DNA from: Escherichia coli | Lineage (GTDB): Bacteria > Pseudomonadota > Gammaproteobacteria > Enterobacterales > Enterobacteriaceae | DNA length: 64,000 nt | Assembly (NCBI RefSeq): GCF_003019035.1 | Contig: NZ_CP027447.1 | Strand: one strand, 5' to 3' | Shown: positions 1-64,000 of the stretch, one piece after another | Position numbering within the stretch: position 1 is the first letter of the stretch | How the letters are laid out: the number at the start of each line of letters is the position of its first letter | Notes under the pieces: generated by a model | What the model saw: the letters and a program-made list of their open reading frames with translations, nothing else | The model's database searches: none | Told to the model about the DNA's origin: nothing | Position numbers and translations under genes: made by a program

Positions 1-135
1 CGAATGACCTAACTCGCGGGCGATAAGCTGCATTTGCGCTTCGCTAAGATTATCGGCGGGGAAAACAACACCGGCAGAATTGCCGCGAAACGGTTGAGAG
101 GTAAAAGCATCGACGTGGTAAACCTGCGGTTTCAT
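1..135 (-). CDS. yddE: PhzF-family isomerase-like protein, N-terminal fragment (gene runs off window start)
   Basis: Minus-strand translation from ATG at 133-135 reads MKPQVYHVDAFTSQPFRGNSAGVVFPADNLSEAQMQLIARELG; AGGAGA RBS upstream; position next to narV matches E. coli gene order. Confidence 0.6.
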   Translation of the reverse strand, partial: MKPQVYHVDAFTSQPFRGNSAGVVFPADNLSEAQMQLIARELGHS

Positions 136-214
136 TAATGTTCTCCTGTGGCTGGAGAACTATCATAGCCTGCAAGTGGCCGGAGAGCGAAGAGCTATCC
201 GGCCCGCGAGAGAA

Positions 215-895
215 TTAACGCCGCGAACGCACAATCTGATACCGACGAGTAAAGTACTCAAACGGCGCGCTCCAGACATGCACCAGTCGGGTGAACGGGA
301 AGAGCAGAAAGATGGTCATTCCAAGCACCAGATGAACGCGGAATATAAAGGCGACACCATCAAGATGCGTAGATGCACCGCCCTGGAAAGTGACAATGCT
401 TTGCGCCCAGCCCACCAGCTTCATCATTTCACTGCCGTCCGGATGTTGTGCTGAAAAAGGAATGGTGGTTAACCCAAGAATGCACTGAATTAACAAAATG
501 GCGAGGATCAGGATATCCGCACCAGAAGACGTCGCCCTGATACGCGGATTTGTTAAACGACGCACCAGTAGCCCCGCACCGCCAATCAGCGTCAATACCC
601 CGCATATTCCGCCGAGGATCATCGCCATCTGCTGTTTTACCGCCACCGGCAGAAACCACGCGTACATCCAGTGCGGTGTTAACATGCCGAACAGGTGCCC
701 GAAGAAAATCCCCAAAATGCCGATATGGAACAGATTCGACCATATCACCATCCCACGTTTATCGAGCATCTGGCTCGAGGAGGCGCGCCAGGTGTACTGC
801 CCGTAGTCATAGCGCAGCCAGCTGCCAAGGAAAAACACCGTCGCACAAATGTACGGGTAGATATCGTAAAAAAAGACGTTCAGATACTGAATCAT
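215..895 (-). CDS. narV: Respiratory nitrate reductase Z gamma subunit (cytochrome b, NarI family)
   Basis: 226-aa hydrophobic ORF with His-rich transmembrane heme-binding pattern; last gene of narZYWV cluster. Confidence 0.9.
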
Positions 896-1587
896 TTCCC
901 ACCTCCCGCACTGATGTCGACATATTGCGGCGCGACATCCTGGCTAAAGCGTCGCTGATATTGATTAAGCGGCGAGCTGTCACACGCCGTGGCGTTATCT
1001 TCAATAAACTTCACCTGTTCCTCTTCCCACACCGCATCCAGTGCCTGGCGGGTGTCATCGCGCTCCTCACTGTTCACCTGTTTTGTGACACTGTCACTTG
1101 AAAGTGTACTTCCTGCCAGTTGCAACAGGGTGTCAAATAACGCGTACCACGGTGCCTCGCGTTGTTTTAAGCGTCCGCCAAGCAGGGCGAGGATCGGCGC
1201 AACGTTGAGCAAGCCTTCTTTCGCCTGATCGTCCGGCAGTACGCTTAAGTACTCCAGATACAGCGGTAGATAATCGGGCAGTTCTCGACAATCCAACTGC
1301 AGGCCGACCTTTTCATACTCCGCCAGCAGGTCCACCATTGCCTGGCCGCGATCGCGGGACTCGGCATGAACATGTTCGAACAGCAGCAGCGATGTGGTAC
1401 GTCCACGGTCAAACACTTCGCACCATTCGGCCTGTTTATCCAGCAGCGGCGCGTTAAGCAGGTTGCGGGTGAAATCCGTAAGCATCGGCGCGTCGCGGCG
1501 GATCAACGCCAGCGCGTCCTCCTTGCATTCCCACAACAGCTCGTCCGGATACTCCATCAACAGGCCGATCACTTTGAGGATCTGCAT
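892..1587 (-). CDS. narW: Nitrate reductase Z assembly chaperone (NarJ family)
   Basis: 231-aa ORF; 4-bp overlap with narV start; position between beta and gamma subunits. Confidence 0.9.
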
Positions 1588-3131
1588 TATTCGCCCTCCG
1601 CTTTGTCGCGCACTTCGGTGATGTTGATGGCATCGATACGGCTACTGTTGAACAGGTTGAATTTGCTGTCCGAGCCATGGCAACCGTCGCCAAAGGTAAA
1701 ACCGCAGCCGTTGCGTTCAGCAAAGGCATCGCCCGCCATTTCCCGATGACTGGTTGGAATGACAAAACGGTCTTCATAGTTGGCAATGGCGAGGTAGCGA
1801 TACATCTCTTCGACCTGGGCGACGCTCAGGCCTACTTCGTCAATGGCGCGGGTATCGGTAACGCCTTCCACGGTTTGTGAACGCATATAGTGGCGCATCG
1901 CCATCATCCGTTTCAGCGCCCGCAGTACCGGACCGGTATCGCCGGCACTCAACATATTGGCGAGATATTGCACCGGAATACGCAGGCTCTCGATGGCTGG
2001 GAGCACGCCTTCGCTTTTCGGCAAACCGCCCGCATCAGCGTAAGACTGAATCGGTGACAGCGGCGGAACGTACCAGACCATCGGCAGGGTGCGGTATTCA
2101 GGGTGCAGCGGTAGCGCCAGTTTCCAGTCCATTGCCATTTTGTAGACTGGCGAACGCTGGGCAGCGTCAATCACGTTTTGTGGAATACCTTGTTTCAGGG
2201 CTTCCTCGATCACTGAGGGATCGTGTGGATCGAGGAATACTTCGCACTGGCGTTCATAGAGGTCAACTTCGCGCTCGGTGCTCGCCGCTTCCTCGATGCG
2301 GTCAGCGTCGTAAAGCAGCACGCCCAGATATCGGATGCGACCCACGCAGGTTTCTGAGCACACGGTGGGTTGGCCTGACTCAATTCGCGGATAACAGAAG
2401 ATGCATTTTTCTGACTTGCCGCTTTTCCAGTTGAAGTAGATTTTTTTGTACGGACAACCGCTAATGCACAAACGCCAGCCACGGCATTTATCCTGATCGA
2501 TCAGCACAATGCCGTCTTCTTCGCGTTTGTAGATAGCGCCGCTTGGGCAGGTCGCCACGCAACTGGGATTGAGGCAGTGTTCGCACAAGCGCGGCAGGTA
2601 CATCATGAAGGTGTTTTCAAACTGCCCGTACATCTCCTTTTGCATGGCCTCGAAGTTGCGGTCGCGAGCGCGTTTTTCGAACTCACCGCCCAGTAGTTCT
2701 TCCCAGTTTGGCCCCCAGATCACTTTGTCCATCCGTTTGCCGTCAATCAGTGAACGCGGGCGAGCAGTAGGGATATGTTTGCCTTCCGGTGCGCTATGCA
2801 AATGTTCGTAGTCGAAGGTGAAAGGTTCGTAGTAATCATCAATCTGCGGCACCACCGGGTTGGCGAAGATTTTGGTTATTACGCCCATCTTGCTGCCCAG
2901 ACGCGGGCGGATCTTGCCATTCACATCACGCACCCAGCCGCCTTGCCACTCTTCCTGATCTTCCCAGTTTTTCGGATAACCAATGCCCGGTTTGGTTTCG
3001 ACGTTGTTAAACCATGCGTACTCCATGCCTTCGCGTCCGGTCCAGACGTTTTTACAGGTCACCGAACAGGTATGGCAGCCGATACATTTATCGAGGTTAA
3101 GCACCATGCCGACTTGCGAACGTATTTTCAT
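1587..3131 (-). CDS. narY: Respiratory nitrate reductase Z beta subunit (Fe-S)
   Basis: 514-aa ORF with multiple CxxCxxCxxxCP ferredoxin-type cysteine clusters. Confidence 0.9.
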   Translation of the reverse strand: MKIRSQVGMVLNLDKCIGCHTCSVTCKNVWTGREGMEYAWFNNVETKPGIGYPKNWEDQEEWQGGWVRDVNGKIRPRLGSKMGVITKIFANPVVPQIDDYYEPFTFDYEHLHSAPEGKHIPTARPRSLIDGKRMDKVIWGPNWEELLGGEFEKRARDRNFEAMQKEMYGQFENTFMMYLPRLCEHCLNPSCVATCPSGAIYKREEDGIVLIDQDKCRGWRLCISGCPYKKIYFNWKSGKSEKCIFCYPRIESGQPTVCSETCVGRIRYLGVLLYDADRIEEAASTEREVDLYERQCEVFLDPHDPSVIEEALKQGIPQNVIDAAQRSPVYKMAMDWKLALPLHPEYRTLPMVWYVPPLSPIQSYADAGGLPKSEGVLPAIESLRIPVQYLANMLSAGDTGPVLRALKRMMAMRHYMRSQTVEGVTDTRAIDEVGLSVAQVEEMYRYLAIANYEDRFVIPTSHREMAGDAFAERNGCGFTFGDGCHGSDSKFNLFNSSRIDAINITEVRDKAEGE

Positions 3132-6100
3132 TTTTTCGCCTCCTGTACCTGATCGCGACCTTCATCATCCAGCCAGTTAACGTTCTTCATCTTGCGGATC
3201 ATGATGAATTCGTCGCGGTTCGAGCCGACGGTGCCGTAGTAGTTAAAGCCCCAGGCCAGCTGCGCGTAACCGCCAATCATATGCGTTGGTTTCGGACAAA
3301 CGCGGGTGACCGAGTTATGAATGCCGCCGCGCATGCCAGTTACTTCCGAACCAGGAATATTCATAATGCGTTCCTGGGCGTGATACATCATGGTCATGCC
3401 CGGCGGTACACGTTGGCTGACCACCGCGCGGGCCGTCAGCGCGCCGTTGGCGTTAAACACTTCCACCCAGTCGTTATCGACAATGGTCAGTTCACGGGCA
3501 TCGGTTTCGCTGATCCAGACAATTGGTCCACCGCGAGAGAGCGTCAGCATTAGCAGGTTTTCACTGTAGGTTGAGTGAATGCCCCATTTCTGGTGCGGCG
3601 TCAGGAAGTTAAGTGCTTTTTCCGGGAAGCCGTTTGGCGGTATCTGGCGCATTTCACTGACGCTACGGGTGTCAATAGGCGGGCGATAAGCCACCAGGCT
3701 TTCACCAAAAGCACGCATCCACGGATGATCCTGATAGAGCTGCTGGCGTCCCGACAGCGTGCGCCACGGAATTAACTCATGAACGTTGGTGTATCCCGCG
3801 TTATAGGAAACGTGATCGCTTTCCAGACCGGACCATGTGGGGCTGGAGATAATTTTACGTGGCTGCGCCTGAATATCGCGAAAGCGAATCTTCTCGTCCT
3901 CTTTGTGCAGCGCCAGATGGGTATGTTCGCGTCCGGTGATCTCGCCCAGCGCCTGCCACGCTTTGACTGCAACATGACCGTTGGTTTCCGGTGCAAGAGC
4001 CAGAATCACTTCTGATGCGTCAATGGCGGTGTCAATCAGCGGACGCCCCTGTGCCGGGCCTTCACGCTTGGTGTAGTTGAGTTTGCCGAGGAAATCGATT
4101 TCATCCTGGGTATTCCACGAAATCCCTTTACCGCCGTTGCCAAGTTTGTCCATCAATGGCCCGAGCGAGGTAAAGCGTTCATAGGTAGCAGGGTAGTCGC
4201 GTTCCACCGCCACAATATTGGGCGCGGTTTTACCCGGGATCAGATCGCATTCGCCTTTGCGCCAGTCGAGCACTTCACACGGCTGGGAGAGTTCTGCCGG
4301 AGAGTCATGTAGCAGTGGTTGTAATACCACGTCGGTTTCTTTGCCAAGATGACCCACGCACAGTTGCGAAAATGCTTTGGCGATACCTTTGTAGATTTCC
4401 CAGTCGCTGCGTGATTCCCACGCCGGATCGACCGCCGCAGAAAGCGGATGAATAAACGGATGCATATCCGAGGTGTTCATATCGTCTTTTTCGTACCAGG
4501 TGGCGGTGGGCAGAACGATATCGGAGAACAGGCAGGTACTGGACATACGGAAGTCGAGCGTCACCAGCAGGTCGAGCTTGCCTTCAATCGCCGCAGTTTG
4601 CCACTCGACTTCTTCTGGTTTGATCCCGTCGCTGGCACCGAGTTCCTGACCCTGAATCCCACTTTCGGTTCCCAGCAGATACTTCTGCATATACTCGTGA
4701 CCTTTGCCGGAGGAGCCAAGCAGGTTAGAACGCCAGACAAACAAATTACGCGGATGATTGCTGCCGCTATCTGGTTGTTCGCAGGCCATACGTAAATCGC
4801 CCGATTTCAGCGCCTGGGCGGTGAATTCTGTGGGAGATAATCCGGCCTTGTCGGCTTCAGCTTTAATCCCGAGCGGATTACGCCCCAACTGCGGCGCAGA
4901 AGGTAGCCAGCCCATACGTTCGGCGCGAACGTTGAAATCAATCAGATGACCGCTGTACTTACTGGCATCGGCCAGCGGTGAAAGTAACTCCTGAGCAGAG
5001 ACTTTTTCATAGCGCCATTGGCTGGAATGATTGTAGAAAAACGAGGTGCTGTTCATCTGGCGCGGTGGTCGGTTCCAGTCGAGCGCAAAGGCCAGTGGCA
5101 ACCAGCCGGTTTGCGGGCGCAGTTTTTCCTGACCGACATAGTGTGCCCAGCCGCCACCGCTTTGCCCGACACAACCGCAGAAGATCAGCATGTTGATCAT
5201 CCCACGGTAGTTCATGTCCATGTGATACCAATGGTTGACGCCAGCACCGAGGATAATCATCGAACGCCCATGCGTTTTATGGGCGGTATCGGCAAATTCA
5301 CGGGCGATGGTTTCAATATACTGGCGCGGCACGCCGGTAATTTGCTCACCCCAGGCTGGGGTGTACGGTTTGATTTCAGCGTAATCTTTCGCGCTGTTTT
5401 CATCTTCCAGCCCGCGATCGAGGCCATAATTCGCCAGTACCAAATCATAAACGCTGACGACCGGACAGGTGTTGCCATCGGCTAATGTCAGGTTTTTAAC
5501 GGGCAATTGGCGCACCAGGACCGGATTGTGTTTTACGCGGCGAAAATGCGGATTTTCAATGCCGCCAAAGTAGGGGAAGGCCACGCCTGCAACGGCATCA
5601 TGTTGACCGAGCAGAGTTAACGACAATTCGTTTTCCGTACCGGCGGCAATGGATTCCAGATTCCATTTGCCTTTTTCTCCCCAGCGAAAACCAATCGAAC
5701 CGTTCGGCACCACCAGTTCACCTGCGGTATTAACTGCCACGGTTTTCCACTGCGGATTATTGCTTTCGCCCAGTCCATCTACCAGGTCAGACGCGCGGAC
5801 CATGCGCCCGGGAACGTAGCTGCCGTCGTCGCGAGGTTCCAGCATTACCAGCATCGGCATGTCGCTGTAGCGGCGGCAGTAGTTGATAAAGTAGTCGCTG
5901 GGATTATCGAGATGAAACTCTTTTAAAATGACATGGCCCATTGCCATTGCCAGGGCACTATCAGTGCCTTGTTTCGGTGCCAGCCACTGGTCGCACAATT
6001 TGGCCACTTCAGAGTAGTCAGGGGTAATGGCGATGGTTTTAGTGCCTTTGTAGCGTACTTCGGTAAAGAAATGGGCGTCCGGCGTACGTGTCTGCGGTAC

Positions 6101-6868
6101 GTTAGACCCCCAGGCGATGATGTAACTGGAGTTATACCAGTCGGCAGATTCCGGTACGTCGGTTTGCTCGCCCCAGGTCATCGGCGAGGCGGGCGGCAGG
6201 TCGCAATACCAGTCGTAGAAGCTTAAACAGGTGCCACCTAACAGCGACAGATAACGTGTTCCGGCGGCGTAAGAAACCATCGACATCGCCGGGATCGGCG
6301 AGAAACCGGCAACGCGATCCGGGCCGTAAGTTTTGATGGTCCAGACGTTAGCAGCGGCAATCAGCTGGTTTAGCTCCTGCCAGTTGGAGCGGATAAAGCC
6401 GCCGCGTCCACGTACTTGTTTGTAGCTCAGGCACTTTTGCGGATCGTTCATAATTGATGCCCACGCCAGTACCGGATCGCTGTGTTGCTTGAGGGCTTCG
6501 CGCCACAGTTCAATCAGTCGTTTACGAATGAGCGGGTATTTCAGGCGGTTAGCGCTGTAGAGATACCAGGAGTAACTTGCGCCACGCGGGCAGCCGCGAG
6601 GTTCGTGATTTGGCAGGTCAGGGCGAGTGCGCGGGTAGTCGGTCTGTTGGATTTCCCAGGTCACCAGACCATTTTTAACGTAGATTTTCCAGCTACAGGA
6701 GCCTGTACAGTTAACACCGTGGGTGGAACGCACGATTTTGTCGAACTGCCAACGCTGGCGATAGCTGTCCTCCCAGTCGCGGTTGCTATGCATCACCTGT
6801 CCGTGACCATCGGCAAAGGTTTCGCCCTTTTGTTTGAAGTAGCGAAAGCGATCCAAAAGTTTACTCAT
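3128..6868 (-). CDS. narZ: Respiratory nitrate reductase Z alpha subunit (molybdopterin catalytic subunit)
   Basis: Long ORF 3128..6991; likely true start at ATG 6866-6868 (MSKLLDRFRYFKQKGETF) preceded by GGAG RBS, giving about 1246 aa. Confidence 0.9.
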   Translation of the reverse strand: MSKLLDRFRYFKQKGETFADGHGQVMHSNRDWEDSYRQRWQFDKIVRSTHGVNCTGSCSWKIYVKNGLVTWEIQQTDYPRTRPDLPNHEPRGCPRGASYSWYLYSANRLKYPLIRKRLIELWREALKQHSDPVLAWASIMNDPQKCLSYKQVRGRGGFIRSNWQELNQLIAAANVWTIKTYGPDRVAGFSPIPAMSMVSYAAGTRYLSLLGGTCLSFYDWYCDLPPASPMTWGEQTDVPESADWYNSSYIIAWGSNVPQTRTPDAHFFTEVRYKGTKTIAITPDYSEVAKLCDQWLAPKQGTDSALAMAMGHVILKEFHLDNPSDYFINYCRRYSDMPMLVMLEPRDDGSYVPGRMVRASDLVDGLGESNNPQWKTVAVNTAGELVVPNGSIGFRWGEKGKWNLESIAAGTENELSLTLLGQHDAVAGVAFPYFGGIENPHFRRVKHNPVLVRQLPVKNLTLADGNTCPVVSVYDLVLANYGLDRGLEDENSAKDYAEIKPYTPAWGEQITGVPRQYIETIAREFADTAHKTHGRSMIILGAGVNHWYHMDMNYRGMINMLIFCGCVGQSGGGWAHYVGQEKLRPQTGWLPLAFALDWNRPPRQMNSTSFFYNHSSQWRYEKVSAQELLSPLADASKYSGHLIDFNVRAERMGWLPSAPQLGRNPLGIKAEADKAGLSPTEFTAQALKSGDLRMACEQPDSGSNHPRNLFVWRSNLLGSSGKGHEYMQKYLLGTESGIQGQELGASDGIKPEEVEWQTAAIEGKLDLLVTLDFRMSSTCLFSDIVLPTATWYEKDDMNTSDMHPFIHPLSAAVDPAWESRSDWEIYKGIAKAFSQLCVGHLGKETDVVLQPLLHDSPAELSQPCEVLDWRKGECDLIPGKTAPNIVAVERDYPATYERFTSLGPLMDKLGNGGKGISWNTQDEIDFLGKLNYTKREGPAQGRPLIDTAIDASEVILALAPETNGHVAVKAWQALGEITGREHTHLALHKEDEKIRFRDIQAQPRKIISSPTWSGLESDHVSYNAGYTNVHELIPWRTLSGRQQLYQDHPWMRAFGESLVAYRPPIDTRSVSEMRQIPPNGFPEKALNFLTPHQKWGIHSTYSENLLMLTLSRGGPIVWISETDARELTIVDNDWVEVFNANGALTARAVVSQRVPPGMTMMYHAQERIMNIPGSEVTGMRGGIHNSVTRVCPKPTHMIGGYAQLAWGFNYYGTVGSNRDEFIMIRKMKNVNWLDDEGRDQVQEAKK

Positions 6869-6903
6869 GACATAACTCCTGCTCCAGGAATGAATTGGGA
6901 TCT

Positions 6904-6957
6904 GATGCCTTGTCGGACGCGACACGGTTGTAGCCTGATAAGACGTGTCAGGCATCG
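6904..6957. repeat. REP-like palindromic element in narU-narZ intergenic region
   Basis: Inverted repeat GCCTGA...TCAGGC nested in GATGCC...GGCATC; resembles enterobacterial REP units. Confidence 0.4.
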
Positions 6958-6962
6958 ATCTC

Positions 6963-8351
6963 TTATTTTTGGCTGAACTTCCGCCGACCATAAACCAGCC
7001 AGGTCAGTAGCACGCAAACGATGTAGAAGATTAAAAACACTTTCATCGCGCCCACCGGAGAGCCGGTCATATTGAGCGACATGCCAAACGCCTGCGGAAT
7101 AAAAAAGCCGCCCACTGCGCCAATGGCTGAGATAAAGCCCAGAGCGGCTGCCGTTTCGGTGACGGCTTCTCTTTGAGCTTGCTCATCACTACCGCCTTTC
7201 ATCTTCACCCGATAAATGGTTATCTGGCGAAAGATGACGGCGATCATCTGGAAAGTAGAACCACTTCCCAGACCCGCGGTCAGAAACAGCCCCATAAATA
7301 CGGCGTAAAATGCGATGAAATTACCGGAGCCTGTGCCCGGTAAGGTAAGGAACAGCAGGGCGCTGAAAATCGCCATAAAAATGAAGTTGATCAACGTCAC
7401 CCGCACGCCGCCGAATTTATCGGAAATAGCACCACCAACCGATCGCGCGATGGCACCGATAAATGGGCCAAAGAACGCCAGGCGCAGAATATTCACATCC
7501 GGGAACTGAGTTTTCGCCAGCATGGCAAAACCCGCAGAAAAACCGATAAACGAACCGAAGGTGGCAAGGTAAAGCAGGCTCAGCAGCCAGAGATGCAGGC
7601 GTTGTAACACTGGCAGCTGGTCGGCAATTGACGCGCGTGAACTGGCGATATCATTCATCCCTGACCAGGCGGCGATCGTGGCAATCGCCAGTAATGGCAC
7701 CCAAATCCATGCGGCATTCGCCAGCGACATCACCGAACCGTCGGCCTGCGGTACGCCATTGACGCCGAGAAAGGCAAATACGGGTACAAAAATGACCAGC
7801 GGTGCAACCAGCTGCATCACACTTACACCTAAGTTTCCTAATCCGCCATTAATCCCAAGTGCGCTCCCTTGTTTGGCTTTTGGGAAGAAGAAACTGATAT
7901 TGCCCATGCTCGAAGCAAAGTTCGCACCTGCAAAACCGCATAGCAAAGCGATAACGATAAATATCCCAAAAGGAGTATTCGGATTCTGCACGGCAATTCC
8001 GAGCCAGACGCAAGGAATAATCAGGATTGCAGTACTAAAAACCGTCCATCGGCGTCCACCGAATATAGGCACCATAAAGGAGTAGGGGACACGCAATAAT
8101 GCGCCAGAAACGGAGGGTAATGCGGTTAATAAAAAGAGTTGATCGGTAGTGAAATTAAAACCGATTTTATTGAGATTAACAGTAACTGCGCTAAATAGCA
8201 TCCAGACACAGAAGGCAAGAAGTAGACAACTGACTGATATCCAGAGGTTTCTTCGTGCAATATGTTTTCCTTTATTTTCCCAGAAGGCCGGATTTTCTGG
8301 TTTCCAGTCGCGTAAAAGATAACGACTATTTTTCTCATTTTGCAGTGCCAT
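6963..8351 (-). CDS. narU: Nitrate/nitrite transporter (MFS, NarK family)
   Basis: ORF 6963..8393; probable start at ATG 8349-8351 (MALQNEKNSRYLLRDW), about 462 aa; multi-pass membrane protein upstream of narZ. Confidence 0.85.
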   Translation of the reverse strand: MALQNEKNSRYLLRDWKPENPAFWENKGKHIARRNLWISVSCLLLAFCVWMLFSAVTVNLNKIGFNFTTDQLFLLTALPSVSGALLRVPYSFMVPIFGGRRWTVFSTAILIIPCVWLGIAVQNPNTPFGIFIVIALLCGFAGANFASSMGNISFFFPKAKQGSALGINGGLGNLGVSVMQLVAPLVIFVPVFAFLGVNGVPQADGSVMSLANAAWIWVPLLAIATIAAWSGMNDIASSRASIADQLPVLQRLHLWLLSLLYLATFGSFIGFSAGFAMLAKTQFPDVNILRLAFFGPFIGAIARSVGGAISDKFGGVRVTLINFIFMAIFSALLFLTLPGTGSGNFIAFYAVFMGLFLTAGLGSGSTFQMIAVIFRQITIYRVKMKGGSDEQAQREAVTETAAALGFISAIGAVGGFFIPQAFGMSLNMTGSPVGAMKVFLIFYIVCVLLTWLVYGRRKFSQK

Positions 8352-8660
8352 ATTGTTCCTCACATGCACACATTGGTAATGAAAAAAAGACAAAACAGGA
8401 GGTAAGGCGCAATAGCCAATTATTAGAATTAAGGATGAATCAGGTGAAGTGCTGATTAGAAGAATAGATAAGAAAGCGTAACTGCGGAGGCAGAATGTGG
8501 ATTAAACAGACAGATATGTGTTACTAAATGTAACCATCAAACGGGGGTTAATCTTTGAACGTATGTCATGTTTCAACCCTTCAGATCGTGAATCTAAAGG
8601 GTTGCATATTAACTATATTCACAACAAGACCAGACACTTATAGAATTAGTGATGATTTAT

Positions 8661-9917
8661 TCACTGAAAAGGCCATGAGCTGGAGGAAAACGATCTGTCC
8701 AGAAAGTCTATCGGTTCCTCTCTTATCGCCTCATTGTAATAATCGTTATTACAGTAAGTATTGTTTATTTCATCTAATGTCATATTTTTAGTTTTTATAT
8801 TCATCTGATTTACAACTTCTTCTGTTTTATAAGTGTGTATATTATATGGGGTATATGCTTCTTTAATAGTATAGTGAAACAATTCGTTATCCACATCTAC
8901 TCCGTCAGAGTGAACTTCAAATGCACCAGGCGAAAGAATTGCCAGGCCAGTATTAAGCTTAAGTGCTGGGGAAAATAAATTAAATAACATGAGCTGCATA
9001 GTAGGGCAATTGTTCTTCCCAGAAACATTTAAAAAATTTAAGTTTTTGCTCTGTTTTATTATGGGGAATAAAGTTCCAATATCGGATGTATTCTTAGTGT
9101 CAATGCGGGTTATTTTATTATTGTCCAGCCTTAAACTTTTGATAGATGAAAGATAAGTCAGGAAATGAAGGTTTATTTTTTCCAACTGATTGTTCGCAGC
9201 GTTTAATGTCTGAACATTGCAGAAGTTGCTAAAGAATATTTTAATTTCAGAAAGCAAGTTGTTGTTGATAAGTAACGTATTCAAGTTGGGGAATAAGGCA
9301 TTATGTAAACTTGTTAGTTTATTATGGGATAGATCCAGCAGTAAAAGTTCATCTTTATTTCCTGCCACAATATCAGTTAATTGATTGTGGCTGAGATTCA
9401 GGTACTGCAGCCTTTCGCAACATTCTAATTGCACAAACTCTAGTTGATTATGTGCCGCACTAAAATAAGTAATTGATGAAAGCCGATCTATATCAATATT
9501 TCTGAGAGAATTATTATTCATAGATATATGTGTAATGCTTACATTTCTACCTTGAGGCAAATTTATTGACTCAAGAGCATTACTATTCAGACTAAGCTTT
9601 ACGAGTCTATCGTAGGTGGTTGTATCAAAATGTGTGAGTTGGTTATTATCAAGATTGATAGAGGTGAAGTTTTGCAGCCCTGGTGGTTGGGTAGTTAAAT
9701 TAAGTCCTGATAAATCAATATCATTCTGTTTCGACAAAAAAGCACAATTTATCCTTTTAGCGGCTTCGTTTCGGCATTCCGGACGATGGATTTCACCTGT
9801 AAGTATGCGTTCTGCTTTCCATTGATTTAATTCGAGCATCCAGTTAAATTCATTTTTTTCTGGATGTTGCTGTATGGATTGTGGATTTATTTTATTAAAT
9901 ATTGAAGGGAATTTCAT
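8661..9917 (-). CDS. Leucine-rich repeat protein (YddK-like)
   Basis: 418-aa ORF with many LxxLxLxxNxL repeats (e.g. LQYLNLSHNQLTDI, LLLLDLSHNKLTSL); AT-rich coding sequence. Confidence 0.7.
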   Translation of the reverse strand: MKFPSIFNKINPQSIQQHPEKNEFNWMLELNQWKAERILTGEIHRPECRNEAAKRINCAFLSKQNDIDLSGLNLTTQPPGLQNFTSINLDNNQLTHFDTTTYDRLVKLSLNSNALESINLPQGRNVSITHISMNNNSLRNIDIDRLSSITYFSAAHNQLEFVQLECCERLQYLNLSHNQLTDIVAGNKDELLLLDLSHNKLTSLHNALFPNLNTLLINNNLLSEIKIFFSNFCNVQTLNAANNQLEKINLHFLTYLSSIKSLRLDNNKITRIDTKNTSDIGTLFPIIKQSKNLNFLNVSGKNNCPTMQLMLFNLFSPALKLNTGLAILSPGAFEVHSDGVDVDNELFHYTIKEAYTPYNIHTYKTEEVVNQMNIKTKNMTLDEINNTYCNNDYYNEAIREEPIDFLDRSFSSSSWPFQ

Positions 9918-9979
9918 AACTGCTCCGTAGTAATGCTTTATTTTAATGATTTATTACCCTTGATAAATCAGGATGTGTT

Positions 9980-11245
9980 TTATAACTCTGTTGTAAAGGA
10001 TTGGCTTAACCAATTATTGGATGTTGGACCAAAACCTAAGGAAGGTTTATCCTCATTATGAATATAATAACAGACGGGTGTGCCCGTTGGGTCCTTTAGC
10101 CCCGAGTGTGAGGGTAGAGAAGAGGAATTTGACTTATAGTCACCAACCCCGTACATGCGACGCATAGGCAGAATAGCTTTTAGTTCTGCGTCAGAAAATA
10201 TTGTTTCTTCTTCTATTAAGGCGTACTCTCTGGAATAATATTTTGATCTATAACGAATAGACATTGAGTCATTTTCTTTTATATGATTTCCTTCGGAATT
10301 CTCGCTTACTTCTACAAGATGTTCATCGCTGGTATCGATATTTGTGATTGCCAGGTTATAAGATAAATCAATGGTCACTTCATTAGTGTCATCAATTATA
10401 TTTCTTACTGCAGTCCAGTACTGCATTTGGGCAAGTGGATCATTGTTGATGCCGTTAACTAATACATGCCAAAGATGTTTTGATGATATTAATTGATCAA
10501 TGTCATCTGTTGGCAATAAATTGTTATTGCTTAAGTTTAAATATTCCAGTTTTGTAGTGGTTTTCGCGTTTAAATGTGCAATATGGTTGTCGTTTAAAGT
10601 GATTTTCTCCACTATGGGGTGATTGTGTAATATAAGGTCATTGATCATGTTGTGATGGGCACTTAACTCAATCAGAGATTCTTGCCGGGAGAGATCCAGC
10701 GATGCTAGTTTGTTATAATCAAGATTAAGAAATTTCAGTTTATAACTATCAGAAATATTAATTTTTGTCAGGTTGTTATTTTGCGCTTCCAGGTTAACCA
10801 ATGAAAGCTGATTTTTTAAATCCAAATTTTCCAGATTATTGTGATCAATATAAATATTTTCCAGTTTTGATTGATTTGGAAAGGTTATCGTTTTAATTTT
10901 ATTAAAGCTGAGGTTGATATTGACGAGGCTGGCATTGTCAGTAAAGTCAAGACAAGTGAGACAATTGTTTTCCAGATTTAACGTGTTAACTGTCGAGGGG
11001 ATAGGGGGTAACTCACTCAAATCAAGATATGACAAATCAAGAGATGCCATGTTCGAATTGTAAGCTTCTTTAATTCGCTCCACGGCAATTGCTCTTTCTT
11101 CACCATTATTAAGCGACTTATTACCCCATTGTGCCAGTCGTTCACAAAAATTGCTGGAGATGGTTTTTTTGTTAGGTAATGCGTTATTTAATTGATAACT
11201 GGCATTATTTTTTACACAAGCTGTATTAATATTGGTCATAATCAC
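9980..11245 (-). CDS. Leucine-rich repeat protein, paralogue of the preceding gene
   Basis: 421-aa ORF with repeated LxxLxLxxNxL units (LVNINLSFNKIKTI, LKFLNLDYNKLASLDLS); AT-rich. Confidence 0.7.
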   Translation of the reverse strand: MIMTNINTACVKNNASYQLNNALPNKKTISSNFCERLAQWGNKSLNNGEERAIAVERIKEAYNSNMASLDLSYLDLSELPPIPSTVNTLNLENNCLTCLDFTDNASLVNINLSFNKIKTITFPNQSKLENIYIDHNNLENLDLKNQLSLVNLEAQNNNLTKINISDSYKLKFLNLDYNKLASLDLSRQESLIELSAHHNMINDLILHNHPIVEKITLNDNHIAHLNAKTTTKLEYLNLSNNNLLPTDDIDQLISSKHLWHVLVNGINNDPLAQMQYWTAVRNIIDDTNEVTIDLSYNLAITNIDTSDEHLVEVSENSEGNHIKENDSMSIRYRSKYYSREYALIEEETIFSDAELKAILPMRRMYGVGDYKSNSSSLPSHSGLKDPTGTPVCYYIHNEDKPSLGFGPTSNNWLSQSFTTEL

Positions 11246-23180: not shown

Positions 23181-23236
23181 GCGTTGCCGGATGACGCGTC
23201 AGGCGCGTGATTGCCTGATGCGTTGTTAGCGTCTCT
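23181..23236. repeat. REP-like element between osmC and ddpF
   Basis: GCCGGATGACGCGTCAGGCGCG...GCCTGATGCG resembles REP consensus. Confidence 0.4.
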
Positions 23237-24161
23237 ACAGCGCCCGCCAGCACCGGATCTCACGTCCGTCCTCCCTTATTGCTAATGATTGCCGGACTTC
23301 ACACCCGTGGGTTGCCAGAGGGCAACGTTCACGGAAAAAACAGCCTTGTGGCAACGTGCGGTTTCCTGGTAGATCCGTTTTACGTAATGCCCATTCTTCC
23401 TCCAGCGGTTTATCAATGGCGGGGAGGGAATCCAGCAATAATCGGGTGTAGGGATGTGCCGGAGCTGTCAGCACCTGTTGCGCGTCTCCTAATTCCACAA
23501 TCTGTCCGAGATACATCACCGCCACCCGATCGCTCATATGACGTATCACCGAGACATTGTGTGAAATCAGCACATAAGTCAGCCCGCGATTTTCCTGTAG
23601 CGTTACCAGTAAATTGAGGATCTGCGCCTGCACGGAGATATCCAGCGCCGAGGTTGGTTCATCAAGCACAATCACGTCAGGCTGCGAAGAGAGTGCTCTG
23701 GCAATGGCGATACGTTGCCGCTGCCCGCCTGAGAACGCATGGGGCAAGCGGTCGAGATACTCCGGACGAATACCCACCTGCACAGCCAGCTCCTCTGCCA
23801 ACGCTCGCCGCTGTTGTTCACTACTACGCTTAGCAATCCAGAGCGGTTCCGTGATGATGCGCCACACCGGTAAGCGCGGATTAAGCGAAGAGAGCGGGTC
23901 CTGAAACACCATCTGCATAATGCGTTGTGATCCTGAACGGATGTACTGCCCGTGGCTCGGTTGCAGCATACCCATTAAAAGCTGTGCGAGGGTGCTTTTG
24001 CCGCAACCTGACTCACCGACGATCCCTAAGGTTTCACCACGACGGATCTGTAAATCAATACCATTGATGGCATGAACATGTTCCGTAGTTTTACCAAGCC
24101 AGTTTTTTCGGGCCGGGAAATTGATATGGACGTCGCGTAACGTTAATAACGTGTCAGACAC
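23235..24161 (-). CDS. ddpF: D,D-dipeptide ABC transporter ATP-binding protein
   Basis: ORF 23235..24215; probable GTG start at 24159-24161 (VSDTLLTLRDVHINF) with AGGAGG RBS, overlapping ddpD stop; Walker A GESGCGKST. Confidence 0.85.
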   Translation of the reverse strand: MSDTLLTLRDVHINFPARKNWLGKTTEHVHAINGIDLQIRRGETLGIVGESGCGKSTLAQLLMGMLQPSHGQYIRSGSQRIMQMVFQDPLSSLNPRLPVWRIITEPLWIAKRSSEQQRRALAEELAVQVGIRPEYLDRLPHAFSGGQRQRIAIARALSSQPDVIVLDEPTSALDISVQAQILNLLVTLQENRGLTYVLISHNVSVIRHMSDRVAVMYLGQIVELGDAQQVLTAPAHPYTRLLLDSLPAIDKPLEEEWALRKTDLPGNRTLPQGCFFRERCPLATHGCEVRQSLAIREDGREIRCWRAL

Positions 24162-25140
24162 TAATGACCTCCTGCTGAGGATACCAACAGGCGCAGCGGT
24201 GGTTGTTGTCACCACACGCTGTTAGCGCCGGGACGTTTTCACACTGCGCACCTGCCGCATAGCAACGATCGCGAAAAGCGCAGCCGTCAGGCAAATGGGT
24301 GAGGTTTGGTACCGTCCCTGGAATGGCGGGTAATGGCTGGCGCGGTATTCCATGTTCCGGTGCGCATTGCAGCAAACCAATGGTATACGGATGCCGGGGA
24401 TGATGGATAACGTCTGCCGTCACGCCGCTTTCAATCACGCTTCCGGCATACATCACGTAAACGCTATCGCACAGTTGCGACACCACGGCCATATCATGGC
24501 TGATGAACAGTACCGCAGTTCCACTGGCGCGGGCTTTATGTTTAAGCAGACGCAGTACCTGCAACTGTACCGTGACGTCCAGCGCCGTAGTCGGTTCGTC
24601 GGCAATAATCAATTGCGGCTCGCAGGAGAATGCCAGCGCAATCATTACCCGCTGGCGCATACCACCTGAAAGCTCAAACGGATAGCGCGACATAACTTCC
24701 ACGGCATCCGGGATTTGCATCTCTTCCAGCAGGGCAATCGCTTTAGCTCTGGCTTCCCGACGACTTATTGGTTGATGATGGCGGATCACGTCCATCATCT
24801 GAAGACCTATTCGACGTGTCGGATTGAGGGCGGTCATCGGTTCCTGAAAGATCATCGCCACTCGTGCGCCGCGCCACTGACGAAGCTGCTTTTCCCGAGC
24901 GTTAAGAACATCTTCTCCCAGCAGTGAAATATGTCCCCGATGTACGCAATAACTGCCCGTCGGTAGCAGACGCATAATCAACATTGCAGTGACTGATTTA
25001 CCCGAGCCGGATTCTCCCACCAGACCGACAATTTCACCGCGGTTGATTTTCAATGACACATTGTTGAGCGCGTGAACGTCGCCGTTAAAACCGGGGAAAC
25101 TCAAATGCAGTTGTTGAATGTCCAGAACGGGTTGGGTCAT
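24154..25140 (-). CDS. ddpD: D,D-dipeptide ABC transporter ATP-binding protein
   Basis: 328-aa ORF; Walker A GESGSGKSV, ABC signature LSGGMRQR. Confidence 0.9.
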   Translation of the reverse strand: MTQPVLDIQQLHLSFPGFNGDVHALNNVSLKINRGEIVGLVGESGSGKSVTAMLIMRLLPTGSYCVHRGHISLLGEDVLNAREKQLRQWRGARVAMIFQEPMTALNPTRRIGLQMMDVIRHHQPISRREARAKAIALLEEMQIPDAVEVMSRYPFELSGGMRQRVMIALAFSCEPQLIIADEPTTALDVTVQLQVLRLLKHKARASGTAVLFISHDMAVVSQLCDSVYVMYAGSVIESGVTADVIHHPRHPYTIGLLQCAPEHGIPRQPLPAIPGTVPNLTHLPDGCAFRDRCYAAGAQCENVPALTACGDNNHRCACWYPQQEVISV

Positions 25141-26033
25141 GACTGCTTTCCTCCTGCTTTCGGGTCAAGCAGATCGCGAATACCATCGCCAAAGAGATTA
25201 AACCCGACGGCGGTAAGCAAAATCGCTGCCCCCGGAAATGCGCAATACCACCATTGATCGAGCACATAGTTGCGACCATTCGCCACCATCGCCCCCCATT
25301 CAGCACTCGGTTGTTGAGCACCAAGGCCAATAAATCCCAACGTGGCGGCCATTAAAATCGCGCTACCGATATCCAGCGATGCCTGCACAATCAGCGGCGG
25401 CAGGGAGTTACGTAAAATATGCCAGTTGATCAGATGCCAACGCGACGCACCAAAGGTTTTCGCCGCCTGAACGAAAGTGTACTGGCGGACAACTAATGTT
25501 TGCCCCCGCGCCAGGCGCACATAAAACGGGATTCGCACGATAGCAATCGCCAGCATGGCGTTAAACAAACTCGGCCCGAGAGCGGCTGCCAGTGCCATTG
25601 TCAGCACCAGCGAAGGAATCGACAGCATAATGTCCATGATGCGCATGATGATCGCGTCTGCGCGTCCGCCAAGCACACCGGATAGACACCCGAGTAGCGA
25701 CCCCATCATACCTGCAATGGCGACCACCACTAATCCGGCGAGAATTGATTGCTGACTGCCGACCAGTACGCGGCTAAACAGATCGCGTCCCACTTCATCG
25801 GTGCCAAACCAGTGCGCTGCAGAAGGCGGCAAAAGGCGGGCGGTTAAATCAATGGCGTTGGGATCATGCGTCGCCAGCCACGGTGAAAAAATCATCATCA
25901 ATAGCATTAATACAATGATGACTGCGCCGGTCACGGTGAGCGGGCTGCCTTTCAGCATCCATACCAGTTTTGCACCGTTAAATCGCGTTTGTTTTTGTGG
26001 GCGTACGGCGGACGTTTCCTCGCTTAGCATCAT
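25137..26033 (-). CDS. ddpC: D,D-dipeptide ABC transporter permease
   Basis: 298-aa multi-pass membrane ORF, overlaps ddpD start by 4 bp. Confidence 0.9.
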   Translation of the reverse strand: MMLSEETSAVRPQKQTRFNGAKLVWMLKGSPLTVTGAVIIVLMLLMMIFSPWLATHDPNAIDLTARLLPPSAAHWFGTDEVGRDLFSRVLVGSQQSILAGLVVVAIAGMMGSLLGCLSGVLGGRADAIIMRIMDIMLSIPSLVLTMALAAALGPSLFNAMLAIAIVRIPFYVRLARGQTLVVRQYTFVQAAKTFGASRWHLINWHILRNSLPPLIVQASLDIGSAILMAATLGFIGLGAQQPSAEWGAMVANGRNYVLDQWWYCAFPGAAILLTAVGFNLFGDGIRDLLDPKAGGKQS

Positions 26034-27052
26034 TCACCACCTCCACGTCCGATACGCGGATCAATCCACAAATAGAGCAAATCCACCACCAGGTTCACCA
26101 GCACATAAGCAAACGAAACCACGACGGCAAAGCCCATCACTGCCGGGAAGTCGAGCGCCTGTATTGATGTTACTACCCATGCACCCATTCCGGGCCAGGC
26201 AAAAACGGTTTCGGTGAGCACTGCGCCATACAACAAATCGCCCAGCGCCAGTCCCAATACGGTAATCGAGGGGATCAACGCATTGGGTAGCGCATAACAT
26301 AAAACGATATACCAGCCGGGCAAGCCGCTGGCCCGGGCGGTACGAATGTAATCTTCACTCAATTGTTCCAGCATCGCTGAGCGGATCTGGCGAGCGACAA
26401 TTCCCAGGTGAACGAACGCCAGCGTTAATGCCGGTAAGATGAGATGTTGCAGCGCATTGAAGAAGACTTCACCGTTGCCTTCAAGCAGCGCATCGAGCAG
26501 ATAAAAGCCGGTAACGTGCGTTGGTGGATCCAGCCAGTCATCAAGCCTTCCGCCGCCGGGAAGAATTTGCAGATGACCATAAAACAGCACAATGACGCCC
26601 AGCCCAAGCCAGAACGCAGGTGTGGAGATTCCGGTAATGGCCATTATTCGCACCAGATGATCCAGCCAGCGATTTCGCCAGACTGCAGAGAGTATGCCCA
26701 ACGGGATGCCAATCAGGAGTGCCAGCAGCAGCGCGCAAAATGCCAGTTCCAGCGTCGCCGGGAAAAATATACGCAACTCTTCCAGCACCGGACGCCCGGT
26801 ACGAATGGATGTTCCCAGGTCACCCTGAAACAGATCGCTGACGTAGCGGTAAAACTGTACGTACAGTGGCTGGTCCAGCCCCAGTTGCTGGCGAATATTT
26901 TCCACGATAGCATCGCTGGCGCGGTCACCCGCCAGTAACCGCGCCGGATCGCCGGGGATCAGGTGCGAGATAATAAACGTAATCACGCAGACGCCCGCCA
27001 CCACGAGCACCAGCCCCCAGCAGCGTTGGCGTAAAATACTCCAGAAGGTCAC
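26030..27052 (-). CDS. ddpB: D,D-dipeptide ABC transporter permease
   Basis: 340-aa membrane ORF, overlaps ddpC start. Confidence 0.9.
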   Translation of the reverse strand: MTFWSILRQRCWGLVLVVAGVCVITFIISHLIPGDPARLLAGDRASDAIVENIRQQLGLDQPLYVQFYRYVSDLFQGDLGTSIRTGRPVLEELRIFFPATLELAFCALLLALLIGIPLGILSAVWRNRWLDHLVRIMAITGISTPAFWLGLGVIVLFYGHLQILPGGGRLDDWLDPPTHVTGFYLLDALLEGNGEVFFNALQHLILPALTLAFVHLGIVARQIRSAMLEQLSEDYIRTARASGLPGWYIVLCYALPNALIPSITVLGLALGDLLYGAVLTETVFAWPGMGAWVVTSIQALDFPAVMGFAVVVSFAYVLVNLVVDLLYLWIDPRIGRGGGE

Positions 27053-27053
27053 G

Positions 27054-28310
27054 TTATTTACTCATAGTATTGATATTGAAGACCTGTTCCAGCATGGGAT
27101 TGAACACAAAGCCTTTCACCTCTTTGTTCATCGCCAGTTGATAGTTTTTCTGGAACAGGTACACATAAGCAGCGTCATCAATGACGATTTTCTGTGCCTG
27201 CTGGTAGTCCCGGGTACGCTGCGTCTGGTCGGTGGTCGCTAGCGCATTGCGCAGTAACTTATCGACCTCACTGTTTTCATAGAACGAGCGGTTACCCGGC
27301 AGACCTTTTTTGTCGGACTCAAACCAGTAATTCATAAACATATACGGGTCGGCAAAATCCGGACTCCAGTTGCCAATCGCGATGTCGTAATCACCTTTAC
27401 CCACTCTGTCGCGCATGGTGGCGTTCGCCAGCTTTTCCAGCTTCACATTGATGCCCAGCTTGTTGAGACTGGATTGTGTCGCCAGAGCAATAGGCTCCCA
27501 GTTCGGATCATTATCAGAATAGAGAAACGTCAGGCTGGTGGGTTTGCTCGTCACTTTATCCCATTCGGCTTTGGCTTTCGTTTCGTCATGGTTGTATTGC
27601 ATTGCCGTCGCATCGTATCCCCACATGCCTTCCGGAATCGGGCCGCGCATCTGTTTTCCGTTACCACTCAGAATGCCGTTAACCATTCCCTGATAATCGG
27701 TAGACCAGGAAATGGCCCGACGCAGATCCGCCTGATTAAGTGGCGCTTTGCTGTTATTCAGATACAGATAGGTGACGCGCAGTGACGGATACTCTGCCAC
27801 ATTGACTTTGTTTTCCTGCTTCAGTGCGTTGAGTTGATCCACCGGCAGCGCATCGGCAATGTCAATGTCGCCACGGGAGAGCTGCAGGCGACGGGAAGCA
27901 CTTTCACCGATAATTTTTACCGATACCCGTTTGAAATTCGGTTTATTGCCGGGGTAATGCGGATTTGGCACCAGAACTAATTGCTGACCTTTTTGCCAGC
28001 TTTTCAGCATAAACGGTCCGGAGCCAGCGGTATTTTGCGCGAGGAAACCACGGGCATCATCCGCCGCATGCTCCTTTAAGACCGCCGGATTGATAATGGA
28101 TGCACCGTCATTCGCCAGCGTGTAGAGGAACGGTGCGAATGGCTGGCTAAGGGTAAACCTCACTATATGTTCGTCGGGAGCATCAATCTTTAAATCTTTG
28201 GGAAATGCTTCTGCTGGCCCCTGGCCGATTTTTAGTAACCGCTCAAAAGAGAGTTTTACTGCTTCGGCAGTGACAGGTGTGCCATCGGCAAATTTAGCAT
28301 TGTCCTTCAG
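27054..28310 (-). pseudogene. ddpA: ddpA periplasmic dipeptide-binding protein, 5'-truncated by prophage insertion
   Basis: Reading frame runs without stop from 27054 up to the prophage junction at 28310 (ORF track shows only 27054..28163 from an internal GTG); about 418 C-terminal residues remain, signal peptide and first ~98 codons absent. Confidence 0.85.
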
Positions 28311-28490
28311 TGTATTGATTCACTTGAAGTACGAAAAAAAACCGGGAGGACATTGGATTATTCGGGATCTGATGGGATTAGATTTGGTGGGGCTTGCAAG
28401 CCTGTAGCGCAAATTTTAGTCGTTAATCAATGAAACGCGAAAGATAGTAAAAAATTGCTTTTGTTTCATTGAAAATACGAAAAACAAAAA
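28311..28490 (+). repeat. Prophage left end (attL) with transposase-binding sites L1-L3
   Basis: Terminal TG; end-binding repeats TGATTCACTTGAAGTACGAAAA (28317-28338), TGAAACGCGAAAGATAG (28431-28447), TTGTTTCATTGAAAATACGAAAAAC (28461-28485). Confidence 0.75.
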
Positions 28491-28649
28491 CACTGCAAAT
28501 CATTTCAATAACAGCTTCAAAAAACGTTCAAAACCGATAACAACCAGGCTGTAACCAAATGACTCATATCACAAATCAGCTCATGCCGTTTAGGTATGTT
28601 ACATGTGTGATTATGTGAGGTGAAGTATGTTTTAGCTGGTTCATGGTTG

Positions 28650-29168
28650 TTATACGGCTTTTTTTACATCTTGTGGTTCTTGCGAAGGAGCTACAAGACC
28701 TTCCTGTTCATGAATACCATGCTCTGACAAAATCTCTTTGCGCTCTTCTGCTGGTAAAGTTTCTAGCATTTGGGCGAGTTGTATGCACTCACGCGATACG
28801 CCGTGCAGAGATTGGATTTGAGTCTGATCAAAGATACTTGGCATTAGTGCACTAAGTCCACCTTTACTAAGTAGCTTTAATGCCCTCTGGATTTCCTCTG
28901 GTTCTAACTCTGCAACCAAAGCCATTAACACAGAAGCTAACTTATAAGCTGACTTATCGTTATCTAATAACTGCGCCCCTCCTAATTCTGCCTGAGTGGC
29001 ATCAGGTAATGAGCTGATATGGTATTCATAAGCAACACCCTTTACTCCTTTGATCTGTCTCTTTTTCCATCCCTCATTAGTTGCTTTGCGGCTAATACTA
29101 CTTGCTGAAGACGGAAGACCAGCAACCCCTTGTAGCTCTTTAGCTGAAAACCATTCTTGTGTCATCAC
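28650..29168 (-). CDS. c: Prophage repressor c (D108-type N-terminal DNA-binding domain, Mu-like C-terminal domain)
   Basis: 172-aa ORF facing the left end; C-terminal ...[13 protein letters not shown]...[15 protein letters not shown]...[12 protein letters not shown] matches the Mu repressor family; N-terminal domain is homologous to the transposase N-terminus in this window. Confidence 0.8.
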
Positions 29169-29356
29169 AAACCTCGCTTTAAATACACGATGTATTCAAA
29201 GAAATGAAAAATATATTCACTTTAAAATCATCGAGATAGATGAATTTCAAACAAAACATTTGAATACACTATTGCATTGACAATGTATTCACACTAGCAT
29301 TACTGCATACCTTATCAGCTACCTTGCGGCGTAGCTGATGGCGTAGCTTGTGAGGA
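29169..29356. promoter_or_regulatory. Operator / early promoter / enhancer region between c and ner
   Basis: At least four copies of TGTATTCA(C) or its complement at 29191, 29212, 29261, 29284; divergent c and ner starts flank it. Confidence 0.6.
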
Positions 29357-29365
29357 TTGCATTTT

Positions 29366-29584
29366 ATGGCGATAAAGAAAAGTAAATGTGAAGACAAAAG
29401 TAGATACGACATTGTTGCTGATCTGCGCAAAAGAGGAAAAAGCCTAGCAGCTCTTGGTCGTGAGAACGGTCTCTCTATCTCTACGGTAAAAAATGCCTTG
29501 GATAAACCTTACCCTCGGGGGGAAAGAATCATTGCCGATGCATTGGGAGTTGAGCCACGAGACATCTGGCCTTCGAGGTATTGA
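29366..29584 (+). CDS. ner: Ner-family DNA-binding early regulator
   Basis: ORF 29357..29584; likely ATG 29366 with GAGGA RBS; [72 protein letters not shown] (Ner/Nlp family). Confidence 0.8.
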
Positions 29585-29586
29585 AA

Positions 29587-31587
29587 ATGCAACCACAATG
29601 TAATGATTGGTTTTCTGCAAAGAAATTAGAAGGGCTGATAGGTCTTCCAAAATCCTCTAGCGCGATCTCTCGTAAAGCAAGGTTAGAACAGTGGGTGTTT
29701 CGACAGATACACGGGGTAAGAGGAGTAGCCTATGAGTTTCATATCTCATCTTTACCAAAGGAAACGCAAGCTGCGTTGTTGCTTAGACAAGGAGAGATCG
29801 AAACAAGCCAGGGCCGTTTTGAAATCGCCCGCCCCACGCTGGAAGCCCATGATTATGATCGTGAGGCACTGTGGAGCAAATGGGATAACGCCAGCGATTC
29901 CCAGCGCAGACTTGCTGAAAAATGGTTGCCTGCGGTTCAGGCCGCAGACGAAATGCTGAACCAGGGGATTTCAACAAAAACGGCTTTTGCGACCGTTGCA
30001 GGGCATTACCAGGTCAGCGCATCCACTTTGCGGGACAAGTATTACCAGGTACAGAAGTTTGCGAAGCCTGACTGGGCGGCTGCGCTTGTTGATGGACGTG
30101 GTGCATCCCGTCGCAACGTTCACAAAAGTGAATTTGACGAGGATGCCTGGCAGTTTCTGATTGCAGATTATCTGCGACCGGAAAAGCCCGCCTTCCGCAA
30201 ATGTTATGAGCGTCTGGAACTGGCAGCCCGCGAGCATGGCTGGAGTATTCCCTCCCGTGCCACGGCCTTTCGCCGGATTCAGCAACTGGACGAGGCAATG
30301 GTTGTTGCCTGTCGTGAAGGTGAACATGCACTGATGCATCTGATACCGGCACAGCAGCGAACTGTGGAACACCTGGACGCCATGCAGTGGATCAACGGCG
30401 ACGGTTATCTGCATAACGTCTTTGTACGCTGGTTTAACGGTGATGTGATCCGCCCGAAAACATGGTTCTGGCAGGATGTGAAAACCCGAAAAATTCTGGG
30501 CTGGCGCTGCGATGTGAGCGAGAACATTGATTCAATTCGCCTCTCGTTCATGGATGTTGTGACTCGCTACGGTATCCCGGAGGATTTTCACATCACCATT
30601 GATAACACCCGTGGTGCTGCGAATAAATGGCTGACGGGAGGCGCGCCCAATCGCTACCGCTTTAAGGTAAAAGAGGACGATCCAAAAGGACTGTTTTTAC
30701 TGATGGGGGCGAAAATGCACTGGACAAGCGTTGTTGCCGGTAAAGGCTGGGGCCAGGCAAAACCTGTTGAACGTGCTTTCGGTGTTGGTGGGCTTGAGGA
30801 ATACGTTGATAAGCATCCGGCACTGGCTGGCGCATATACGGGGCCTAATCCGCAGGCAAAACCTGATAACTATGGCGACCGCGCTGTTGATGCAGAGCTG
30901 TTTCTGAAAACCCTTGCCGAAGGTGTGGCGATGTTCAATGCCAGAACAGGCCGTGAAACAGAAATGTGCGGAGGCAAACTTTCGTTTGATGACGTTTTTG
31001 AGCGTGAATACGCCAGAACGATTGTGCGTAAGCCTACCGAAGAGCAAAAACGGATGCTGTTACTGCCTGCCGAGGCGGTGAACGTTTCACGTAAAGGCGA
31101 GTTCGCGCTTAAAGTTGGCGGCTCCCTTAAAGGTGTGAAAAACGTTTATTACAACATGGCGTTAATGAATGCCGGAGTGAAAAAAGTTGTGGTCAGATTT
31201 GATCCACAGCAGTTACACAGCACGGTTTATTGCTACACCCTGGACGGTCGGTTTATCTGTGAAGCGGAATGTCTGGCACCTGTTGCGTTTAATGATGCTG
31301 CGGCAGGCCGTGAATATCGCCGCCGCCAGAAACAACTGAAATCTGCGACGAAAGCAGCAATTAAGGCACAGAAACAAATGGATGCACTGGAAGTGGCAGA
31401 GCTGCTGCCGCAGATAGCCGAACCTGAAGCACCAGAATCACGAATTGTCGGCATTTTCCGGCCTTCCGGTAATACGGAACGGGTGAAGAATCAGGAGCGT
31501 GATGATGAATACGAAACTGAGCGTGATGAATATCTGAATCATTCGCTGGATATTCTGGAACAGAACAGACGTAAAAAAGCCATTTAA
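29587..31587 (+). CDS. A: Transposase A (DDE transposase/integrase of Mu family)
   Basis: ORF 29581..31587; likely ATG 29587; from about residue 60 onward matches Mu A as I recall it ([10 protein letters not shown]...[28 protein letters not shown]...), N-terminal ~55 aa differ. Confidence 0.9.
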
Positions 31588-31625
31588 TTAACGTTTAAAC
31601 AAAATTTAATTACGAGGTTATTCAG

Positions 31626-32564
31626 ATGAATATTTCCGATATTCGCGCAGGACTGCGCACGCTTGTAGAAAATGAAGAAACCACCTTTAAACAAATTGCT
31701 CTTGAGAGCGGACTTTCTACCGGAACTATCAGTAGTTTTATCAATGATAAGTACAACGGGGATAACGAGCGTGTTTCACAAATTCTGCAACGCTGGCTGG
31801 AAAAATATCATGCAGTTGCAGAACTACCTGAACCGCCCCGCTTTGTGGAAACGCAGACGGTAAAACAAATCTGGACAAGTATGCGTTTTGCCAGCCTGAC
31901 TGAAAGTATTGCTGTTGTGTGTGGCAATCCTGGTGTGGGCAAAACCGAAGCGGCCCGTGAATATCGCCGCACCAATAACAATGTCTGGATGATCACCATT
32001 ACGCCATCCTGTGCCAGCGTTCTTGAATGTCTTACTGAACTGGCGTTTGAGCTGGGAATGAATGACGCACCACGCCGTAAAGGGCCGCTCTCCCGCGCCC
32101 TGCGACGTCGCCTTGAAGGTACACAGGGGCTGGTTATCATCGACGAAGCTGATCATCTTGGTGCCGAAGTTCTGGAAGAACTCCGCCTGTTACAGGAATC
32201 AACCCGTATTGGCCTTGTGCTGATGGGAAATCACCGGGTTTATTCAAATATGACGGGGGGTAACAGAACGGTTGAATTTGCCCGTCTGTTTTCCCGTATT
32301 GCAAAGCGCACTGCAATTAATAAAACCAAAAAAGCCGATGTAAAAGCTATTGCGGATGCCTGGCAGATTAACGGCGAAAAAGAACTGGAGTTATTACAGC
32401 AGATTGCGCAGAAACCAGGTGCGCTTCGCATTCTGAATCATTCACTTCGCCTTGCCGCCATGACGGCTCACGGTAAAGGTGAGCGTGTTAACGCAGATTA
32501 TCTGCGTCAGGCTTTCCGTGAATTAGACCTGGACGTTGATATTTCAACGCTGCTGCGTAATTAA
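31626..32564 (+). CDS. B: Transposition target-DNA activator B (AAA+ ATPase)
   Basis: 312-aa ORF with Walker A GNPGVGKTEA and Walker B VIIDEADHL; immediately after A. Confidence 0.9.
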   Translation: MNISDIRAGLRTLVENEETTFKQIALESGLSTGTISSFINDKYNGDNERVSQILQRWLEKYHAVAELPEPPRFVETQTVKQIWTSMRFASLTESIAVVCGNPGVGKTEAAREYRRTNNNVWMITITPSCASVLECLTELAFELGMNDAPRRKGPLSRALRRRLEGTQGLVIIDEADHLGAEVLEELRLLQESTRIGLVLMGNHRVYSNMTGGNRTVEFARLFSRIAKRTAINKTKKADVKAIADAWQINGEKELELLQQIAQKPGALRILNHSLRLAAMTAHGKGERVNADYLRQAFRELDLDVDISTLLRN

Positions 32565-32579
32565 GAAGGAGAAGAAATT

Positions 32580-32807
32580 ATGATGGCCCGAAATATAAAA
32601 ATGGCAACGGATGCGCAGAACTGGTTACAGGCGCGCGGGAGTCATGTAAATGAATCATATCTCGGCGTGGCGCGTCCGATTCTTGAAATCACTTACCCAC
32701 CGGTGGAACTGGTAAAAAACGCGGTCAGAATTATGGAGCATAAGTCCGGGGTGGCCCGTTCTGTATGGACGGCCCGTCTTAATGGTTGCCAGATTATCTG
32801 GAGATAA
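32580..32807 (+). CDS. kil: Kil-like host cell-division interference protein (by position and size)
   Basis: 75-aa ORF directly after B, as in Mu. Confidence 0.55.
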
Positions 32808-32809
32808 CG

Positions 32810-33040
32810 ATGTGTATTAAAGCCGAAAAATATATTGAATGGGTTAAACACTGTCAGTGCCACGGGGTGCCGCTGACGACATATAAATGCCCCGGATGTG
32901 GTGAACAGATTATGACGCAATGCTCACCCGAAAAGGAAATTCGGGATTCCCTGACATGTTGTCCGTGGTGCAGCGCGGTTTTCTTTAAGCAGGTAAAAGG
33001 CGCGAAGGTAAAAGCCAGCGCAGTTATTCAGAATCAATAA
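32810..33040 (+). CDS. Small cysteine-rich early protein (possible zinc ribbon)
   Basis: ORF 32786..33040; probable start MCIKAEKY; CQCHG...CPGCGEQ...CCPWC cysteine pattern. Confidence 0.5.
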   Translation: MCIKAEKYIEWVKHCQCHGVPLTTYKCPGCGEQIMTQCSPEKEIRDSLTCCPWCSAVFFKQVKGAKVKASAVIQNQ

Positions 33041-33051
33041 GGAGAAACAAA

Positions 33052-33321
33052 ATGGCAAAGGTTATCTTTGAGTTTACATGGCTGGAAAGTAGTGACGGTT
33101 GCAATGGGCGCAGAGAAGTTCTGGATGCAAAAGCATGTCTTGCAGATATCTCGCCAACGGAAAATACCGGGCCTCATGATTTACTGGCAAATATCGTCCT
33201 GACTATGGCTCCTGAAATTATTAAAAAGGCCAAAGATGAGATGCTGACCACTATGAAGAAAGTGGGTATGGAGGCTGAATGTGATTTAGTACCACATCCG
33301 GTGAATGCGGTTAAACATTAA
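33052..33321 (+). CDS. Early-region hypothetical protein
   Basis: 89-aa ORF with RBS-like AGGAGA upstream; same strand as early operon. Confidence 0.5.
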   Translation: MAKVIFEFTWLESSDGCNGRREVLDAKACLADISPTENTGPHDLLANIVLTMAPEIIKKAKDEMLTTMKKVGMEAECDLVPHPVNAVKH

Positions 33322-33341
33322 TTCGCAAAGGAGCGCTGACA

Positions 33342-33761
33342 ATGAACGTCAAAATCCGAAATGAAATTCAGGCATTAATCCGAATTCAGGAACGCAATAA
33401 CAACGGTGGTGAATTACGCGAGTTTATTTGCGCCCGGAAAGTTGATGGTTGTGGTGAAAAGACTTACCTGATTGCTTTCGACCATTACAGCATCTGTGCG
33501 CGTTATTGCGGCGAAAGCATATCCCGCGCCATTGCATTTGGCGGTGCGTTCAACGTGGATTTATGGGAGTACGTCATGGACCGGGAATACATCTGCGCAT
33601 CAGACCCTGAAGCCCGTGAAATGTGGCAGCGTATCTGGCGCGATTACCGGTTAATGGCAAAAGGCTGGGCGCGCTGCTGTTATTCCTCGCTTGCCCTGAA
33701 AGCGGTTCAGTTATCGCTACGGCATATTCCGGCATCACTGCGCGAGCCTCTGCTGTACTGA
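33342..33761 (+). CDS. Early-region hypothetical protein (cysteine-rich)
   Basis: 139-aa ORF, AGGAG RBS upstream, several Cys residues. Confidence 0.5.
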   Translation: MNVKIRNEIQALIRIQERNNNGGELREFICARKVDGCGEKTYLIAFDHYSICARYCGESISRAIAFGGAFNVDLWEYVMDREYICASDPEAREMWQRIWRDYRLMAKGWARCCYSSLALKAVQLSLRHIPASLREPLLY

Positions 33762-34061
33762 ATGGTGACTGACATGAAGTGTAATCGTAAGCGCTGGTCA
33801 CGCGAAGACCGGGAATTTATCGAAGCCAACGTCGGAAAAATGACCGTTGAAGAAATGGCGGAAAAACTGAAAGTCGCCACAACCGCCCTCCGGGCACATG
33901 CCAGAAGGCACGGAATATCATTGTGTGTATACCGAATCAGTGAACACGACAAATATTTATGTCGTGAACTTTATAAAGAAGGACTGGATATTCATGTCAT
34001 TGCCCGAAAGATGGAATTAAGCAATCGAGCTGTATCCAGCATTGTATACAGCGGATATTAA
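33762..34061 (+). CDS. Early-region hypothetical protein with HTH-like segments
   Basis: 99-aa ORF contiguous with upstream gene. Confidence 0.45.
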   Translation: MVTDMKCNRKRWSREDREFIEANVGKMTVEEMAEKLKVATTALRAHARRHGISLCVYRISEHDKYLCRELYKEGLDIHVIARKMELSNRAVSSIVYSGY

Positions 34062-34080
34062 TTAACAGGAGCTTTAATTT

Positions 34081-34605
34081 ATGGCTAAACCAGCAAAACG
34101 TATCAAAAGTGCCGCAGCGGCTTATGTGCCACAAAACCGCGATGCGGTGATTACCGATATTAAACGCATCGGGGATTTACAGCGCGAAGCATCACGTCTG
34201 GAAACGGAAATGAATGATGCCATCGCGGAAATTACGGAGAAATTTGCAGCCCGGATTGCACCGATTAAAACCGATATTGAAACCCTTTCAAAAGGTGTTC
34301 AGGGATGGTGTGAAGCGAACCGCGACGAACTGACAAACGGCGGCAAAGTGAAGACGGCGAATCTTGTCACCGGTGATGTATCGTGGCGGGTCCGTCCACC
34401 ATCAGTAAGTATTCGTGGTATGGATGCAGTGATGGAAACGCTGGAGCGTCTTGGCCTGCAACGCTTTATTCGCACGAAGCAGGAAATCAACAAGGAAGCG
34501 ATTTTACTAGAACCGAAAGCGGTCGCAGGTGTTGCCGGAATTACAGTTAAATCGGGAATTGAAGATTTTTCCATTATTCCGTTTGAACAGGAAGCCGGTA
34601 TTTAA
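34081..34605 (+). CDS. gam: Gam host-nuclease inhibitor (Ku-like DNA end-binding protein)
   Basis: 174-aa ORF, size and sequence character of Mu Gam; AGGAG RBS. Confidence 0.85.
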   Translation: MAKPAKRIKSAAAAYVPQNRDAVITDIKRIGDLQREASRLETEMNDAIAEITEKFAARIAPIKTDIETLSKGVQGWCEANRDELTNGGKVKTANLVTGDVSWRVRPPSVSIRGMDAVMETLERLGLQRFIRTKQEINKEAILLEPKAVAGVAGITVKSGIEDFSIIPFEQEAGI

Positions 34606-34703
34606 TACCACCATTAATATTTAATTAATTCACATTCTTTTAATTATGGCGCGATGCGTCAGGGGATTGCTCGCGCCTGAAACAGATTACTGAGGAATAA
34701 AAC

Positions 34704-35234
34704 ATGGTTGATGCAAAAATTCTGAATGGTGTCAGCACATTATTACGGGCTTACGGACGCCTGACCTGCGGAGTTCTGGCTGAAAAAATGAAGATGCCTC
34801 CCTCATCAATGGTGTATTTCCTGCGTGATGCGGTTGATGTCGGCGTTCTCACCGAATGCAACGGATTTTATGACGTTCCGCGCCCGCGTCCGACGCCGCC
34901 TGTAAGACGAAACGCAACTGAGCAGCCTGCTGTTGATGATGCGGTGTGGTGCAACTGGCGTCGCTCATTACCCTGGGTGGAAGGTAATACCATCCCCGCA
35001 CTGGCAAAAGAGTTTGCGACAGGCGTACTGACCTGTGAGTCCGTTCACATCGTTGCAGAAGTGGATGACGAGATGTGCAAACAGGGAATGCCACGTTTTG
35101 TGATGGCTTATATCGATATCCGGCTGGGGCGGTTTATTTGCAGTTCAAGCGCCTGGAATATCACCGACCATGTACTGCGTTATCTCATTCTTGATTGTTC
35201 TCCGGCTCCCGTAGCGGTGCAGGAGGTGGCGTGA
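34704..35234 (+). CDS. Early-region hypothetical protein
   Basis: 176-aa ORF downstream of gam. Confidence 0.5.
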   Translation: MVDAKILNGVSTLLRAYGRLTCGVLAEKMKMPPSSMVYFLRDAVDVGVLTECNGFYDVPRPRPTPPVRRNATEQPAVDDAVWCNWRRSLPWVEGNTIPALAKEFATGVLTCESVHIVAEVDDEMCKQGMPRFVMAYIDIRLGRFICSSSAWNITDHVLRYLILDCSPAPVAVQEVA

Positions 35235-35758
35235 TGTTTTTTAAAACGTCAAATCCCGCAGCACTGCTGGCGTGGGACCAGTTTATGGCGGACTGTCTGA
35301 AACTACGCGAAGAAGCCCGCCATCTTGATAAGGTTCTGGGTTGTGGTTGCCGGTCAGTATTCAGCACAGGTATTGGTGGGCGTTATTTTCATGGTGTGAA
35401 CTTTCCGGGGAATGAGCGCCCTTTCTCGCGGGAGCTGTGGACCGTACAACGGCCCGCATCAGGTAACAGTTGCAGGCCTAGAACTTCGCGGATACCTGTT
35501 CATCTCAGGGAGCAGGCAAAAGAGCTGGCGAAAATATGGCAGGAGAATATTCCGGTCACTTATGCCCGCACAGATGCTCTTTTACCCGCACTGGGACTGG
35601 ATTTCAGCGCAACAATATTCGGGCCGCTCCGGTGGTTCCGTGTTGGTGATGTGATTTACGTCATGACGGGGATGACACCCGCACAGGGCTGCATGACGGA
35701 AATCCTGTCCGATGAATTCATGAAGGCAAAGATTGCGTTAAAGGGGGCCGCTAAATGA
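35234..35758 (+). CDS. Early-region hypothetical protein
   Basis: ORF 35195..35758; likely ATG 35234 (MFFKTSNPAALLAWDQF) with AGGAGG RBS at 35221, overlapping upstream stop. Confidence 0.5.
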   Translation: MFFKTSNPAALLAWDQFMADCLKLREEARHLDKVLGCGCRSVFSTGIGGRYFHGVNFPGNERPFSRELWTVQRPASGNSCRPRTSRIPVHLREQAKELAKIWQENIPVTYARTDALLPALGLDFSATIFGPLRWFRVGDVIYVMTGMTPAQGCMTEILSDEFMKAKIALKGAAK

Positions 35759-36423
35759 AAGAACGTGGCGTTGCTTTTAATGACGATATGGTCAGGGCAA
35801 TTCTCGAAGGAAGAAAGACGCAAACACGCCGCCCGGTAAAAAATGTCGGACACGATAACTGTCTGGTTATCCATCGTAACGGTGTTTATACCCACGTTAT
35901 GGATGCACCTGAGCATGGTTTATGCCCGTTCGGTAACGTTGGTGATCGCATCTGGGTCCGTGAAGCGTGGGCAATATTAGGCAATGAGGATGGTTGCAGT
36001 GTGGACTGGAACGGCAACCTTTGTCATGGCGATGAGAAGAAGGCAGCAAGGATTTATCGGGCAAGTTGTGAACAAAAGCCTGGTGATTACGGTCTGTGGT
36101 CAATACCTGATGATGCTGACTGGAAACCTCGCACTGTGAATGAAAAGTTTGATGGCAGGTGGTGCCCATCTATCCACATGCCGCGCTGGGCGTCGCGCAT
36201 TCTGTTGGGAATAACCGACGTGCGTGTGGAACGGCTGCATGATATTAGCGAGGCAGATGCGAAAGCGGAAGGCGCATTTCCGGCGACGTACAAAATTACG
36301 CCACCGGAAGCTGTTTATCGCGTTGGTTTTGGTGATATCTGGCGCGGTATTTATGGGCAAGATAACTGGCTGTCTAATCCGTGGGTATGGGTAATTGAGT
36401 TTAAGCGTATTCAGGAAGCATAA
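35755..36423 (+). CDS. Conserved prophage protein (ASCH/PUA-like N-terminal motif suspected)
   Basis: 222-aa ORF with N-terminal MVRAILEGRKTQTRRP and GDRIWVREAW motifs, recurrent in prophage proteins. Confidence 0.5.
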   Translation: MKERGVAFNDDMVRAILEGRKTQTRRPVKNVGHDNCLVIHRNGVYTHVMDAPEHGLCPFGNVGDRIWVREAWAILGNEDGCSVDWNGNLCHGDEKKAARIYRASCEQKPGDYGLWSIPDDADWKPRTVNEKFDGRWCPSIHMPRWASRILLGITDVRVERLHDISEADAKAEGAFPATYKITPPEAVYRVGFGDIWRGIYGQDNWLSNPWVWVIEFKRIQEA

Positions 36424-36425
36424 CT

Positions 36426-36767
36426 ATGAGCAAATCACTTAATGCACGTTGTATTCGCCGTTGGGAAGTCAGATTTAAGCCTGTTTGTGATTCAAAAGTT
36501 AGCCCTCACATGCGTAAAAGCTTTTTGCGTGGGGTGCGTGAATTAGGGCTTATTACGGCTGAAAACATGGTTGAAAGCATGGCTGAGAAAAACGCCAGGT
36601 TTGATTACGACGGCAAGGACACAGGCTGGTCACCGGAGTTTTCTAACTGGTATGCAACATGCCGAGAAAAGTATTGTAAAGAGGCCCGCGACTATCTGGA
36701 TGAAGAAGTCACAAACGATGAGATCGATGAAGAAATCAGAACTGAGCTAGAGTATTGGAATGACTAA
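36426..36767 (+). CDS. Early-region hypothetical protein with acidic C-terminal tail
   Basis: 113-aa ORF ending DYLDEEVTNDEIDEEIRTELEYWND. Confidence 0.45.
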   Translation: MSKSLNARCIRRWEVRFKPVCDSKVSPHMRKSFLRGVRELGLITAENMVESMAEKNARFDYDGKDTGWSPEFSNWYATCREKYCKEARDYLDEEVTNDEIDEEIRTELEYWND

Positions 36768-36837
36768 TCTGGCCGATATGACCGGAAAGTGTTTCAGCGA
36801 TACAAGCGGTGTGGTAGCACCGCTTTTTAAAGGTATG

Positions 36838-37392
36838 ATCATGAGTCGCACATCCCTGATTAAATTAATCCATGTCGCCCGTCGTGATCTACAACTCGAC
36901 GACGATACTTACCGCGCTTTTCTGATGCAGAAAACGGGCAAAATCAGTTGCCGCGAGCTGACGGTAACGCAACTGGAACAGGTGCTCGATGCCATGAAAG
37001 AACGCGGCTTTAAGAAGCTGAATAAACATCCACGTCGCCGCTTTAAGGGGCATGTCACGCCCCGCGAGAAGGTATACAAAGTCTGGCAGCAGATGGCAGA
37101 AGACGGTTTTATTACCGATGGCGGTGATGTGGCGCTGGATAAATATGTTCAGCGCCTGACGGCGAAACGTAATGGCGGACAGGGTGTTTCCACGCTGGCG
37201 TGGTGTCATGGCGACACCCTGTTGATTGTTCTCGAAACTCTCAAGCAGTGGCATATCCGCTGTATTCGTGAAGCCTTTTCCCGTCACGGGCTTCCGTTGC
37301 CGGTCAGTCCGTCCGGGCGTGAACTGCGCGGCTATGATGCCATGACGGCGGCTTATGCCCATGCCAGAAAGACACGGAGGATGGCACAATGA
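36838..37392 (+). CDS. gemA: GemA-like protein
   Basis: ORF 36760..37392; probable internal start MIMSRTSLIKLIHVARRDLQLDD; sits immediately upstream of mor as in Mu. Confidence 0.6.
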   Translation: MMSRTSLIKLIHVARRDLQLDDDTYRAFLMQKTGKISCRELTVTQLEQVLDAMKERGFKKLNKHPRRRFKGHVTPREKVYKVWQQMAEDGFITDGGDVALDKYVQRLTAKRNGGQGVSTLAWCHGDTLLIVLETLKQWHIRCIREAFSRHGLPLPVSPSGRELRGYDAMTAAYAHARKTRRMAQ

Positions 37393-37778
37393 CGGAAGAT
37401 TTATTTGGTGATTTGCAGGATGACACCATCCTGGCACATCTTGACAATCCCGCAGAGGATACGTCACGCTTTCCGGCACTGCTGGCGGAGCTGAACGATT
37501 TACTGCGCGGGGAATTGTCCCGGCTGGGTGTTGATCCTGCCCATTCACTGGAGATTGTAGTGGCTATCTGTAAGCATCTGGGCGGCGGTCAGGTCTACAT
37601 TCCACGCGGTCAGGTTCTGGACTCGCTGATTCGGGATTTGCGTATCTGGAATGATTTTAACGGTCGCAACGTCAGCGAACTGACCACCCGTTATGGTGTC
37701 ACTTTCAATACGGTTTACAAGGCCATTCGCCGGATGCGACGGCTGAAATACCGCCAGTACCAGCCCTCACTTCTGTAA
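37389..37778 (+). CDS. mor: Middle operon regulator Mor
   Basis: 129-aa ORF; C-terminal HTH (NGRNVSELTTRYGVTFNTVYKAIRR) homologous to protein C downstream. Confidence 0.85.
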   Translation: MTEDLFGDLQDDTILAHLDNPAEDTSRFPALLAELNDLLRGELSRLGVDPAHSLEIVVAICKHLGGGQVYIPRGQVLDSLIRDLRIWNDFNGRNVSELTTRYGVTFNTVYKAIRRMRRLKYRQYQPSLL

Positions 37779-37783
37779 ACAGT

Positions 37784-37808
37784 AAAGCCGGTTAATCCGG
37801 CTTTTTTT
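37784..37808 (+). terminator. Rho-independent terminator after mor (end of early transcript)
   Basis: AAAGCCGG-TTAA-CCGGCTTTTTTT. Confidence 0.7.
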
Positions 37809-37855
37809 ACGTCCTCAATATCCTGTGATGAATAACCGTACCGGGGGAAATCATC

Positions 37856-38086
37856 ATGGGTAAAGGCTGGAATGCATCCTTTCATCTTGGCAGACGTGAG
37901 CGGCTGCGTCAGGAGGTTTTGCACCGTGTCGCCGGTGGGCCTCGGCCTTCGCCCCGCGACTATACCGGTCATGATGGCACCCACGGCAGTTATTACATGA
38001 AAGGCTGGCAGTCAGTTGATATGCCGGAAATTCTTCACCACTGTCAACGTTATAAGGAAAAATATTGTGTACAGAAAATTCAGTGA
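37856..38086 (+). CDS. Hypothetical small protein between mor and C
   Basis: 76-aa ORF; weak support. Confidence 0.3.
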   Translation: MGKGWNASFHLGRRERLRQEVLHRVAGGPRPSPRDYTGHDGTHGSYYMKGWQSVDMPEILHHCQRYKEKYCVQKIQ

Positions 38087-38119
38087 TGAATGTTTCGGGC
38101 CGTCCACGCTGATTAGTGC

Positions 38120-38197
38120 GATAAAAGTGATTGCCCTTGTGGTTCTGATAACCATCAGTGCCGTGGTGTATCTTTCTGTCTGTTAACCGGGGGAAAT
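38120..38197 (+). promoter_or_regulatory. Probable Mor-dependent middle promoter region (Pm) upstream of C
   Basis: Position only: in Mu, Pm lies directly upstream of C. Confidence 0.3.
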
Positions 38198-38620
38198 ATG
38201 CAGCATGATTTATTTGAACACGATCCGGCAATTCGCCAGTTAATCGGACATATTGATAACATCCCGGCCCCGGAACTGGAATCACGCTGGCCCCGTTCGG
38301 TGGTTGATCTGATTGATGTTCTGGAAAACGAACTGAAACGCCAGAACGTCAGCAATCCCCGTGAACTTGCCCGTAAACAGGCCGTTGCCCTGTCCTGTTT
38401 TCTGGGGGGGCGGCAGTTTTACATCCCCTGCGGCGATACTATCCTGACCGCGTTACGCGACGATTTGCTTTACTGCCAGTTCAATGGTCGTAACATGGAA
38501 GAACTGCGTCGCCAGTACCGCCTGTCCCAGCCGCAGATCTACCAGATTATTGCCCGCCAGAGAAAGCTGCATACACGACGTCATCAGCCTGATCTGTTCT
38601 CACCTGAAAGCCAGAAATAA
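38198..38620 (+). CDS. C: Late transcription activator C
   Basis: 140-aa ORF; C-terminal region (NGRNMEELRRQYRLSQPQIYQIIARQRK) paralogous to Mor. Confidence 0.85.
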   Translation: MQHDLFEHDPAIRQLIGHIDNIPAPELESRWPRSVVDLIDVLENELKRQNVSNPRELARKQAVALSCFLGGRQFYIPCGDTILTALRDDLLYCQFNGRNMEELRRQYRLSQPQIYQIIARQRKLHTRRHQPDLFSPESQK

Positions 38621-38646
38621 CCGGCATCCTGCCGGTTATTTCCTGT
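38620..38646 (+). terminator. Hairpin after C
   Basis: CCGGCA-TCC-TGCCGG followed by TTATTT. Confidence 0.4.
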
Positions 38647-38649
38647 CAC

Positions 38650-38711
38650 CATAATCCCGCACCTGCCATCTGATTTTTTAGACTGCCATCAGAGCATTTT
38701 TTCAGGGAAGC
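38650..38711 (+). promoter_or_regulatory. Probable C-dependent late promoter (Plys) region
   Basis: Position only, between C and lys. Confidence 0.3.
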
Positions 38712-39230
38712 ATGATGGCGGGGATACCAAAAAAACTGAAAGCCGCACTGCTGGCGGTAACGATTGCCGGTGGCGGTGTGGGTGGTTATCAGGAAATGAC
38801 CCGTCAGTCTCTGATCCACCTGGAAAATATCGCTTATCTGCCTTACCGCGATATTGCCGGTGTGCTTACGGTCTGTGTGGGACATACCGGGCCGGATATC
38901 GAAATGCGCCGTTACAGCCATGCGGAGTGTATGGCTCTCCTCGACAGTGATTTAAAACCGGTTTATGCGGCAATCGATCGTCTTGTCAGGGTGCCGCTGA
39001 CGCCATATCAGAAAACGGCGCTGGCAACGTTTATTTTCAACACCGGTGTTACCGCATTCAGTAAAACAACGTTGCTGAAAAAACTCAATGCCGGTGATTA
39101 CGCCGGAGCGCGTGACCAGATGGCCCGCTGGGTGTTTGCCGCAGGCCATAAATGGAAAGGACTGATGAACCGTCGCGAAGTGGAAATGGCAATCTGGAAT
39201 ATCAGGGGGGCGGATGACCTTCGCCAGTAA
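38712..39230 (+). CDS. lys: Endolysin (lysozyme-like) with N-terminal signal-anchor
   Basis: 172-aa ORF; N-terminal hydrophobic Gly-rich segment LKAALLAVTIAGGGVGG. Confidence 0.8.
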   Translation: MMAGIPKKLKAALLAVTIAGGGVGGYQEMTRQSLIHLENIAYLPYRDIAGVLTVCVGHTGPDIEMRRYSHAECMALLDSDLKPVYAAIDRLVRVPLTPYQKTALATFIFNTGVTAFSKTTLLKKLNAGDYAGARDQMARWVFAAGHKWKGLMNRREVEMAIWNIRGADDLRQ

Positions 39231-39600
39231 AAGTTTACTGCTGGCAGCCGTGTTTGCCGCCGTTCTGTCTGGGGTGTTGTGGCACAGGCTGGACAGCACC
39301 CGCCACGATAACCAGACGCTGCGCCGTGAATTACAGACGGAGCAACAGGCCCGCAACACGGCTGAATGGTTGTTACACAGTCAGGAACAGACGATGCAGG
39401 TATTTTCCGCTATCCGTGCCGCAAATCGTGCCGCGCGGCTGGCAGATGAGACAGAACATCATGATGCAAAACAAAAAATTACAACCGCCATTACCGGTGA
39501 CAATTGCAGCACTCGTCCTGTGCCTGCCGTTGCTGCTGACAGGTTGCGGGAACTCGAAAAACGCACCCGTGCCATCGGTGGTGATCCTGCCCGAAACTGA
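39214..39600 (+). CDS. Inner-membrane spanin-like protein
   Basis: 128-aa ORF with N-terminal TM helix (LLLAAVFAAVLSGVLW) then charged coiled-coil-like region. Confidence 0.55.
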   Translation: MTFASKSLLLAAVFAAVLSGVLWHRLDSTRHDNQTLRRELQTEQQARNTAEWLLHSQEQTMQVFSAIRAANRAARLADETEHHDAKQKITTAITGDNCSTRPVPAVAADRLRELEKRTRAIGGDPARN

Positions 39601-39802
39601 TGCAGAACTGACGGAAGCAACGCCCGTTCCGCCCATGCCACAGCCCCTGACGTGGGGAGCATCCCTTCTCTGGAATGCTGACCTGCTGATGGCGCTCGGG
39701 CAGTGCAACCGCGACAAGGCATCAGTCCGGGAACAGGAGACCCGGAGGAAAGAAATTTATGAACGAAGACCAGAACCGGGCGGTGGCGCTGCTGCTCGCT
39801 GA
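39461..39802 (+). CDS. Outer-membrane lipoprotein spanin-like protein, overlapping the preceding gene out of frame
   Basis: Within ORF 39254..39802: MMQNKKLQPPLPVTIAALVLCLPLLLTGC... with lipobox LTGC; Pro-rich. Confidence 0.45.
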   Translation: MMQNKKLQPPLPVTIAALVLCLPLLLTGCGNSKNAPVPSVVILPETDAELTEATPVPPMPQPLTWGASLLWNADLLMALGQCNRDKASVREQETRRKEIYERRPEPGGGAAAR

Positions 39803-39953
39803 ACTCTGGCAGGGGAATACCCGTGATATTCCCCGTCCGGCGGCGTATGACCCGCCTGTATTGTGTGCCGGTTGCGGTCGTGAGCTGCGGCCTGATGTGC
39901 TGAGACAGCAGCCAATGGCGAACTACTGCCACTGGTGCCGTGGAGCAGAATAA
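39759..39953 (+). CDS. Small Cys4 protein
   Basis: 64-aa ORF with CAGCG...CHWC. Confidence 0.35.
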   Translation: MNEDQNRAVALLLAELWQGNTRDIPRPAAYDPPVLCAGCGRELRPDVLRQQPMANYCHWCRGAE

Positions 39954-40252
39954 TGGATTTGATTTCAGTTTTAGCGTTATGGCCTTACCTGTTGCCTGTT
40001 GTGGCCGGTGGGGCCGTCTGGGCGATGCGTCGTAGTTTTGCCAGCACCGAGCGTGTGGAGCGTCTTGAAAACCGGATGACCGAAATGGAAACCCGCTACG
40101 CCAGCATCCCTGGCACAGAAGATGTACACGAAATGCGCCTGCGTATTGCAGAGCTGTCCGGCGATATCCGGGTGCTGTCCCAGCGGGTGCAGTCATTTTC
40201 CCATCAACTGGAGCTGCTGCTTGAAAACGCAGTAAACCGGAGTAATTCATGA
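39953..40252 (+). CDS. Hypothetical small membrane/coiled-coil protein
   Basis: ORF 39935..40252; likely ATG 39953 overlapping upstream stop; MDLISVLALWPYLLPVVAGGAVWA TM segment. Confidence 0.45.
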   Translation: MDLISVLALWPYLLPVVAGGAVWAMRRSFASTERVERLENRMTEMETRYASIPGTEDVHEMRLRIAELSGDIRVLSQRVQSFSHQLELLLENAVNRSNS

Positions 40253-40539
40253 TTAACGATATTCTGACCGAAGACCGTCGTCTGGTCATCCTGCGTTCCC
40301 TGATGGACTGCAATAACGAAGCCAACGAATCCATCCTTCAGGACTGTCTGGATGCATACGGACACAACGTTTCCCGCGATGTGGTTCGCGGCCAGATTGA
40401 CTGGCTGGCAGAGCAGCAACTGGTCACCGTGGAAAACCTGCGCGGCTTTTATGTCGTAACGCTGACCTCCCGAGGTCAGGATGTGGCGGAAGGCCGCGCC
40501 CGCGTTGCCGGTGTCAAGCGTCCGCGTCCCCGTGCATGA
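40249..40539 (+). CDS. Hypothetical protein upstream of terminase genes
   Basis: 96-aa ORF, 4-bp overlap with neighbours. Confidence 0.45.
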   Translation: MINDILTEDRRLVILRSLMDCNNEANESILQDCLDAYGHNVSRDVVRGQIDWLAEQQLVTVENLRGFYVVTLTSRGQDVAEGRARVAGVKRPRPRA

Positions 40540-41126
40540 CAGGAGGCGTGATGGACAGGAAAACACGGGGCCGGGCTTCAAAAGTGGATTTACTGCCGGA
40601 AAACGTACGTAAAACGCTGCATGAAATGCTGCGTGATAAGGCGATCCCACAGGCCCGCATTCTGGAAGAAATTAACGCACTGATTGAAGACGCTGGCCTG
40701 CCGGATGAGATGAAACTCTCCCGTTCCGGTCTGAACCGTTACGCGACGAACGTCGAGCAGGTAGGCCATAACCTGCGACAGATGCGTGAAATGACGTCAG
40801 CACTGACCGCAGAACTTGGCGACAAGCCAATGGGAGAAACCACAAAGCTGATTCTGGAAATGGCCCGCAGCCAGCTTTTTAAGGCCATGATGCGGCAAAT
40901 CGAAAACCCGGAATCTGACGTGGATATTGACCTGCTGAAAAATGCCATGCTGGCGGCACAGCGTCTGGAATCCACGGCAATGTCCAGCCACCGGCGCGAG
41001 AAAGAAATCCGCCAGGCATTCGCAGAAGAAGCGGCAAACGCCGTCAGTGAAGAACTGCGCGGGCAGGATGGCATCAGCGAAGAGCTGGAGCAGCGTATCC
41101 GTGATGTGCTGCTGGGTAAGGCATGA
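40536..41126 (+). CDS. Putative terminase small subunit
   Basis: 196-aa ORF immediately upstream of large terminase. Confidence 0.55.
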   Translation: MTGGVMDRKTRGRASKVDLLPENVRKTLHEMLRDKAIPQARILEEINALIEDAGLPDEMKLSRSGLNRYATNVEQVGHNLRQMREMTSALTAELGDKPMGETTKLILEMARSQLFKAMMRQIENPESDVDIDLLKNAMLAAQRLESTAMSSHRREKEIRQAFAEEAANAVSEELRGQDGISEELEQRIRDVLLGKA

Positions 41127-41133
41127 GAGGGTT

Positions 41134-42789
41134 ATGAACACCAGAGAAAACAACCTTAAAGCCCTTCATGCCCCCCGAAAAATCAACCTGCGTGAGGAAG
41201 CCGAACTGCTCGGCGTGAATATCGTGACCGATATCGGGGAAGCACAGCCCCGCAATGAACCGGTTTTTCTGGGCTATCAGCGCCGCTGGTTTGAGGATGA
41301 AAGCCAGATTTGCATCGCTGAAAAATCCCGTCGTACCGGTCTGACATGGGCCGAAGCGGGCCGCAATGTCATGACGGCAGCAAAGCCGCGCCGCCGTGGC
41401 GGTCGCAACGTCTTTTATGTGGGTTCCCGTCAGGAAATGGCGCTGGAATATATCGCCGCCTGTGCCCTGTTTGCCCGCGCCTTTAACCAGCTGGCAAAGG
41501 CTGATGTCTGGGAGCAGACCTTCTGGGACAGCGACAAAAAAGAAGAAATCCTCACTTATATGATCCGTTTCCCTAACAGCGGATTTAAGGTGCAGGCGCT
41601 GTCAAGCCGTCCGTCTAACCTGCGTGGTTTGCAGGGGGACGTGGTGATTGATGAGGCGGCATTTCATGAAGCCCTGGACGAACTCCTGAAAGCGGCCTTT
41701 GCTCTCACCATGTGGGGTGCCCGCGTGCGGATCATATCGACACATAACGGCGTCGATAACCTGTTTAACCAGTACATTCAGGATGCGCGCGAGGGGCGCA
41801 AGGATTACAGCGTTCACCGCATCACGCTGGATGATGCCATCGCTGACGGGTTGTACCGACGTATCTGTTACGTCACGAATCAGCCGTGGTCGCCGGAAGC
41901 GGAAAAAGCCTGGCGTGATGGCCTGTACCGGAATGCGCCGAATAAAGAGAGTGCCGACGAGGAATACGGCTGCATTCCTAAAAAATCCGGGGGCGCTTAT
42001 CTGTCACGCGTGCTGATTGAAGCCGCCATGACGCCAGCGCGGGATATCCCGATTCTGCGTTTTGAAGCCCCGGACGATTTTGAATCGCTGACACCACAAA
42101 TGCGCCACGGCATCGTTCAGGACTGGTGTGAACAGGAGCTGCTCCCGTTGCTCGATGCGCTGTCGCCGCTCAATAAACACGTACTGGGCGAAGACTTTGC
42201 ACGCCGTGGCGACCTGACGGTGTTTGTTCCGCTTGCCATCACTCCTGACTTACGCAAACGCGAATGTTTCCGCGTGGAGCTGCGTAATGTGACCTATGAC
42301 CAGCAGCGACAAATCCTTTTATTCATTCTGTCCCGTTTGCCCCGTTTTACCGGCGCTGCATTTGATGCCACCGGTAACGGCGGTTATCTGGCAGAAGCCA
42401 CCCGTCTGATTTATGGCCCGGAGATGATCGACTGTGTGAATCTGACCGCATCCTGGTATCAGGAGTGGATGCCAAAACTGAAAGGCGAGTTTGAAGCGCA
42501 GAACATCACGATTGCCCGGCACCAGACCACTCTTGATGACCTGCTCCACATCAAGGTGGACAAAGGTATTCCGCAGATTGATAAGGGGCGCACAAAAGAT
42601 GAAGGTGGTAAAGGCCGACGACATGGCGACTTTGCCGTGGCGCTCTGTATGGCTGTCAGAGCGTCTTATATGAATGGTTTTGTTATCGACGAGGACAGCA
42701 TACAGGCGCTGCCACCACGCCACCGTGGTGATGATGTTGATAACGATGATTTTGATGATTATCACCAGTTTGAACGAGGGGGCTGGTAA
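41134..42789 (+). CDS. Terminase large subunit
   Basis: ORF 40942..42789; probable ATG 41134 (MNTRENNLKALHAPRKINLREEAELLG), about 551 aa. Confidence 0.8.
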   Translation: MNTRENNLKALHAPRKINLREEAELLGVNIVTDIGEAQPRNEPVFLGYQRRWFEDESQICIAEKSRRTGLTWAEAGRNVMTAAKPRRRGGRNVFYVGSRQEMALEYIAACALFARAFNQLAKADVWEQTFWDSDKKEEILTYMIRFPNSGFKVQALSSRPSNLRGLQGDVVIDEAAFHEALDELLKAAFALTMWGARVRIISTHNGVDNLFNQYIQDAREGRKDYSVHRITLDDAIADGLYRRICYVTNQPWSPEAEKAWRDGLYRNAPNKESADEEYGCIPKKSGGAYLSRVLIEAAMTPARDIPILRFEAPDDFESLTPQMRHGIVQDWCEQELLPLLDALSPLNKHVLGEDFARRGDLTVFVPLAITPDLRKRECFRVELRNVTYDQQRQILLFILSRLPRFTGAAFDATGNGGYLAEATRLIYGPEMIDCVNLTASWYQEWMPKLKGEFEAQNITIARHQTTLDDLLHIKVDKGIPQIDKGRTKDEGGKGRRHGDFAVALCMAVRASYMNGFVIDEDSIQALPPRHRGDDVDNDDFDDYHQFERGGW

Positions 42790-44327
42790 TGGGCCGTATT
42801 CTGGATATTTCCGGGCAGCCGTTTGATTTTGACGATGAAATGCAGACCCGCAGCGATGAGCTGGCAATGGTCATGAAGCGTACGCAGGAGCATCCTTCCA
42901 GTGGTGTGACGCCGAACCGGGCCGCGCAGATGCTGCGTGATGCCGAACGCGGTGATCTGACCGCACAGGCTGACCTGGCCTTTGATATGGAAGAAAAGGA
43001 CACCCACCTTTTTTCCGAACTGAGCAAGCGCCGCCTTGCCATTCAGGCGCTGGAATGGCGCATCGCTCCGGCACGTGATGCCAGCGCACAGGAGAAAAAA
43101 GACGCCGACATGCTGAATGAATATCTGCATGATGCGGCGTGGTTTGAAGATGCCCTGTTTGATGCCGGTGATGCCATTCTCAAGGGTTATTCCATGCAGG
43201 AGATTGAATGGGGCTGGCTGGGCAAAATGCGCGTGCCGGTGGCGCTGCATCATCGCGATCCGGCGCTGTTCTGTGCGAACCCCGACAATCTGAACGAATT
43301 ACGCCTGCGTGATGCGTCTTATCACGGGCTGGAGCTGCAACCGTTCGGCTGGTTTATGCACCGGGCCAAATCCCGCACCGGGTATGTCGGCACCAATGGC
43401 CTTGTGCGCACGCTTATCTGGCCTTTTATTTTTAAAAACTATTCCGTGCGTGATTTTGCAGAGTTTCTGGAAATTTACGGACTCCCCATGCGCGTTGGTA
43501 AATATCCGACCGGCTCAACGAACCGCGAGAAAGCCACGCTGATGCAGGCCGTGATGGATATCGGGCGACGTGCCGGTGGCATTATTCCGATGGGGATGAC
43601 GCTGGATTTTCAGAGCGCCGCAGATGGTCAGTCAGACCCTTTTATGGCGATGATTGGCTGGGCAGAAAAAGCGATTTCAAAAGCCATTCTGGGCGGCACC
43701 CTGACCACAGAGGCTGGCGATAAAGGTGCGAGGTCGCTGGGTGAAGTGCATGATGAGGTTCGCCGGGAAATCCGTAACGCGGATGTGGGCCAGCTTGCCC
43801 GCAGTATTAACCGTGACCTGATTTATCCCCTGCTGGCACTGAACAGTGACAGCACCATTGATATTAACCGCCTGCCGGGCATTGTATTTGATACCAGTGA
43901 AGCGGGTGATATTACGGCACTGTCTGACGCCATTCCGAAACTGGCGGCGGGAATGCGTATTCCGGTTTCCTGGATACAGGAAAAACTTCATATTCCACAA
44001 CCGGTCGGTGATGAAGCCGTGTTTACTGCTCAACCGGTTGTCCCGGATAACGGTCCGCAGAAAGAGGCCGCATTATCCGCTGAAGATATCCCGCAGGAGG
44101 ATGATATCGACCGGATGGGCGTCTCACCGGAAGACTGGCAGCGTTCGGTTGATCCCCTGCTGAAACCCGTCATTTTTTCTGTGCTGAAAGATGGCCCGGA
44201 AGCCGCCATGAACAAAGCTGCTTCATTATATCCGCAGATGGATGATGCAGAACTTATCGACATGCTGACCCGTGCCATTTTTGTTGCCGATATATGGGGG
44301 CGTCTGGATGCCGCAGCAGACCATTGA
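42789..44327 (+). CDS. Portal protein
   Basis: 512-aa ORF following terminase; ATG overlaps terminase stop. Confidence 0.8.
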   Translation: MGRILDISGQPFDFDDEMQTRSDELAMVMKRTQEHPSSGVTPNRAAQMLRDAERGDLTAQADLAFDMEEKDTHLFSELSKRRLAIQALEWRIAPARDASAQEKKDADMLNEYLHDAAWFEDALFDAGDAILKGYSMQEIEWGWLGKMRVPVALHHRDPALFCANPDNLNELRLRDASYHGLELQPFGWFMHRAKSRTGYVGTNGLVRTLIWPFIFKNYSVRDFAEFLEIYGLPMRVGKYPTGSTNREKATLMQAVMDIGRRAGGIIPMGMTLDFQSAADGQSDPFMAMIGWAEKAISKAILGGTLTTEAGDKGARSLGEVHDEVRREIRNADVGQLARSINRDLIYPLLALNSDSTIDINRLPGIVFDTSEAGDITALSDAIPKLAAGMRIPVSWIQEKLHIPQPVGDEAVFTAQPVVPDNGPQKEAALSAEDIPQEDDIDRMGVSPEDWQRSVDPLLKPVIFSVLKDGPEAAMNKAASLYPQMDDAELIDMLTRAIFVADIWGRLDAAADH

Positions 44328-45627
44328 TCTGGCGTATGCCGCACGCCTCCCGCCAAAGGAGGCTGTCGCGTATTTCCGCGCCAAAGGCTACAACATCACC
44401 TGGAACTGGTACGAACAACTGGCAGACGCGCACGCCCGCGCCTTTACCGTTGCCAAAGCCACCCGGATGGATGTCCTGACCACAATCCGTGAGGAAGTGG
44501 AGCGGGCTGTCAGTGAAGGCATCACCCGTGAGGAATTTACCCGCACACTGGCCCCCCGGCTGCAAAAACTCGGATGGTGGGGAAAACAAATCATCGTGGA
44601 TGCAGACGGAAACGCGAAGGTAATCGAGCTGGGCAGTCCGCGTCGTCTGGCAACCATTTATAACGTCAATACCCGTACGGCGTATGGGGCAGGACGTTAT
44701 GCGCAGATGATGAATACCGCCGATTTGTACCCGTACTGGCAGTACGTTGCCGTTATGGATGGCAGAACACGCCCGGAACATGCGCGGCTGCACAATATGG
44801 TTTTCCGGTATGACGACATTTTCTGGCAGACGCATTACCCGCCCAATGGCTGGAACTGCCGCTGTCGCGTCCGGGCGCTGTCTGCGGCCCGCATGAAAGA
44901 ACTGGGGCTACAGGTCAGTTATGGTGCGTCATTCATGAATACCCGCGAAGTGGATGCCGGTACGGATGAAAGCACCGGAGAGATTTTCCGCACATCGTCA
45001 ACCACGTTTGACAACGGTCGGGTAAAAATGACGCCAGATGTGGGCTGGTCATATAACCCTGGTTCGGCGGCATTTGGTACGGATCAGGCACTGATTCGAA
45101 AACTGGTGGAAATTCGCGACGCGCAGTTGCGTGAGCAGGTTGTTCAGACGCTGAATAACAGCCGGGAGCGTCAGCTTGCTTTTTCCCTCTGGCTTAAACG
45201 CTTGGCAGGATCACGTCAGACCGGTCATGAAATCTGGGCACTGGGTTTTATGACGGAATCGGTAGCTGAAGCCGTACATCAGCGCACCGGGAATATGCCA
45301 GCCCGTCTGCTTGTGATGAACGGGAAAAGTCTGGCGACCACTGCTGATGCCGCCCTGAAACCGGAGGATTTACAGCATCTGCCGTCGCTGATGGCAAAAC
45401 CACAGGCAGTATTGTGGGACAGGGAGAACCACCAGTTGCTGTATGTTGTGGCAACCCGTGACGGCATGGCCCGGATTGTGGTCAGAACATCACAGACAGT
45501 CGGCAGGCAGAATGACCGTGCGGATGTGCTGGTCAGTATCAGCCGCGTATCTGCACAGTCGCTTGAAACCGCGATTGCTGACGGGATGATTGACGTACTG
45601 GAGGGGCATGTGGAGGTGAATAAGTGA
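44308..45627 (+). CDS. F: Head morphogenesis protein F
   Basis: ORF 44272..45627; probable ATG 44308 (MPQQTIDLAYAARLPPKEAVAYF). Confidence 0.75.
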   Translation: MPQQTIDLAYAARLPPKEAVAYFRAKGYNITWNWYEQLADAHARAFTVAKATRMDVLTTIREEVERAVSEGITREEFTRTLAPRLQKLGWWGKQIIVDADGNAKVIELGSPRRLATIYNVNTRTAYGAGRYAQMMNTADLYPYWQYVAVMDGRTRPEHARLHNMVFRYDDIFWQTHYPPNGWNCRCRVRALSAARMKELGLQVSYGASFMNTREVDAGTDESTGEIFRTSSTTFDNGRVKMTPDVGWSYNPGSAAFGTDQALIRKLVEIRDAQLREQVVQTLNNSRERQLAFSLWLKRLAGSRQTGHEIWALGFMTESVAEAVHQRTGNMPARLLVMNGKSLATTADAALKPEDLQHLPSLMAKPQAVLWDRENHQLLYVVATRDGMARIVVRTSQTVGRQNDRADVLVSISRVSAQSLETAIADGMIDVLEGHVEVNK

Positions 45628-46094
45628 GTCTTGATATGAACGTTGCCGTGGATGTGCGACGTATTCAGCTTGCACTGGATGAACTGGGAACCGTTACACG
45701 TGACCGCGCCATTCCCCGTGTGATGGCTGCGGCGCTGCTGTCATCCACGGAACAGGCATTTGAACGGCAGGCAGACCCGGATACAGGGAAAGGCTGGGAA
45801 GCGTGGAGCGATTCGTGGCAGGCATGGCGTCAGGATCATGGTTTTGTTCCGGGCAGTATCCTTACCCTGCATGGCGATCTGGCACGCAGCATTACCACCG
45901 ATTATGGACAGGATTATGCCCTGATTGGTTCGCCAAAAATTTATGCTGCCATTCATCAGTGGGGCGGTACACCCGATATGGCACCCCGCCCGGCAGGCGT
46001 TCCTGCGCGTCCTTATATGGGGCTGGATAAGACCGGGGAACAGGAAATTTTTGATGCCATCAGAAAACGCGTCAGCGCTGCTCTGAGGCAATAA
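45624..46094 (+). CDS. G: Virion morphogenesis protein G
   Basis: 156-aa ORF overlapping F stop. Confidence 0.7.
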   Translation: MSLDMNVAVDVRRIQLALDELGTVTRDRAIPRVMAAALLSSTEQAFERQADPDTGKGWEAWSDSWQAWRQDHGFVPGSILTLHGDLARSITTDYGQDYALIGSPKIYAAIHQWGGTPDMAPRPAGVPARPYMGLDKTGEQEIFDAIRKRVSAALRQ

Positions 46095-46290
46095 ACTGAA
46101 TCAGACATGAAATCAGCTGCACAGATTTTTTAAAACGCGCCACGGGATTTTTAAACCGGTATTTAACGGTGTATGAATCCCGTTTTATCTTCCTTCCACT
46201 TTCTTTCTCCATTACTCAAATAGCATAACCCCAGATTTTCCCGCACCTCCCGCAAACTGACTGCTCACAAACCATGATGAGCAGCAGGAC
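46095..46290. promoter_or_regulatory. Central non-coding region: candidate strong gyrase site and late promoter for the I operon
   Basis: Only sizeable non-coding gap inside the late region, about 17.8-18.0 kb from the left end, i.e. near the centre of a ~36.7 kb Mu-type genome. Confidence 0.45.
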
Positions 46291-47376
46291 ATGAAAAAAC
46301 ACGCGATTGGCATTGCCGCACTGAGTGCGCTGTCCATTGACGATGACGGCTGGTGCCAGCTATTGCCTGCCGGTCATTTCAGTGCCCGTGATGGTCGTCC
46401 GTTTGATGTGACAGACGGTCAGGGGTGGTTCATCGACGGTGAGATTGCCGGGCGTCTGGTTGAAGGCGTTCGCGCGCTCAACCAGGACGTGCTGATTGAT
46501 TACGAGCATAACCAGCTACGTAAGGACAAAGGATTACCCCCGGAACAACTCGTCGCGGCTGGCTGGTTTAACGCCGATGAAATGCAGTGGCGTGAAGGTG
46601 AAGGGTTATTTATCCACCCACGCTGGACGGCGGCGGCCCAGCAGCGCATCGATGACGGCGAATTTGGTTATCTCTCTGCGGTTTTTCCGTATGACACCGC
46701 CACCGGTGCAGTGCTGCAAATCCGCCTTGCTGCGCTGACCAATGACCCCGGTGCCACCGGCATGAAAAAGCTGACCGCACTGGCGGCAGACCTTCCCGAC
46801 ATCCTTCAACAGGAGAACAAACCCATGAATGAAACGCTGCGCAAGCTGCTTGCGCGTCTTGGGGTGACGGTCCCCGAAAATGCAGACATCACCGATGAAC
46901 AGGCCAGCGCGGCCCTGAGTGCGCTTGATGCGCTCGAAACAGATGCCGGAAAAGTGGCGGCGTTGTCTGCCGAACTGGAAAAGGCACAGAAAGCCGCCGT
47001 TGACCTGACGAAATACGTCCCGGTGGAAAGCTACAACGCCCTGCGTGATGAACTGGCACAGGCGACTGCACAAAGCGCCACAGCCAGCCTGAGCGCCGTT
47101 CTGGACAAGGCGGAACAGGAAGGCCGCATTTTCAAAAGCGAACGTACCTATCTGGAACAGCTTGGCGGTCAGATTGGCGTGGCGGCACTGTCGGCACAGC
47201 TTGAGAAAAAACAGCCTATCGCTGCGTTATCTGCCATGCAGACCACCACAGCGAAAATCCCGTCGCAGGAAAAAACGGCGGTGGCGGTGCTGTCTGCTGA
47301 TGAACAGGCAGCAGTGAAGGCGCTCGGCATTACAGAGGCTGAGTATCTGAAAATGAAACAGGAACAAGAAAAATGA
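46291..47376 (+). CDS. I: Head protease/scaffold protein I
   Basis: 361-aa ORF; Ala/Glu-rich coiled-coil C-terminal half typical of scaffold. Confidence 0.8.
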   Translation: MKKHAIGIAALSALSIDDDGWCQLLPAGHFSARDGRPFDVTDGQGWFIDGEIAGRLVEGVRALNQDVLIDYEHNQLRKDKGLPPEQLVAAGWFNADEMQWREGEGLFIHPRWTAAAQQRIDDGEFGYLSAVFPYDTATGAVLQIRLAALTNDPGATGMKKLTALAADLPDILQQENKPMNETLRKLLARLGVTVPENADITDEQASAALSALDALETDAGKVAALSAELEKAQKAAVDLTKYVPVESYNALRDELAQATAQSATASLSAVLDKAEQEGRIFKSERTYLEQLGGQIGVAALSAQLEKKQPIAALSAMQTTTAKIPSQEKTAVAVLSADEQAAVKALGITEAEYLKMKQEQEK

Positions 47377-48290
47377 TTGTCACCCCGGCATCCATTAAAG
47401 CCCTGATGACCTCCTGGCGTAAGGATTTTCAGGGCGGTCTTGAAGACGCCCCGTCGCAGTACAGCAAAATTGCAATGGTGGTGAACTCCTCCTCCCGCAG
47501 TAATACCTATGGCTGGCTGGGTAAATTCCCTGCCATGAAAGAATGGGTGGGTAAGCGAACCATTCAGCAAATGGCAGCGCATGGCTACTCCATCGCCAAT
47601 AAAACGTTTGAAGGCACCGTGGGCGTAAGCCGTGATGACTTCGAGGATGACAATCTGGGCATTTATGCGCCGATGTTTCAGGAGATGGGCCGTTCTGCGG
47701 CAGTTCAGCCGGATGAGCTGATTTTTAAACTTCTGAAAGATGGCTTTACCCAGCCGTGCTATGACGGTCAGAACTTCTTCGACAAGGAGCATCCGGTATA
47801 TCCGAATGTGGACGGCACGGGCAGCGCGGTTAATACCTCCAACATCGTTGAGCAGGACAGCTTCAGCGGTCTGCCGTTCTATCTGCTGGACTGCTCCCGC
47901 GCAGTCAAACCGCTGATTTTCCAGGAGCGCCGCAAACCGGAACTGGTCGCACGTACCCGTATCGATGACGACCACGTTTTTATGGATAACGAGTTCCTGT
48001 TTGGTGCCAGCGCCCGCCGTGCTGCCGGTTACGGCTTCTGGCAGATGGCTGTCGCGGTAAAAGGTGATCTGACGCTGGATAACCTCTGGAAGGGCTGGCA
48101 ACTGATGCGTGCGTTTGAAGGTGATGGCGGTAAGAAGCTGGGCCTGAAGCCGACACATATCGTTGTACCGGTCGGGCTGGAAAAAGCCGCAGAGCAACTG
48201 CTTAACCGTGAACTGTTCGCGGATGGCAATACCACCGTCTCCAACGAGATGAAGGGCAAGCTGCAACTGGTTGTCGCTGACTACCTGTAA
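47373..48290 (+). CDS. T: Major head subunit T
   Basis: 305-aa ORF overlapping I stop; size matches Mu T. Confidence 0.85.
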   Translation: MIVTPASIKALMTSWRKDFQGGLEDAPSQYSKIAMVVNSSSRSNTYGWLGKFPAMKEWVGKRTIQQMAAHGYSIANKTFEGTVGVSRDDFEDDNLGIYAPMFQEMGRSAAVQPDELIFKLLKDGFTQPCYDGQNFFDKEHPVYPNVDGTGSAVNTSNIVEQDSFSGLPFYLLDCSRAVKPLIFQERRKPELVARTRIDDDHVFMDNEFLFGASARRAAGYGFWQMAVAVKGDLTLDNLWKGWQLMRAFEGDGGKKLGLKPTHIVVPVGLEKAAEQLLNRELFADGNTTVSNEMKGKLQLVVADYL

Positions 48291-48298
48291 CCGTCATT

Positions 48299-48322
48299 AA
48301 AAGGCGGTTCAGACCGCCTTTT
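48299..48322 (+). terminator. Hairpin downstream of T (possible partial terminator)
   Basis: AAAGGCGGT-TCAGA-CCGCCTTTT. Confidence 0.5.
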
Positions 48323-48356
48323 AACCTGATTTAAAGGAAAAGGAGGAGCATGTGTT

Positions 48357-48767
48357 ATGTCAGGCACTTCGCTTAATTCACAACGGCTGGACACTTCTCG
48401 CATCACTTGCACGGCGATTATTAAATGCCTTCGTCCGGTCTACCGCCGCGCCGGAATCGCCTTTACACGTGGCGAAAACACCGTGGAAGTCACCGAAGAA
48501 CAACTGGCGATCATTCGTGCCGACAGCGTGCTGTCTGTGGTATCTGCATCGTCAGCAGAAACGCTCGCTGAGGCTGGGGGGCTGGACGTTCTGGGTATGG
48601 GCGATCTGAACGCCCGTATCCGTGCGACCGTTGCCGGTCTGGATAAGGCAAACCCGGAACACTTTACCGCAGGGGGGGAACCCAAAGTGAAAGCCGTCAG
48701 TGCGGCGCTGGGGGAACCGGTGAGCAGTGCGCAAATCAAAGCGGCGCTGGCTGAGGCGGATGCATGA
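48357..48767 (+). CDS. Head-tail region protein (Mu gp35 position)
   Basis: 136-aa ORF with AGGAGG RBS at 48341. Confidence 0.55.
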   Translation: MSGTSLNSQRLDTSRITCTAIIKCLRPVYRRAGIAFTRGENTVEVTEEQLAIIRADSVLSVVSASSAETLAEAGGLDVLGMGDLNARIRATVAGLDKANPEHFTAGGEPKVKAVSAALGEPVSSAQIKAALAEADA

Positions 48768-49189
48768 ATTACGCGACGGTAAATGACCTGTGCGCCCGCT
48801 ATACACGTACGCGGCTGGATATTCTCACCCGCCCTAAAACAGCGGACGGGCAGCCGGATGATGCCGTGGCAGAACAGGCACTGGCAGATGCTTCGGCCTT
48901 TATTGATGGCTATCTCGCCGCGCGCTTTGTTCTGCCGCTTACCGTCGTCCCCTCACTGCTGAAACGGCAGTGTTGCGTGGTGGCCTGGTTTTATCTGAAT
49001 GAATCACAACCCACCGAGCAGATCACCGCTGCCTACAGGGACACAGTGCGCTGGCTGGAACAGGTGCGCGATGGCAAAACAGATCCCGGCGTGGAAAGCA
49101 GGACGGCAGCCTCGCCGGATGGTGAAAACCTTGTGCAGGTGCAGTCTGACGCGCCGGTCTTCTCACGAAAACAGAAGGGGTTTATCTGA
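48764..49189 (+). CDS. Head completion/connector-like protein (Mu J position)
   Basis: 141-aa ORF, overlapping starts and stops. Confidence 0.55.
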   Translation: MNYATVNDLCARYTRTRLDILTRPKTADGQPDDAVAEQALADASAFIDGYLAARFVLPLTVVPSLLKRQCCVVAWFYLNESQPTEQITAAYRDTVRWLEQVRDGKTDPGVESRTAASPDGENLVQVQSDAPVFSRKQKGFI

Positions 49190-49737
49190 TGCTGGAAGAA
49201 ACCGAAGCCGCACTGCTGGCGCGCGTTCGTGAGTTGTTTGGGGCAACCCTGCGGCAGGTGGAACCCCTTACCGGCACATGGACTAACGAGGATGTGCACC
49301 GTCTCTTTCTGGCCCCGCCATCGGTATTTCTGGCATGGATGGGCTGTGGTGAGGGGCGTACGCGTCGGGAAGTTGAAAGTCGCTGGGCATTTTTTGTCGT
49401 GGCGGAGTTGCTGAACGGGGAACCGGTAAACCGGCCCGGTATTTATCAGATTGTGGAGCGACTGATTGCCGGTGTTAACGGTCAGACGTTTGGCCCGACC
49501 ACCGGGATGAGACTGACGCAGGTCAGAAATCTTTGTGACGACAACCGTATCAATGCCGGTGTGGTGCTTTACGGCGTTCTGTTCAGTGGCACTACCCCGC
49601 TGCCGTCCGTGGTGGACATGGATTCGCTGGATGATTACGAGCGTCACTGGCAGACCTGGAAATTCCCGGACGAAACCCCGGAATTTGCCGCACATATCAA
49701 TGTGAATCAGGAAAAGGATCATGATGCTGAAAATTAA
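49189..49737 (+). CDS. Tail completion-like protein (Mu K position)
   Basis: 182-aa ORF. Confidence 0.55.
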   Translation: MLEETEAALLARVRELFGATLRQVEPLTGTWTNEDVHRLFLAPPSVFLAWMGCGEGRTRREVESRWAFFVVAELLNGEPVNRPGIYQIVERLIAGVNGQTFGPTTGMRLTQVRNLCDDNRINAGVVLYGVLFSGTTPLPSVVDMDSLDDYERHWQTWKFPDETPEFAAHINVNQEKDHDAEN

Positions 49738-49927
49738 ACCCGCAGCGGGAAAAGCCATCCGTGACCCGCTCACGATGAAATTACTGGCTCCGGAGGGAGA
49801 AGAAAAGCCCCGTAACAGTTTCTGGATACGTCGCCTTGCTGCCGGTGATGTGGTTGAAGTCGGGAGCACCGAAAACACGGCGGATGATACCGACGCTGCG
49901 CCGAAAAAACGGAGTAAATCGAAATGA
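49721..49927 (+). CDS. Small protein preceding sheath gene
   Basis: 68-aa ORF, overlapping neighbours. Confidence 0.45.
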
Positions 49928-51411
49928 GCGATATTTCATTTAACGCGATCCCGTCAGATGTTCGCGTTCCTCTGACGTATATCGAATTTGATAACAGTAA
50001 TGCCGTCAGCGGAACACCGGCACCCCGTCAGCGCGTGCTGATGTTCGGGCAAAGCGGAAGTAAAGCCAGTGCGGCACCAAACGTGCCTGTCCGTATCCGT
50101 TCCGGCTCACAGGCCAGTGCGGCGTTTGGTCAGGGTTCCATGCTGGCACTGATGGCAGATGCATTCCTGAACGCTAACCGCGTGGCGGAGCTGTGGTGTA
50201 TTCCGCAGGGGAACGGCACCGGTAATGCGGCTGTCGGTGAAATTTCACTGTCAGGAACGGCAGGCGAAAACGGCTCGCTTGTGACTTACATTGCCGGTCA
50301 GCGACTGGCGGTATCTGTCGCAGCAGGTGCAACGGGAGCGGCGCTGGCTGACCTGCTGGTTGCCCGAATCAAAGGCCAGCCTGATTTACCGGTGACGGCA
50401 GAAGTTCGCGCAGACAGCGGGGATGATGACACCCATGCAGATGTGGTTCTGAGTGCAAAATTTACGGGTGCATTATCTGCCGTGGACGTGCGCTGGAACT
50501 ATTACGCGGGTGAAACGACCCCTTACGGGATTATCACGGCATTCAAAGCCGCCTCCGGGAAAAATGGCAACCCGGATATCAGCGCAAGTATCGCGGGAAT
50601 GGGCGATCTGCAATACAAATATATTGTGATGCCCTATACCGATGAACCGAACCTGAATCTGTTACGCACTGAATTGCAGGAACGCTGGGGACCGGTCAAT
50701 CAGGCTGATGGCTTTGCTGTGACAGTGCTGTCCGGCACGTATGGGGACATTTCCACGTTTGGTGTCAGCCGTAATGACCATCTGATTTCCTGTATGGGGA
50801 TTGCCGGTGCACCGGAACCGTCATATCTGTACGCCGCCACACTGTGTGCCGTTGCCAGCCAGGCGCTTTCCATCGACCCGGCGCGTCCACTCCAGACGCT
50901 GACGTTGCCCGGAAGAATGCCGCCTGCGGTGGGGGATCGTTTCACCTGGTCAGAACGTAATGCGCTGCTGTTTGACGGCATCTCCACGTTTAACGTGAAT
51001 GATGGTGGTGAAATGCAGATTGAACGCATGATCACGATGTACCGCACAAACAAGTACGGTGACAGCGATCCGTCTTATCTGAACGTGAATACCATCGCCA
51101 CGCTGAGTTATCTGCGTTATTCGCTGCGAACCCGCATCACGCAGAAATTCCCGAACTACAAGCTGGCAAGTGATGGCACCCGCTTTGCCACCGGTCAGGC
51201 CGTGGTGACGCCATCCGTGATCAAAACGGAGCTGCTGGCACTGTTTGAAGAATGGGAAAACGCCGGACTGGTCGAGGATTTCGACACGTTCAAAGAGGAG
51301 CTGTATGTGGCACGTAACAAGGACGACAAAGACCGTCTTGATGTGCTGTGCGGCCCGAATCTGATTAACCAGTTCCGCATTTTCGCGGCACAAGTTCAGT
51401 TCATTCTGTAA
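49924..51411 (+). CDS. L: Contractile tail sheath protein L
   Basis: 495-aa ORF followed by small tube gene. Confidence 0.85.
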
Positions 51412-51420
51412 GGAGCATTT

Positions 51421-51777
51421 ATGGCTGGAAATCAGCGTCAGGGGGTGGCGTTCATCCGTGTCAATGGCATGGAGCTTGAAACGATGGAAGGTGCCTCCTT
51501 CACACCTTCCGGCATCACCCGTGAAGAAGTGACCGGCTCGCGGGTTTATGGCTGGAAAGGTAAACCACGTGCCGCAAAGCTGGAATGCAAAATTCCGGGC
51601 GGTGGTGATATCGGTCTGGATGAAATCATCGGCTGGGAAAACATCACGGCAGAGTTTCAGGCAGACACCGGTGAAACCTGGATGATGGCGAATGCCTGGC
51701 AGGCAGATGAACCGAAAAACGACGGCGGCGAAATTTCGCTGGTACTGATGGCAAAACAAAGCAAACGCATTGCATAA
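51421..51777 (+). CDS. M: Tail tube protein M
   Basis: 118-aa ORF directly after sheath. Confidence 0.8.
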   Translation: MAGNQRQGVAFIRVNGMELETMEGASFTPSGITREEVTGSRVYGWKGKPRAAKLECKIPGGGDIGLDEIIGWENITAEFQADTGETWMMANAWQADEPKNDGGEISLVLMAKQSKRIA

Positions 51778-51786
51778 GGGGAAACA

Positions 51787-52221
51787 ATGGACGAAATGAA
51801 TTTAGGTCCTGAAGCACAGGAACTGCATGACAGCATTGTGGCAGAAATTCAGTCCGGAGTGCTGAAACTGAAAGACGGCCTGCCGTTCGGCACCGGTGAC
51901 GAGACTGAAATGCAGTATGACGTGACACTGCGTGAACTGACCGCAGGCGATATGATTGATGCACAGGCGGCTGCTGAAAAGCTTGTAATGAGCAAGGAAG
52001 GTCCGGTGCTGGTCAGTTCCCCGTCCCGGATGGGACTGGAAATGCTGCGCCGACAGATTGCCAGCGTGGGCTGCATCAAAGGCCCGTTGTCGATGGCGCT
52101 GATTCGTAAGCTGTCTGTCGATGACTTCCAGCGTCTGTCGCTGGCCACAGAAATGTACGACATGGCTGTGGCGGCATCGCTGACACAAGAACGGGGGCGA
52201 GTGGCTGCGGTGCCGGAATGA
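51787..52221 (+). CDS. Tail assembly chaperone-like protein (Mu gp41 position)
   Basis: 144-aa ORF between tube and tape measure genes. Confidence 0.55.
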   Translation: MDEMNLGPEAQELHDSIVAEIQSGVLKLKDGLPFGTGDETEMQYDVTLRELTAGDMIDAQAAAEKLVMSKEGPVLVSSPSRMGLEMLRRQIASVGCIKGPLSMALIRKLSVDDFQRLSLATEMYDMAVAASLTQERGRVAAVPE

Positions 52222-52365
52222 TATTGAGAAAGCGGCGACAGCGATTGGCGTTATTCTGAAAAGTGGCCCGGAATGGGCCTTATCCCTTCCGCTGTCCCGC
52301 TTTTTCCGGCACTGCCAGCAGGCTAAAACCCTCTCTCAATATCACCGTTAAATCAGGAAATCTCT

Positions 52366-54438
52366 ATGACCGGGAAACGCTTAAAGGCGTCTGTCATTAT
52401 TGATCTTAATGGCAATCTTTCCCGGCGTTCCCGCCAGTATTCGAACCAGATAAACGCCCTGTCCCGTAGCGGGCAAAGTTCCCTGCGTGCCCTACGTATG
52501 GAGGTTGTGCGCGTTTCTGGTGCCATTGACAGAATGGGTTCACTGTCAACCCGTACATTCCGAATGCTGTCAGCCGGGGCGCTGGGTATTGCTGGCGTGG
52601 GTTACACCGCCAATAAACTGTTTATTGGTGCAGCCGCCCAGCGTGAGCAACAGATTATCGCCATGAACTCGCTGTATCACGGCGATAAGGTCAGAGCGCA
52701 GGCCATGATGGCCTGGGCAAAGCAGAACGCGAAGGACACCACGTGGGGGCTGAGTGGTGTTCTGGATGAGATCCGTTCGTCGAAAGGCTTCGGCATGACG
52801 GATGAACAGACGAAACAGTTCATCACCATGTTGCAGGATCAGGGGGCCATGCACGGCTGGGATTTACCCACTGCACAGGGTGCCTCACTGCAACTGAAAC
52901 AGATGTTTGCCCGCCAGCAAATCACGGCGGCGGATGCCAACCTGCTGACCGGTTACGGTATCAACGTTTATCAGGCGCTGGCGGATGCAACGGGAACGGA
53001 CGTTAAAAAAATCCGTGATCTGGGTACAAAGGGCAAGCTGGGCATGAAATCCATTCTGACGGTATTCAGAACGCTGTCAGAACAGTCAAAAGGTGCACAG
53101 GCCAGTGCGATGAACTCCTGGGACGGGATGTTCGCCCAGATGGAAGCTAACCTGCTTGAATTTCGCATAAAGGTGGCAAACAGCGGCCCCTTTGAAGAAA
53201 TCAAGAACGAGATGCGCCGGGTGCTTAACTGGCACGACATGGCGGATAAATCCGGGGAACTTGACGCACTGGCAGAAAACATTGGTCAGAAATTTCTGAC
53301 CACGTTCAGAACGGTAAAAATCGCGGCGCAGGAATTATGGCGCTGGCTGAAACCGGGTAAAGATGCGCTGGCATGGGTTGACCAGAATATTGTCAGCCTG
53401 AAAAAACTGGCTGCTGTTCTGGTGTCTGTCTGGCTTGCCAATAAAGCCCTGAGAGCAGGCTGGGCTGTGGCAAAACCCTCATGGCAGGTTGCCAGTTATC
53501 CGTTTAAAACCGGGCGTCGTATGTGGCGCTGGATGCGAAACCGCAAACGTGGGCAGGCAGGTCTGCCGGTCCCGGATGCCATGACGTCTGAGACGCTGTT
53601 GCAGGGTATCGGCATTCAGCGTGTGTTTGTCATCAACTGGCCCCGTGGATTTGGTGGCTACGGGAGTGGCGGCGGTCGTCGCGGACGGAGCGGCGGAAGA
53701 ATGGCCCCGCTGTTACCCCGCCAGCCGTTATTGCTGTCCGGGCCACAGCCGCTGGCATTACCTGCACCACGCCCTGTACTGGCATTACCCCCACCCGGCG
53801 TACCGGTAACAGCACGGCCTGCACCATTACCTTTACCCGGTAAATCCGGTCTTCTGAGCAGGCTTGCAGGCAGTGCTGCCGGGCAACTGGTTACGGGAAC
53901 GGTCGGAAAGCTGGCTGATGCCGGGCGTGCTGTTGGCGGATGGTTTTCCGGTATCGGAAACAAACTTGCAGGCAGTGCGATCGGTCGGGTTGTGACAAAA
54001 GGTGCCGGGGCGCTGGGCTGGATGGGGAAAGGTGCCGGTCGTGCGTTGTCACGTCTGGGTGGCCCGGTAATGGGGGCACTCCAGCTTGCCCCCGTCCTGA
54101 TGGATGAGCAGGCGTCAACCCATGAAAAAGCAGGCGCAATTGGCAGTACAGCCGGTGCATGGCTCGGCGGTGCCGTTGGCAGCCTTGCCGGACCGCTGGG
54201 TACGGTTGCCGGTGCCACGCTGGGCAGTGTCGCCGGGGAGTATCTGGGCGGTTTTGTAACCGACCTGTATCAGAAATGGACGGCCCCGGATAAGGAACCG
54301 CAGGAACAAAAAGTGAATGCGGAAGCCTCGCTGCGCGTCGAACTTGGCGAGGGGTTACGTCTGACCAGTTCCCGCGTCACCGAGGACGGTATGGGGCTGA
54401 ATATTTACGCGGGCGATAACTACATTACAGGCTGGTAA
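52366..54438 (+). CDS. Tail tape measure protein
   Basis: 690-aa ORF with Gly-rich GxxxG-type and Pro-rich low-complexity C-terminal region. Confidence 0.8.
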
Positions 54439-54442
54439 AACC

Positions 54443-55930
54443 ATGTTTGAAGATGCTTTAAATGCCGTTAATGCTGTCCGGGATAAAATCAGCGGTGGTA
54501 AGAAAACAACCGGCAAAGGCACGTTTCGTAACGTGCCGTTTCTCGTCATCGAGGAGCAAAAACAGGCTGGCGGACGTCGCCTGGTTAAACGCGAGTACCC
54601 GTTACGTGATACCGGCGGCGTCAATGACCTGGGGAAAAAGCTTCGCTCCCGTACATTCAGCGCCTGCATTCTGAACAGCAACGCAGAAACAGCCAGAGAT
54701 GAAGCGGGTGCGCTGATGGATGCTCTTGATGCTCCGGGTAGCGGTGAGCTGGTACATCCTGATTTCGGCACTGTGGACGTCATGGTGGATTCATGGGAAT
54801 GCCGCACTAAAGCGGATGAACTGAATTATTACGCGTTCACCGTTACCGTTTATCCGTCGTTGCAGGATACTGCCCCGGACGCAGAGACAGACACCAGTGC
54901 AGCCGTACCGGCACAGGCCGTTGCTGTAACCGGTTCTCTGGGAGATACGCTATCCTCTGTCTGGCAGACCGTAAAAGATGGCACTGCGGCGGCAACCGCC
55001 GTGATGGAAGCTGTAACCGGTGTCATCGATGATATCAGTGATGCGGTGGACAATCTGGGGGTTACGCAGACTGTCAGCGGTCTGATGGGATCGCTTTCTG
55101 CGATGAAAGGCTCTGTGACCAGCCTGATTAACCAGCCTGCCATGCTGGCCTCCTCGCTGATGGGGGCGCTGTCCGGCGTTTCATCGTTATGCGATACCCG
55201 GACAGCATTTTCCACATGGAACCGTCTGGCGCAGCGATTCGAACGTCGCCATGCCGCCACCGCAGGCAGACAGGGGGCAATCACAACCTCGTACAACAGT
55301 CCGGTTGCAGAAAAAAATATTGCCACACTGAACTACGTCATGCTGGCAGCAGCACAGACATACCGAGCGGAGGCAGCAAGCCAGGCACTGACTGCGGCAC
55401 TGGATTTCAGTCGCCGGATGGATAATGCCGCCCGTGCACCTGTACTGGATGCCCCGTCCACCACAACCGGCACAGCCAGCGGGGCCAGCAGCACATCCGC
55501 TACCGTCACACAGGGACAGTTACAGTTAACTGCCATAACCCCGGACGGCGGCTTTTCACAGGTATCCTTTTCAGACAGTGGTACAGCCACGCCCCCGGTA
55601 TTTGAAAGTGTGTCCGATATCGGAAAAACAGCCGCCATGCTGGGGGCTGCACTGGATACCGTCATTCTGACGGCATCTGAGCAGGGCTTTTCGACAGACA
55701 GCGTTCAGCTTACGCAACTGCGTCTGCTGGTTGTTGCCGACCTGGAAAAACGCGGGCTGCAACTGGCGGGCAGTGAAACGCACCGCCTGCCGGAGACGAT
55801 GCCTGCAATGGTGGCCCTGTACCGTTACACAGGAAACAGCCGGAACTGGCAACGGCTGGCCCGCAGGAACGGTATCAGCAACCCGTTGTTTGTTCCCGGT
55901 GGTGTCAGTATTGAGGTGATTAATGAGTAA
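54443..55930 (+). CDS. N: DNA circularisation protein N
   Basis: 495-aa ORF after tape measure, as in Mu. Confidence 0.7.
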
Positions 55931-57062
55931 TACCGTCACGCTGCGAACGGATGGCAGGCTTTTTACCGGCTGGACGTCAGTCTCTGTCACCCGCTCGATT
56001 GAATCCGTAGCCGGATATTTTGAGCTGGGGGTGAACGTGCCACCGGATACGGATTTATCCGGGCTGGCACCGGGGAAGGCGTTCACGCTGGAAATCGACG
56101 GGCAGATTGTCTGCACCGGTTATATCGATTCACGGCGACGCCAGATGACTGCTGACAGTATGAAAATCACTGTCGCCGGACGTGACAAAACGGCTGACCT
56201 GATTGACTGTGCTGCCGTTTACAGTGGCGGACAGTGGAAAAACCGCACACTGGAGCAGATTGCGCGTGACCTGTGCGCCCCTTATGGCGTTACCGTTCGC
56301 TGGGAGCTTTCCGATAAGGAAAGTTCGGCAGTTTTTCCCGGCTTCACGCTGGACCATTCAGAAACCGTTTATGAGGCGCTGGTGCGTGCCTCCCGCGCAC
56401 GCGGTGTACTGATGACCAGCAATGCCGCCGGAGAGCTGGTATTCAGCCGGGCTGCCAGCACAGCTACTGATGAGCTGGTTCTCGGAGAAAATCTGCTGAC
56501 ACTGGATTTTGAGGAAGACTTCCGCGACCGGTTCAGCGAATACACCGTCAAGGGGTATGCCCGCGCAAACGGTGCTGAGGGTGATGATATTGATGCGAAA
56601 AGTATCGTCTCCCGGAAAGGGACCGCCACTGACAGTGATGTAACCCGTTACAGACCGATGATCATCATTGCTGACAGCAAAATTACGGCGAAGGATGCAC
56701 AGGCCCGCGCCCTGCGTGAGCAACGCCGCAGACTGGCAAAATCCATCACCTTTGAGGCTGAAATTGACGGATGGACTCGCAAGGACGGGCAACTCTGGAT
56801 GCCGAACCTGCTGGTCACTATTGATGCCTCGAAATATGCCATCAAAACCACGGAATTACTGGTCAGCAAAGTCACCCTGATACTGAATGACCAGGACGGG
56901 CTGAAAACCCGCGTCAGCCTTGCACCACGCGAAGGCTTTCTGGTGCCGGTTGAAAGCGACCGTAAAAACAGGAAAGGCGGCGACAGTAACGGCGGTATTG
57001 ATGCGCTGGTTGAAGATTATTATCGCAGACACCCGGAGAAAACGCCGCCGTGGAAAGAGTAA
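55923..57062 (+). CDS. P: Baseplate/tail protein P
   Basis: 379-aa ORF, overlapping N stop. Confidence 0.7.
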
Positions 57063-57643
57063 ATGATTCCGCCCTGAACCGCCTGCTGACGCCGCTGATG
57101 CGTCGTGTGCGCCTGATGCTTGCGCGCGCTGTTGTTAACGTGATTAACGACGGGCGAAAGGTTCAGAACCTGCAGGTCGGCCTGCTGGATGATGAGGAAT
57201 CTGATGAAGTGGAGCGCCTGCAAAATTACGGGCATTTCAGCGTTCCCCTGCCGGGAGCAGAGGCGCTGATTGCCTGTGTAGGCGCACAACGTGATCAGGG
57301 GATTGCCGTTGTGGTGGAAGACCGCCGCTACCGCCCGACAAATCTTGAACCGGGTGATGCAGGCATTTACCACCACGAGGGGCATCGTATCAGGCTGACA
57401 AAGGACGGACGCTGCATCATTACCTGTAAAACGGTTGAGGTTTACGCTGATGAAAGTATGACCGTTGACACACCCAGAACCACGTTTACCGGCGACGTTG
57501 AGATCCAGAAAGGTCTGGGCGTTAAAGGTAAAAGCCAGTTCGACAGCAATATTACTGCCCCGGATGCCATCATCAATGGCAAATCGACGGATAAGCATAT
57601 CCACCGTGGCGACAGCGGCGGAACCACGGGGCCAATGCAATGA
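57050..57643 (+). CDS. Baseplate assembly protein (spike/gpV-like; Mu gp45 position)
   Basis: 197-aa ORF. Confidence 0.6.
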   Translation: MERVNDSALNRLLTPLMRRVRLMLARAVVNVINDGRKVQNLQVGLLDDEESDEVERLQNYGHFSVPLPGAEALIACVGAQRDQGIAVVVEDRRYRPTNLEPGDAGIYHHEGHRIRLTKDGRCIITCKTVEVYADESMTVDTPRTTFTGDVEIQKGLGVKGKSQFDSNITAPDAIINGKSTDKHIHRGDSGGTTGPMQ

Positions 57644-58077
57644 CCGATTTAGCCATTATCTGGACGAACGGACGCGGCGATATTGCACAGGATGGCATTG
57701 ATATGCTGACCGACGACAGCCTGACAACCGATGTGACAATCTCCCTGTTTACAGACCGGCGCGCGCTGGATTCTGACACGCTGCCGGATGGTTCAGATGA
57801 TCGCCGTGGATGGTGGGGTGACAGTTACCGCGACCGCCCCATCGGTTCGCGGTTGTGGCTGTTATCACGTGAAAAAGCCACACCGGATACGCTGGAACGC
57901 GCCAGAGGGTATGCCGAAGAGGCGCTGGAATGGCTGAAAACAGCGGGCCGGGTAAGTGCGATTAACGTCAGAGCGGAACAGTTACATCAGGGCTGGTTAT
58001 ACCTCTACATTGCACTGACATTACCGGATGGTTCCGTTATTCCTTATGAGTTTAAAGCAGCATTTAACGGGGTTTAA
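57640..58077 (+). CDS. Baseplate protein (GPW/gp25-like; Mu gp46 position)
   Basis: 145-aa ORF. Confidence 0.6.
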   Translation: MTDLAIIWTNGRGDIAQDGIDMLTDDSLTTDVTISLFTDRRALDSDTLPDGSDDRRGWWGDSYRDRPIGSRLWLLSREKATPDTLERARGYAEEALEWLKTAGRVSAINVRAEQLHQGWLYLYIALTLPDGSVIPYEFKAAFNGV

Positions 58078-59160
58078 ATGGCTTATTCACCACCGACATT
58101 ATCATCGCTGATTGCCCGTACAGAACAGAATATTGAACAGCGCCTGCCGGGTAGCTGGCCTCAGGCCCGTGAAAAAACGCTGAGTGCCATTGCTTATGCT
58201 CAGGCGGGCCTTGCTGCCGGTTGTCACGAGCATATTTCATGGGTTGGACGGCAGATTATCCCGTCGACAGCAGATGAAGATGAGTTGCTGGAGCACTGCC
58301 GGTTCTGGGGCGTGCGCCGCAAACAGGCGACAGCCGCCAGCGGCCCGCTGACTGTCACCACATCGGCAGCGACCACCATTCCTGCCGGTACACGCTGGCA
58401 GCGTGCTGATGGTGTGGTTTACAGCCTGGCTGATGCCATTGTGATTGACCGTGCAGGAACGACGGAAATTACCGTTACCGCACTGGCTGCCGGTGAAGCA
58501 GGAAATACCGGTGAGAATACCCTTTTAACGTTGATCACCCCGGTTGCCTGTGTTGTTTCCGATGCCATCACTGTAAAAGGGTTTTCCGGTGGGGCTGATA
58601 TTGAGAGTGCAGCGGAGCTGCTGTCACGGCTGGAATATCGTGTCCAGTATCCTCCGTTCGGCGGTAATCAGTTTGATTACGTCCGCTGGGCACGTGAAGT
58701 CAGCGGCGTTACCCGTGCCTGGTGTTTTCCGACATGGAAAGGCGGTGGCACAGTCGGGGTGACGTTTGTTATGGATAACCGGAGCAATATTTTTCCACAA
58801 CCGGCAGACGTGGAACGCGTGGCAGATTATATCGCCGGTCATACTGACCCGATCACCGGTCTGATTGTCGGACAGCCTGACGGTGTAAATGTCACTGTAT
58901 TTGCGCCAAAGGCAAAGCCGGTAAATCCACGGATTTATATATCACCGAAGACAGCCGAACTGAAACAGGCTATTACCCACGCCATTAATACCATGTTTTT
59001 TAATGAGGTGACGCCGGGCGGCGCACTTGCCCCCTCCCGTATTATCCGTGCGGTGGCAGGTGTTACCGGTCTGGATGATTTTGAAGTGCGTTTCCCGACA
59101 GAGATCCAGCGTTCGGAGAATACGGAACTGTTAACACCGGGGACAATTGAATGGCTGTAA
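58078..59160 (+). CDS. Baseplate wedge protein (J-like; Mu gp47 position)
   Basis: 360-aa ORF. Confidence 0.65.
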   Translation: MAYSPPTLSSLIARTEQNIEQRLPGSWPQAREKTLSAIAYAQAGLAAGCHEHISWVGRQIIPSTADEDELLEHCRFWGVRRKQATAASGPLTVTTSAATTIPAGTRWQRADGVVYSLADAIVIDRAGTTEITVTALAAGEAGNTGENTLLTLITPVACVVSDAITVKGFSGGADIESAAELLSRLEYRVQYPPFGGNQFDYVRWAREVSGVTRAWCFPTWKGGGTVGVTFVMDNRSNIFPQPADVERVADYIAGHTDPITGLIVGQPDGVNVTVFAPKAKPVNPRIYISPKTAELKQAITHAINTMFFNEVTPGGALAPSRIIRAVAGVTGLDDFEVRFPTEIQRSENTELLTPGTIEWL

Positions 59161-59693
59161 CACCCTATCAGACGGCCTTTCTGCAATTACTGCCGTCAGG
59201 GCTTGCCTGGAATAAAAGCCCCGACAGCAAATTATCTGCGCTGGCGCAGGCCATCAGCGACGTGATTGCCACTGCGGCGGATGATGCGCGGCAAATGCTG
59301 CGGGAGCGTTTCCCGTCCACATCCCGCTGGTATCTGGGGGAGTGGGAATCATTTCTGGGGTTGCCGGACTGTACCAGCGAAAACGGCACCTTGTCCGAAC
59401 GCCAGCGGGCTGCCGCGAATAAAATGCGTATGACCGGCAATCTGAGTCGGCGCTTTTATGAATGGCTGGCTGCGCAGTACGGTTTTACCGTCAGGCTGAC
59501 GGATTCCACAGAAGGCCAGTGGGTTACGCAGGTCAATATTTACGGTATTAAAAATTATCGCAACGCAACGGTGCTGGATAATGTCCTGACGCCGTTACGT
59601 GTTTATGAATCGGGTGCGCTGGAATGTTTACTGGAGAAATATAAACCCGCGCATCAGATTTATAAATTTGTTTACCATGACGGAGATAACTAA
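59151..59693 (+). CDS. Tail/baseplate protein (Mu gp48 position)
   Basis: 180-aa ORF. Confidence 0.6.
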   Translation: MAVTPYQTAFLQLLPSGLAWNKSPDSKLSALAQAISDVIATAADDARQMLRERFPSTSRWYLGEWESFLGLPDCTSENGTLSERQRAAANKMRMTGNLSRRFYEWLAAQYGFTVRLTDSTEGQWVTQVNIYGIKNYRNATVLDNVLTPLRVYESGALECLLEKYKPAHQIYKFVYHDGDN

Positions 59694-61048
59694 TGTTTTA
59701 TATTGATAACGACAGCGGCGTAACCGTCATGCCGCCCGTATCCGCCCAGCGTAGTGCTATCGTTCGCTGGTTTTCAGAAGGTGACGGGAATAATGTTATC
59801 ACATGGCCCGGCATGGACTGGTTTAATATTGTTCAGGCGGAGTTATTAAACACGCTGGAAGAAGCTGGTATTCAACCGGATAAAACAAAATTAAACCAGC
59901 TTGCACTGTCCATTAAAGCCATTATGAGCAATAACGCGCTGCTGATAAAAAATAACCTCAGCGAAATTAAAACTGCCGGGGCATCAGCACAGCGTACAGC
60001 ACGTGAAAATCTGGATATCTATGATGCCAGCCTGAACAAAAAAGGACTCGTTCAGCTAACCAGTGCCACTGACAGCCCCAGTGAAACGCTGGCAGCCACC
60101 GCAAAAGCGGTGAAAATTGCGATGGATAATGCCAATGCCCGTCTGGCAAAAGACCGGAACGGAGCAGATATTCCCAATAAGCCGCTGTTTATCCAAAACC
60201 TCGGTTTACAGGAAACGGTAAACAAGGCTGGTAACGCTGTTCAGCGTTCTGGCGATACAATGACCGGAAAACTGAATCTACCACAGACATCTGCATTCGG
60301 CGTTAATACCGATAATGCACTGGGTGGTAATTCCATTACTCTCGGAGATAACGACACCGGTATTAAACAGGGCGGCGATGGTGTCCTTTTATTCTATTTA
60401 AATGGACAACTGATATTTGGGCTTCAACCCACATCCGCTGATTTTTATAAGCGAGTTGCCTACATTCATCAGGGAGTAGCTCCAGATGGGAGTGGCGCAT
60501 TTGCAGACCAGTTAAATAATGCCACCGCGCCTTTTGTTCAGACGCAGTTTGCCTGGAATCCCACTCCTGGCGGTCATTACGTACCGATAGCTAAGGGCTT
60601 GTCCATTCGCAATGGACAGGGGTATCCAGGTGCGGTCAGCTTTGGTTATTTACTAACTGAACAAATGGGATTTCCCATACCATGCATTCATATGCGTGGA
60701 GATTACGGAGCTGATGCTTTGTGGCAGTTTAACCCGAACGATAAATCTTTTATTTCACCGGGGGCTCTTGTTGCGGGTGGCATCCGTTATAACACCGATG
60801 GAAATATATTTGGCGGGTGTTGGGGTTCAAATTTAGCTGATTATCTCAATAGCACATATGTAAGAGACATTCGACTTGGTAGCGCAGAATCAATATCAGC
60901 ATGGCGAGGCCCTGGTTACTGGGATACTTCTGGATATGTTCTGACCGCAGCCGGAAACAGCAACACCGATGAATTTATTGATACATTAACCAGAAGGCCT
61001 ATTCAGAAGTTGATTGGTGGGACATATTATAACGTTGTGAGTATTTGA
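59693..61048 (+). CDS. S: Tail fibre protein S (constant part 59693-60188 fused to the variable part currently in expressed orientation)
   Basis: 451-aa ORF crossing the left inverted repeat at 60189; C-terminus ...[10 protein letters not shown]. Confidence 0.8.
60189..60227. repeat. Left inverted repeat of G segment (contains gix recombination site)
   Basis: TTATCCAAAACCTCGGTTTACAGGAAACGGTAAACAAGG; reverse complement of 63010-63048 with 2 mismatches. Confidence 0.85.
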
Positions 61049-61049
61049 C

Positions 61050-61577
61050 ATGATGCATTTAAAAAACATTAAAGCAGGGAACCCAAAAACACCTGAACAA
61101 TACCAGTTAACCAAAAAAGCTGGAGTGGTCTGGCTTTATACTGAAGATGGTAAAAACTGGTACGAAGAACAAAAAAACTTTCAACCAGATACTATAAAAA
61201 TTGCATACGATAAAAATAATGTGATTGTTACCGTAAGCAAAGATGTTTCAACGATTAACCCGGAAGGTTTAAGTGTTGTTGAAGTATCCGATATTACGGC
61301 AAATCGTCGCGCAGACAATAACGGAAACTGGATGTTTCTGGATGGTAAAGTAGTAAAGCGGGAATATACAAAACAGGAGCTGCAACAGCAGGCAGAGTTA
61401 CAAAAATCCGCTTTGCTTTCCGAAGCGGAGTCTGTGATTCAACCGCTGGAACGTGCTGTCAGGCTGAATATGGCAACTAATGAGGAACGCGCACGACTGG
61501 AGTCATGGGAACGCTACAGTGTTCTGGTCAGCCGTGTGGATACGGCAAATCCTGAATGGCCACAAAAGCCTGAATAA
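61050..61577 (+). CDS. U: Tail fibre assembly protein U (expressed orientation)
   Basis: 175-aa ORF; paralogue of minus-strand 61606..62139 ORF (both begin [11 protein letters not shown]). Confidence 0.8.
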
Positions 61578-61583
61578 AAATTA

Positions 61584-61604
61584 AGGCCCGATAGCGGGCC
61601 TTGT
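61584..61604. terminator. Bidirectional hairpin between convergent U and U'
   Basis: AGGCCCG-ATA-GCGGGCCT. Confidence 0.5.
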
Positions 61605-61605
61605 C

Positions 61606-62139
61606 TCATTCTGGTTGTTCCGGGAATGTTACAGGAAGAACAGAGGTATCTGTGGCATCAACCTGCTGCATGTATAACATCCAGTTAATGAGTCTTTGCC
61701 TGTCTGAATCGCTGATAATTCCCAGCGCAAGCTGTGTTTGCCAGCACTGCGTTTCCTCTCTGGCCTGTCGCAGCAAAATCTGTTTCTGAATTTCAGCCAG
61801 TTGACGTAGTTCTTCATCAGTCCGGGGGCGTTTCATGACCTTGCCATCCTGAAACACCCAGTCACCGAGAATATCGGCCCGGCGATTCGCTGTCGTGTCG
61901 GGTAATTCGACAACGCTCATTCCTTCCGGGTTAATAGACGACACATCTTTTTCAATATAGCGAATGATACCTCTGTCATCGTAAGCGATTTTTAGTGTGT
62001 CTGCCTGAAAGGCTTTTTGTGCCTCATACCAGTTCTGACCATCTTCAGCGTAAAGCCAGATAACACCATGTCTCTTTGTTAACTCATACTGTTCCAGTGT
62101 TTTAGCATTACCCGCTTTTATGTTCTTTAAGTGCATCAT
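61606..62139 (-). CDS. Alternative tail fibre assembly protein U' (silent orientation)
   Basis: 177-aa ORF, N-terminus near-identical to U. Confidence 0.75.
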   Translation of the reverse strand: MMHLKNIKAGNAKTLEQYELTKRHGVIWLYAEDGQNWYEAQKAFQADTLKIAYDDRGIIRYIEKDVSSINPEGMSVVELPDTTANRRADILGDWVFQDGKVMKRPRTDEELRQLAEIQKQILLRQAREETQCWQTQLALGIISDSDRQRLINWMLYMQQVDATDTSVLPVTFPEQPE

Positions 62140-62140
62140 A

Positions 62141-63009
62141 TTAAACGCTCGCTACATTATACCAGGTGCCATTTATATACTTTTGAACGGGTCTGTAATA
62201 AACGCCCGCTATATTATCGGCAGAGTTGGACCCTGTATCCTGAACATTAATACCAGACAATACATGACCTGACGGGCACTTGAAATTCCATGTTTGCCAG
62301 TTGTTCACACCATGATATTGCTGTGAACCAAGACGAACATCTTTTACGTATCGGGAATCAAAGTTACTCCAGTTACTTGGTTGTATGTGACCGTTTACAG
62401 CAAATATCACCGAATTATCTGTATTTCGCTGACTATAGAAATGCCAGCCTGAATCATCACCAAGCTCTGCAACAGTTGGTCTTGATGAAGTGCCCCATAA
62501 ATTAAAACCTACGTTTTTCGTGGAGTTGTTGGAGCTGGATAGCGTGAATTTTTTACCATCCCCGGCCTGAACGTTTTTAAAAGCAATAGCAACTCCATTC
62601 TGAAAGCGGAATACTCGCTGACTATTAGCGTAAACATCCAGAATACCGTCTCCATTCTGTTTAAATCCGGTATCATTATCACCAAGAACAATAGAGCTAC
62701 CACCTAACGCATTCGTCGTACCAACTCCAAGGCTGCCATTAATGACGGCATTAACAAGAATATTTAGTGCATCCCATTTCAGCGTCATCAGGTCTTTTGT
62801 TGTGGTGCTTTGTTTGCTTCTCCATTTGAAATATTCATTGCCGTTGTCGCCTGTTTCAAACCACATGTATGAATCAGTGTCACCATCGGCATCATTTTTA
62901 AATCCAATCTTCGCCCAGTCAGTATTTCGAATCCAGGCAAGGATTGAGTCATTTTCAAAAGTAAGCCCACCGGACAAAGTATCGCCATTTTTTTGCACGG
63001 CATTACCAG
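62141..63009 (-). CDS. Alternative tail-fibre variable region S' (no own start; in frame with S constant part after G inversion)
   Basis: Open minus-strand frame from the right inverted repeat to 62141; hand translation from the repeat gives ETVNRAGNAVQKNGDTLSGG... in the same phase as S; C-terminus ...NGTWYNVASV similar to S. Confidence 0.75.
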
Positions 63010-63048
63010 CCCTGTTTACCGTTTCCTGTAAACCGAGGTTTTAGATAA
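63010..63048. repeat. Right inverted repeat of G segment (contains gix site)
   Basis: CCCTGTTTACCGTTTCCTGTAAACCGAGGTTTTAGATAA. Confidence 0.85.
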
Positions 63049-63102
63049 TGGCCGTTTCCGGCCTGCATGGCATGATTTGCGATTTTGGACGGGAGATTCA
63101 GC

Positions 63103-63684
63103 GTGCTGATTGGCTATGTAAGGGTATCAACAAATGACCAGAATACAGACCTGCAACGAAACGCTCTTGTTTGTGCAGGATGTGAACAAATATTTGAAGA
63201 TAAATTAAGCGGAACAAGGACAGACAGACCTGGATTAAAGCGCGCTTTAAAGCGTCTTCAAAAAGGTGACACACTGGTTGTCTGGAAACTGGATCGCCTC
63301 GGGCGAAGCATGAAACATCTGATTTCTCTCGTCGGAGAACTACGGGAGCGAGGGATTAATTTTCGCAGCCTTACTGACAGTATTGATACGTCATCCCCAA
63401 TGGGGCGTTTTTTCTTCCACGTTATGGGTGCCCTGGCTGAAATGGAACGAGAACTAATCATCGAGCGAACGATGGCTGGACTTGCTGCCGCCAGAAATAA
63501 AGGCCGTATTGGTGGGCGACCACCTAAACTAACCAAAGCGGAATGGGAGCAGGCCGGGCGTTTATTAGCACAAGGAATCCCCCGCAAGCAGGTTGCATTG
63601 ATCTACGATGTGGCCCTGTCAACTCTGTATAAAAAACACCCCGCGAAACGAGCGCATATAGAAAACGACGATCGAATCAATTAA
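63103..63684 (+). CDS. gin: Gin serine DNA invertase
   Basis: ORF 63085..63684; likely GTG start 63103 (MLIGYVRVSTNDQNTDLQRNAL...); resolvase/invertase catalytic Ser in VRVSTNDQ and C-terminal HTH. Confidence 0.9.
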   Translation: MLIGYVRVSTNDQNTDLQRNALVCAGCEQIFEDKLSGTRTDRPGLKRALKRLQKGDTLVVWKLDRLGRSMKHLISLVGELRERGINFRSLTDSIDTSSPMGRFFFHVMGALAEMERELIIERTMAGLAAARNKGRIGGRPPKLTKAEWEQAGRLLAQGIPRKQVALIYDVALSTLYKKHPAKRAHIENDDRIN

Positions 63685-63710
63685 ATCGATCGGTAATACA
63701 GATCGATTAT
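63668..63710 (+). promoter_or_regulatory. mom operon regulatory region with clustered Dam GATC sites
   Basis: Three GATC sites at 63670, 63688 and 63701 within about 35 bp upstream of com. Confidence 0.6.
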
Positions 63711-63778
63711 GCCCCAATAACCACACTCAACCCATGATGTTTTTTAAGATAGTGGCGAATTGATGCAAAGGAGGTGAG

Positions 63779-63967
63779 ATGAAATCAATTCGCTGTAAAA
63801 ACTGCAACAAACTGTTATTTAAGGCGGATTCCTTTGATCACATTGAAATCAGGTGTCCGCGTTGCAAACGTCACATCATAATGCTGAATGCCTGCGAGCA
63901 TCCCACGGAGAAACATTGTGGGAAAAGAGAAAAAATCACGCATTCTGACGAAACCGTGCGTTATTGA
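63779..63967 (+). CDS. com: Com zinc-finger translational activator of mom
   Basis: 62-aa [41 protein letters not shown]... with C4 zinc finger; GGAGG RBS. Confidence 0.85.
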
Positions 63968-63969
63968 GT

Positions 63970-64000: not shown

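Follow-up and report, generated by a model that had tools for sequence, protein, structure and literature searches.

Putative remnants of REP/BIME elements in the narU-narZ and osmC/ddpF spacers of an Escherichia coli genome

Two GC-rich elements in the narU-narZ and osmC/ddpF spacers

The window analysed here, a stretch of 64,000 nt (64 kb) of E. coli DNA, contains two spacers with REP-like sequences. According to the open reading frames and the RefSeq annotation, the stop codon of narU is at 6963-6965 and narZ starts at 6868, both on the minus strand. The intercistronic spacer between them is 94 nt long (6869-6962) and appears to hold, on the mRNA (minus) strand, a decayed BIME followed by the ribosome-binding region of narZ. 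The region 6500-7400, which comprises parts of narU and narZ, had an identity of 100% with strain CFSAN061771 and of 96.7% with K-12 derivatives. The second spacer, of 55 nt (23180-23234), lies between the stop of osmC (23177-23179, plus strand) and the stop codon of ddpF (23235-23237, minus strand), two convergent genes.

The original prediction had described GC-rich, REP-like palindromes at 6904-6957 and 23181-23236. The gene names and coordinates agreed with the open reading frames and the annotation: the former interval is inside the narU-narZ spacer, and the latter corresponds to the osmC/ddpF spacer. The GC content was 57% in the narU-narZ element and 61% in the osmC element versus 51% in the window, as described. 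The positions assigned to them, one internal to an operon and one terminal, were also appropriate, since narUZYWV acts as a single operon whose genes are regulated together by one promoter region upstream of them (PMC11417348), and osmC and ddpF converge.

Both loci are the best REP matches in the window

REP features, including those of malE-malF, are absent from the copy of the RefSeq annotation of K-12 (NC_000913.3) used here, and we therefore built our own reference. A strict regular expression recovered too few REPs, and in its stead an nhmmer profile was iterated over 157 kb of K-12, by which 38 REPs were collected. The REPs of malE-malF were present in this K-12 sample. As a control, in a K-12 region outside the training set the profile detected four full REPs, which scored 27-36 bits.

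When both strands of the 64 kb were searched, the best match to the profile was 23234-23210 on the minus strand (11.0 bits, E = 0.03), and the second best was 6933-6948 on the plus strand (10.2 bits, E = 0.05). The two loci noted for their resemblance to REPs are thus the top two REP matches in the window. Both matches are partial, with 10-11 bits compared with 14-40 bits for intact REPs, and scores of this size taken alone are marginal (E = 0.03-0.05).

The k-mers of the two loci were counted in the same K-12 sequence. The 13-mer GCCTGATAAGACG at 6933-6945 has eight copies in the 157 kb, all eight inside full REPs, and one copy in the window. The 11-mer TGCCTGATGCG at 23212-23222 has 18 copies, 15 of them inside full REPs, and again one in the window, where about 0.03 copies are expected by chance. 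The alignment with REP/BIME consensus sequences that had been proposed as a check gave a positive result. In the gapped Z2 alignment, narU-narZ was the best match in the window with a score of 18.9, against a background of 6.7 +/- 1.4 and a next unrelated match of 15.5. In the gapped alignment with the Y/Z1/Z2 consensus, the osmC locus ranked within the best 0.5% of segments, and about 17 other places reached its score.

No complete REP was found anywhere in the 64-kb window by pattern and HMM search. The REP tail consensus CTTATCMGGCCTAC had no match in the window with two mismatches or fewer, because the remnants differ from it by indels. The Rfam search gave no family at either locus, and neither RepRanger nor Dar and Sorek give data on these genes in their supplements. 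Similarity to the Y/Z1/Z2 consensus was above chance at both loci in the HMM and the k-mers, and at narU-narZ also in the gapped score. Judged by these sequence comparisons, the REP resemblance of both loci is clearly beyond chance.

Both elements lack the full REP palindrome

REPs are defined by a conserved GTAG tetranucleotide immediately 5ʹ of a palindrome (PMC8266576). GTAG was found at 6930-6933 on the plus strand and at 23238-23235 on the minus strand, where it overlaps the ddpF stop codon. Both elements are extragenic: the remnant of the first REP starts 8 nt past the narU stop codon, and the first REP-like segment at osmC starts 5 nt past the osmC stop codon. The full imperfect palindrome of about 30-37 nt with a mismatch bulge was present at neither locus. 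At narU-narZ about 11 nt are missing and the pairing left is GCCTGA/TCAGGC (6 bp), and at osmC the tail arm is short by about 8 nt.

The BIME arrangement was recognizable at both loci. At narU-narZ the linker lies between remnants of both REPs, and the sequences of three sister lineages allow the full pair to be rebuilt; at osmC the REP heads face each other across GCGTGAT, as in a Citrobacter BIME, and the outer halves are missing. Intact REPs lie between identical flanks at narU-narZ in E. albertii, E69, and E. whittamii, and the osmC orthologous sites of outgroups have other hairpins instead of intact REPs. Neither locus has the form of an intrinsic terminator, as the tails UGUUAGCGUCU and AGAUCCCAAUU contain no U-run. 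The description as REP units needs the qualification that both loci are truncated remnants and not canonical elements.

RAYT (TnpA_REP) binds and cleaves single-stranded REPs, an activity that requires GTAG and a bulged stem (PMC8266576). Neither remnant would presumably still be a RAYT substrate, because the bulged imperfect palindrome has been lost. The K-12 rayT gene with flanking REPs was observed in our reference sequences (L004 17458-18335).

Structure of the narU-narZ remnant

The remnant of REP no. 1, GTAG-CCTGATAAGACGtGTCAGGCA, lies at 6930-6954 on the plus strand and was identified by the HMM, the Z2 alignment, and the 13-mer. On the mRNA strand it is inverted (iREP), and reads TGCCTGACA^CGTCTTATCAGG^CTAC in the narU-to-narZ direction. 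Compared with a Z2-type REP, one G is missing, one base is substituted, and an internal deletion of about 11 nt takes out the loop and most of the 3ʹ arm.

The BIME linker AACCGTGTC (6921-6929, minus strand) stands between the two REP tails. It is kept as AAC(C/G)GTGTCGC in the window, K-12, E. whittamii, and E. albertii, and only its GTGTCGC end is kept in E69. The terminal remnant of REP no. 2 (Y-type), GCGTCCGACA, follows at 6911-6920 on the minus strand. About 31 nt of this REP are gone, including GTAG and the 5ʹ arm, by a deletion between CGC microhomologies that is common to the window, K-12, and E. whittamii. The sequence TGTCGGAyGCGAC on the plus strand was also considered as a REP head; it was rejected, as the alignment shows it to be the junction of the 31-nt deletion.

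The inverted-repeat search reported nothing at narU-narZ. The palindrome predicted here is weak as a DNA inverted repeat, with 7 perfect bases (GATGCCT/AGGCATC), which on alignment are the head of the first REP and the flank of the second. The minimum free energy fold of the RNA had an 11-bp outer stem with a bulge, formed by the 5ʹ arm GATCGATGCCT (6950-6960) and the 3ʹ arm AGGCATCAGATC (6899-6910) of the minus strand; this stem corresponds to the palindrome of the original prediction. Its energy was -27.2 kcal/mol (z = -1.84), and 10 of 200 shuffles were as stable. The 5ʹ arm is identical across the five aligned Escherichia lineages; the outer stem is invariant, and covariation is therefore uninformative. 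The scan for intrinsic terminators found none at narU-narZ.

Sister lineages and decay history of the narU-narZ spacer

A narZ-specific codon pattern, applied to one genome per species, gave 41 loci, and the narU-narZ spacer was extracted from 40 of them. Of these 40 spacers, all from other genome records, 11 contain at least one full REP above 20 bits, among them those of E. albertii, E. whittamii, and E69. When read from narU to narZ, the spacers of Escherichia have identical flanks and different interiors. E. whittamii has a full inverted REP (25.2 bits) directly after GAGATCGA, at the position of REP no. 1. A full Y-type REP with the sequence GTAGGTCGGATAAGGC...GCCGCATC(C/T)GACA lies just before AGGCATCAGATCCC in E. 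albertii (38.5 bits) and in 'E. coli' E69 (32.6 bits).

As a separate observation, the full REP of E. whittamii is an almost perfect palindrome (GCCTGGTAAGACG...CGTCTTATCAGGC), in which the mismatch bulge usual in E. coli is absent. The two arms look as though one were a copy of the other.

The K-12 spacer is 81 nt long and its remnant scores 9.6 bits with the REP profile. It differs from the window by a 13-nt indel, and the window strain carries the longer allele, with 13 more REP-derived bases. K-12 retains other bases of the first REP (TGCCTGATG^TAC), suggesting that the two E. coli alleles arose by independent deletions from a fuller ancestor. When the restored REP no. 1 and the E69 spacer were used as queries against 5,426 complete E. 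coli genomes, no intact REP was found at narU-narZ, and the best E. coli match was the window-type allele. About 1,867 records carried the window-type allele (106-nt type) and 3,552 the K-12-type allele (93-nt type), which corresponds to about one third and about two thirds of complete E. coli.

Several Citrobacter species have full BIMEs in the narU-narZ spacer in the opposite order (REP, then inverted REP), which on sequence would be an independent gain. In other genera, the spacers are 33-69 nt long and consist of the ribosome-binding region only. Because of these reversed BIMEs in Citrobacter and the REP-less spacers elsewhere, the site appears to have gained and lost REPs repeatedly.

These comparisons decide the origin of the narU-narZ element. 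They outline an ancestral tail-to-tail BIME of two REPs in Escherichia, composed of an inverted Z-type REP, the linker AACCGTGTCGC.TCC, and a Y-type REP, of which lineages would have lost different parts by small deletions. E. coli would have lost about 31 nt of the second REP, and the first REP would then have undergone two alternative internal deletions, one producing the window allele with its 94-nt spacer and the other the K-12 allele with 81 nt. We infer this order of deletions from the aligned spacers. What is left in the window is GTAG, one REP arm, a 6-bp mini-stem, and the outer 11-bp stem.

Two spacers from metagenome-assembled genomes (MAGs) were unusual in their taxonomic assignment. 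A MAG named 'Bacillota bacterium' had exactly the K-12 allele, and the second contig of a Citrobacter MAG had the window allele with one difference. Both are probably due to E. coli contamination or mis-binning.

Structure of the osmC/ddpF element

The first REP-like segment of the osmC/ddpF spacer, TGCCGGATGACGCGTCAGGCG, lies at 23185-23205 on the plus strand and overlaps a weak HMM match (4.3 bits, 23183-23194). Its first part, GCCGGATGA.GCGTCA, is also found in the osmC hairpin of E. marmotae, and its last 12 nt are the 5ʹ arm of the E. coli osmC hairpin. It is followed by the hairpin loop CGTGAT (23206-23211, plus strand), which is equivalent to the head-to-head linker of a BIME. The 16-mer GCGTGATTGCCTGATG, which includes this linker, is shared with a BIME of Citrobacter amalonaticus.

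The second segment is an inverted REP, TGCCTGATGCGTTGTTAGCGTCT^CTAC (23212-23238, plus strand), found by pattern match, HMM, and k-mer. It has the exact 11-mer of the REP head and the CTAC tail, and about 8 nt of the tail arm (TATCAGGC) are missing. The CTA of the tail is the ddpF stop codon on the minus strand. The best matches of this segment elsewhere are REP heads with linkers.

Together the segments form a stem-loop 3ʹ of osmC (23194-23223, plus strand), with a 12-bp stem (23194-23205/23212-23223) and a 6-nt loop. It begins 15 nt past the osmC stop codon and has no U-run behind it. Here the predicted palindrome was confirmed, with inverted repeat arms of 11 nt that are 91% complementary. 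The plus strand folded with -31.4 kcal/mol (z = -2.23, 7 of 200 shuffles as stable), and the minus strand with -26.2 kcal/mol. The predicted folding z-scores at both loci are modest, and folding alone is within chance. The terminator scan found none at the osmC locus, and no promoter-like site was found nearby.

With a synthetic restored-REP query, no intact REP allele was found at osmC/ddpF in E. coli; the query recovered only an allele with a 17-bp tandem duplication. This duplication (GTTAGCATCTCTACAGC), over the ddpF stop codon and the REP tail, was seen in DETEC-P351 (L048 447-530) and in one further record (L057). A metagenome scan for the end of ddpF joined to an intact REP gave one contig, which was dismissed as unrelated GC-rich sequence.

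Variation and possible role of the osmC hairpin

Variants of the hairpin within E. coli were examined. In the Nissle 1917 lineage (89 records), a G.U pair of the stem is changed to C-G by a double substitution, a compensatory change. A second E. coli variant (L061) creates another G.U pair. The G.U pairs of the window and of this variant can pair only in RNA of the plus strand, that is, in osmC mRNA. About one quarter of E. coli genomes, for example Nissle 1917, have dosP and not ddpF after osmC. In such dosP-type genomes, homology to the window stops exactly at 23223/23224 (2694/2695 in the Nissle 1917 record, L049). This is the 3ʹ end of the hairpin, and the REP-like element thus marks the edge of a variable segment.

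For comparison with outgroups, we located the contigs that encode the OsmC variants of E. marmotae, C. amalonaticus, and C. gillenii. All three have a stable stem-loop without U-run at 9-15 nt past the osmC stop codon, each with its own sequence: GCCGGATGA-TGCG-TCATCCGGC in E. marmotae, and GCCCGGT...ACCGGGC and GCCGGATGCG-AGAG-CGCATCCGGC in the others. Conservation of structure and position with turnover of sequence is as expected of a hairpin that protects the 3ʹ end of a gene (cf. PMC6061677). The osmC mRNA is about 500 nt long, contains a REP, and is degraded in a way that depends on RNase E and the degradosome (PMC10100675).

These results point to the osmC element as a protective 3ʹ hairpin of osmC mRNA. 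The spacer would combine sequences of REP heads with a linker of BIME type and a shortened tail, and the 12-bp stem-loop without U-run would mark the 3ʹ end of steady-state osmC mRNA and protect it against PNPase and RNase II. The stem-loop may also punctuate convergent ddpF transcription, though the minus strand folds less well. The suggested role in mRNA stability or punctuation has indirect support at this locus.

The element might instead be a lineage-specific form of an old stem-loop at the end of osmC, a terminator or stabilizer, with an incidental likeness to REP heads. We consider this unlikely, although it deserves some weight. The hairpins of E. marmotae, C. gillenii, and C. amalonaticus are simple and have neither GTAG nor a REP-type bulge, GCCGGATGA.GCGTCA occurs in both E. 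marmotae and E. coli, and the gapped consensus score of the locus is unremarkable. However, the 11-mer TGCCTGATGCG is almost exclusive to REPs in K-12 (15/18), the locus is the best REP HMM match in the window, and CTAC stands where the end of a REP tail is expected. In addition, the 16-mer with the BIME linker is shared with the Citrobacter BIME, and the element is annotated as REP122 (PMC10100675). The two views can be reconciled in part if the gene-end hairpin took up a REP fragment. Since the outgroup hairpins lack GTAG, part of the element may be an old gene-end hairpin and not a transposed REP.

Possible functions of the narU-narZ remnant

The narU-narZ remnant is probably a near-neutral, mostly vestigial relic, because two deletion alleles coexist in E. 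coli and other genera need no such sequence. The remnant RNA in the narUZYWV transcript may still fold (-27 kcal/mol), and at most it would slightly slow 3ʹ-to-5ʹ exonucleases or RNA polymerase, like intact intercistronic REPs. For the suggested role in mRNA stability or punctuation, vestigial status is at least as likely at this locus.

Another explanation is that the remnant is a selected intercistronic RNA element that sets the narU:narZ ratio by processing, attenuation, or stabilization of the narU segment. The two flanks that build the outer stem, and also the stretch reaching to the ribosome-binding site, are near-identical in the window, K-12, E. albertii, E. whittamii, and E69, whereas the interior varies. 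Intact REPs have such a role between malE and malF. REP325 is likewise a terminator and stabilizer inside the operon yjdM-yjdN (bioRxiv preprint). Against this, both deletion alleles are frequent in E. coli, spacers of 33-69 nt with the ribosome-binding region only suffice in other genera, the fold z-score is only -1.84, and covariation is absent. We regard a selected RNA element as improbable on this balance. A more specific form of it, in which the BIME was recruited so that the invariant outer stem (6950-6960/6899-6910) became a selected processing or attenuation site, narU was uncoupled from narZYWV, and the alleles give different narU:narZ ratios, seems more doubtful still.

The remnant could also act as DNA, either by providing narZ with an internal promoter or operator, or as a BIME bound by a protein such as IHF or gyrase. 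Regulation of narZYWV has been discussed as separate (RpoS-dependent), and some BIMEs bind IHF or gyrase. However, no sigma-70-like promoter was found in 6600-7300 on either strand, the linker is short, unlike that of the long IHF-binding type, and the REPs are truncated. A mutation upstream of narU also raises all five genes together (PMC11417348). A role at the DNA level is thus very improbable. Finally, the idea that both palindromes are chance GC-rich inverted repeats unrelated to REPs, which would fit the fold stability within reach of the shuffles (10/200 and 7/200) and the empty inverted-repeat search at narU-narZ, is refuted by the top two REP-HMM matches, the REP-exclusive k-mers, and the intact REPs at the orthologous site.

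Relation to known REP elements

We consider it very probable that both loci truly belong to the E. coli REP/BIME family, though in degenerate form, with a decayed-BIME relic at narU-narZ and a 3ʹ hairpin made of REP pieces at osmC. The likeness to the E. coli REP/BIME family (Y, Z1, Z2; group 2, RAYT/TnpA_REP) includes GTAG, the arm sequences (GCCTGATAAGACG; TGCCTGATGCG/CGCATCAGGCA), the extragenic position just past stop codons, the arrangement of a REP and an inverted REP across a short linker, and presence or absence that varies among strains and species. Both window copies differ from the family in being truncated, with loss of the bulged palindrome and scores of 10-11 versus 14-40 bits.

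Within operons as well as between convergent genes, REPs are known to block exonucleases and to terminate transcription in part (PMC6061677; bioRxiv preprint). Stem-loops without U-run define and protect the 3ʹ ends of Rho-dependent mRNAs, and 24% of them are annotated REPs (Dar and Sorek 2018, PMC6061677). The osmC hairpin resembles these stem-loops in being GC-rich, stable, directly 3ʹ of the gene, and without a U-run; theirs map to the 3ʹ ends of Rho-dependent mRNAs, whereas the osmC hairpin is known from sequence and a predicted fold. The narU-narZ remnant resembles the REPs of malE-malF and REP325 (yjdM-yjdN) in lying between co-transcribed genes, a few bases past the upstream stop codon. 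Those are intact multi-copy hairpins with measured effects, in contrast to the predicted 6-bp remnant stem and outer stem of narU-narZ.

The REP family is already well known, and the osmC element is already numbered in the K-12 annotation. In K-12, osmC is listed with REP122, consisting of 1 REP (PMC10100675), and the K-12 osmC/ddpF spacer differs from that of the window at 3 positions only. REP118 is located at nhoA/yddE and REP120 at fdnI/yddM (supplement of bioRxiv 10.64898/2026.03.23.713779). In the K-12 interval between REP118 and REP120, the only match to the REP HMM above 5 bits was the narU-narZ remnant (9.6 bits). By this elimination, REP119 is probably the narU-narZ element.

No other repeats of E. 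coli are as abundant or have been known for as long as REPs, and to find them here is ordinary and matters little. The narU-narZ spacer is a clear small case of REP turnover, in which one ancestral BIME decayed differently in each Escherichia lineage, and the osmC hairpin illustrates how pieces of REPs may serve as a stem-loop at the end of a gene. Annotation pipelines will miss truncated REPs of this kind, because their scores are below the usual detection thresholds.

Other features of the window

The fdnI-yddM spacer also differs between K-12 and the window. In K-12 (L001 17069-17349), it contains two BIMEs with four full REPs of 27-36 bits in a 178-bp tandem duplication, which also copies the fdnI terminator hairpin. 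These BIMEs are REP120 and probably REP121. The corresponding position of the window (18493-18526) is empty of REPs and has one terminator hairpin. The only Rfam family that reached the threshold in the window was SECIS_3 (84.3 bits), in fdnG at 14462-14520 on the plus strand.

Upstream of narU, the yddJ/yddK/yddL region (9719-12226) aligned only partially with K-12, with a gap between megablast blocks. At this side of narU, CFSAN061771 has a leucine-rich-repeat gene of a different size. Collinearity with both CFSAN061771 and K-12 ends at 28313, inside ddpA, and 28314-64000 matches Mu-like transposable prophages, with a transposase, an AAA ATPase, Gam, gp16, and Mu-Gp12. A Mu-like prophage appears to interrupt ddpA, and this strain would then have an inactive ddp operon.

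Follow-up and report, generated by a model that had tools for sequence, protein, structure and literature searches.

The reading frame of ddpA, which encodes the periplasmic D,D-dipeptide-binding protein of the ddpXABCDF dipeptide-uptake operon, stops abruptly at position 28310 of the Escherichia coli DNA analyzed here (assembly GCF_003019035.1, contig NZ_CP027447.1; this stretch of 64,000 nucleotides is referred to below as the window), which raises the question of what interrupted the gene and what this means for the operon. An initial inspection of the letters alone, the sequence-only reading, had proposed that a transposable prophage is inserted in the gene. The host side of the interruption was compared with the closest complete genome, that of E. 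coli SCU-301, isolated from a human rectal swab. The first 25 kb of the window showed 100.0% identity to SCU-301, and the left host flank, in which osmC, ddpF, ddpD, ddpC, ddpB and ddpA are annotated, contained 0 mismatches in 6,500 bases. In SCU-301, the operon is arranged on one strand in the order ddpF-ddpD-ddpC-ddpB-ddpA-ddpX, followed by dosP and dosC, so that both sequence identity and synteny with annotated ddpA and the adjacent genes identify the locus as ddpXABCDF. As had been claimed, the frame on the minus strand is continuous up to the junction, with 418 codons plus a stop codon and no internal stops; its translation begins with LKDNAKF. The fragment corresponds to residues 99-516 of the 516-aa DdpA of SCU-301, shows 100% identity to the intact ddpA, and is devoid of the start codon, the signal peptide and codons 1-98, which makes the earlier figure of about 98 absent codons exactly 98. 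The intact gene of SCU-301 reads TTGTCCTTCAG followed by GGTGAACG, whereas the window reads TTGTCCTTCAG followed by TGTATTGATTCAC; host homology thus stops precisely at 28310. The ddpA site of SCU-301 is empty, and this genome contains neither a Mu-like end nor a copy of the phage.

The sequence beyond the junction is a Mu-type left end that starts where the sequence-only reading had placed it, at 28311, since position 1 of phage Mu aligns to this base with 4 differences in the first 250 bases. The 27-nt terminus occurred a single time in the window and in none of 100 shuffled sequences, and attL matches the region of Mu that carries the transposase-binding sites L1-L3. The five bases that precede it, TTCAG, had been named as the expected target duplication; they are present once in the empty, intact site and fit the pattern N-Y-S-R-N. 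A variation was noted in the run of A residues that follows the terminal transposase-binding site (28334-28341), which contains 8 A compared with 7 in Mu, PhiR68_1 and ten other Mu-like prophages. The run of 8 A was found in 10 of 10 independent insertions sharing this exact MuA, which indicates that the variant is compatible with transposition.

No Mu right end is present in the window, which ends at 64000, 1,407 bases short of it. To reach the right junction, exact protein sequences from the window were looked up in public assemblies. The search with the tail-fibre protein S retrieved ten places, among them a locus in assembly GCA_020302045.1 (L008) that is grouped with four similar places and matches the window at all but 1 of the 14,308 bases in which they overlap. 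In this assembly, ddpX, dosP and dosC come after the prophage, all on the minus strand. Its right junction reads CGCCGCTTCA, TTCAG and GGTGAACG, succeeded by the 5' part of ddpA, ddpX, dosP and dosC; in a longer reading, GTTTTTCGTGCGCCGCTTCA is followed by TTCAG and by GGTGAACGTCCACTC on the ddpA 5' side. In window-equivalent coordinates, TTCAGGGTGAACGTCCACTC is the sequence expected directly after GTTTTTCGTGCGCCGCTTCA at approximately 65,407, ahead of the 5' part of ddpA and ddpX. The right end differs from that of Mu at 2 of the last 125 bases and terminates with CA. The element is thus bounded by TG...CA termini with Mu-type transposase-binding end sequences and by a 5-bp duplication on both sides, the left end being read in the window and the right end in L008. 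When the 3' part of ddpA from the window is joined to the 5' part from L008 and one TTCAG is removed, a ddpA gene of 1,551 bp results that shows 0 mismatches with SCU-301, and the right host flank contains 1 mismatch with SCU-301 in 5,636 bases. The check proposed by the sequence-only reading, namely, a search beyond the window for the right terminus, TTCAG, the ddpA 5' part and ddpX on the minus strand, was therefore successful in near-identical assemblies, and the second copy of TTCAG is read in these siblings rather than in the window. Its estimate of the distance to the right end, some 36.7 kb (approximately position 65,028), has to be corrected, since the composite of window and L008 gives a prophage of 37,097 bp that ends at 65,407. 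At position 60763, the window carries a synonymous G, the third position of a GGG codon in S, where ten related loci have a T; this private base indicates that the window does not derive from the L008 assembly itself.

These sibling assemblies also bear on two explanations in which the junction would not reflect a simple insertion. In the first, reads from ddpA would have been joined during assembly to a Mu-like prophage located elsewhere, as may be suspected of repeated mobile elements, which are often misassembled, and of a junction that is found in 0 of 5,426 complete RefSeq E. coli genomes. However, the search with the lineage-specific MuA protein retrieved the left junction in an independent assembly, GCA_020350545.1 (L028, grouped with three similar places), which is identical to the window at 22,001 of 22,001 bases across the junction (8,724 host and 13,277 prophage bases), and the matching right junction is present in L008 (grouped with four similar places). 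Complementary ddpA halves and a 5-bp duplication in independent assemblies are not expected of a chimera, and we rejected this explanation as having a negligible probability. In the second, the insertion would have been accompanied by a deletion or inversion, so that the other half of ddpA would not be found at the right end. Replicative transposition of Mu generates adjacent deletions and inversions, and the right end of the prophage in the window's own genome falls outside the window. Yet the siblings that share the junction show a precise 5-bp duplication and an unbroken ddpA-ddpX-dosP-dosC order, and an independent origin of an identical insertion point and orientation is very unlikely. 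A rearrangement is therefore regarded as highly improbable. The features of the locus, as a simple insertion, are listed in Table 1.

Table 1. Features of the ddp locus and the prophage inserted in it (window coordinates)
Feature	Position	Strand	Basis
ddpF	23235-24161	-	SCU-301 annotation mapped; intact
ddpD	24154-25140	-	SCU-301 annotation mapped; intact
ddpC	25137-26033	-	SCU-301 annotation mapped; intact
ddpB	26030-27052	-	SCU-301 annotation mapped; intact
ddpA 3' part, codons 99-516 and stop	27054-28310	-	Translation and comparison with SCU-301
TTCAG, left copy of the 5-bp target-site duplication	28306-28310		Second copy read in L008
Mu-type left end (attL)	28311-28500	+	Aligned to Mu and PhiR68_1; begins with terminal TG
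c, repressor, 171 aa	28650-29165	-	phrog_7148 transcriptional repressor, E = 1.6e-48; 95.9% to PhiR68_1 repressor
ner, early-transcription regulator, 72 aa	29366-29584	+	phrog_769, E = 1.4e-29; 98.6% to PhiR68_1 Ner
A, MuA DDE transposase, 666 aa	29587-31587	+	phrog_310 transposase, E = 1.3e-196
B, MuB AAA+ target-capture ATPase, 312 aa	31626-32564	+	phrog_296 DNA transposition protein, E = 3.9e-117; Pfam AAA_22, Phage-MuB_C
Early accessory (kil, gam, gemA, mor), C, lysis, head, tail and baseplate genes	32580-59690	+	tblastn with PhiR68_1 proteins; all full-length
Tail-fibre genes S, U (+) and U', S' (-), with invertible G segment	59693-63048		Inverted repeats and PhiR68_1 protein matches
gin, invertase	63103-63684	+	phrog_125 DNA invertase
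com	63779-63967	+	Protein matches
mom, start only	from 63918, cut at window end 64000	+	Protein matches

From 28311 to 64000, the window consists of one collinear Mu-family prophage that comprises c, ner, A, B, the early region, the lysis, head and tail genes, the G segment, gin, com and mom, with the end of the window corresponding to Mu position 35,989, inside mom. The proposal of a transposable prophage is thus borne out by a full Mu-family gene set. According to the PHROG and Pfam assignments, MuA and MuB are located beside a c/ner immunity module at the left end, and the Pfam domains on record for the identical MuA are HTH_Tnp_Mu_1, HTH_Tnp_Mu_2, DDE_2 and Mu-transpos_C. The block from the early accessory to the baseplate genes is approximately 98% identical to and collinear with Mu, with Pfam assignments from identical neighbours agreeing as support. 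The gene order is that of Mu, including a G segment with gin and com-mom at the right end; the G segment is flanked by 79-nt inverted repeats (60189-60267 and 62970-63048), and its orientation is the one that expresses S and U.

Several further observations were made on individual genes. The c repressor and the N terminus of MuA match the same PHROG families (phrog_7148 and phrog_13142), which is consistent with related N-terminal domains. Two early ORFs at 35755-36764, of 222 aa (phrog_874) and 113 aa (phrog_6675), are located in place of gp13-15 of Mu, occur also in PhiR68_1, and had no match in PADLOC. Another 113-aa ORF, with a signal-peptide-like N terminus, lies between mom and the right end in L008 (15072-15413), some 1.1 kb past the end of the window; it matched no family in PHROG or PADLOC, had no Pfam match on record, and may be a small accessory gene. 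The PADLOC and PHROG scans of the accessory ORFs thus provided no functional lead.

The closest deposited phage is PhiR68_1 (PV340575.1), which is collinear with the prophage and shows 98.2% nucleotide identity over prophage positions 1-31,957. It is of the same immunity type, with a MuA amino acid identity of 99.2% in addition to the high identities of the repressor and Ner (Table 1). Full-length, stop-free counterparts were found for 50 of its 53 annotated proteins, the exceptions being S, S' and an accessory ORF at the right end. Divergence (52-79% amino acid identity or partial matches) affects U, U', S' and the C-terminal part of S, and PhiR68_1 carries at its right end a D108-specific ORF that is absent here and replaced by the unrelated 113-aa signal-peptide ORF. 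These comparisons are relevant to the view that the element is a defective, immobile remnant. Defective relatives are indeed known, including a Mu-like prophage in which a large internal deletion joins an early gene to a baseplate gene (L025, 10291-11074) and another in which the transposase gene is split in two (L018, 6767-8536). In the present prophage, however, the two ends are Mu-like, each of the 50 comparable genes is full-length and stop-free, the length equals that of an independent copy, and the occurrence of the same phage type at many sites with few SNPs implies that it has moved recently. A remnant is consequently an unlikely reading, though the least improbable of the alternatives considered, and the prophage is complete and apparently intact and functional, as judged from its sequence; we infer that it is inducible.

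The sequence-only reading had implied canonical Mu, and in this point it was contradicted. Mu (NC_000929.1) and the prophage have the same gene order, both possess a G segment with gin, com and mom, and both generate 5-bp duplications at NYSRN-type sites. The identity is approximately 98% from gene C to the constant part of S, and 95-98% in the shared blocks overall. However, prophage positions 460-1438 (28770-29748), which cover c, ner and the N-terminal DNA-binding domain of A, had no nucleotide match to either Mu or D108. Furthermore, gp13-15 of Mu are replaced, the variable parts of the G segment are only approximately 72% identical, and the prophage measures 37,097 bp versus 36,717 bp in Mu and contains one additional A in the run after L1. 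D108 and SfMu, Mu-like phages of E. coli and Shigella of which the latter is described as a natural prophage (PMC4406740), belong to the same family and share the layout as well as 96-98% identity from within gene A onward, whereas the first 1,476 bases of the prophage, containing the left end and the immunity region, are unmatched in them and the tail-fibre and right-end accessory genes differ. Neither a Mu-type repressor/operator region nor near-identity to Mu across the genome was thus found. By every sequence criterion tested, namely, the termini, the target duplication, the transposition and immunity module, the gene order and the choice of insertion sites, the element belongs to the Mu family (genus Muvirus) and is not canonical Mu but a natural relative with approximately 98% identity and a different immunity region. 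The immunity type of c is the one of PhiR68_1, unlike that of Mu or D108, and the divergence of the C-terminal part of S, U, U' and S' from both Mu and PhiR68_1 suggests a different receptor range.

The same data argue against a laboratory origin, that is, a Mu lysogen or carry-over of Mu from an RP4::Mu donor. Such an origin would be in keeping with the near-identity of the termini to those of Mu and with the common gene order, but not with shared blocks that are merely some 95-98% identical, an unmatched stretch at positions 460-1438 and weakly matching tail-fibre tips. In addition, the closest match is PhiR68_1, the identical MuA was found at 10 different sites in the 10 places inspected, and the host flank is 100% identical to that of a human rectal-swab isolate, SCU-301. 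Based on the sequence divergence and the different immunity region, laboratory Mu was dismissed with near certainty.

MuA attacks its target with a 5-bp stagger and prefers CYSRG/NYSRN sites, a preference that belongs to MuA itself (PMC7350765), and the distribution of related prophages in public assemblies agrees with this mode of insertion. The identical MuA is indexed in 173 public-assembly blocks, and each of the 10 inspected places is a different host site. A left terminus identical to that of the window adjoins 20 different, unrelated host sequences in other assemblies, and 18 of these 20 independent left-flank pentamers fit NYSRN (1/8 expected; binomial p ~8e-15). The element is thus found at many unrelated sites with a degenerate N-Y-S-R-N preference and no att specificity. 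An independent copy that could be read within one contig (L032 and L014) has CTGGA on both sides and likewise measures 37,097 bp. A search with an 89-aa early protein returned 3,915 blocks and was too unspecific; it retrieved only other insertion sites, which were useful as independent junctions. A further Mu-like prophage was observed inside a lambdoid prophage (L011, 15703-21356).

Taken together, these data indicate, with a probability of roughly 0.95, that a Mu-family phage in ddpA, placed there by a simple MuA-type insertion with a 5-bp duplication, is the best explanation of the locus. According to this interpretation, a temperate phage of 37,097 bp would have been integrated in codon 99 of ddpA by MuA-catalysed transposition. 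MuA would have nicked the TG...CA termini of the phage, the freed 3' ends would have been joined to the target at two phosphodiesters separated by 5 bp, and TTCAG would have become duplicated when the gaps were repaired, with host DNA being neither lost nor rearranged. Since the site is empty in the closest complete genome, which also lacks the phage, the insertion most likely occurred at lysogenisation after infection, and it is shared by inheritance among a small clonal set of assemblies in the public record.

A 1-kb query spanning the junction was matched over its whole length in 0 of the 5,426 complete E. coli genomes, whereas its first half, consisting of ddpA alone, was matched in 4,282 of them. 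A Mu-like left end was present in 43 of the 5,426 genomes, 14 of which have the immunity region of this prophage, and was located in ddpA in none. Natural Mu-like prophages are hence uncommon in E. coli, but not rare. No report of a Mu-type insertion in ddpA was found in the literature.

Another null allele of ddpA was encountered when a truncated DdpA of 369 aa was looked up as a route to the Mu insertion; this search did not reach the insertion but led to a widespread 46-bp frameshifting deletion. The deletion is located between GGAC repeats at nucleotides 161-206 of ddpA, outside the fragment present in the window, and splits the gene into calls of 83 aa and 369 aa. It was read at L002 (9606-11110) and also at L003, L004 and L006. 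The 369-aa C-terminal product is indexed in 401 blocks, and Pfam SBP_bac_5 is recorded on it. Considering this widespread allele besides the phage insertion, it seems that the species has lost ddpA on more than one occasion.

As to the consequences for the operon, ddpA would be split into a 5' stub, with a predicted product of 99 DdpA residues followed by 13 residues from the phage end, and a promoterless 3' fragment without a signal peptide. The DdpA binding protein is destroyed whatever the RNA level. Transcription of ddpXABCDF is driven from the ddpX promoter (PMC8743547), and ddpBCDF would now lie 37 kb from this promoter, behind a repressed prophage, so that D-Ala-D-Ala uptake should be lost and ddpX should stay expressed. 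The sequence-only reading had stated that ddpBCDF is cut off from its promoter. The separation, by 37 kb, stands; the silencing of these genes is what we infer from it. The c gene points toward ddpA'BCDF, and a simple scan of the minus strand between c and the host junction (28311-28650) revealed no terminator-like hairpin. The same scan detected no sigma-70-like promoter around the junction and neither supports nor excludes read-through. A c transcript may therefore run from the left end into ddpA'BCDF; since c faces these genes without a terminator-like site, some read-through is conceivable and the silencing of ddpBCDF may be incomplete. We consider it doubtful, in one joint assessment, that ddpA is recurrently lost in E. 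coli and/or that the orphaned permease genes are transcribed from the prophage maintenance promoter. If the recurrent loss were true, it would suggest that selection on D-Ala-D-Ala uptake is relaxed or negative.

The insertion itself is an ordinary and well-understood event, with little significance beyond annotation. Annotations of this lineage should treat ddpA as a pseudogene disrupted by a phage and should mark the ddp transporter as probably inactive. The locus provides a clean natural Mu-type insertion, whose two junctions, empty site and 5-bp duplication can all be recovered from public data, and with this prophage the small set of sequenced Mu relatives from E. coli gains another mosaic.

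Follow-up and report, generated by a model that had tools for sequence, protein, structure and literature searches.

The locus described here is the control region, with repressor, operators and transposase, of a Mu-family (Muvirus) prophage transposed into the ddpA gene of E. coli, and it raises the question of which immunity and enhancer specificity such a region encodes. The initial annotation had described it as D108-type, implying D108-like rather than Mu operator and enhancer specificity. We examined the region within a window of 64 kb (the whole stretch of DNA that was analysed). Host ddpA homology ends at 28310-28313 and the gene is interrupted at 28310/28311, where the left end of the prophage begins; the right end lies outside the 64 kb window. 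None of the complete E. coli genomes searched carries this insertion in ddpA.

Gene layout and mosaic boundaries

The main features of the locus are as follows.

28311-28483, + strand: prophage left end (attL), with 95-100% nucleotide identity to the Mu left end, compared to 78-95% for D108
28650-29165, - strand: c repressor, 171 aa (PF02316, phrog_7148 and ORF)
28980-29165, - strand: N-terminal winged-HTH DNA-binding domain of c, residues 1 to ~62, part of c
28729-29756, no strand: exchanged immunity cassette of ~1 kb, seen as a drop in sliding identity to Mu and D108
29366-29584, + strand: ner, Cro-like early repressor, 72 aa (phrog_769 at E 1.4e-29)
29587-31587, + strand: transposase A, 666 aa (phrog_310 transposase at E 1e-196)
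29587-29826, + strand: A domain I-alpha (enhancer-binding winged HTH), residues ~1-80, by its match to 1tns
31626-32564, + strand: B, transposition ATPase, given for context and outside the cassette

The ORF map follows the standard Mu order, with the c repressor pointing leftwards, an operator/enhancer region of about 200 bp, and ner-A-B running rightwards, the divergent genes being located roughly 1 kb from the left end. The attL carries three MuA (transposase) end-binding sites (28321-28337, 28427-28443 and 28467-28483), with 0-1 mismatch to the consensus YMYNWRAARYRCGAAAR. The c, ner, A and B ORFs are all intact. The likely start of c is the ATG at 29165 (171 aa), rather than the GTG at 29168, and that of A the ATG at 29587 (666 aa), rather than the TTG at 29581; ner likely starts at the ATG at 29366 (72 aa). 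These start codons lie 7-10 nt downstream of a GAGG and match both the RefSeq annotation and that of Escherichia phage PhiR68_1, to which we return below.

Inside the cassette, sliding identity was 33-65% to Mu, compared to 83% in the block just before it (28669-28728), and 27-70% to D108; outside the cassette, identity to the Mu backbone was 95-100%, with sharp boundaries. The cassette contains c residues 1 to ~130, the operators, ner and A residues 1 to ~57, the latter being the only allele-specific part of A. The BLASTN alignment to D108 was interrupted between 28671 and 29786. That to Mu had no match across 28770-29748, with nucleotide homology returning at 29749, and the control region is accordingly not identical to that of canonical Mu. 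The N-terminus of A had been thought to differ from Mu A and the rest of the transposase, from about residue 60, to be Mu-like, along with B, mor and gin. This was indeed the case: A is only 48% identical to Mu A over residues 1-75 and 99.5% identical from residue 76 to the end, B is 99.4% identical to Mu B, and nucleotide identity to Mu is 95.3% in the gemA-mor region and 97.3% in the gin region.

A segment of about 1 kb has been swapped as one unit within a Mu backbone. The heteroimmune style of organization recognized earlier, in which the control region is swapped and the repressor and transposase N-terminus change together as in D108, is therefore borne out. D108 is the classical example of heteroimmune control-region replacement in the account quoted in PMC3820752 (Mizuuchi, Weisberg & Mizuuchi 1986 NAR 14:3813).

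The winged-helix domain common to c and A

The initial annotation also held that the N-termini of c and A are homologous to each other. Both peptides are present in the sequence, and BLASTP aligned c residues 3-62 with A residues 7-66 (numbering of the listed ORFs) with 39/60 identities (65%), 47/60 positives and no gaps (E 3e-23), confirming the relationship. Pfam PF02316 (HTH_Tnp_Mu_1) matched c (E 1e-22), as did the phrog_7148 transcriptional repressor family (E 1.6e-48). The PHROG cross-hits were reciprocal, the c N-terminus matching transposase phrog_310 and the A N-terminus matching repressor phrog_7148. The A N-terminus matched PDB 1tns (MuA I-alpha, E 3e-15) and also 1g4d (Mu repressor DNA-binding domain), and the structure predicted by AlphaFold for c residues 1-65 (pLDDT 84) came nearest to 1tns (TM 0.80, rmsd 1.8 A) and 1qpm. 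No NCBIfam model matched c or A. The common domain is the winged helix-turn-helix of the Mu repressor and of MuA domain I-alpha.

The c and A domains of this phage are 67% identical, above every cross-type value (25-59%). The predicted recognition helix (residues 21-31) holds type-specific residues: S22, S/A23 and S25 here, compared to T, N and T in D108 and A, G and H/I in Mu.

Candidate operators and the relation to D108 and Mu

The sites proposed between and around the divergent gene starts are listed below.

29166-29365, no strand: c-ner intergenic control region with putative operators and transposition enhancer (clustered repeats, collinear with D108)
29180-29187, + strand: candidate half-site TGAATACA/TGTATTCA, 1 mismatch
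29191-29198, - strand: candidate half-site TGAATACA/TGTATTCA, repeat
29212-29219, - strand: candidate half-site TGAATACA/TGTATTCA, 1 mismatch
29261-29268, + strand: candidate half-site TGAATACA/TGTATTCA, repeat
29277-29282, strand not given: -35 TTGACA of a candidate early promoter, relaxed consensus match only
29284-29291, - strand: candidate half-site TGAATACA/TGTATTCA, repeat
29314-29339, no strand: putative Ner operator, the perfect inverted repeat ATCAGCTAC-N8-GTAGCTGAT, from a repeat search

The exact TGAATACA occurs three times in the 64 kb window, each time inside the 100 bp between 29191 and 29291, and 3 of the 16 prophage copies of the 7-mer GTATTCA fall in the operator region (P about 1e-4). 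The corresponding half-site 7-mers are GATTTCA in D108 and CTTTTCA in Mu, and each is exclusive to the operator region of its own type: GATTTCA has no copy in the control region studied here, GTATTCA is likewise absent from the D108 operator region, and CTTTTCA was not found in the operator region of the window. As a control of the procedure, the same 7-mer analysis picked up CTTTTCA, the motif already known from Mu. The operator region can be aligned collinearly with those of D108 and SfMu, the half-sites occupying equivalent positions but differing in sequence from theirs. Among eight prophages of this type, 6/40 positions were variable in the half-sites (15%) vs. 33/139 elsewhere (24%), a trend in the expected direction that was not significant (p = 0.17); we therefore call the half-sites as candidates from repeat structure and positional homology only. 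A strict sigma-70 scan of 28300-29700 yielded no promoter and a relaxed scan only weak candidates, so that promoter assignments are tentative. No site with one mismatch or fewer to the IHF consensus WATCAANNNNTTR was found.

The arms of the putative Ner repeat vary at 1 of 18 positions among the eight prophages, and a third copy of GTAGCT is found at 29343-29348. The D108 Ner repeat, CCGTGAGCTAC-N8-GTAGCTCACGG, has the same position and 8-nt spacer with different flanks, and the two sites have an AGCTAC core in common. The Ner protein itself scored 79 bits against the NCBIfam SfsB/Ner model, under its cutoff of 150.

D108 is the nearest relative of this allele for the DNA-binding domains (48-59% identity vs. 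28-43% for Mu) and for Ner (64% vs. 46%). The c domain is 38% identical to its Mu counterpart; for A, identity is 51% to D108 over residues 1-75 and 43% to Mu over I-alpha. The resemblance to D108 also extends to the joint replacement of c, operators, ner and the A N-terminus, to the N-terminal domain common to c and A, and to the collinear geometry of the operators and Ner site. Over its full length, however, c shows 40% identity with D108 c and 46-50% with Mu c; for its C-terminal part the values are 32% and 56%, respectively, the last ~40 residues being of Mu type. The left end is 62-95% identical to that of D108, with 42% over the 3′ end of c, and the BLASTN match to D108 is confined to 360 nt at the start of the left end, with 80% identity, there being none across the control region. 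What this prophage has in common with Mu is the module layout, the backbone, the attL sites and the winged-HTH fold (1tns, 1qpm).

The allele is distinct from both. The label D108-type thus stands as a description of the pattern, the domains, layout and Ner being nearer to D108 than to Mu, but fails as the name of an allele. The D108 operator and enhancer specificity proposed with it is disfavoured by the divergence of c and Ner, by a half-site and Ner repeat of its own, by the lack of a BLASTN match in the control region, and by a left end and C-terminal c portion that resemble Mu rather than D108.

A PhiR68_1-type allele in E. coli

The same cassette is found in Escherichia phage PhiR68_1 (PV340575.1), which is 97.7% identical at the nucleotide level over 28311-29798 (100% of the query; PV340575.1 positions 8-1493). 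Its c is 95-96% and its Ner 98.6% identical to those of the window, and A residues 1-75 are 100% identical. The genome, deposited as complete, is collinear with the prophage at 98.2% over 32 kb, with a different G-segment and tail-fibre region (about 70%). PhiR68_1, whose host field reads E. coli C, is the sole phage record carrying the cassette, and its GenBank record gives the genes no description beyond repressor, Ner and transposition protein. In the literature library that was searched, no paper dealt with PhiR68_1 immunity or with a third Mu-family immunity type. Among 5426 complete E. coli genomes, the PhiR68_1 type occurs in 14, the D108 type in 45 and the Mu type in 27; of the Mu-family prophages in complete E. 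coli genomes, about 15% (15 of ~101 places) carry the PhiR68_1-type cassette. A fourth type, with a repressor domain of the Cro/CI type, was also seen among Mu-family prophages.

The Mu repressor reads the same operator/enhancer sites as the transposase. The Mu operator sequence bound by the transposase is the transposition enhancer (Mizuuchi & Mizuuchi 1989, as cited in PMC5961161), and the same article assigns an enhancer role to MuA domain I-alpha (PMC5961161). The winged helix-turn-helix domains of the repressor and of transposase I-alpha are paralogous. In the scheme we propose, because both proteins would act at the same operator sites, the repressor would both shut off the early promoter and compete with the transposase for the enhancer. 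Both domains and the DNA sites would need to match one another, so that immunity would change only if all three were replaced together. The cassette at 28729-29756, with its own recognition-helix residues and its own putative operator and Ner sites, is such a joint replacement. Here, c and A are predicted to bind the GTATTCA sites, which, by homology of the domains, may act as an enhancer bound by A, with the repressor competing.

We consider it quite probable that the cassette is a third, uncharacterised allele of the Mu-family control module (the PhiR68_1 type), swapped as a unit. In all likelihood it determines a third type of immunity and of enhancer specificity. It is also likely, at slightly lower confidence, that the repressor, the enhancer-binding domain of A and the GTATTCA sites have co-diverged to form a third natural orthogonal class, which would be heteroimmune to both Mu and D108.

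An unlikely alternative is that the repressor and transposase recognise the D108 operators and enhancer, making the prophage homoimmune with D108. The proximity of the DNA-binding domains to D108, the collinear operator region, the identity between the Ner proteins and the core and spacer common to their sites would all fit this reading, as would the I-x-RKA motif (I-[ST]-R-K-A) that D108 also has in its recognition helix. Partial cross-recognition of D108 sites may occur, given this common motif and the 5/8 bases common to the exact 8-mer half-sites. However, the 8-mers differ at 3/8 positions, the 7-mers are mutually absent, and recognition-helix positions 22, 23 and 25 differ from D108 in both c and A. 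The 40% overall identity of c and the missing BLASTN match across the control region also speak against D108 immunity, genuine D108-type phages (SfMu and Mu_3F6) being 90-99% identical to D108 in c and 98-100% in Ner. Furthermore, one natural strain, 22KM0354, harbours both a D108-type and a window-type prophage, each of full length.

It is very improbable that the control region is a decaying remnant, drifting without function from Mu or D108. The right end of the prophage is outside the window and this allele is less frequent than the other two, which would fit a remnant, but none of the four genes (c, ner, A and B) is disrupted, the prophage aligns collinearly with a phage deposited as complete, and divergence is not evenly spread but limited to a cassette with sharp borders. 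The exact repressor protein is also present on 844 contigs, and in each of six further prophages of this type (6 of the 14 genomes) a different host gene, usually truncated, adjoins the prophage. The idea that the c/A likeness stems from recent gene conversion or duplication of the opposed gene starts, and not from selection on specificity, deserves hardly any credence. It would accommodate a c/A domain identity of 38/56 in this prophage, higher than the 31/56 of D108 and the 25/56 of Mu, and the c and A segments do form an inverted pair flanking the operators. Nevertheless, their nucleotide identity (56-59%) equals that in Mu and D108, a repeat search found no long inverted repeat linking the two gene starts, and the codon is the same for only 14 of the 39 identical residues, a comparison that led us to reject recent conversion between the 5′ ends of the two genes. 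Together, these three observations point to an old paralogy held by selection at the protein level.

A domain common to repressor and transposase is textbook Mu biology, and in this respect the locus brings no conceptual change. The picture of Mu vs. D108 is incomplete for E. coli, however, given a third cassette plus a fourth type. Annotation pipelines name these genes only "DNA-binding protein", so that the immunity type cannot be read from the annotation. Taken together, the three related cassettes provide a natural series, in which few changes in the recognition helix and wing accompany 2-3 base changes in the half-site, and which lends itself to the dissection of specificity and to the construction of orthogonal mini-Mu systems. 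If our reading is correct, the three winged-helix/operator sets would allow a recognition code to be read from few residue and base changes, and the third class could supply orthogonal tools for Mu transposition and repression.

Left end and early genes of the prophage

A Mu-family prophage begins with its left end at position 28311. Host ddpA/ddpB homology ends at 28310-28313, and from 28311 onward identity to the left end of Mu is 95-100%. The early genes are in the standard Mu order (c, intergenic region, ner, A, B), with ATG starts that are preceded by GAGG motifs and are the same as in PhiR68_1 and six RefSeq E. coli genome annotations. The prophage extends past the window end, and of its two ends the left one alone falls within the window.

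Features of the left end and early genes
28321-28337, transposase end-site consensus match 1
28427-28443, transposase end-site consensus match 2
28467-28483, transposase end-site consensus match 3
28650-29165, minus strand, c repressor ORF
between c and ner, intergenic region of 200 bp
29314-29339, putative Ner site, perfect inverted repeat ATCAGCTAC-N8-GTAGCTGAT
29366-29584, ner ORF
29587-31587, transposase A ORF
31626-32564, transposition ATPase B ORF

The prophage disrupts ddpA (27054-28310), the substrate-binding protein gene of a D-Ala-D-Ala dipeptide ABC transporter; no insertion at this ddpA site was found among 5426 complete E. coli genomes. Six other prophages examined, with the same type of control region, are bounded by different host genes (including torS and genes for an S49 peptidase, a Fic protein and a DUF5682 protein), consistent with active random transposition. 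A terminator-like hairpin within the 3′ end of c (28669-28698, plus strand) is probably not meaningful, since the one hairpin observed in the region, vs. a mean of 0.9 in shuffles, is about the chance level.

A DNA-binding domain common to repressor and transposase

The initial annotation held that the c and A N-termini are homologous. Indeed, both peptides are present and align with 39/60 identities and zero gaps (E 3e-23). The c protein matches Pfam PF02316 (E 1e-22). PDB hits for the A N-terminus include 1tns, MuA domain I-alpha (E 3e-15), as well as 1g4d, the Mu repressor DNA-binding domain. When c residues 1-65 were modelled with AlphaFold (pLDDT 84), the nearest structure was 1tns (TM 0.80, rmsd 1.8 A), followed by 1qpm, and PHROG cross-hits between c and A are reciprocal. 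The common domain is thus a Mu-type winged helix-turn-helix; such sharing is textbook knowledge (Harshey et al. 1985 and Mizuuchi et al. 1986, as cited in PMC3820752). Recent copying between the two N-termini is ruled out by the codons (only 14 of the 39 identical residues share one) and by a nucleotide identity of 56-59%, a level also seen in Mu and D108; the two domains are old paralogues kept alike at the protein level.

The c and A domains are 67% identical within this type, vs. 25-59% for either against the domains of other types. Residues of the predicted recognition helix (c residues 21-31) are common to c and A within one type and differ among types: position 22 is S here, T in D108/SfMu and A in Mu; position 23 is S or A, N, and G, respectively; position 25 is S, T, and H or I, respectively. 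Wing-region positions 38, 41 and 46 show a similar pattern.

An immunity allele distinct from those of Mu and D108

As first described, the A N-terminus is unlike that of Mu and neighboring genes are Mu-like: A residues 1-75 share 48% identity with Mu (51% with D108), vs. 99.5% for the rest of A, 99.4% for B, and 95% and 97% nucleotide identity for the gemA-mor and gin regions, respectively. The proposed D108-type immunity stood only in part. The operator, ner and DNA-binding-domain portions are closer to D108 (Ner 64% vs. 46% identity to D108 and Mu, respectively), but the region does not share the D108 allele. Its repressor is 40% identical to that of D108 (46-50% to Mu), whereas SfMu and Mu_3F6, with true D108 immunity, are 90-99% (c) and 98-100% (Ner) identical to D108; the values published for SfMu are 89% and 98% (PMC4406740). 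BLASTN matched D108 only over the leftmost 360 nt of the prophage (80%), with no match over the control region.

Nor did the predicted D108-like operator hold up. An unsupervised k-mer count on the c-ner region of each phage recovered CTTTTCA three times in Mu; this matches the published Mu repressor consensus and provides a positive control. The count recovered GATTTCA in D108 and GTATTCA/TGAATACA in the window and PhiR68_1, and the c-ner region of each type (Mu, D108, window type) lacked the others' motifs. All three exact copies of TGAATACA in the 64 kb window fall inside 29191-29291, with two one-mismatch copies at 29180 and 29212. In an alignment, the c-ner region is collinear with its counterparts in D108 and SfMu, column for column, the half-sites being swapped in place, and D108 has CCGTGAGCTAC-N8-GTAGCTCACGG at the position of the putative Ner repeat. 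Across eight prophages, a conservation footprint of the candidate half-sites did not reach significance (p = 0.17).

Judged by its sequence, the region is a third immunity allele, already sequenced but uncharacterised. PhiR68_1 (Escherichia phage, PV340575.1) is the sole phage record with this control region (97.7% across the whole query) and is collinear with the prophage (98.2% over 32 kb). Heteroimmunity of the allele to both Mu and D108 is likely: exact 8-mer half-sites differ from D108 at 3/8 bases, the recognition helices of c and A both carry residues different from those of D108, identity is low overall, and strain 22KM0354 carries full-length prophages of the D108 and window types in different genes. 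Against this, the I-x-RKA motif is common to D108 and the half-sites agree at 5/8 bases. Strain 22KM0354 (E. coli, dog blood isolate, NZ_CP151071.1, prophage loci L018 and L019), a natural double lysogen, also has a third A/B match.

Among the 5426 genomes, the conserved A/B core occurs in 88 (101 places), and the Mu-, D108- and window-type control blocks in 27 (32 places), 45 (45 places) and 14 (15 places), respectively. The exact repressor belongs to a cluster named merely "DNA-binding protein", on 844 contigs and also recorded in Salmonella.

A fourth control-region type was seen in other E. coli Mu-family prophages (loci L009/L010/L011, e.g. L011:2613-5609; protein P0016). The repressor of this type (202 aa; a cluster of 342 members) combines an N-terminal Cro/CI-type HTH_3 (PF01381) with a Mu-type C-terminal part, 55% identical to the window c with the same 19-residue tail; the transposase next to it retains a PF02316 I-alpha domain whose sequence, MLTHWVTAQECVGMS..., is different again. 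This type breaks the Mu/D108 rule, its repressor and transposase having no common DNA-binding domain.

Mosaic structure and proposed mechanism

Three further segments depart from Mu. An early (semi-essential) block at 35722-36799, non-Mu and non-D108 but present in PhiR68_1, encodes two uncharacterised proteins, one of 222 aa (phrog_874) and one of 113 aa (phrog_6675), neither matching any PADLOC defence model. A short replacement surrounds gene 7 (33072-33326). The invertible G-segment tail-fibre region (60268-63010) shares only ~70% identity with Mu, D108 and PhiR68_1, suggesting a different host-range cassette.

The transpositional enhancer of Mu, a sequence at the operator, is the binding site of domain I-alpha, as recounted in PMC5961161 with reference to Mizuuchi & Mizuuchi 1989. 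By homology, c would bind the GTATTCA sites, overlapping a weak candidate early promoter (-35 TTGACA at 29277), and A would bind the same sites as enhancer; c would thereby prevent early transcription as well as transpososome assembly. For Ner, the predicted target is the inverted repeat directly downstream.

Sliding comparison with Mu and D108 resolved three zones: 28311-28668 is Mu-like (95-100%, vs. 62-95% for D108), 28729-29756 is divergent from both, and from ~29817 onward differences from either phage are few or absent; across 28669-28728, identity drops to 83% (Mu) and 42% (D108). Within the divergent block, the middle and C-terminal parts of c are closer to Mu (56% vs. 32% for D108). 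The boundaries fall within c near residue 130 and within A near residue 57, the end of domain I-alpha. The swapped unit therefore comprises the c DNA-binding domain, the operators, ner and A domain I-alpha, the parts that need to match one another.

Follow-up and report, generated by a model that had tools for sequence, protein, structure and literature searches.

Inverted motif pairs between the divergent c and ner genes of a Mu-like prophage in Escherichia coli as candidate repressor operators and transposition enhancer

The stretch of Escherichia coli DNA analysed here (the window, 64,000 nucleotides) contains a Mu-like prophage, whose left end at 28311 is followed by the genes c, ner, A and B. 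Over its first 460 bp, the prophage is 95% identical to the left end of Mu (from base 1 of the Mu record), and at the DNA level the resemblance to Mu is confined to this end and to the 3' end of c. The prophage features that frame the locus are:

28311 to 28340, plus strand: Mu-type left end, TGTATTGATTCACTTGAAGTACGAAAAAAA, beginning TGTATTGATTCACTTGAAGTACG; the reference point for distances.
28650 to 29165, minus strand: c repressor, an open reading frame of 171 aa with an N-terminal winged-helix DNA-binding domain (PF02316, E = 4.9e-23).
29366 to 29584, plus strand: ner, 72 aa (PF13693, E = 2.1e-25).
29587 to 31587, plus strand: transposase A (PF02316, E = 3e-44; PF09039; DDE_2; Mu-transpos_C).
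31626 to 32564: B, which follows transposase A.

The left end interrupts a host gene for a family-5 solute-binding protein (SBP_bac_5; 27054-28310, minus strand). Its reading frame is open as far as 28310 and the Pfam match starts at position 77 of the profile; the 5' part of the gene must be located outside the window, on the far side of the right prophage end.

A preliminary description of this DNA had placed a region of repeated motifs at 29169-29356, between divergent c and ner genes. The Pfam matches agree with the identity of both genes (PF02316 in c and PF13693 in ner), and the region does lie between them, but its right border needs a small correction. The start codon of c is the ATG at 29165, and ner most likely starts at the ATG at 29366, as in phage PhiR68_1 and in the RefSeq annotation, so that the c-ner intergenic region extends from 29166 to 29365.

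The motif TGTATTCA occurs exactly at 29191 (plus strand), 29261 (minus strand) and 29284 (plus strand), and no other exact copy is present on either strand of the 64 kb. The repetition that had been described is partly confirmed. The count of at least four copies holds less well, as the copy at 29212 reads TATATTCA, with one mismatch to the 8-mer, and is poorly conserved, whereas an invariant copy with a single mismatch (TGTATTTA, 29180-29187, minus strand), which forms an 11-nt inverted repeat with the copy at 29191, had been overlooked. The proper count is three exact and two near copies, to which we refer as S1 to S5:

29178 to 29187, minus strand: S1, TGTATTTAAA (plus strand TTTAAATACA), left arm of a proposed operator O1.
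29191 to 29200, plus strand: S2, TGTATTCAAA, an exact copy and the right arm of the proposed O1.
29212 to 29220, plus strand: S3, TATATTCAC, a doubtful or auxiliary site; the 29212 copy of the preliminary description.
29259 to 29268, minus strand: S4, TGTATTCAAA (plus strand TTTGAATACA), an exact copy and the left arm of a proposed operator O2, abutting the -35 element of the proposed early promoter Pe.
29284 to 29293, plus strand: S5, TGTATTCACA, an exact copy and the right arm of the proposed O2, within the Pe spacer.

The arms of S1/S2 (29178-29200) and of S4/S5 (29259-29293) are inverted, and their relative orientation is the same in both pairs; the spacers measure 3 nt and 15 nt, respectively, and the centres of the pairs are approximately 87 bp apart. 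The first pair adjoins the start of c and the second surrounds the likely Pe, so that the copies form two clusters at 868-983 bp from the left end. A third operator, comparable to O3 of Mu, which covers the Mu repressor promoter, was searched for in 29294-29365, where no copy with at most one mismatch is present; the nearest copy beyond S5 is TGTCTTCA at 29389 (minus strand), within ner. In the coding 5' end of ner, TGTCTTCACA (29387-29396, minus strand) has one mismatch to the 10-bp site, and this region and the S5 region form a 21-nt inverted repeat that is 71% complementary. The terminal octamer of the prophage left end (28311-28318, TGTATTGA) also has one mismatch to the operator motif; as Mu has the same end but a different operator specificity, this likeness is probably a coincidence.

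The motif frequency was compared with dinucleotide-preserving shuffles of the AT-rich 188-bp region itself (35% GC). Three exact copies stand against a shuffle mean of 0.023, and five copies with at most one mismatch against a mean of 0.40; none of the 5000 shuffles reached either count, which places the frequency above the expectation for AT-rich DNA that the preliminary description had asked to be checked. The degenerate 10-mer TGTATTYAMA is matched perfectly at four places in the 64-kb window, all of them inside 29178-29293. The repetition of the motif is real and non-random.

Conservation was assessed in 10 distinct versions of the intergenic region, taken from E. coli genomes, PhiR68_1, IMG/VR, metagenomes and two divergent variants (L005 and L007, in which c is 84-87% identical). 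A scan of viral contigs with c gave only two loci and a scan of metagenomes with the pattern of the Ner operator (see below) three near-identical ones; the divergent relatives were obtained through protein look-ups, in which P0011 and P0014 proved to be of the Mu type and added nothing. Among the 10 relatives, variable columns number 0 of 10 in S1, 2 of 10 in S2, 3 of 10 in S4 (all singletons) and 1 of 10 in S5, where GTATTCACACTA is invariant. Together these four sites have 6 variable columns out of 40, compared to 47 out of 98 in the rest of 29176-29313 (Fisher p = 2.4e-4), a footprint that rests on few independent substitutions, since most relatives are 95-98% identical. Hypervariable spacers are found at 29188-29190 (the 3 nt between S1 and S2), 29204-29207 and 29233-29257.

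Further evidence comes from a locus in Sodalis (L018), which keeps TGTATTTAAA, TTTAAATACA and, at the position of S5, GGTATTCAC at colinear positions amid otherwise diverged DNA; the form of the motif kept there is GTATT(C/T)A. The N-terminal domain of the Sodalis c is approximately 63% identical (counted from the alignment), and its C-terminal part is much less similar. S3 behaves differently from the other sites: 6 of its 9 columns are variable, it is absent in Sodalis, and both divergent variants carry AACTTTTAT in its place. As S3 is replaced outright in these variants, it is at best auxiliary, and we dropped it as a fourth operator copy.

The sequence around and between the two pairs contains several further candidate elements:

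29226 to 29238, plus strand: candidate IHF site, AATCATCGAGATA, preceded by the conserved TTTAAAATCA; proposed by position only.
29272 to 29277, plus strand: proposed Pe -35 element, TTGCAT, invariant in the 10 relatives.
29295 to 29300, plus strand: proposed Pe -10 element, TAGCAT, which is TA[G/A]CAT in 10 of 10 relatives and follows TTGCAT after 17 nt.
29314 to 29348, no strand assigned: predicted Ner-type operator, ATCAGCTAC-N8-GTAGCTGAT at 29314-29339, followed by a third, direct GGCGTAGCT at 29340-29348.

The proposed Pe scores only 7 out of 12 to the consensus. A strict promoter scan of 28600-29700 reported no promoter, and a relaxed scan gave candidates of 7-8 out of 12 only. S4 and S5 bracket the invariant TTGCAT-17-TAGCAT pair, itself a 7/12 match; as S4 abuts the -35 element and S5 fills the spacer, bound repressor would occlude Pe. 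At the colinear position D108 has TTGATT-17-TACATT, which, judged by the D108 sequence, is likely to be the early promoter of that phage. The leftward promoter of c was not located in the relaxed scan of the region; the candidates, none of them assignable, are TTGTCA-17-AATGTT (29283 to 29255) and CTGATA-16-TAGTGT (29318 to 29291).

The conserved block that starts with TTTAAAATCA spans 29221-29238, between the two site pairs. The candidate IHF site within it has two mismatches to WATCAANNNNTTR, which is no better than chance matches elsewhere in the region. At the colinear position, the IHF consensus is perfect in Mu, in the Sodalis locus and in another Mu-like locus (L020), and has one mismatch in D108, in both divergent variants (L005 and L007) and in a further locus (L021).

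Between Pe and ner, we find an inverted repeat with an AGCTAC core and an 8-bp spacer, as a Ner operator of the D108 type requires. Its arms vary in 1 of 9 columns each, the 8-nt spacer in 5 of 8 and the third copy in 0 of 9. In this third copy GGCGTAGCT is repeated directly at a distance of 12 bp (29328-29348), which adds to the operator a third GTAGCT half-site immediately ahead of the ner ribosome-binding site; this half-site is invariant in 10 of 10 relatives and absent from D108. The D108 Ner operator (CCGTGAGCTAC-N8-GTAGCTCACGG, an 11-bp inverted repeat) lies at the same place and has the same core (AGCTAC-N8-GTAGCT), with other outer arm bases than the one described here. The Ner protein is 65% identical to that of D108 and 48% identical to that of Mu.

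In Mu, the enhancer is bound by the I-alpha domain of the transposase, a winged helix-turn-helix (PMC3362531); published work depicts operator and enhancer as a single element, O/E, and cites the similarity of the N-termini of c and A for Mu and D108 (PMC3820752). The enhancer increases transposition about 100-fold, with IHF acting at the enhancer (PMC5847225). The counterpart of this domain in the prophage is:

29599 to 29778, plus strand: I-alpha-like N-terminal domain of A (residues 5-64), the presumed second reader of S1 to S5.

Residues 2-61 of c and residues 5-64 of A are 65% identical over 60 residues, compared to 55% in D108 and 42% in Mu, and this higher identity argues for selection that keeps both readers matched. 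The N-termini of both proteins match solved winged-helix domains, those of MuA I-alpha (1TNS) and of the Mu repressor (1G4D), with E-values for c of 6.7e-7 and 1.1e-6, respectively. It had been proposed that the motifs are bound by a shared winged-helix domain; the presence of such a domain in c and A is well supported by these matches, whereas its binding here, by c as well as by A, is something we infer by analogy. The c variants of this immunity type hardly differ in the DNA-binding domain, where residues 3-54 change at two positions only (14 and 44); most substitutions fall in the C-terminal half, which drifts. The near-invariance of this domain matches the conservation of the sites.

The c-ner region is colinear with that of D108 and SfMu. 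Gene order and spacing are the same (c, O1, IHF, O2/Pe, Ner operator, ner), there are likewise four colinear half-sites in two inverted pairs approximately 85-87 bp apart, the second pair brackets a promoter of the TTGNNT-17-TANCAT type, and an IHF-like block (AAAATCA...) lies between the pairs. In contrast, the motif itself differs: D108 and SfMu carry motifs of the TGATTTCA type at the four positions where this prophage has TGTATTCA. At the positions of S1, S2, S4 and S5, D108 reads GGATTTTAAA, TGATTTCAAT, TTTCAAATCA/TGATTTGAAA and TGATTCCACA, respectively, so that all four sites differ, and the consensus sequences are distinguished by a swap of TA and AT at motif positions 3-4. The c repressor is 39.5% identical to that of D108 overall and 57% identical in the DNA-binding domain. 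With this level of identity and four different sites, the prophage falls outside the D108 immunity group. D108 reportedly has two repressor operators and no O3, as Kukolj and DuBow are said to have described in 1991, an arrangement like the one observed here, and D108 has a footprinted IHF site.

In Mu, the operator/enhancer (O1-O2-O3, IAS) also occupies the interval from c to ner, at a distance of approximately 0.9-1.0 kb from the left end; repressor and transposase likewise have a common N-terminal winged-helix domain, and O1 and O2 are separated by an IHF site that fits the consensus perfectly (position 947 of the Mu record). The same DNA serves as operator and as enhancer (PMC3820752, PMC3362531). 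However, the Mu repeats resemble CTTTT(C/T)AGTAA (CTTTTCAGTAA type), unlike TGTATTCA, and Mu has an O3, which was not detected here between O2 and ner. The Mu repressor is 46% identical overall and 33% identical in the DNA-binding domain; with this identity and with DNA similarity only at the left end and in the 3' part of c, the prophage does not belong to the Mu immunity group either. In the comparison with D108 and Mu operators that the preliminary description had suggested, the copies are colinear with the D108/SfMu repeats; the immunity region is that of neither phage, so the Mu and D108 footprints are not transferable base for base.

The closest relatives are PhiR68_1 (PV340575) and 14 E. 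coli prophages, in which the c-ner region is 95-99.9% identical, with the same sites and no difference of substance. PhiR68_1 is the only close phage record (97%), with the genes annotated merely as repressor, Ner and transposase, and no operator annotation was found in its record or in those of its relatives. Literature on D108 operators, heteroimmunity and PhiR68 yielded nothing on this immunity type, and a paper that mentions PhiR68 phages does not treat the regulation of PhiR68_1. To our knowledge, the specificity of the half-site predicted from these sequences, TGTATTCA(A/C)A, has not been characterized before. The architecture is that expected of the operator/enhancer region of a Mu-like phage; the specificity is what is new.

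Taken together, we consider it probable (roughly 80%) that the TGTATTCA-type motifs are half-sites for the winged-helix N-terminus common to c and A, which would form the operators O1 and O2 as well as the transposition enhancer. This reading, which upholds, with corrections, the operator/enhancer assignment made in the preliminary description, is supported by the identities of c, ner and A, the distance to the left end, the colinearity with D108 and SfMu and the selective conservation of the sites. By analogy with Mu, enhancer activity, repression and an involvement of IHF would be expected of the region. O1 would consist of S1/S2 beside the start of c, to which the weak S3 may or may not contribute, and O2 of S4/S5, which bracket the -35 element and fill the spacer of the rightward Pe. 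In a lysogen, repressor oligomers would occupy O1 and O2, probably across an IHF bend, shutting off Pe (ner-A-B) and denying A the same DNA, thereby masking the enhancer. After induction or loss of repressor, the I-alpha domain of A would use the same sites as a transposition enhancer, helping the synapsis of the ends, and Ner would bind the separate inverted repeat at 29314-29339, damping Pe and the promoter of c.

It is conceivable that the sites serve the c repressor alone and that an enhancer function is absent or located elsewhere, as transposition in vitro can, under some conditions, do without the enhancer (PMC3362531). We consider this unlikely, however, in view of the similarity between the N-terminus of A and the DNA-binding domain of c, which exceeds that in D108 and Mu.

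The conserved blocks could also be promoter or UP-element sequences or sites for nucleoid proteins (IHF, Fis, H-NS), with the common 8-mer being incidental. The low GC content of the region, the overlap of S4 and S5 with the proposed promoter and the many weak IHF-like matches that overlap the S sites are all compatible with such an explanation. Nevertheless, the same 10-mer is present in both orientations at S1/S2, far from the promoter, and from one immunity type to another the motif changes in all four places together, with little change in the promoter and IHF-like blocks that flank it; with the outcome of the local shuffles, this makes the explanation distinctly improbable.

Chance repetition of a functionless sequence in AT-rich DNA is also disfavoured, like the promoter or nucleoid-protein explanation, and we regard it as very improbable. 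For the whole window, the count of three exact copies is in itself unremarkable, being equalled in 26 of 100 shuffles, and a de novo control for the post hoc choice of the motif was only moderately strong, with any 8-mer occurring at least three times in 16 of 2000 shuffles. Yet all copies fall within 116 bp, no local shuffle matched the counts, and the selective conservation (p = 2.4e-4) and the motif kept in the distant Sodalis locus are left unaccounted for. Also disfavoured, and scarcely credible, is that S1/S2 work at the RNA level, as a leader hairpin that controls translation or stability of the c transcript, rather than as a DNA site: an 11-bp stem is predicted in the minus-strand RNA just upstream of the c ribosome-binding site, but it folds with -9.3 kcal/mol (z = -1.05; 29 of 200 shuffles fold as well), a search of Rfam was without match, the pairing lacks support from compensatory changes because the arms are invariant, and S4 and S5 would be left unexplained.

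We lean, with some reserve, towards a third immunity and enhancer specificity among the Mu-like phages of E. coli and Salmonella, heteroimmune to Mu and D108, in which the half-sites are set apart from those of D108 essentially by the central TA/AT swap, a change that repressor and transposase would have tracked together. Mu and D108 are the classic pair in which a domain common to repressor and transposase lets both proteins read the same DNA; if the proposal is true, Mu, D108 and the present type constitute a natural three-way set for the co-divergence of repressor, transposase and site. It offers a simple two-base hypothesis for the separation from D108. For annotation, O1, O2, Pe and the Ner operator can now be placed, as predictions, in these prophages; the understanding of the mechanism is unchanged.

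Similarity of the recognition helix was considered as a predictor of the motif (S-x-ISRKA here, TNITRKA in D108) and rejected: a relative (P0019) has ...LSSISRKA... like the present c, yet its locus repeats TGTGATTGC/TGATTTC in the other orientation, so that helix similarity alone does not predict the motif. In this locus (L020, 1002-1200), which has its own repeats of this kind, the pair around the -35 element is oppositely oriented. Another locus (L021, encoding P0013, 714-898) has repeats of its own that read TGATTTCA, and in both loci an IHF-consensus site is retained between the motif clusters.

In a set of 5426 complete E. coli genomes, 14 contain the present immunity region, compared to 45 with the D108 type and about 25 with the Mu type, and a protein cluster of the present type is recorded in Salmonella, too. 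The predicted sites apply to an uncharacterized immunity group that comprises these 14 genomes, Salmonella and the isolated phage PhiR68_1. Strain MIN10 (NZ_CP069677.1) carries a region with a 99.9% match to that of the window together with a c-ner region of the Mu type, and 22KM0354 (NZ_CP151071.1) carries the present type, a D108 type and a Mu type each at its own place in the chromosome. Heteroimmune prophages would be able to coexist in this way, and a separate specificity is consistent with the stacking of Mu-like prophages in one host, as in these natural double and triple lysogens; if true, it would explain how up to three Mu-like prophages per cell can be carried without cross-repression or enhancer cross-talk.

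The C-terminal half of the repressor is also found in another context. In some E. coli proteins (P0016 and P0017; H59, NZ_CP178401.1), this half is shared at 55% identity, and the N-terminus is a helix-turn-helix of the Cro/C1 type (PF01381) where the Mu winged helix would be; here the DNA-binding domain of a Mu-like immunity region has apparently been exchanged.

Follow-up and report, generated by a model that had tools for sequence, protein, structure and literature searches.

The window, a 64,000-nt stretch of Escherichia coli DNA (GCF_003019035.1, NZ_CP027447.1), carries between positions 32580 and 37392 a run of small ORFs located between the transposition gene B (31626-32564) and mor (37389-37778). 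Here, all genes and other features lie on the plus strand. The mor gene encodes the middle-operon activator, is 99% identical to Mu Mor and is the last gene of the early operon. An initial annotation had described a tightly packed same-strand array of about ten small genes between B and mor; the coordinates bear out the array, although the exact count is 11. Coding sequence takes up about 95% of the region, with intergenic gaps of 0-20 nt except for 98 nt downstream of gam and 73 nt upstream of gemA, overlaps of 1-4 nt at three gene junctions, and Shine-Dalgarno-like motifs upstream of most ORF starts. Promoter-like and terminator-like matches within the region showed no excess over shuffled sequence. 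A strong intrinsic terminator (37784-37804; 8-bp stem with five GC pairs, followed by TTTTT) directly after mor ends the early transcript, and the D108 record annotates one at the equivalent position. In the 98-nt gam-gp11 spacer (minimum free energy -20.4 kcal/mol, z -1.94), a hairpin can be read from the sequence at 34648-34677, with no T-run after it.

The gene content identifies the array. Orthologues of kil, gam and gemA are present in Mu order, with 100%, 100% and 97% protein identity to their Mu counterparts, and the gene order agrees with the Mu, D108 and SfMu annotations. Together with the 95-100% identity of eight ORFs to Mu proteins, this upholds the proposed assignment to a Mu-type semi-essential (SE) early region, and we consider it highly probable that positions 32580-37392 are the SE region of a Muvirus prophage, with the layout of the Mu SE early operon and made up of one conserved block plus one slot for cassettes. 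In Mu, this region lies within the long early transcript, comprises 14 ORFs and is dispensable and toxic to the host, whose viability is restored by its deletion (PMC3325207), in line with the dispensability that had been assumed for Mu-like phages. SE regions are poorly conserved and encode small uncharacterised proteins (PMC8705779). The SE genes here form the distal part of a single early operon, ner-A-B-SE-mor, ended by the terminator after mor, and their products would be accessory early proteins made within minutes of the start of lytic development.

Several of the ORFs have no Pfam or NCBIfam family, as might be expected if some or all of them were chance open frames. However, each of the 11 ORFs matches a PHROG family at E 6e-36 or better, whereas the seven longest minus-strand ORFs gave zero PHROG matches. 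In the seven ORFs for which dN/dS was measurable (kil, gp6, gp8, gp9, gam, gp11 and gp12), values computed against the most divergent homologues were 0.10-0.29, indicating purifying selection. Selection, family matches and the lack of such matches for the antisense ORFs demonstrate that the ORFs are real genes. The tight coupling of the ORFs with their Shine-Dalgarno-like motifs and the confident AlphaFold2 models obtained for both proteins modelled argue in the same direction, so that chance frames, for which we see practically no probability, are already refuted.

The left half of the region opens with kil (32580-32807, 75 aa), a host-killing early gene whose product is 100% identical to Mu Kil (PHROG 2743, E 3e-43); it occurs in 29 of the 31 Mu-like loci surveyed and has a dN/dS of 0.29. 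It is followed by gp6 (32810-33040, 76 aa; 100% identity to Mu gp6, found in only 11/31 loci), which encodes a small zinc-ribbon-like protein. Its two conserved CxxC-type knuckles, C27/C30 and C50-C51/C54, form a CxxC...CCxxC pattern kept in 7/7 unique sequences. Matches to zinc-ribbon HMMs are weak (TIGR02605, 18 bits; NF047912, 16.8 bits) and fall below the curated cut-offs, placing gp6 in no named family. The initial annotation had paired gp6 with gp8 (33342-33761, 139 aa; 96% identity to Mu gp8) as cysteine-rich, putative zinc-binding proteins. This fits gp6. In gp8, most of the cysteines are not conserved: of its Cys/His residues, H48, C52 and C56 alone are shared by the homologues, three of which have F in place of C30, and C37, C85, C112 and C113 vary. 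The gp8 family is restricted to a narrow lineage, with only 24 clusters among 5.8 billion proteins, the named ones from Enterobacterales.

Between gp6 and gp8 lies an acidic protein of 89 aa (33052-33321; PHROG 2230, unknown function), an alternative to the Mu gp7 allele that we call gp7x. It is 40% identical to D108 gp7 and 99% identical to its counterpart in phage PhiR68_1, matches no Mu or SfMu protein, and coincides with an interruption of DNA homology to Mu at 33072-33326. The gp7x allele occurs in 20/31 loci and the Mu gp7 allele in 9/31. Next is gp9 (33762-34061, 99 aa; 100% identity to Mu gp9), which had been described as HTH-like; consistent with this, it matches PHROG 323 ('transcriptional regulator, D5-like', E 5e-29) and, weakly, sigma-70 region-4-like models, making it a putative regulator. 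The half ends with gam (34081-34605, 174 aa), whose product is an inhibitor of host nuclease that binds the ends of double-stranded DNA. It is 100% identical to Mu Gam and covers the full Pfam domain (Phage_Mu_Gam, E 1.4e-40, model positions 2-148 of 149). Both gp9 and gam are present in 29/31 loci.

Downstream of the spacer, gp11 (34704-35234, 176 aa) is 95% identical to Mu gp11 and matches Pfam Gp11_C (E 7e-39). Its residues C83, C111, C125, C146 and H156 are conserved, and visual inspection suggests a possible winged helix in the ~60 residues at its N-terminus. The neighbouring gp12 (35234-35758, 174 aa; PHROG 2314) shares 95% identity with Mu gp12 across 166 aa, diverges from it at the 3' end and is present in only 6/31 loci. 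No activity could be assigned to gp7, gp8, gp11 or gp12. At the right end, gemA (36841-37392, 183 aa; 97% identity to Mu GemA; Pfam GemA, E 9e-29) has an alternative upstream start at 36760 that would yield 210 aa, and from position 36800 onward the DNA is again homologous to Mu. The statement that only kil, gam and gemA carry functional labels is correct for the Mu, D108 and SfMu records, except that gp9 also bears a generic 'regulator' label. The further claim that the array includes proteins with no recognisable motifs does not apply to gp11, with its Pfam domain, or to a 222-aa protein with an ASCH fold.

This 222-aa protein (35755-36423) and a 113-aa protein, p113 (36426-36767), form a two-gene cassette at the position where Mu has gp13-15. 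Across the 31 loci, the kil-to-gam half is largely conserved (kil, gp8, gp9 and gam), while the gam-to-gemA segment holds ~25 alternative ORF families, none of which has an assigned function. Cassette exchange is concentrated in this segment, a hot spot where unrelated small genes are swapped between otherwise near-identical phages. The pair found here is present in 3/31 Mu-like loci. It also occurs in unrelated temperate, non-transposable phages, and unrelated phage contigs of ~48 kb carry an ASCH gene and a ~114-aa partner in identical order and with the same 2-nt spacing (68% and 66% identity). However, of 80 viral loci with p113, only 19 have an ASCH-like gene next to it, and in varying order, indicating that the two are not an obligate pair. 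The product of p113 would be a small acidic helical protein (pI 5.0): its AlphaFold2 model (pLDDT 88.8) is a bundle of four helices, with a conserved acidic C-terminus (TNDEIDEEIxxELExWND). Its family comprises ~205 clusters, all source-named ones from Enterobacterales, and fold searches against PDB and viral models returned no informative match or structural neighbour.

The larger cassette protein adopts an ASCH fold, a PUA-like beta-barrel, in a confident AlphaFold2 model and is closest to E. coli YqfB, an N4-acetylcytidine amidohydrolase with an ASCH domain of the GK[T]R octapeptide type (PDB 9KYF and 1TE7). The YqfB catalytic residues have been defined (PMC6972931), as has the octapeptide motif (PMC6972931; bioRxiv 10.64898/2026.02.27.708502), and K21, T24, R26 and E74 are conserved here across a very large family. 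In 61 family sequences, whose homologues are only 39-77% identical to the query, the octapeptide G-x-K-x-x-T/S-x-R is retained almost throughout (G19, 59/61; K21, 61/61; T24, 59/61; R26, 60/61), and the catalytic acid matching Glu74 of YqfB is present as E172. The query has no match to Pfam ASCH (PF04266), a model that is marginal in the family as a whole (1/61 at E <= 0.001, 4/61 at E <= 0.1), and a profile search of PDB sequences with the family returned nothing. Its ASCH membership is therefore based on fold and motif instead of an HMM match.

Since the catalytic set Lys21-Thr24-Glu172 and the Arg26 oxyanion hole are kept, the protein is most likely an amidohydrolase of the YqfB type. ASCH proteins of both octapeptide types strip ac4C from tRNA, and those of viruses have been assigned to the GKER type rather than to GK[T/S]R (bioRxiv 10.64898/2026.02.27.708502). 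Judging from sequence and model, the chances are about evenly balanced that its substrates would be N4-acylated cytosine-type compounds, whether as free nucleosides or as ac4C within tRNA. Compared with YqfB (103 aa), the phage-borne protein is about twofold larger, with a ~60-residue insertion at ~75-135, added C-terminal helices, D168 in place of YqfB H70 and an extra invariant motif, PSIHMPRWASR. The insertion and this motif are absent from YqfB, so that the substrate may differ. The same two features could also be read as signs of a non-catalytic protein that reads or binds RNA or modified bases, for example by sequestering tRNA or shielding modified DNA. We regard such a binder as improbable, because conservation of all four catalytic positions in 59-61 of 61 sequences at only 39-77% identity would not be expected for a mere binder, and because every ASCH protein assayed showed deacetylase activity (bioRxiv 10.64898/2026.02.27.708502).

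More speculatively, the predicted amidohydrolase, possibly together with p113, could be a mobile module with which phages clear an N-acyl mark from nucleic acid while infecting a cell. Its target might be ac4C on host tRNA, whose removal would reprogramme translation, or an acyl-type modification or signal on which a host defence relies. This would be a long shot, but if true, the protein would be the first nucleobase deacylase encoded by a phage to serve takeover or counter-defence, and a family of >40,000 sequence clusters would have it as its founding member.

With respect to the region as a whole, most SE products probably target the host cell or phage DNA ends and not virion assembly. Kil harms or kills the host, Gam protects double-stranded DNA ends from RecBCD by capping them, gp9 is a putative HTH regulator and gp6 a zinc-ribbon-like protein. 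For the uncharacterised ORFs, a host-directed role would be an extrapolation from kil, gam and the phenotype of the SE deletion. The initial annotation had named a match of all ORFs to characterised Mu proteins with unrelated functions as an argument against host takeover or counter-defence. This is not the case here: eight ORFs match Mu proteins, but these are themselves uncharacterised.

A counter-defence role of SE ORFs beyond Gam, for which it is already known, is plausible. In its strongest form, the uncharacterised ORFs would be dedicated counter-defence genes and the gam-to-gemA slot an anti-defence island, with each cassette directed against a different host immune system. Gam, a bona fide RecBCD antagonist, is encoded in the same operon, the genes are small, early-expressed and dispensable, and the turnover of cassettes between near-identical phages resembles that of accessory arms-race loci. 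The small size, low pI and conserved acidic C-terminal helix of p113 are common traits of protein inhibitors and DNA mimics, and the ASCH/PUA superfamily includes modified-base readers used by type IV restriction systems (PMC12707154). In contrast, neither the 11 ORFs nor 10 alternative slot cargos matched an anti-defence-labelled family in PHROG or NCBIfam, and PADLOC returned zero matches for the ORFs at E <= 0.001, with two chance-level matches of gp9 (mad1, E 0.01; GajB, E 0.014). Moreover, no PDB or viral model is a structural neighbour of p113, the half from kil to gam shows conservation and not variability, and literature searches turned up no report that any Mu SE product besides Gam acts against host defences. 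Taken together, a dedicated anti-defence island appears doubtful. A broader reading as host-takeover or counter-defence genes is consistent with RecBCD antagonism by Gam, the restored viability of the host when SE is deleted and the hypervariability from gam to gemA.

Alternatively, individual uncharacterised ORFs may contribute to replication of the phage or to the control of its immunity. Extended to most of the region, this would mean that the ORFs mainly support the phage life cycle, that is, replicative transposition, immunity and early-to-middle timing, and DNA topology or ligation, and are not aimed at defences. Such roles would correspond to the classical arm, cim and lig/gem phenotypes, which map to the Mu SE region. 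The putative HTH regulator gp9, the possible DNA-binding N-terminus of gp11, seen on inspection only, and the conservation of kil, gp8, gp9 and gam in Mu-like loci would all fit. So would GemA, a widely conserved early protein that presumably has a core function, without defined biochemistry but found in nearly all transposable-phage genera (PMC8705779). Still, the phage is viable with the whole region deleted (PMC3325207), the ASCH cassette is also carried by non-transposable phages, and the right half is swapped wholesale between phages with identical transposition and regulatory genes, an exchange that fits poorly with integrated life-cycle roles. We therefore consider life-cycle functions for most of the ORFs a possibility, if on the unlikely side.

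Small early-operon proteins that act on host machinery are known from Mu-like phages of Pseudomonas, namely Tip of D3112 and Aqs1 of DMS3. These are a precedent for what such regions encode, and a sequence relationship to the SE ORFs is not expected. The SE block itself is long known and near-identical phages have already been sequenced. The closest sequenced relative is PhiR68_1 (PV340575), with 97% DNA identity over 100% of the region, and several E. coli prophages, e.g. in strain Esc30, are collinear at 97% DNA identity. PhiR68_1 and these prophages share gp7x and both cassette proteins with the window at 99-100% protein identity. In contrast, gp6 is only 76-78% identical to that of PhiR68_1 and Esc30-type prophages, the window having the Mu gp6 allele, and gp11 is 89% identical to that of PhiR68_1; these differences are more allele shuffling within one phage species. 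Location between B and mor, strand, operon logic and terminator are the same in Mu and D108, whereas the upstream immunity region of the prophage matches neither. Mu (NC_000929, Mup05-Mup16) is 97% identical in DNA over 71% of the region, with breakpoints at 33072-33326 and 35722-36799. The comparison of gene content with Mu and D108 that the initial annotation had suggested revealed eight Mu-like ORFs (kil, gp6, gp8, gp9, gam, gp11, gp12 and gemA), a different gp7 allele, and the absence of gp13, gp14 and gp15. In their place, and as what looks like the sole departure from classical Mu, stands the swapped-in two-gene cassette, whose larger gene resembles a small nucleobase-deacylating enzyme.

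Eleven ORFs, all on the plus strand, are tightly packed at 32580-37392 between the transposition gene B (31626-32564) and mor (37389-37778). In Mu gene numbering, these are kil (32580-32807), gp6 (32810-33040), an alternative gp7 allele of 89 aa, here gp7x (33052-33321), gp8 (33342-33761), gp9 (33762-34061), gam (34081-34605), gp11 (34704-35234), gp12 (35234-35758), a 222-aa ASCH-like gene (35755-36423), a gene for a 113-aa protein, p113 (36426-36767), and gemA (36841-37392, with a longer frame from 36760). Kil, gp6, gp9 and Gam are 100% identical to their Mu counterparts, followed by GemA (97%), gp8 (96%), and gp11 and gp12 (both 95%). At the DNA level, phage Mu covers 71% of the region at 97% identity, and homology is interrupted at 33072-33326 (the gp7 allele) and at 35722-36799, where Mu carries the 3' end of gp12 plus gp13, gp14, and gp15 and the window a two-gene cassette. 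Mu has no counterpart of gp7x, p113, or the 222-aa protein, but all three are present at 99-100% identity in Escherichia phage PhiR68_1 and in the E. coli Esc30 prophage, and PhiR68_1 matches the region over 100% of its length at 97.0% DNA identity. These identities and breakpoints show that the region is the classical semi-essential (SE) early region of a Muvirus prophage, as the initial annotation had stated. At least 80% of a query spanning 32580-36500, shorter than the full region, was present in 18 of 5,426 complete E. coli genomes.

The ORFs are genes. Each matched a PHROG family with an E-value of 6e-36 or better, whereas the seven longest minus-strand ORFs matched none. Comparison with the most divergent homologues collected gave dN/dS values of 0.10-0.29 for kil, gp6, gp8, gp9, gam, gp11, and gp12. 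An Rfam scan of 28300-39000 returned nothing relevant.

Intergenic spacing is 0-20 nt except for 98 nt downstream of gam and 73 nt upstream of gemA, neighbouring genes overlap by 1-4 nt at three junctions, and Shine-Dalgarno-like motifs precede most starts. Matches to sigma-70-like promoters and terminators inside the SE region were no more frequent than in shuffled sequence, and directly 3' of mor lies a terminator-like, 8-bp GC-rich hairpin with a T-run (37784-37804), at the same place as an annotated terminator in phage D108. The lack of excess internal signals together with this hairpin identifies the SE region as the distal part of a single early operon. The AT-rich gam-gp11 gap (34606-34703), the only sizeable one in the operon, contains a GGCGCGA...TCGCGCC hairpin that no T-run follows (fold z -1.94); it may act in RNA processing or stability, or have no role at all. 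The gemA gene also has an in-frame ATG further upstream, at 36760, which overlaps the 3' end of p113; PhiR68_1 is annotated with a 210-aa form and RefSeq prophages with a 183-aa form. Because Mu DNA homology begins only at 36800, such an upstream extension would be cassette-specific.

The Mu left-end sequence TGTATTGATTCACTTGAAGTACG begins at 28311 and marks the left end of the prophage. A minus-strand host ORF (27054-28310), which reads as a putative ABC-transporter substrate-binding protein, adjoins it; since this ORF has no N-terminus and runs open as far as the junction, the prophage interrupts that gene. The prophage's right end is expected outside the window, some 37 kb downstream. The immunity region (28311-31000) contains the c repressor (28650-29168, minus strand), ner (29357-29584), and the N-terminal part of A. 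It matches PhiR68_1 at 98% identity, but Mu covers only 64% of it and D108 45%, so heteroimmunity of the prophage to both is probable. An obvious DNA-binding motif is common to the repressor and the N-terminus of the transposase (WFSAKEL...GLP...ISRKA...). In the mor-C interval, the stretch for Mu E19 (gp19) is absent at 38068-38070, the Mu locus position passing from 6651 to 7021, and it is likewise missing from PhiR68_1 and from the Mu-like phage locus SfMu. Upstream of the prophage, a low-GC island at 8001-13000 (GC 0.33-0.42 vs about 0.54 on either side) carries several ORFs of 290-420 aa on the minus strand and may represent horizontally acquired host DNA.

To compare gene content across Mu-like phages, 45 viral contigs that each encode a GemA relative were fetched, and plus-strand ORFs between B and gemA were clustered in the 31 loci (viral contigs, reference phages, and the window) that carried both genes. 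Kil, gp9, and gam were present in 29 of 31 loci, gp11 in 25, and gp8 in 24; the gp7 position was occupied by one of two alleles unrelated to each other (in 20 and in 9 loci), whereas gp6 and gp12 were found in 11 and 6 loci, respectively. The segment from gam to gemA had some 25 alternative clusters of ORFs; the ten most frequent alternatives all belong to PHROGs labelled as unknown function, and the ASCH-p113 cassette occurred in just 3/31 loci, namely the window, PhiR68_1, and Esc30. These counts divide the SE region into a largely conserved block from kil to gam and a right-hand cassette slot between gam and gemA. The region is thus not uniformly "poorly conserved", contrary to the wording of the literature, which describes it as encoding small uncharacterised proteins (PMC8705779), and the split shows experimenters where strain-specific accessory functions likely sit. 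A DUF5420-family gene (184-201 aa) lies between gam and gp11 in SfMu (L004 3554-4159) and in seven further loci, several of them IMG/VR Mu-like contigs, and is another recurrent cassette in the same slot.

Few functional labels emerged from the family scans, in agreement with the earlier view that most SE genes have no assigned function. Pfam, NCBIfam, and PADLOC scans of all ORFs yielded nothing beyond Phage_Mu_Gam for Gam (E 1e-40), GemA, Gp11_C for gp11, a weak zinc ribbon, and a weak helix-turn-helix (HTH), and sequence searches of PDB chains gave no significant match for any ORF. The proposed HTH-like 99-aa protein corresponds to gp9, which falls into a PHROG of HTH regulators and weakly matches sigma-70 region 4. 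Of the two proteins described as cysteine-rich and zinc-binding, gp6 retains CxxC...CCxxC in 7/7 distinct sequences, with sub-threshold zinc-ribbon matches. For gp8 the label is weak, as its family conserves just H48, C52, and C56 among Cys and His residues. The gp8 family is tiny (24 clusters in a set of 5.8 billion proteins), its named clusters coming from Enterobacterales Mu-like prophages. The apparently deepest gp8 homologue (P0414, a database protein with 44% identity) was discarded because of a frameshift: its middle and its C-terminal portion correspond to the gp8 gene read in alternative frames.

The classical phenotypes of Mu genetics include arm, cim, and lig. The Mu SE region lies within the long early transcript and comprises 14 ORFs, few of them with phenotypes, and infected hosts regain viability when it is deleted (PMC3325207). 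A counter-defence or host-takeover role, as initially suggested, is compatible with this deletion phenotype, with what is known of Gam and Kil, and with the turnover of cassettes; the conserved left block could just as well act in replication and regulation of the phage itself. The PADLOC scan of all ORFs gave no match at E ≤ 0.001, only two chance-level matches of gp9 (E 0.01 and 0.014), and in the literature searched we found no report of anti-defence roles for Mu SE genes.

Within the cassette, p113 belongs to about 205 clusters, of which all source-named ones are from Enterobacterales. It has a pI of 5.0 and a conserved C-terminal motif (TNDEIDEEIxxELExWND), and is modelled as a four-helix bundle (pLDDT 88.8) for which a structural neighbour search returned nothing informative. 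The ASCH gene and a partner of about 114 aa recur with the same 2-nt spacing in unrelated phage contigs of about 48 kb (68% and 66% identity), adjoining Ead/Ea22-like and lysis genes. In these temperate-phage or phage-plasmid-like contigs (L051-L056; L052 5001-5959), a 203-aa ASCH-like gene and a 114-aa p113 homologue lie 3' of genes for a RecA-dependent nuclease and a DUF1064 protein and directly 5' of the Ead/Ea22-like gene, with an MT-A70 methyltransferase after the lysis cassette in some loci. An obligate pair is ruled out: an ASCH-like gene adjoins a p113 relative in just 19/80 viral loci, on either side, so that the pairing is frequent, not obligate. Other neighbours of p113, labelled by reading their sequences, include RecT-like proteins, methyltransferases, and small ORFs.

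The 222-aa protein belongs to PHROG 874, an unannotated phage family of >42,000 clusters at 50% identity that Pfam ASCH detects only marginally. Searching PDB chain sequences with the family profile gave no significant match, and longer homologues carried insertions or apparent read-through extensions but no informative domain fusions. In YqfB, the E. coli N4-acetylcytidine (ac4C) amidohydrolase, the base is Lys21, the nucleophile Thr24, and the acid Glu74, with Arg26 forming the oxyanion hole (PMC6972931). Residues 16-26 read ILEGRKTQTRR in the window protein and ILAGRKTITIR in YqfB, and the family alignment retains K21 (61/61), T24 (59/61), R26 (60/61), and E172 (61/61); hhalign pairs E172 with YqfB E74 and D168 with YqfB H70. 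YqfB lacks the insertion at about residues 75-135, the invariant PSIHMPRWASR, and the C-terminal helices of the 222-aa protein. Despite these three differences and the marginal Pfam detection, the residue match leads us to predict, with confidence evenly balanced, an amidohydrolase acting on N4-acyl-cytosine-type substrates. The gene now has a concrete, testable prediction, a YqfB-type amidohydrolase using K21/T24/R26/E172.

Given textbook Mu biology and a 97% match in GenBank, the SE region described here is no new kind of object, being already known and already sequenced. Its two-part architecture is new, as is the specific biochemical prediction made for one gene of the cassette. A 2026 preprint reports ac4C removal from tRNA by ASCH proteins of either octapeptide type and assigns viral members to the GKER type, not the YqfB-like GK[T/S]R type (bioRxiv 10.64898/2026.02.27.708502); if the 222-aa protein is active, phages would join these newly proposed ASCH ac4C erasers.

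Follow-up and report, generated by a model that had tools for sequence, protein, structure and literature searches.

The window analyzed here is a stretch of 64,000 nucleotides from Escherichia coli (contig NZ_CP027447.1), and from position 28311 onward it consists of a Mu-like prophage; at that position lies the window's single copy of TGTATTGATTCACTTGAAGTACG, the canonical Mu left end. The early region of this prophage contains a 222-codon ORF, which is the subject of this study (Table 1). Its start codon shares the tetranucleotide ATGA with the stop codon of the gp12 homologue that precedes it, suggesting that the ORF is translationally coupled, and a 113-aa ORF begins 2 nt past its own stop codon. 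The three strings that a first-pass annotation had quoted from its translation were all found, MKERGVAFNDDMVRAILEGRKTQTRRPV at residues 1-28, GDRIWVREAW at residues 63-72, and VRVERLHDISEADAKAEG at residues 156-173. The ORF is a real gene under purifying selection and not a chance reading frame, since it has a dN/dS of 0.10 (dS of 0.43) relative to a homologue of 90% identity on a metagenomic phage contig, matches PHROG 874 with an E value of 3.9e-86 (PHROG function label, unknown), and has 42,709 relatives at E ≤ 1e-3 (30,923 at E ≤ 1e-10) when 1.84 billion cluster representatives (50% identity) are scanned exhaustively with HMMER. The PHROG and HMMER matches also bear out the earlier view that the protein belongs to a recurrent prophage family, and the hosts of the temperate phages that carry PHROG 874 members span at least six bacterial phyla.

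The proposal that the gene lies in the early operon of a transposable phage is upheld by the Mu left end and by the DNA around the gene. The segment from 34000 to 38000 aligned over its full length with Escherichia phage PhiR68_1 at 97.5% identity, whereas its ~97% identity to Mu extended across only 72% of the length. Since the genes from ner through mor are all co-oriented, with tightly packed ORFs, and the first strong terminator-like hairpin lies directly past mor at 37784-37804, with no strong-stem terminator-like site ahead of it in the early operon, the 222-codon gene is, judging from the sequence, part of the Mu-like early transcript. From this context, as in the first-pass annotation, a role in host nucleic-acid metabolism may be inferred.

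In a pairwise alignment with Mu (NC_000929), homology ends at the 3′ end of gp12 and returns upstream of gemA, with 97% identity outside this interval; the 222-aa and 113-aa ORFs therefore replace gp13, gp14, and gp15 of Mu. The Mu genes (E14, E15) and the cassette occupy the same slot in the semi-essential early region but have no homology; the prophage holds an alternative cassette of a different origin there. The cassette is 100% identical to a region of the E. coli S6 chromosome, and in its intact form it is rare in the species, being covered to at least 80% in 14 of 5,426 complete genomes. Diverged copies (80-90% nucleotide identity) are held by 236 plasmid records of ~48 kb or ~90-100 kb, which are probably phage-plasmids, and RefSeq names some of the plasmid copies "ASCH domain-containing protein." The 113-aa ORF travels with the ASCH-like gene in E. 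coli phage-plasmid-like contigs, showing 66% identity to the gene that follows the ASCH-like homologue in L007, and no homologue of it was found beside the distant homologues of the 222-aa protein. A fixed two-gene system was considered and rejected, as the pairing is restricted to enterobacterial phages.

Table 1. Features of the cassette and of the 222-aa protein, with positions in the window
Feature	Position	Strand	Basis
Mosaic cassette of ~1.08 kb in place of Mu gp13-gp15, gp12-gemA slot	35722..36805	+	Alignment with NC_000929 (homology ends near 35722 and returns near 36805); annotation tables
Shine-Dalgarno-like AAGGGGG, 7 nt 5′ of the ATG	35741..35747	+	Read from the sequence
222-codon ORF, enlarged protein of very probable YqfB-type ASCH fold (PHROG 874)	35755..36423	+	ATG at 35755, stop at 36421-36423
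ASCH octapeptide G19-R-K21-T-Q-T24-R-R26 (GxKxxTxR), with putative catalytic Lys/Thr and oxyanion Arg	35809..35832	+	Same register as YqfB GRKTITIR
Insertion 1, residues ~28-60, between β2 and β3, with conserved C57-P58-[YF]-G60 at its end	35836..35934	+	Lacking in YqfB in the profile alignment; conservation; model secondary structure
Strand β3 motif GDRIWVRE, residues 63-70, aligned to YqfB G36-D37...V41	35941..35964	+	Profile alignments; conservation
Insertion 2, variable central segment, residues ~75-135	35977..36159	+	Gap and conservation profile; comparison with the L007 allele
Near-invariant family-specific motif P138-S-I-H-M-P-R-W-A-S-R148, running into strand β4	36166..36198	+	Conservation in 142 sequences and 11 homologues
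Helix SEADAKAEG, residues 165-173; E172 aligned to YqfB Glu74, D168 to His70	36247..36273	+	Profile alignments; conservation of E172
C-terminal strand WVWVIEFK, residues 210-217, resembling YqfB YVIEFK	36382..36405	+	Direct comparison; conservation
113-aa ORF (PHROG 6675, function unknown)	36426..36767	+	PHROG match; co-transferred with the ASCH-like gene in enterobacterial phages

An ASCH/PUA-like nucleic-acid-binding fold had been suggested for the protein, with profile searches and structure prediction named as checks, and the two gave different answers. No ASCH match was found in Pfam even at E ≤ 10, and nothing in NCBIfam was matched. Among ten phage homologues, one passed the PF04266 gathering score of 21.2 bits (Vibrio phage Cla, 23.1 bits), and six others aligned in the correct register with sub-threshold scores of 14-18 bits, which provides a transitive link to the Pfam family. 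Searches of PDB sequences, by phmmer with the 222-aa protein and with a full-length profile of the 142-sequence family alignment, retrieved neither YqfB nor any convincing ASCH protein. BLASTP of the 222-aa protein against YqfB gave no match, and hhalign of the full-length profile against YqfB covered the first 23 residues only. A pairwise alignment that allowed long gaps outscored only 1991 of 2000 shuffles, so support from sequence by itself is weak. Structure prediction, on the other hand, returned an ASCH-type PUA-like barrel. The AlphaFold2 model built from the 142-sequence alignment (mean pLDDT of 93, pTM of 0.86) has a single five-stranded β-barrel with a helix between β1 and β2, its best 16 Foldseek matches in the PDB are all ASCH proteins, and a fold search of BFVD retrieved viral "ASCH domain" proteins. 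In addition, the GRKTQTRR motif flagged in the first-pass annotation turned out to be the defining ASCH octapeptide, GxKxx[E/T/S]xR (bioRxiv 10.64898/2026.02.27.708502), in its YqfB (Thr) form. We are thus confident that the protein has the ASCH fold and belongs to its YqfB-like branch. An internal duplication, prompted by a weak phmmer match of residues 128-158 to the N terminus of the human TRIP4 ASCH domain (E = 0.012), was rejected; the match is taken as chance because a comparison of the N- and C-terminal halves by hhalign gave a repeat probability of 0.4%, with no internal repeat, and the model has one barrel.

The label itself is not new, since annotators of homologues already use "ASCH domain protein," "YqfB-like protein of E. 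coli, ASCH domain," "ASCH domain-containing N4-acetylcytidine amidohydrolase," and "PUA domain-like protein." What is new here is a residue-level argument, made from alignments, that the YqfB catalytic set is kept across the whole phage family, together with the description of two insertions and their motifs and of the mosaic origin of the cassette in a Mu-like phage.

The link to YqfB, whose sequence was confirmed against PDB 1TE7, surfaced at the sequence level only once the two insertions were cut from the family alignment, leaving a core profile of 117 positions with boundaries taken from the model and the family gap pattern. Against 177,635 distinct PDB sequences, this core profile retrieved only the two YqfB entries, with E values of 0.6 and 0.9 that are nonsignificant alone; its direct hhalign comparison with YqfB gave a probability of 85% and an E value of 6e-6 over 71 columns. 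In both alignments, K21, T24, and R26 of the phage protein fall on the residues of the same number in YqfB, G63-D64 on G36-D37, D168 on H70, and E172 on E74, and the phage family consensus TLEIT falls on TIEVT. The secondary-structure elements of the model follow those of YqfB (PDB 1TE7 and 9KYF-9KYH) one by one, interrupted by two inserted segments, and 98 of 102 YqfB residues superpose on the model at 2.0 Å with 26% identity. The two proteins share the Thr-type octapeptide (GRKTITIR in YqfB), the GD..V of strand β3, and the VIEFK of the C-terminal strand. They differ in that the phage protein has 222 aa against the 103 aa of YqfB and so departs from the minimal single-domain architecture (~100 aa), is carried by a phage in its early operon, is undetectable from YqfB by BLASTP and marginal by profile search, and has a predicted activity.

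YqfB hydrolyzes ac4C and other N4-acylcytosines; its K21A, T24A, and R26A variants are inactive, E74A is 100- to 1000-fold slower, and a Thr-Lys-Glu triad with an Arg oxyanion hole has been proposed (PMC6972931). Putative equivalents of this triad (Thr24-Lys21-Glu74) and of Arg26 are all aligned in the phage protein, and they are strongly conserved in the 142-sequence family alignment: K21 in all 142 sequences, R26 in 140, T24 in 139, E172 in 138, and G19 in 136. The four catalytic positions are also invariant in 11 phage homologues whose hosts span Proteobacteria, Bacteroidota, Rhodothermota, Firmicutes, and Cyanobacteria (phages of Escherichia, Edwardsiella, Klebsiella, Pseudomonas, Rhizobium, Vibrio, Flavobacterium, Salinibacter, Roseburia, and Pseudanabaena). 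Of the seven residues that are invariant in YqfB-like enzymes, three are not kept as such in the phage family. The position of Asp27 is Pro in the 222-aa protein and Pro, Ile, or Val in the family; His70 is replaced by the conserved Asp168; and Tyr89 corresponds to Tyr200 in the 222-aa protein and to Tyr or Asn in the family. The substrate pocket therefore differs from that of YqfB.

The two insertions relative to YqfB, of ~33 and ~72 residues, add ~105 residues in total, the second spanning residues ~75-147 in the model. The length of its central part (residues ~75-135) is hypervariable, and alleles with nearly identical flanks have swapped this part as a whole, with only Y101 conserved inside it. 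The PSIHMPRWASR motif that follows it served as a search pattern and yielded 583 viral relatives. Residue 152, which aligns with YqfB Glu54, is Gly in the 222-aa protein and in PhiR68_1 (the Mu-lineage allele) and Glu in 118 of 121 close relatives. We rejected Gly152 as a sign of inactivation or decay, in view of the dN/dS of 0.10 and of the variability of this position among distant members. Domain fusions were likewise rejected as a functional clue, because the extra parts of seven longer homologues (284-383 aa) contain no Pfam domain.

Conservation of the putative catalytic residues suggests an enzyme more than a protein that simply binds nucleic acids. With a predicted pI of 6.4, the protein is slightly acidic and not basic, and its charge gives no sign of general nucleic-acid binding. 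By a modest balance of the evidence, we favor the interpretation that the 222-aa protein is an early-expressed, active acyl-base amidohydrolase of the YqfB type. By analogy with YqfB, Thr24 would act as the nucleophile, activated by Lys21, with Glu172 as the acid and Arg26 stabilizing the oxyanion, and the enzyme would cleave the amide between an acyl group and the exocyclic amine of a base, for which N4-acetylcytosine is the best precedent. Because the pocket residues are altered and ~105 residues have been added, we suggest that the natural substrate is not simply a free nucleoside; the insertions, bearing the family-specific, near-invariant CP[YF]G and PSIHMPRWASR, may widen the substrate site to accommodate what is probably a polynucleotide. 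Candidate substrates would be ac4C34 of the host elongator tRNA-Met or an acyl mark left by a host GNAT-type enzyme. In a 2026 preprint, each of the 19 ASCH proteins assayed was reported to strip ac4C34 from E. coli tRNA in vitro; this survey assigned the viral ASCH proteins to the Glu-type group, and its assays covered no phage protein (bioRxiv 10.64898/2026.02.27.708502). We tentatively name ac4C in tRNA as a possible physiological target. Functional data were not found in the literature on the PHROG 874 family, on phage PhiR68_1, or on phages together with ac4C or TmcA, nor was an enzyme assay on any PHROG 874-family member.

The gene neighborhoods of other phages were also compared. In annotated phages, homologues lie in early accessory regions, between the recombination genes and xis/int, and in some phages they stand beside DNA methyltransferases, dCMP deaminase, Lar-like restriction-alleviation genes, or HNH endonucleases. 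Neighbors within 3 kb of the ASCH-like gene were counted roughly in 78 IMG/VR loci, with mechanical ORF calls, BLASTP clusters, and representatives scanned with Pfam. They included an integrase in 33 loci, the YqaJ exonuclease in 17, Dam in 16, Ead/Ea22 in 15, an excisionase in 14, MT-A70 in 13, the DUF3799 nuclease in 11, RecT in 10, and a HAD/PNKP-type phosphatase, always immediately upstream, in 5. A second, adjacent paralogue of the ASCH-like gene was present in 13 of the 78. These associations are leads only, because the sample is skewed to proteobacterial prophages and has no background control.

Other explanations of the conserved barrel have to be weighed against an amidohydrolase. It might be a noncatalytic reader of modified bases, binding, for example, N6-methyladenine DNA and partnering orphan DNA adenine methyltransferases in regulation or anti-restriction. 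ASCH domains are repeatedly fused to or in operons with N6A-methyltransferases (Iyer et al., PMC4738411), and a Dam or MT-A70 gene lies within 3 kb in 29 of the 78 viral loci, as the immediate neighbor in 10. However, methyltransferases are common in these early-left regions in general, and this adjacency may be incidental; the Mu-type locus studied here has no adjacent methyltransferase, and a reader would have no need for a near-invariant Lys/Thr/Arg/Glu set that is precisely the catalytic one of YqfB. We consider a reader improbable. A hydrolase with YqfB chemistry and another target, which we rate as equally improbable, could reverse acylation by GNAT-type toxins or defense systems (N-acetyl-aminoacyl-tRNA or acylated bases), or its substrate could be N6-acyl adenine in DNA, one example being the glycyl-dA that Mom forms as an intermediate. 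Such a target would agree with the combination of a kept catalytic set, changed substrate-binding residues (D27 and H70 of YqfB), and ~105 added residues, and with the position of the gene in accessory early regions next to Lar-like genes in some phages. ASCH proteins also accompany nearly all (PIN)-GNAT-EVE operons (PMC7641849), and Mu Mom forms an N-acyl exocyclic amide on adenine (PMC13219725). Against it, the 222-aa protein and its three neighbors had no match in PADLOC-DB at E ≤ 0.01, and no anti-defense annotation was found. The Mom substrate in particular is a weak idea, because canonical Mu has Mom and lacks the 222-codon gene, most carriers of the gene lack Mom, and the gene belongs to the early phase of expression and Mom to the late one.

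The Thr-type octapeptide also bears on the comparison with the wider ASCH family (PF04266; TRIP4/ASC-1, EOLA1, TthASCH, PH0355, and 3S9X). The phage proteins share with it the fold, the octapeptide between α1 and β2, and a Lys/Arg-lined cleft, but most ASCH members, including the viral ones in the survey, are of the GKER (Glu) type, whereas the phage family has GKTR. Zymomonas ZmASCH, which cleaves single-stranded RNA, belongs to the GKER group, and the combination of this octapeptide with closest structural similarity to ZmASCH was not found in the 222-aa protein; a comparable ribonuclease serving host RNA turnover is therefore very unlikely. The phage DUF3850 (PF12961) proteins, which are often fused to ParB-CTPase domains (PMC12704722), are likewise small PUA/ASCH-like barrels from early or accessory regions and gave weak structural matches in BFVD, but they have no significant sequence match to the phage family, are ~77 aa long, and lack PSIHMPRWASR and CP[YF]G. 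Several UniProt homologues bear the name "morphogenetic protein," the experimental basis of which could not be traced in the literature searched. A virion function is hardly credible, since the gene is located in early or recombination regions or close to the integrase, outside the structural modules, and the protein folds like an enzyme or reader domain.

A rather unlikely but more novel reading is that the 222-aa protein could be a phage "eraser," an early enzyme stripping acyl marks off host or phage nucleic acids. It might take ac4C34 off host tRNA-Met and so alter decoding, or it might reverse acylation by GNAT-type toxins or defense systems, and the exchangeable central insert could tune recognition of the target. 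Such an eraser would define a very large viral branch of Thr-type ASCH enzymes, a type to which the recent ASCH survey assigned no viral proteins.

For Mu-like phages, the cassette indicates that accessory genes are exchanged with phage-plasmids at the gp12-gemA slot. PHROG 874 itself ranks among the large phage families of unknown function, comprising ~43,000 clusters at 50% identity, and the tie to YqfB chemistry makes this very large family directly testable. Should the protein act on tRNA, phages would belong with the recently proposed ac4C erasers, which would constitute a new route of host takeover or counter-defense.

The prophage begins at an exact copy of the Mu left end, upstream of which the window (1-28310) is E. 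coli chromosome; it continues past the right end of the window, and the mom end is therefore out of view. When the prophage was compared with Mu (NC_000929), homology was found to stop within the 3' end of gp12 and to restart just upstream of gemA. Mu carries gp13, gp14, and gp15 in this slot, whereas the window prophage has a different cassette, about 1.08 kb long, which, judged by this alignment, is a mosaic replacement of the gp13-gp15 region. The cassette is 100% identical to that of strain S6 (NZ_CP107134.1).

Coordinates of the cassette and associated features in the window
Feature	Window position	Strand	Remarks
Mu left end, exact sequence	28311-28333		
Mosaic cassette	35722-36805		Mu interval used for comparison: NC_000929, about 7440-8210
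Central segment, residues 75-135	35977-36159		counterpart allele at L007 5001-5612
Residues 128-158	36136-36228		weak local match to TRIP4
Codon 152 (GGA, Gly)	36208-36210		Gly152 in window lineage
113-aa ORF	36426-36767	+	directly 3' of ASCH-like gene; PHROG 6675 (unknown function)
gemA, longest ORF	36760-37392		210-aa call; 5' end overlaps 113-aa ORF

The 113-aa ORF encodes a product with a strongly acidic C-terminus, for which no match was found in Pfam or PADLOC. In phage-plasmid-like contigs of E. coli, of which L007 has a copy with 66% identity, it accompanies the ASCH-like gene, and it does not adjoin distant homologues of that gene. The 210-aa call for gemA, which the annotation of the Mu-like phage PhiR68_1 also uses, is probably over-extended at its N-terminus, since a Mu-type start (ATGAGTCGC, MSRTSLIK...) is located at 36841.

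Among the 78 viral loci from IMG/VR, a second paralogue of the ASCH-like family adjoins the first in 13 (L029, L042, L060, L063, L068, L069, L071, L072, L075, L084, L088, L096, and L101). By raw counts over these loci (L025-L104), uncorrected for background, 29/78 have a gene for an adenine methyltransferase, either Dam or MT-A70, no more than 3 kb from the family gene, and in five a HAD/PNKP-type phosphatase gene is directly upstream of the family gene. The latter arrangement is also present in a P1-like record (L003, 2788-3294).

Within the ASCH-like protein, residues 128-158 gave a weak local match (E 0.012) to the strand-helix at the N-terminus of the ASCH domain in human TRIP4, in a register different from that of the fold assignment. 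An internal repeat was looked for in the protein and none was detected, and the similarity is therefore probably due to chance. Position 152, which aligns with Glu54 of the amidohydrolase YqfB, is Glu in 118 of the 121 close relatives and varies among distant family members. The L007 allele is nearly identical to the window protein in its N-terminal and C-terminal portions and has unrelated sequence in place of the central segment, a swap which suggests that a region of the surface, or one that sets specificity, is exchanged as a module.

Follow-up and report, generated by a model that had tools for sequence, protein, structure and literature searches.

A Mu-like prophage of Escherichia coli has in its early region a 113-codon ORF whose product ends in a strongly acidic stretch, which raises the question of whether the ORF is a real gene, how it came to lie there and what its protein may do. 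In this study, we analyzed the ORF, its relatives and their genomic surroundings, starting from a 64,000-nucleotide stretch of contig NZ_CP027447.1 (assembly GCF_003019035.1; hereafter the window), to which positions refer unless stated otherwise. The features of the locus are collected in Table 1.

Table 1. Features of the locus, with positions in the window
Feature	Position	Strand	Remarks
1,078-bp mosaic cassette	35722..36799	+	ASCH-like gene and 113-aa ORF; break in Mu homology
Upstream ASCH-like gene, 222 aa	35755..36423	+	phrog_874 match; co-transferred with the 113-aa ORF
Shine-Dalgarno-like AGGAAG	36413..36418	+	7 nt 5' of the ATG; sequence inspection
113-aa CDS	36426..36767	+	ATG start; PHROG 6675 member; predicted five-helix bundle
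Conserved acidic amphipathic C-terminal helix (predicted)	36714..36761	+	Residues 97-112, NDEIDEEIRTELEYWN
8-nt junction ATGACTAA	36760..36767	+	Final codons and stop overlap the ATG of the downstream frame

The gene and its family

We found that the 113-aa ORF is a genuine gene. Its coordinates, length and C-terminal sequence (...DYLDEEVTNDEIDEEIRTELEYWND), which the original prediction had given as those of a small ORF with a strongly acidic C-terminus, were all confirmed, and its place between gam and gemA bore out the description as a small early-region gene; it is from this place in the Mu early operon that we infer its early status. The preceding ORF stops at 36421-36423, only 2 nt ahead of the ATG, which suggested an operon arrangement with translational coupling. 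No ORF of at least 40 aa was present on the opposite strand beneath the gene, an Rfam search of positions 33000-40000 matched no RNA family, and no promoter-like site was found inside the cassette. The protein matched the PHROG 6675 profile with an E-value of 4.1e-58 (195.8 bits), residues 1-113 aligning with positions 1-114 of 114. Purifying selection was strong among 66 homologues (median pairwise dN/dS 0.088, dS ~1.2), and residues 89-113 formed the most constrained segment (dN/dS 0.065, dS ~1.0). The identical protein was recorded on 864 contigs, and the gene is also carried by an isolated phage, PhiR68_1.

PHROG 6675 is an already catalogued, uncharacterised phage family, of which the 113-aa protein is an additional member. 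Homologues formed 205 clusters at 90% identity, nearly all of 112-118 aa, in prophages of Enterobacterales, with hosts that included Escherichia, Klebsiella, Citrobacter, Enterobacter, Raoultella, Kluyvera, Pectobacterium, Pantoea and others. The family is narrow: when 1.84 billion representative proteins were searched exhaustively with a profile, only 49 matched. The matches, all of them fragments or small proteins of phages or prophages, were uninformative; one of 1,017 aa was a low-complexity repeat artefact. Within E. coli, just 86 of 5,426 complete genomes carried a homologue, and a version at least 99% identical was found in 7. A remote relative, P0145 (L089, 1485..2132), is 215 aa long and has an N-terminal extension of about 80 aa that looked winged-helix-like by eye; Pfam did not recognize the extension, which has been seen on just one metagenomic contig of 2.2 kb, and P0145 may be a real fusion.

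Invariant or nearly invariant positions of the family comprised W13, C21-D22-S23-K24, W29, R30, R38, T44-A45, G67-W68-S69, F72, W75, E107 and W111. The window copy shares this conserved core, together with the acidic helix ending in Trp, except at residue 29 (36510..36512), which is Met here and in the closest relatives and Trp, within a WRK motif, in about 90% of the family. Around position 37 it is also one residue shorter, and Y110 takes the place of an Ala of the relatives. Eight positions (D98, E99, D101, E102, E103, E107, E109 and D113) were acidic in at least 94% of the 66 homologues, and an acidic helix of the pattern EEIDxxIxxEI[DE]xW stood at or beside the C-terminus in all relatives, to which neither those at 33-40% identity nor the remote ones were an exception.

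The original statement that no function is evident from the sequence held as well: all database homologues were 'hypothetical', and Pfam, NCBIfam, PADLOC and PDB gave no matches. Specifically, the Pfam scan of the 113-aa protein yielded no family at E <= 0.1, nor did 25 members of PHROG 6675, scanned at E <= 10, agree on any. The PADLOC library holds defence rather than anti-defence proteins, so that the lack of a match there says little. PDB searches with the single sequence or a profile returned only noise (e.g., herpesvirus gB at E = 0.1). A resemblance to anti-defence proteins that have been characterised was likewise not detected, and the literature, searched by phage name, PHROG identifier and a sequence motif, yielded nothing about the gene. 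Nothing in NCBIfam rose above noise; PBP_1a_fam, the only match, scored 11 bits where the cut-off is 508.75. Some sources label the exact protein 'membrane peptidoglycan carboxypeptidase', a name that is a mis-annotation with this noise-level match as its likely source.

A foreign cassette in a Mu-like prophage

The prophage around the gene and Escherichia phage PhiR68_1 were about 98% identical. Pfam matches identified Gam, GemA, Mor and a homologue of gp11 in the prophage, and the gp12 homologue, C and lysozyme were placed by the PhiR68_1 annotation and DNA identity to Mu. In the alignment with Mu, homology ended at 35721 (Mu 7441) and restarted at 36800 (Mu 8188), with flanks that were 95-97% identical to Mu. 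The cassette between these points stands in for Mu 7442-8187 (746 bp; gp13, gp14 and gp15), between gp12 and gemA. The 113-aa ORF is not a canonical Mu gene.

A comparison with Mu gp14 and gp15 had been put forward in the original prediction, and the 113-aa protein does share several features with gp13, gp14 and gp15: the same gp12-gemA slot in the semi-essential early region, a similar small size and an unassigned function. However, these Mu proteins have no sequence similarity to the 113-aa protein, and the window holds a foreign cassette in their place. BLASTP against Mu gp14 gave no alignment at E <= 100, and a tblastn search of about 50,700 phage records found no match in Mu, D108 or SfMu, the only match in the Mu group being PhiR68_1. 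The ORF as an equivalent of gp14 or gp15 was therefore rejected, and the assumption of such an equivalence is hereby corrected.

The two-gene cassette was also found, at about 80-90% DNA identity, in circular phage-plasmids of about 49 kb from E. coli and Yersinia, and the 342-bp gene alone reached up to 92% DNA identity to the phage-plasmid copies. The 222-aa protein encoded by the first gene contains a GRKTQTRR motif and is named 'ASCH domain-containing protein' in RefSeq; its match to the ASCH domain of human ASC-1 was weak (E = 0.012), and Pfam ASCH remained below threshold. The gp12-gemA interval is a variable hotspot of cassette exchange in Mu-like phages, because D108 and SfMu carry yet other contents there: gp13-15 in Mu, gp13-14 and a gap in D108, and about 0.5 kb of additional DNA with an extra gene in SfMu. 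Our results also mark this interval of Mu-like phages as an exchange slot that they share with lambdoid phages and phage-plasmids.

Several other differences from Mu were observed in this prophage. The GemA ORF (36760..37392, + strand) encodes 210 aa here and in PhiR68_1, and 183 aa in Mu, D108 and SfMu. The start equivalent to that of Mu is at 36841, and the 27-codon in-frame extension ahead of it crosses the cassette junction (36799/36800) and covers a small hairpin with a T-run at 36811-36828. The start of the shorter form is probably the true one. In addition, the gp7 region of Mu is swapped for unrelated sequence at 33072..33326, and the gp19 region (Mu 9463-9831) is missing at about 38068.

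Gene neighbourhoods and the 3' junction

Our survey of gene neighbourhoods covered 78 non-redundant loci, with IMG/VR, GenBank phages and assemblies as the sources, and at all of them the family gene lay in a variable early or accessory region. In lambdoid and Rac-like prophages it lay between the recombination genes and xis/int, in the Rac-like ones directly after recE-recT, whereas in FelixO1-like lytic Ounavirinae it lay in the early region, immediately preceded by genes for a polynucleotide kinase and a small hypothetical protein; at one locus, it formed an isolated insertion among tail genes together with a second gene. RecT was encoded upstream at 25 of the 78 loci and a conserved 74-aa ORF at about 20. 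An ASCH-like gene was directly adjacent at 19 loci (5 upstream, 14 downstream), and a MazG-like dATP/dGTP pyrophosphohydrolase ('EaA', PF04447) lay directly downstream at 16-19; the remaining loci had SAM methyltransferases, a C5 DNA methylase, PAPS reductase, Ead/Ea22-like genes and others. Orphan DNA methyltransferases were found within 3 kb at 18 of the 78 loci. Among the Ounavirinae, 'Listeria phage LPML1' was syntenic gene for gene with Hafnia phage SarahDanielle near the homologue (L005, L006), with rIIA/rIIB, transglycosylase and polynucleotide kinase genes in common, and its Listeria host label looks doubtful.

These neighbourhoods bear on the idea that the 113-aa protein is an accessory subunit, regulator or chaperone of a neighbouring enzyme, here the ASCH-like protein, made at a fixed ratio with it through translational coupling. 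The two genes entered the Mu backbone together, an ASCH-like gene adjoins family members on either side at the 19 loci mentioned above, and another ASCH/DUF3850 gene lies 1.3 kb off in the locus of a remote relative. On the other hand, 59 of the 78 loci had no ASCH-like neighbour, and most E. coli records with an ASCH-like gene had no PHROG 6675 gene. Obligate pairing with the ASCH-like gene was rejected on these grounds. Since the neighbours vary and the ASCH-like gene often occurs alone, the PHROG 6675 gene is a stand-alone module and not half of an obligate pair.

The 3' end of the gene was unusually constant in its relation to the following gene. An 8-nt junction of the form ...ATGA[CT]T[GA]A (ATGACTAA or ATGACTGA), whose ATG opens the next gene, was present at 68 of the 78 loci, and at least 16 unrelated families were represented among the genes that followed it. 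Mosaic recombination and translational coupling thus recur at the 3' end. Judging from the consensus protein, the codons just before the junction (ELEAW in most relatives) may also supply the ribosome-binding site of the next gene. Such an overlap could be taken in favour of an enzyme helper, but start/stop overlaps are the norm in these phage operons and the partners here are too diverse; we consider this role quite improbable.

Because the 3' end carries the start codon of the next gene, the 'acidic tail' is under an added constraint at the DNA level. This, and the observation that conservation is highest at the two ends of the gene, might suggest a spurious or decaying ORF kept only because its ends act as recombination linkers and provide the gene behind it with a ribosome-binding site and a start. 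However, selection acted over the whole length (dN/dS 0.09 at dS ~1), the fold was predicted with confidence (see below), and conservation at the protein level extended to 33% identity in unrelated phage types without the junction; the tail motif itself was kept in Ounavirinae and remote relatives that lack it. Selection, conservation and fold confidence leave this reading very improbable and effectively refute it.

Predicted fold, possible roles and known systems

The whole 113-aa protein contains 24 Asp/Glu and 19 Lys/Arg residues (pI 5.04, net charge -5.4), which are unevenly distributed: the last 25 residues (89-113) have 12 acidic residues and a single basic one (net -11), and residues 1-40 carry a net charge of +8. 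The protein is a charge dipole and not uniformly acidic. AlphaFold2, run with a 25-sequence alignment, gave a compact all-alpha model of high confidence (mean pLDDT 92.3, pTM 0.82) with helices at residues 5-16, 18-22, 27-62, 70-94 and 97-112. The C-terminal helix had a pLDDT of about 94, falling to about 80 in the last three residues. Its hydrophobic stripe was formed by I100, I104, L108 and W111, with the invariant E107 on the same face, and D98, D101, E102 and E109 were directed away from it. The acidic 'tail' is thus predicted to be a folded, partly buried amphipathic helix that packs on the helical bundle rather than a disordered segment. Foldseek comparison of the model with PDB and BFVD gave no match at E <= 0.001. 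A homodimer test by tandem fusion, a crude method, produced no confident dimer (pTM 0.46, pLDDT 62.8).

Several specific types of protein were considered with this model at hand. An acidic tail of the SSB type, which is disordered and attached to an OB domain, was rejected because the C-terminus is helical and the protein all-alpha in the AlphaFold2 model. A metal or disulfide site at C9/C21 was rejected as well, as C9 is lost in Ounavirinae and C21 in remote relatives; a metal or catalytic site is unlikely in general, since Cys and the DSK motif are absent from the remote relatives. No catalytic motif or nucleic-acid-binding fold of known type was found in the protein, and a HEPN-like Rx4-6H motif, sought by eye, was absent.

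The tail had originally been likened to those of DNA-mimic, anti-restriction and chaperone-like proteins, an analogy that fared poorly against a structured helix, a pI of 5.04 with 19 basic residues and the lack of fold similarity. In its specific form, the acidic C-terminal surface would imitate the DNA backbone and block a restriction enzyme or a DNA-binding defence protein. The conserved run of acidic residues described above (12 of the last 25, eight of them acidic in at least 94% of the family), the small size and the early accessory setting are consistent with this, as are the orphan DNA methyltransferases near family members and the position just after recT in Rac-like prophages, where Rac has its restriction-alleviation gene, lar/ralR. 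However, known DNA mimics are, to our knowledge, acidic throughout, whereas residues 1-40 here are strongly basic; strong acidity overall with few basic residues is not what this protein displays. Moreover, its acidic stretch is a single, partly buried helix of 16 residues, no Pfam Lar/Ral match was obtained, and neither sequence nor fold found a match in PDB, although Ocr, ArdA and Arn should be present in the PDB libraries. DNA mimicry therefore seems unlikely to us; since DNA mimics, as far as we know, share no common fold, it nevertheless keeps a small probability as far as computation goes, and the genomic niche lends it a residual plausibility.

The opposite end of the molecule could point to a small nucleic-acid-binding regulator, whose basic N-terminal half would bind DNA or RNA while the acidic helix modulates this activity or recruits a partner. 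The positive charge of residues 1-40, with conserved R8, R11/12, K24, R30, K31 and R38, would fit such a role, and so would the frequent neighbours acting on nucleic acids or nucleotides (ASCH, methyltransferases, polynucleotide kinase and the MazG-like enzyme) and the winged-helix-like extension of P0145. However, no helix-turn-helix or other DNA- or RNA-binding family was detected, and the extension, seen by eye on that one contig, is itself without a Pfam match. A regulator of this kind is rather doubtful.

The explanation that we favour, though tentatively and at less than even confidence, is that the 113-aa protein is a stand-alone, early, host-targeting protein that acts by stoichiometric binding and serves host takeover or counter-defence without being indispensable. 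The gene is an accessory, 'moron-like' gene that was carried into the semi-essential early region of a Mu-like prophage, entering on the 1.08-kb cassette together with an ASCH-domain gene and displacing gp13-gp15 of Mu. It would presumably be transcribed with the Mu early operon, with its translation coupled to that of the upstream gene, and soon after infection or induction its product would bind a macromolecule of the host (or of the phage), through a surface formed by the conserved acidic helix face and the conserved Trp, Phe and Arg residues. The likeliest role would be a dispensable one in host takeover or counter-defence, like that of other genes of variable early regions. We show that the gene is real, which family it belongs to, where the cassette came from, and its predicted fold, charge layout and selection; early expression, the way in which the product binds and its part in counter-defence are inferred, and genomic context makes an anti-defence role possible. 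Several observations weigh against this host-targeting reading. Some acidic residues may be purely structural, as the invariant E107 lies on the buried helix face, and the acidic helix may just neutralise the basic N-terminal helices within the fold. Furthermore, the start codon of the next gene accounts for part of the conservation at the 3' end, an accessory-region context is weak evidence of function, and no resemblance to characterised anti-defence proteins was detected.

A bolder form of the idea, which we regard as unlikely, is that the family represents a new and structurally unprecedented class of counter-defence or takeover proteins. By means of its conserved acidic, Trp-ended helix, the protein would attach to a protein of the host, perhaps a defence factor that binds nucleic acids, and the 3' end of the gene would be a universal, translationally coupled 'socket' for the swapped ASCH, MazG-like, methyltransferase and PAPS reductase enzymes. 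As it stands, the gene is one more conserved hypothetical accessory gene of a prophage, ordinary for such regions, for which a confident fold model without known relatives is now supplied. If the family proved to be a counter-defence factor, it would be a new class of small proteins, and one that is easily tested with a stand-alone gene of 113 codons.

Known systems were also compared with the protein. DNA-mimic anti-restriction proteins are small, early and rich in Asp and Glu, and Ocr is all-helical. The 113-aa protein resembles T7 Ocr, ArdA and T4 Arn as a small Asp/Glu-rich protein of a phage or plasmid that is presumably made early. However, its net charge is far weaker, it has many basic residues and a single amphipathic acidic helix, it shows no sequence or fold similarity to them, and no confident homodimer was obtained for it. 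The likeness to Lar (RalR) of Rac and to Ral of lambda is positional only, after recE-recT and before xis/int, whereas size and predicted fold differ, with neither a Pfam Lar match nor sequence similarity. With the small proteins of the lambdoid ea or exo-xis region (EaA, Ead/Ea22), the family shares the niche and the orientation, and both undergo mosaic exchange and overlap tightly with adjoining genes. Ead/Ea22-like genes and EaA, which Pfam now lists as a dATP/dGTP pyrophosphohydrolase, are frequent direct neighbours, yet they are not homologous to PHROG 6675. The closest agreement is with PHROG 6675 itself, where the length, both termini and the acidic C-terminal helix correspond between the 113-aa protein and its homologues, the difference being that the window copy resides in a Mu-like and not a lambdoid backbone.
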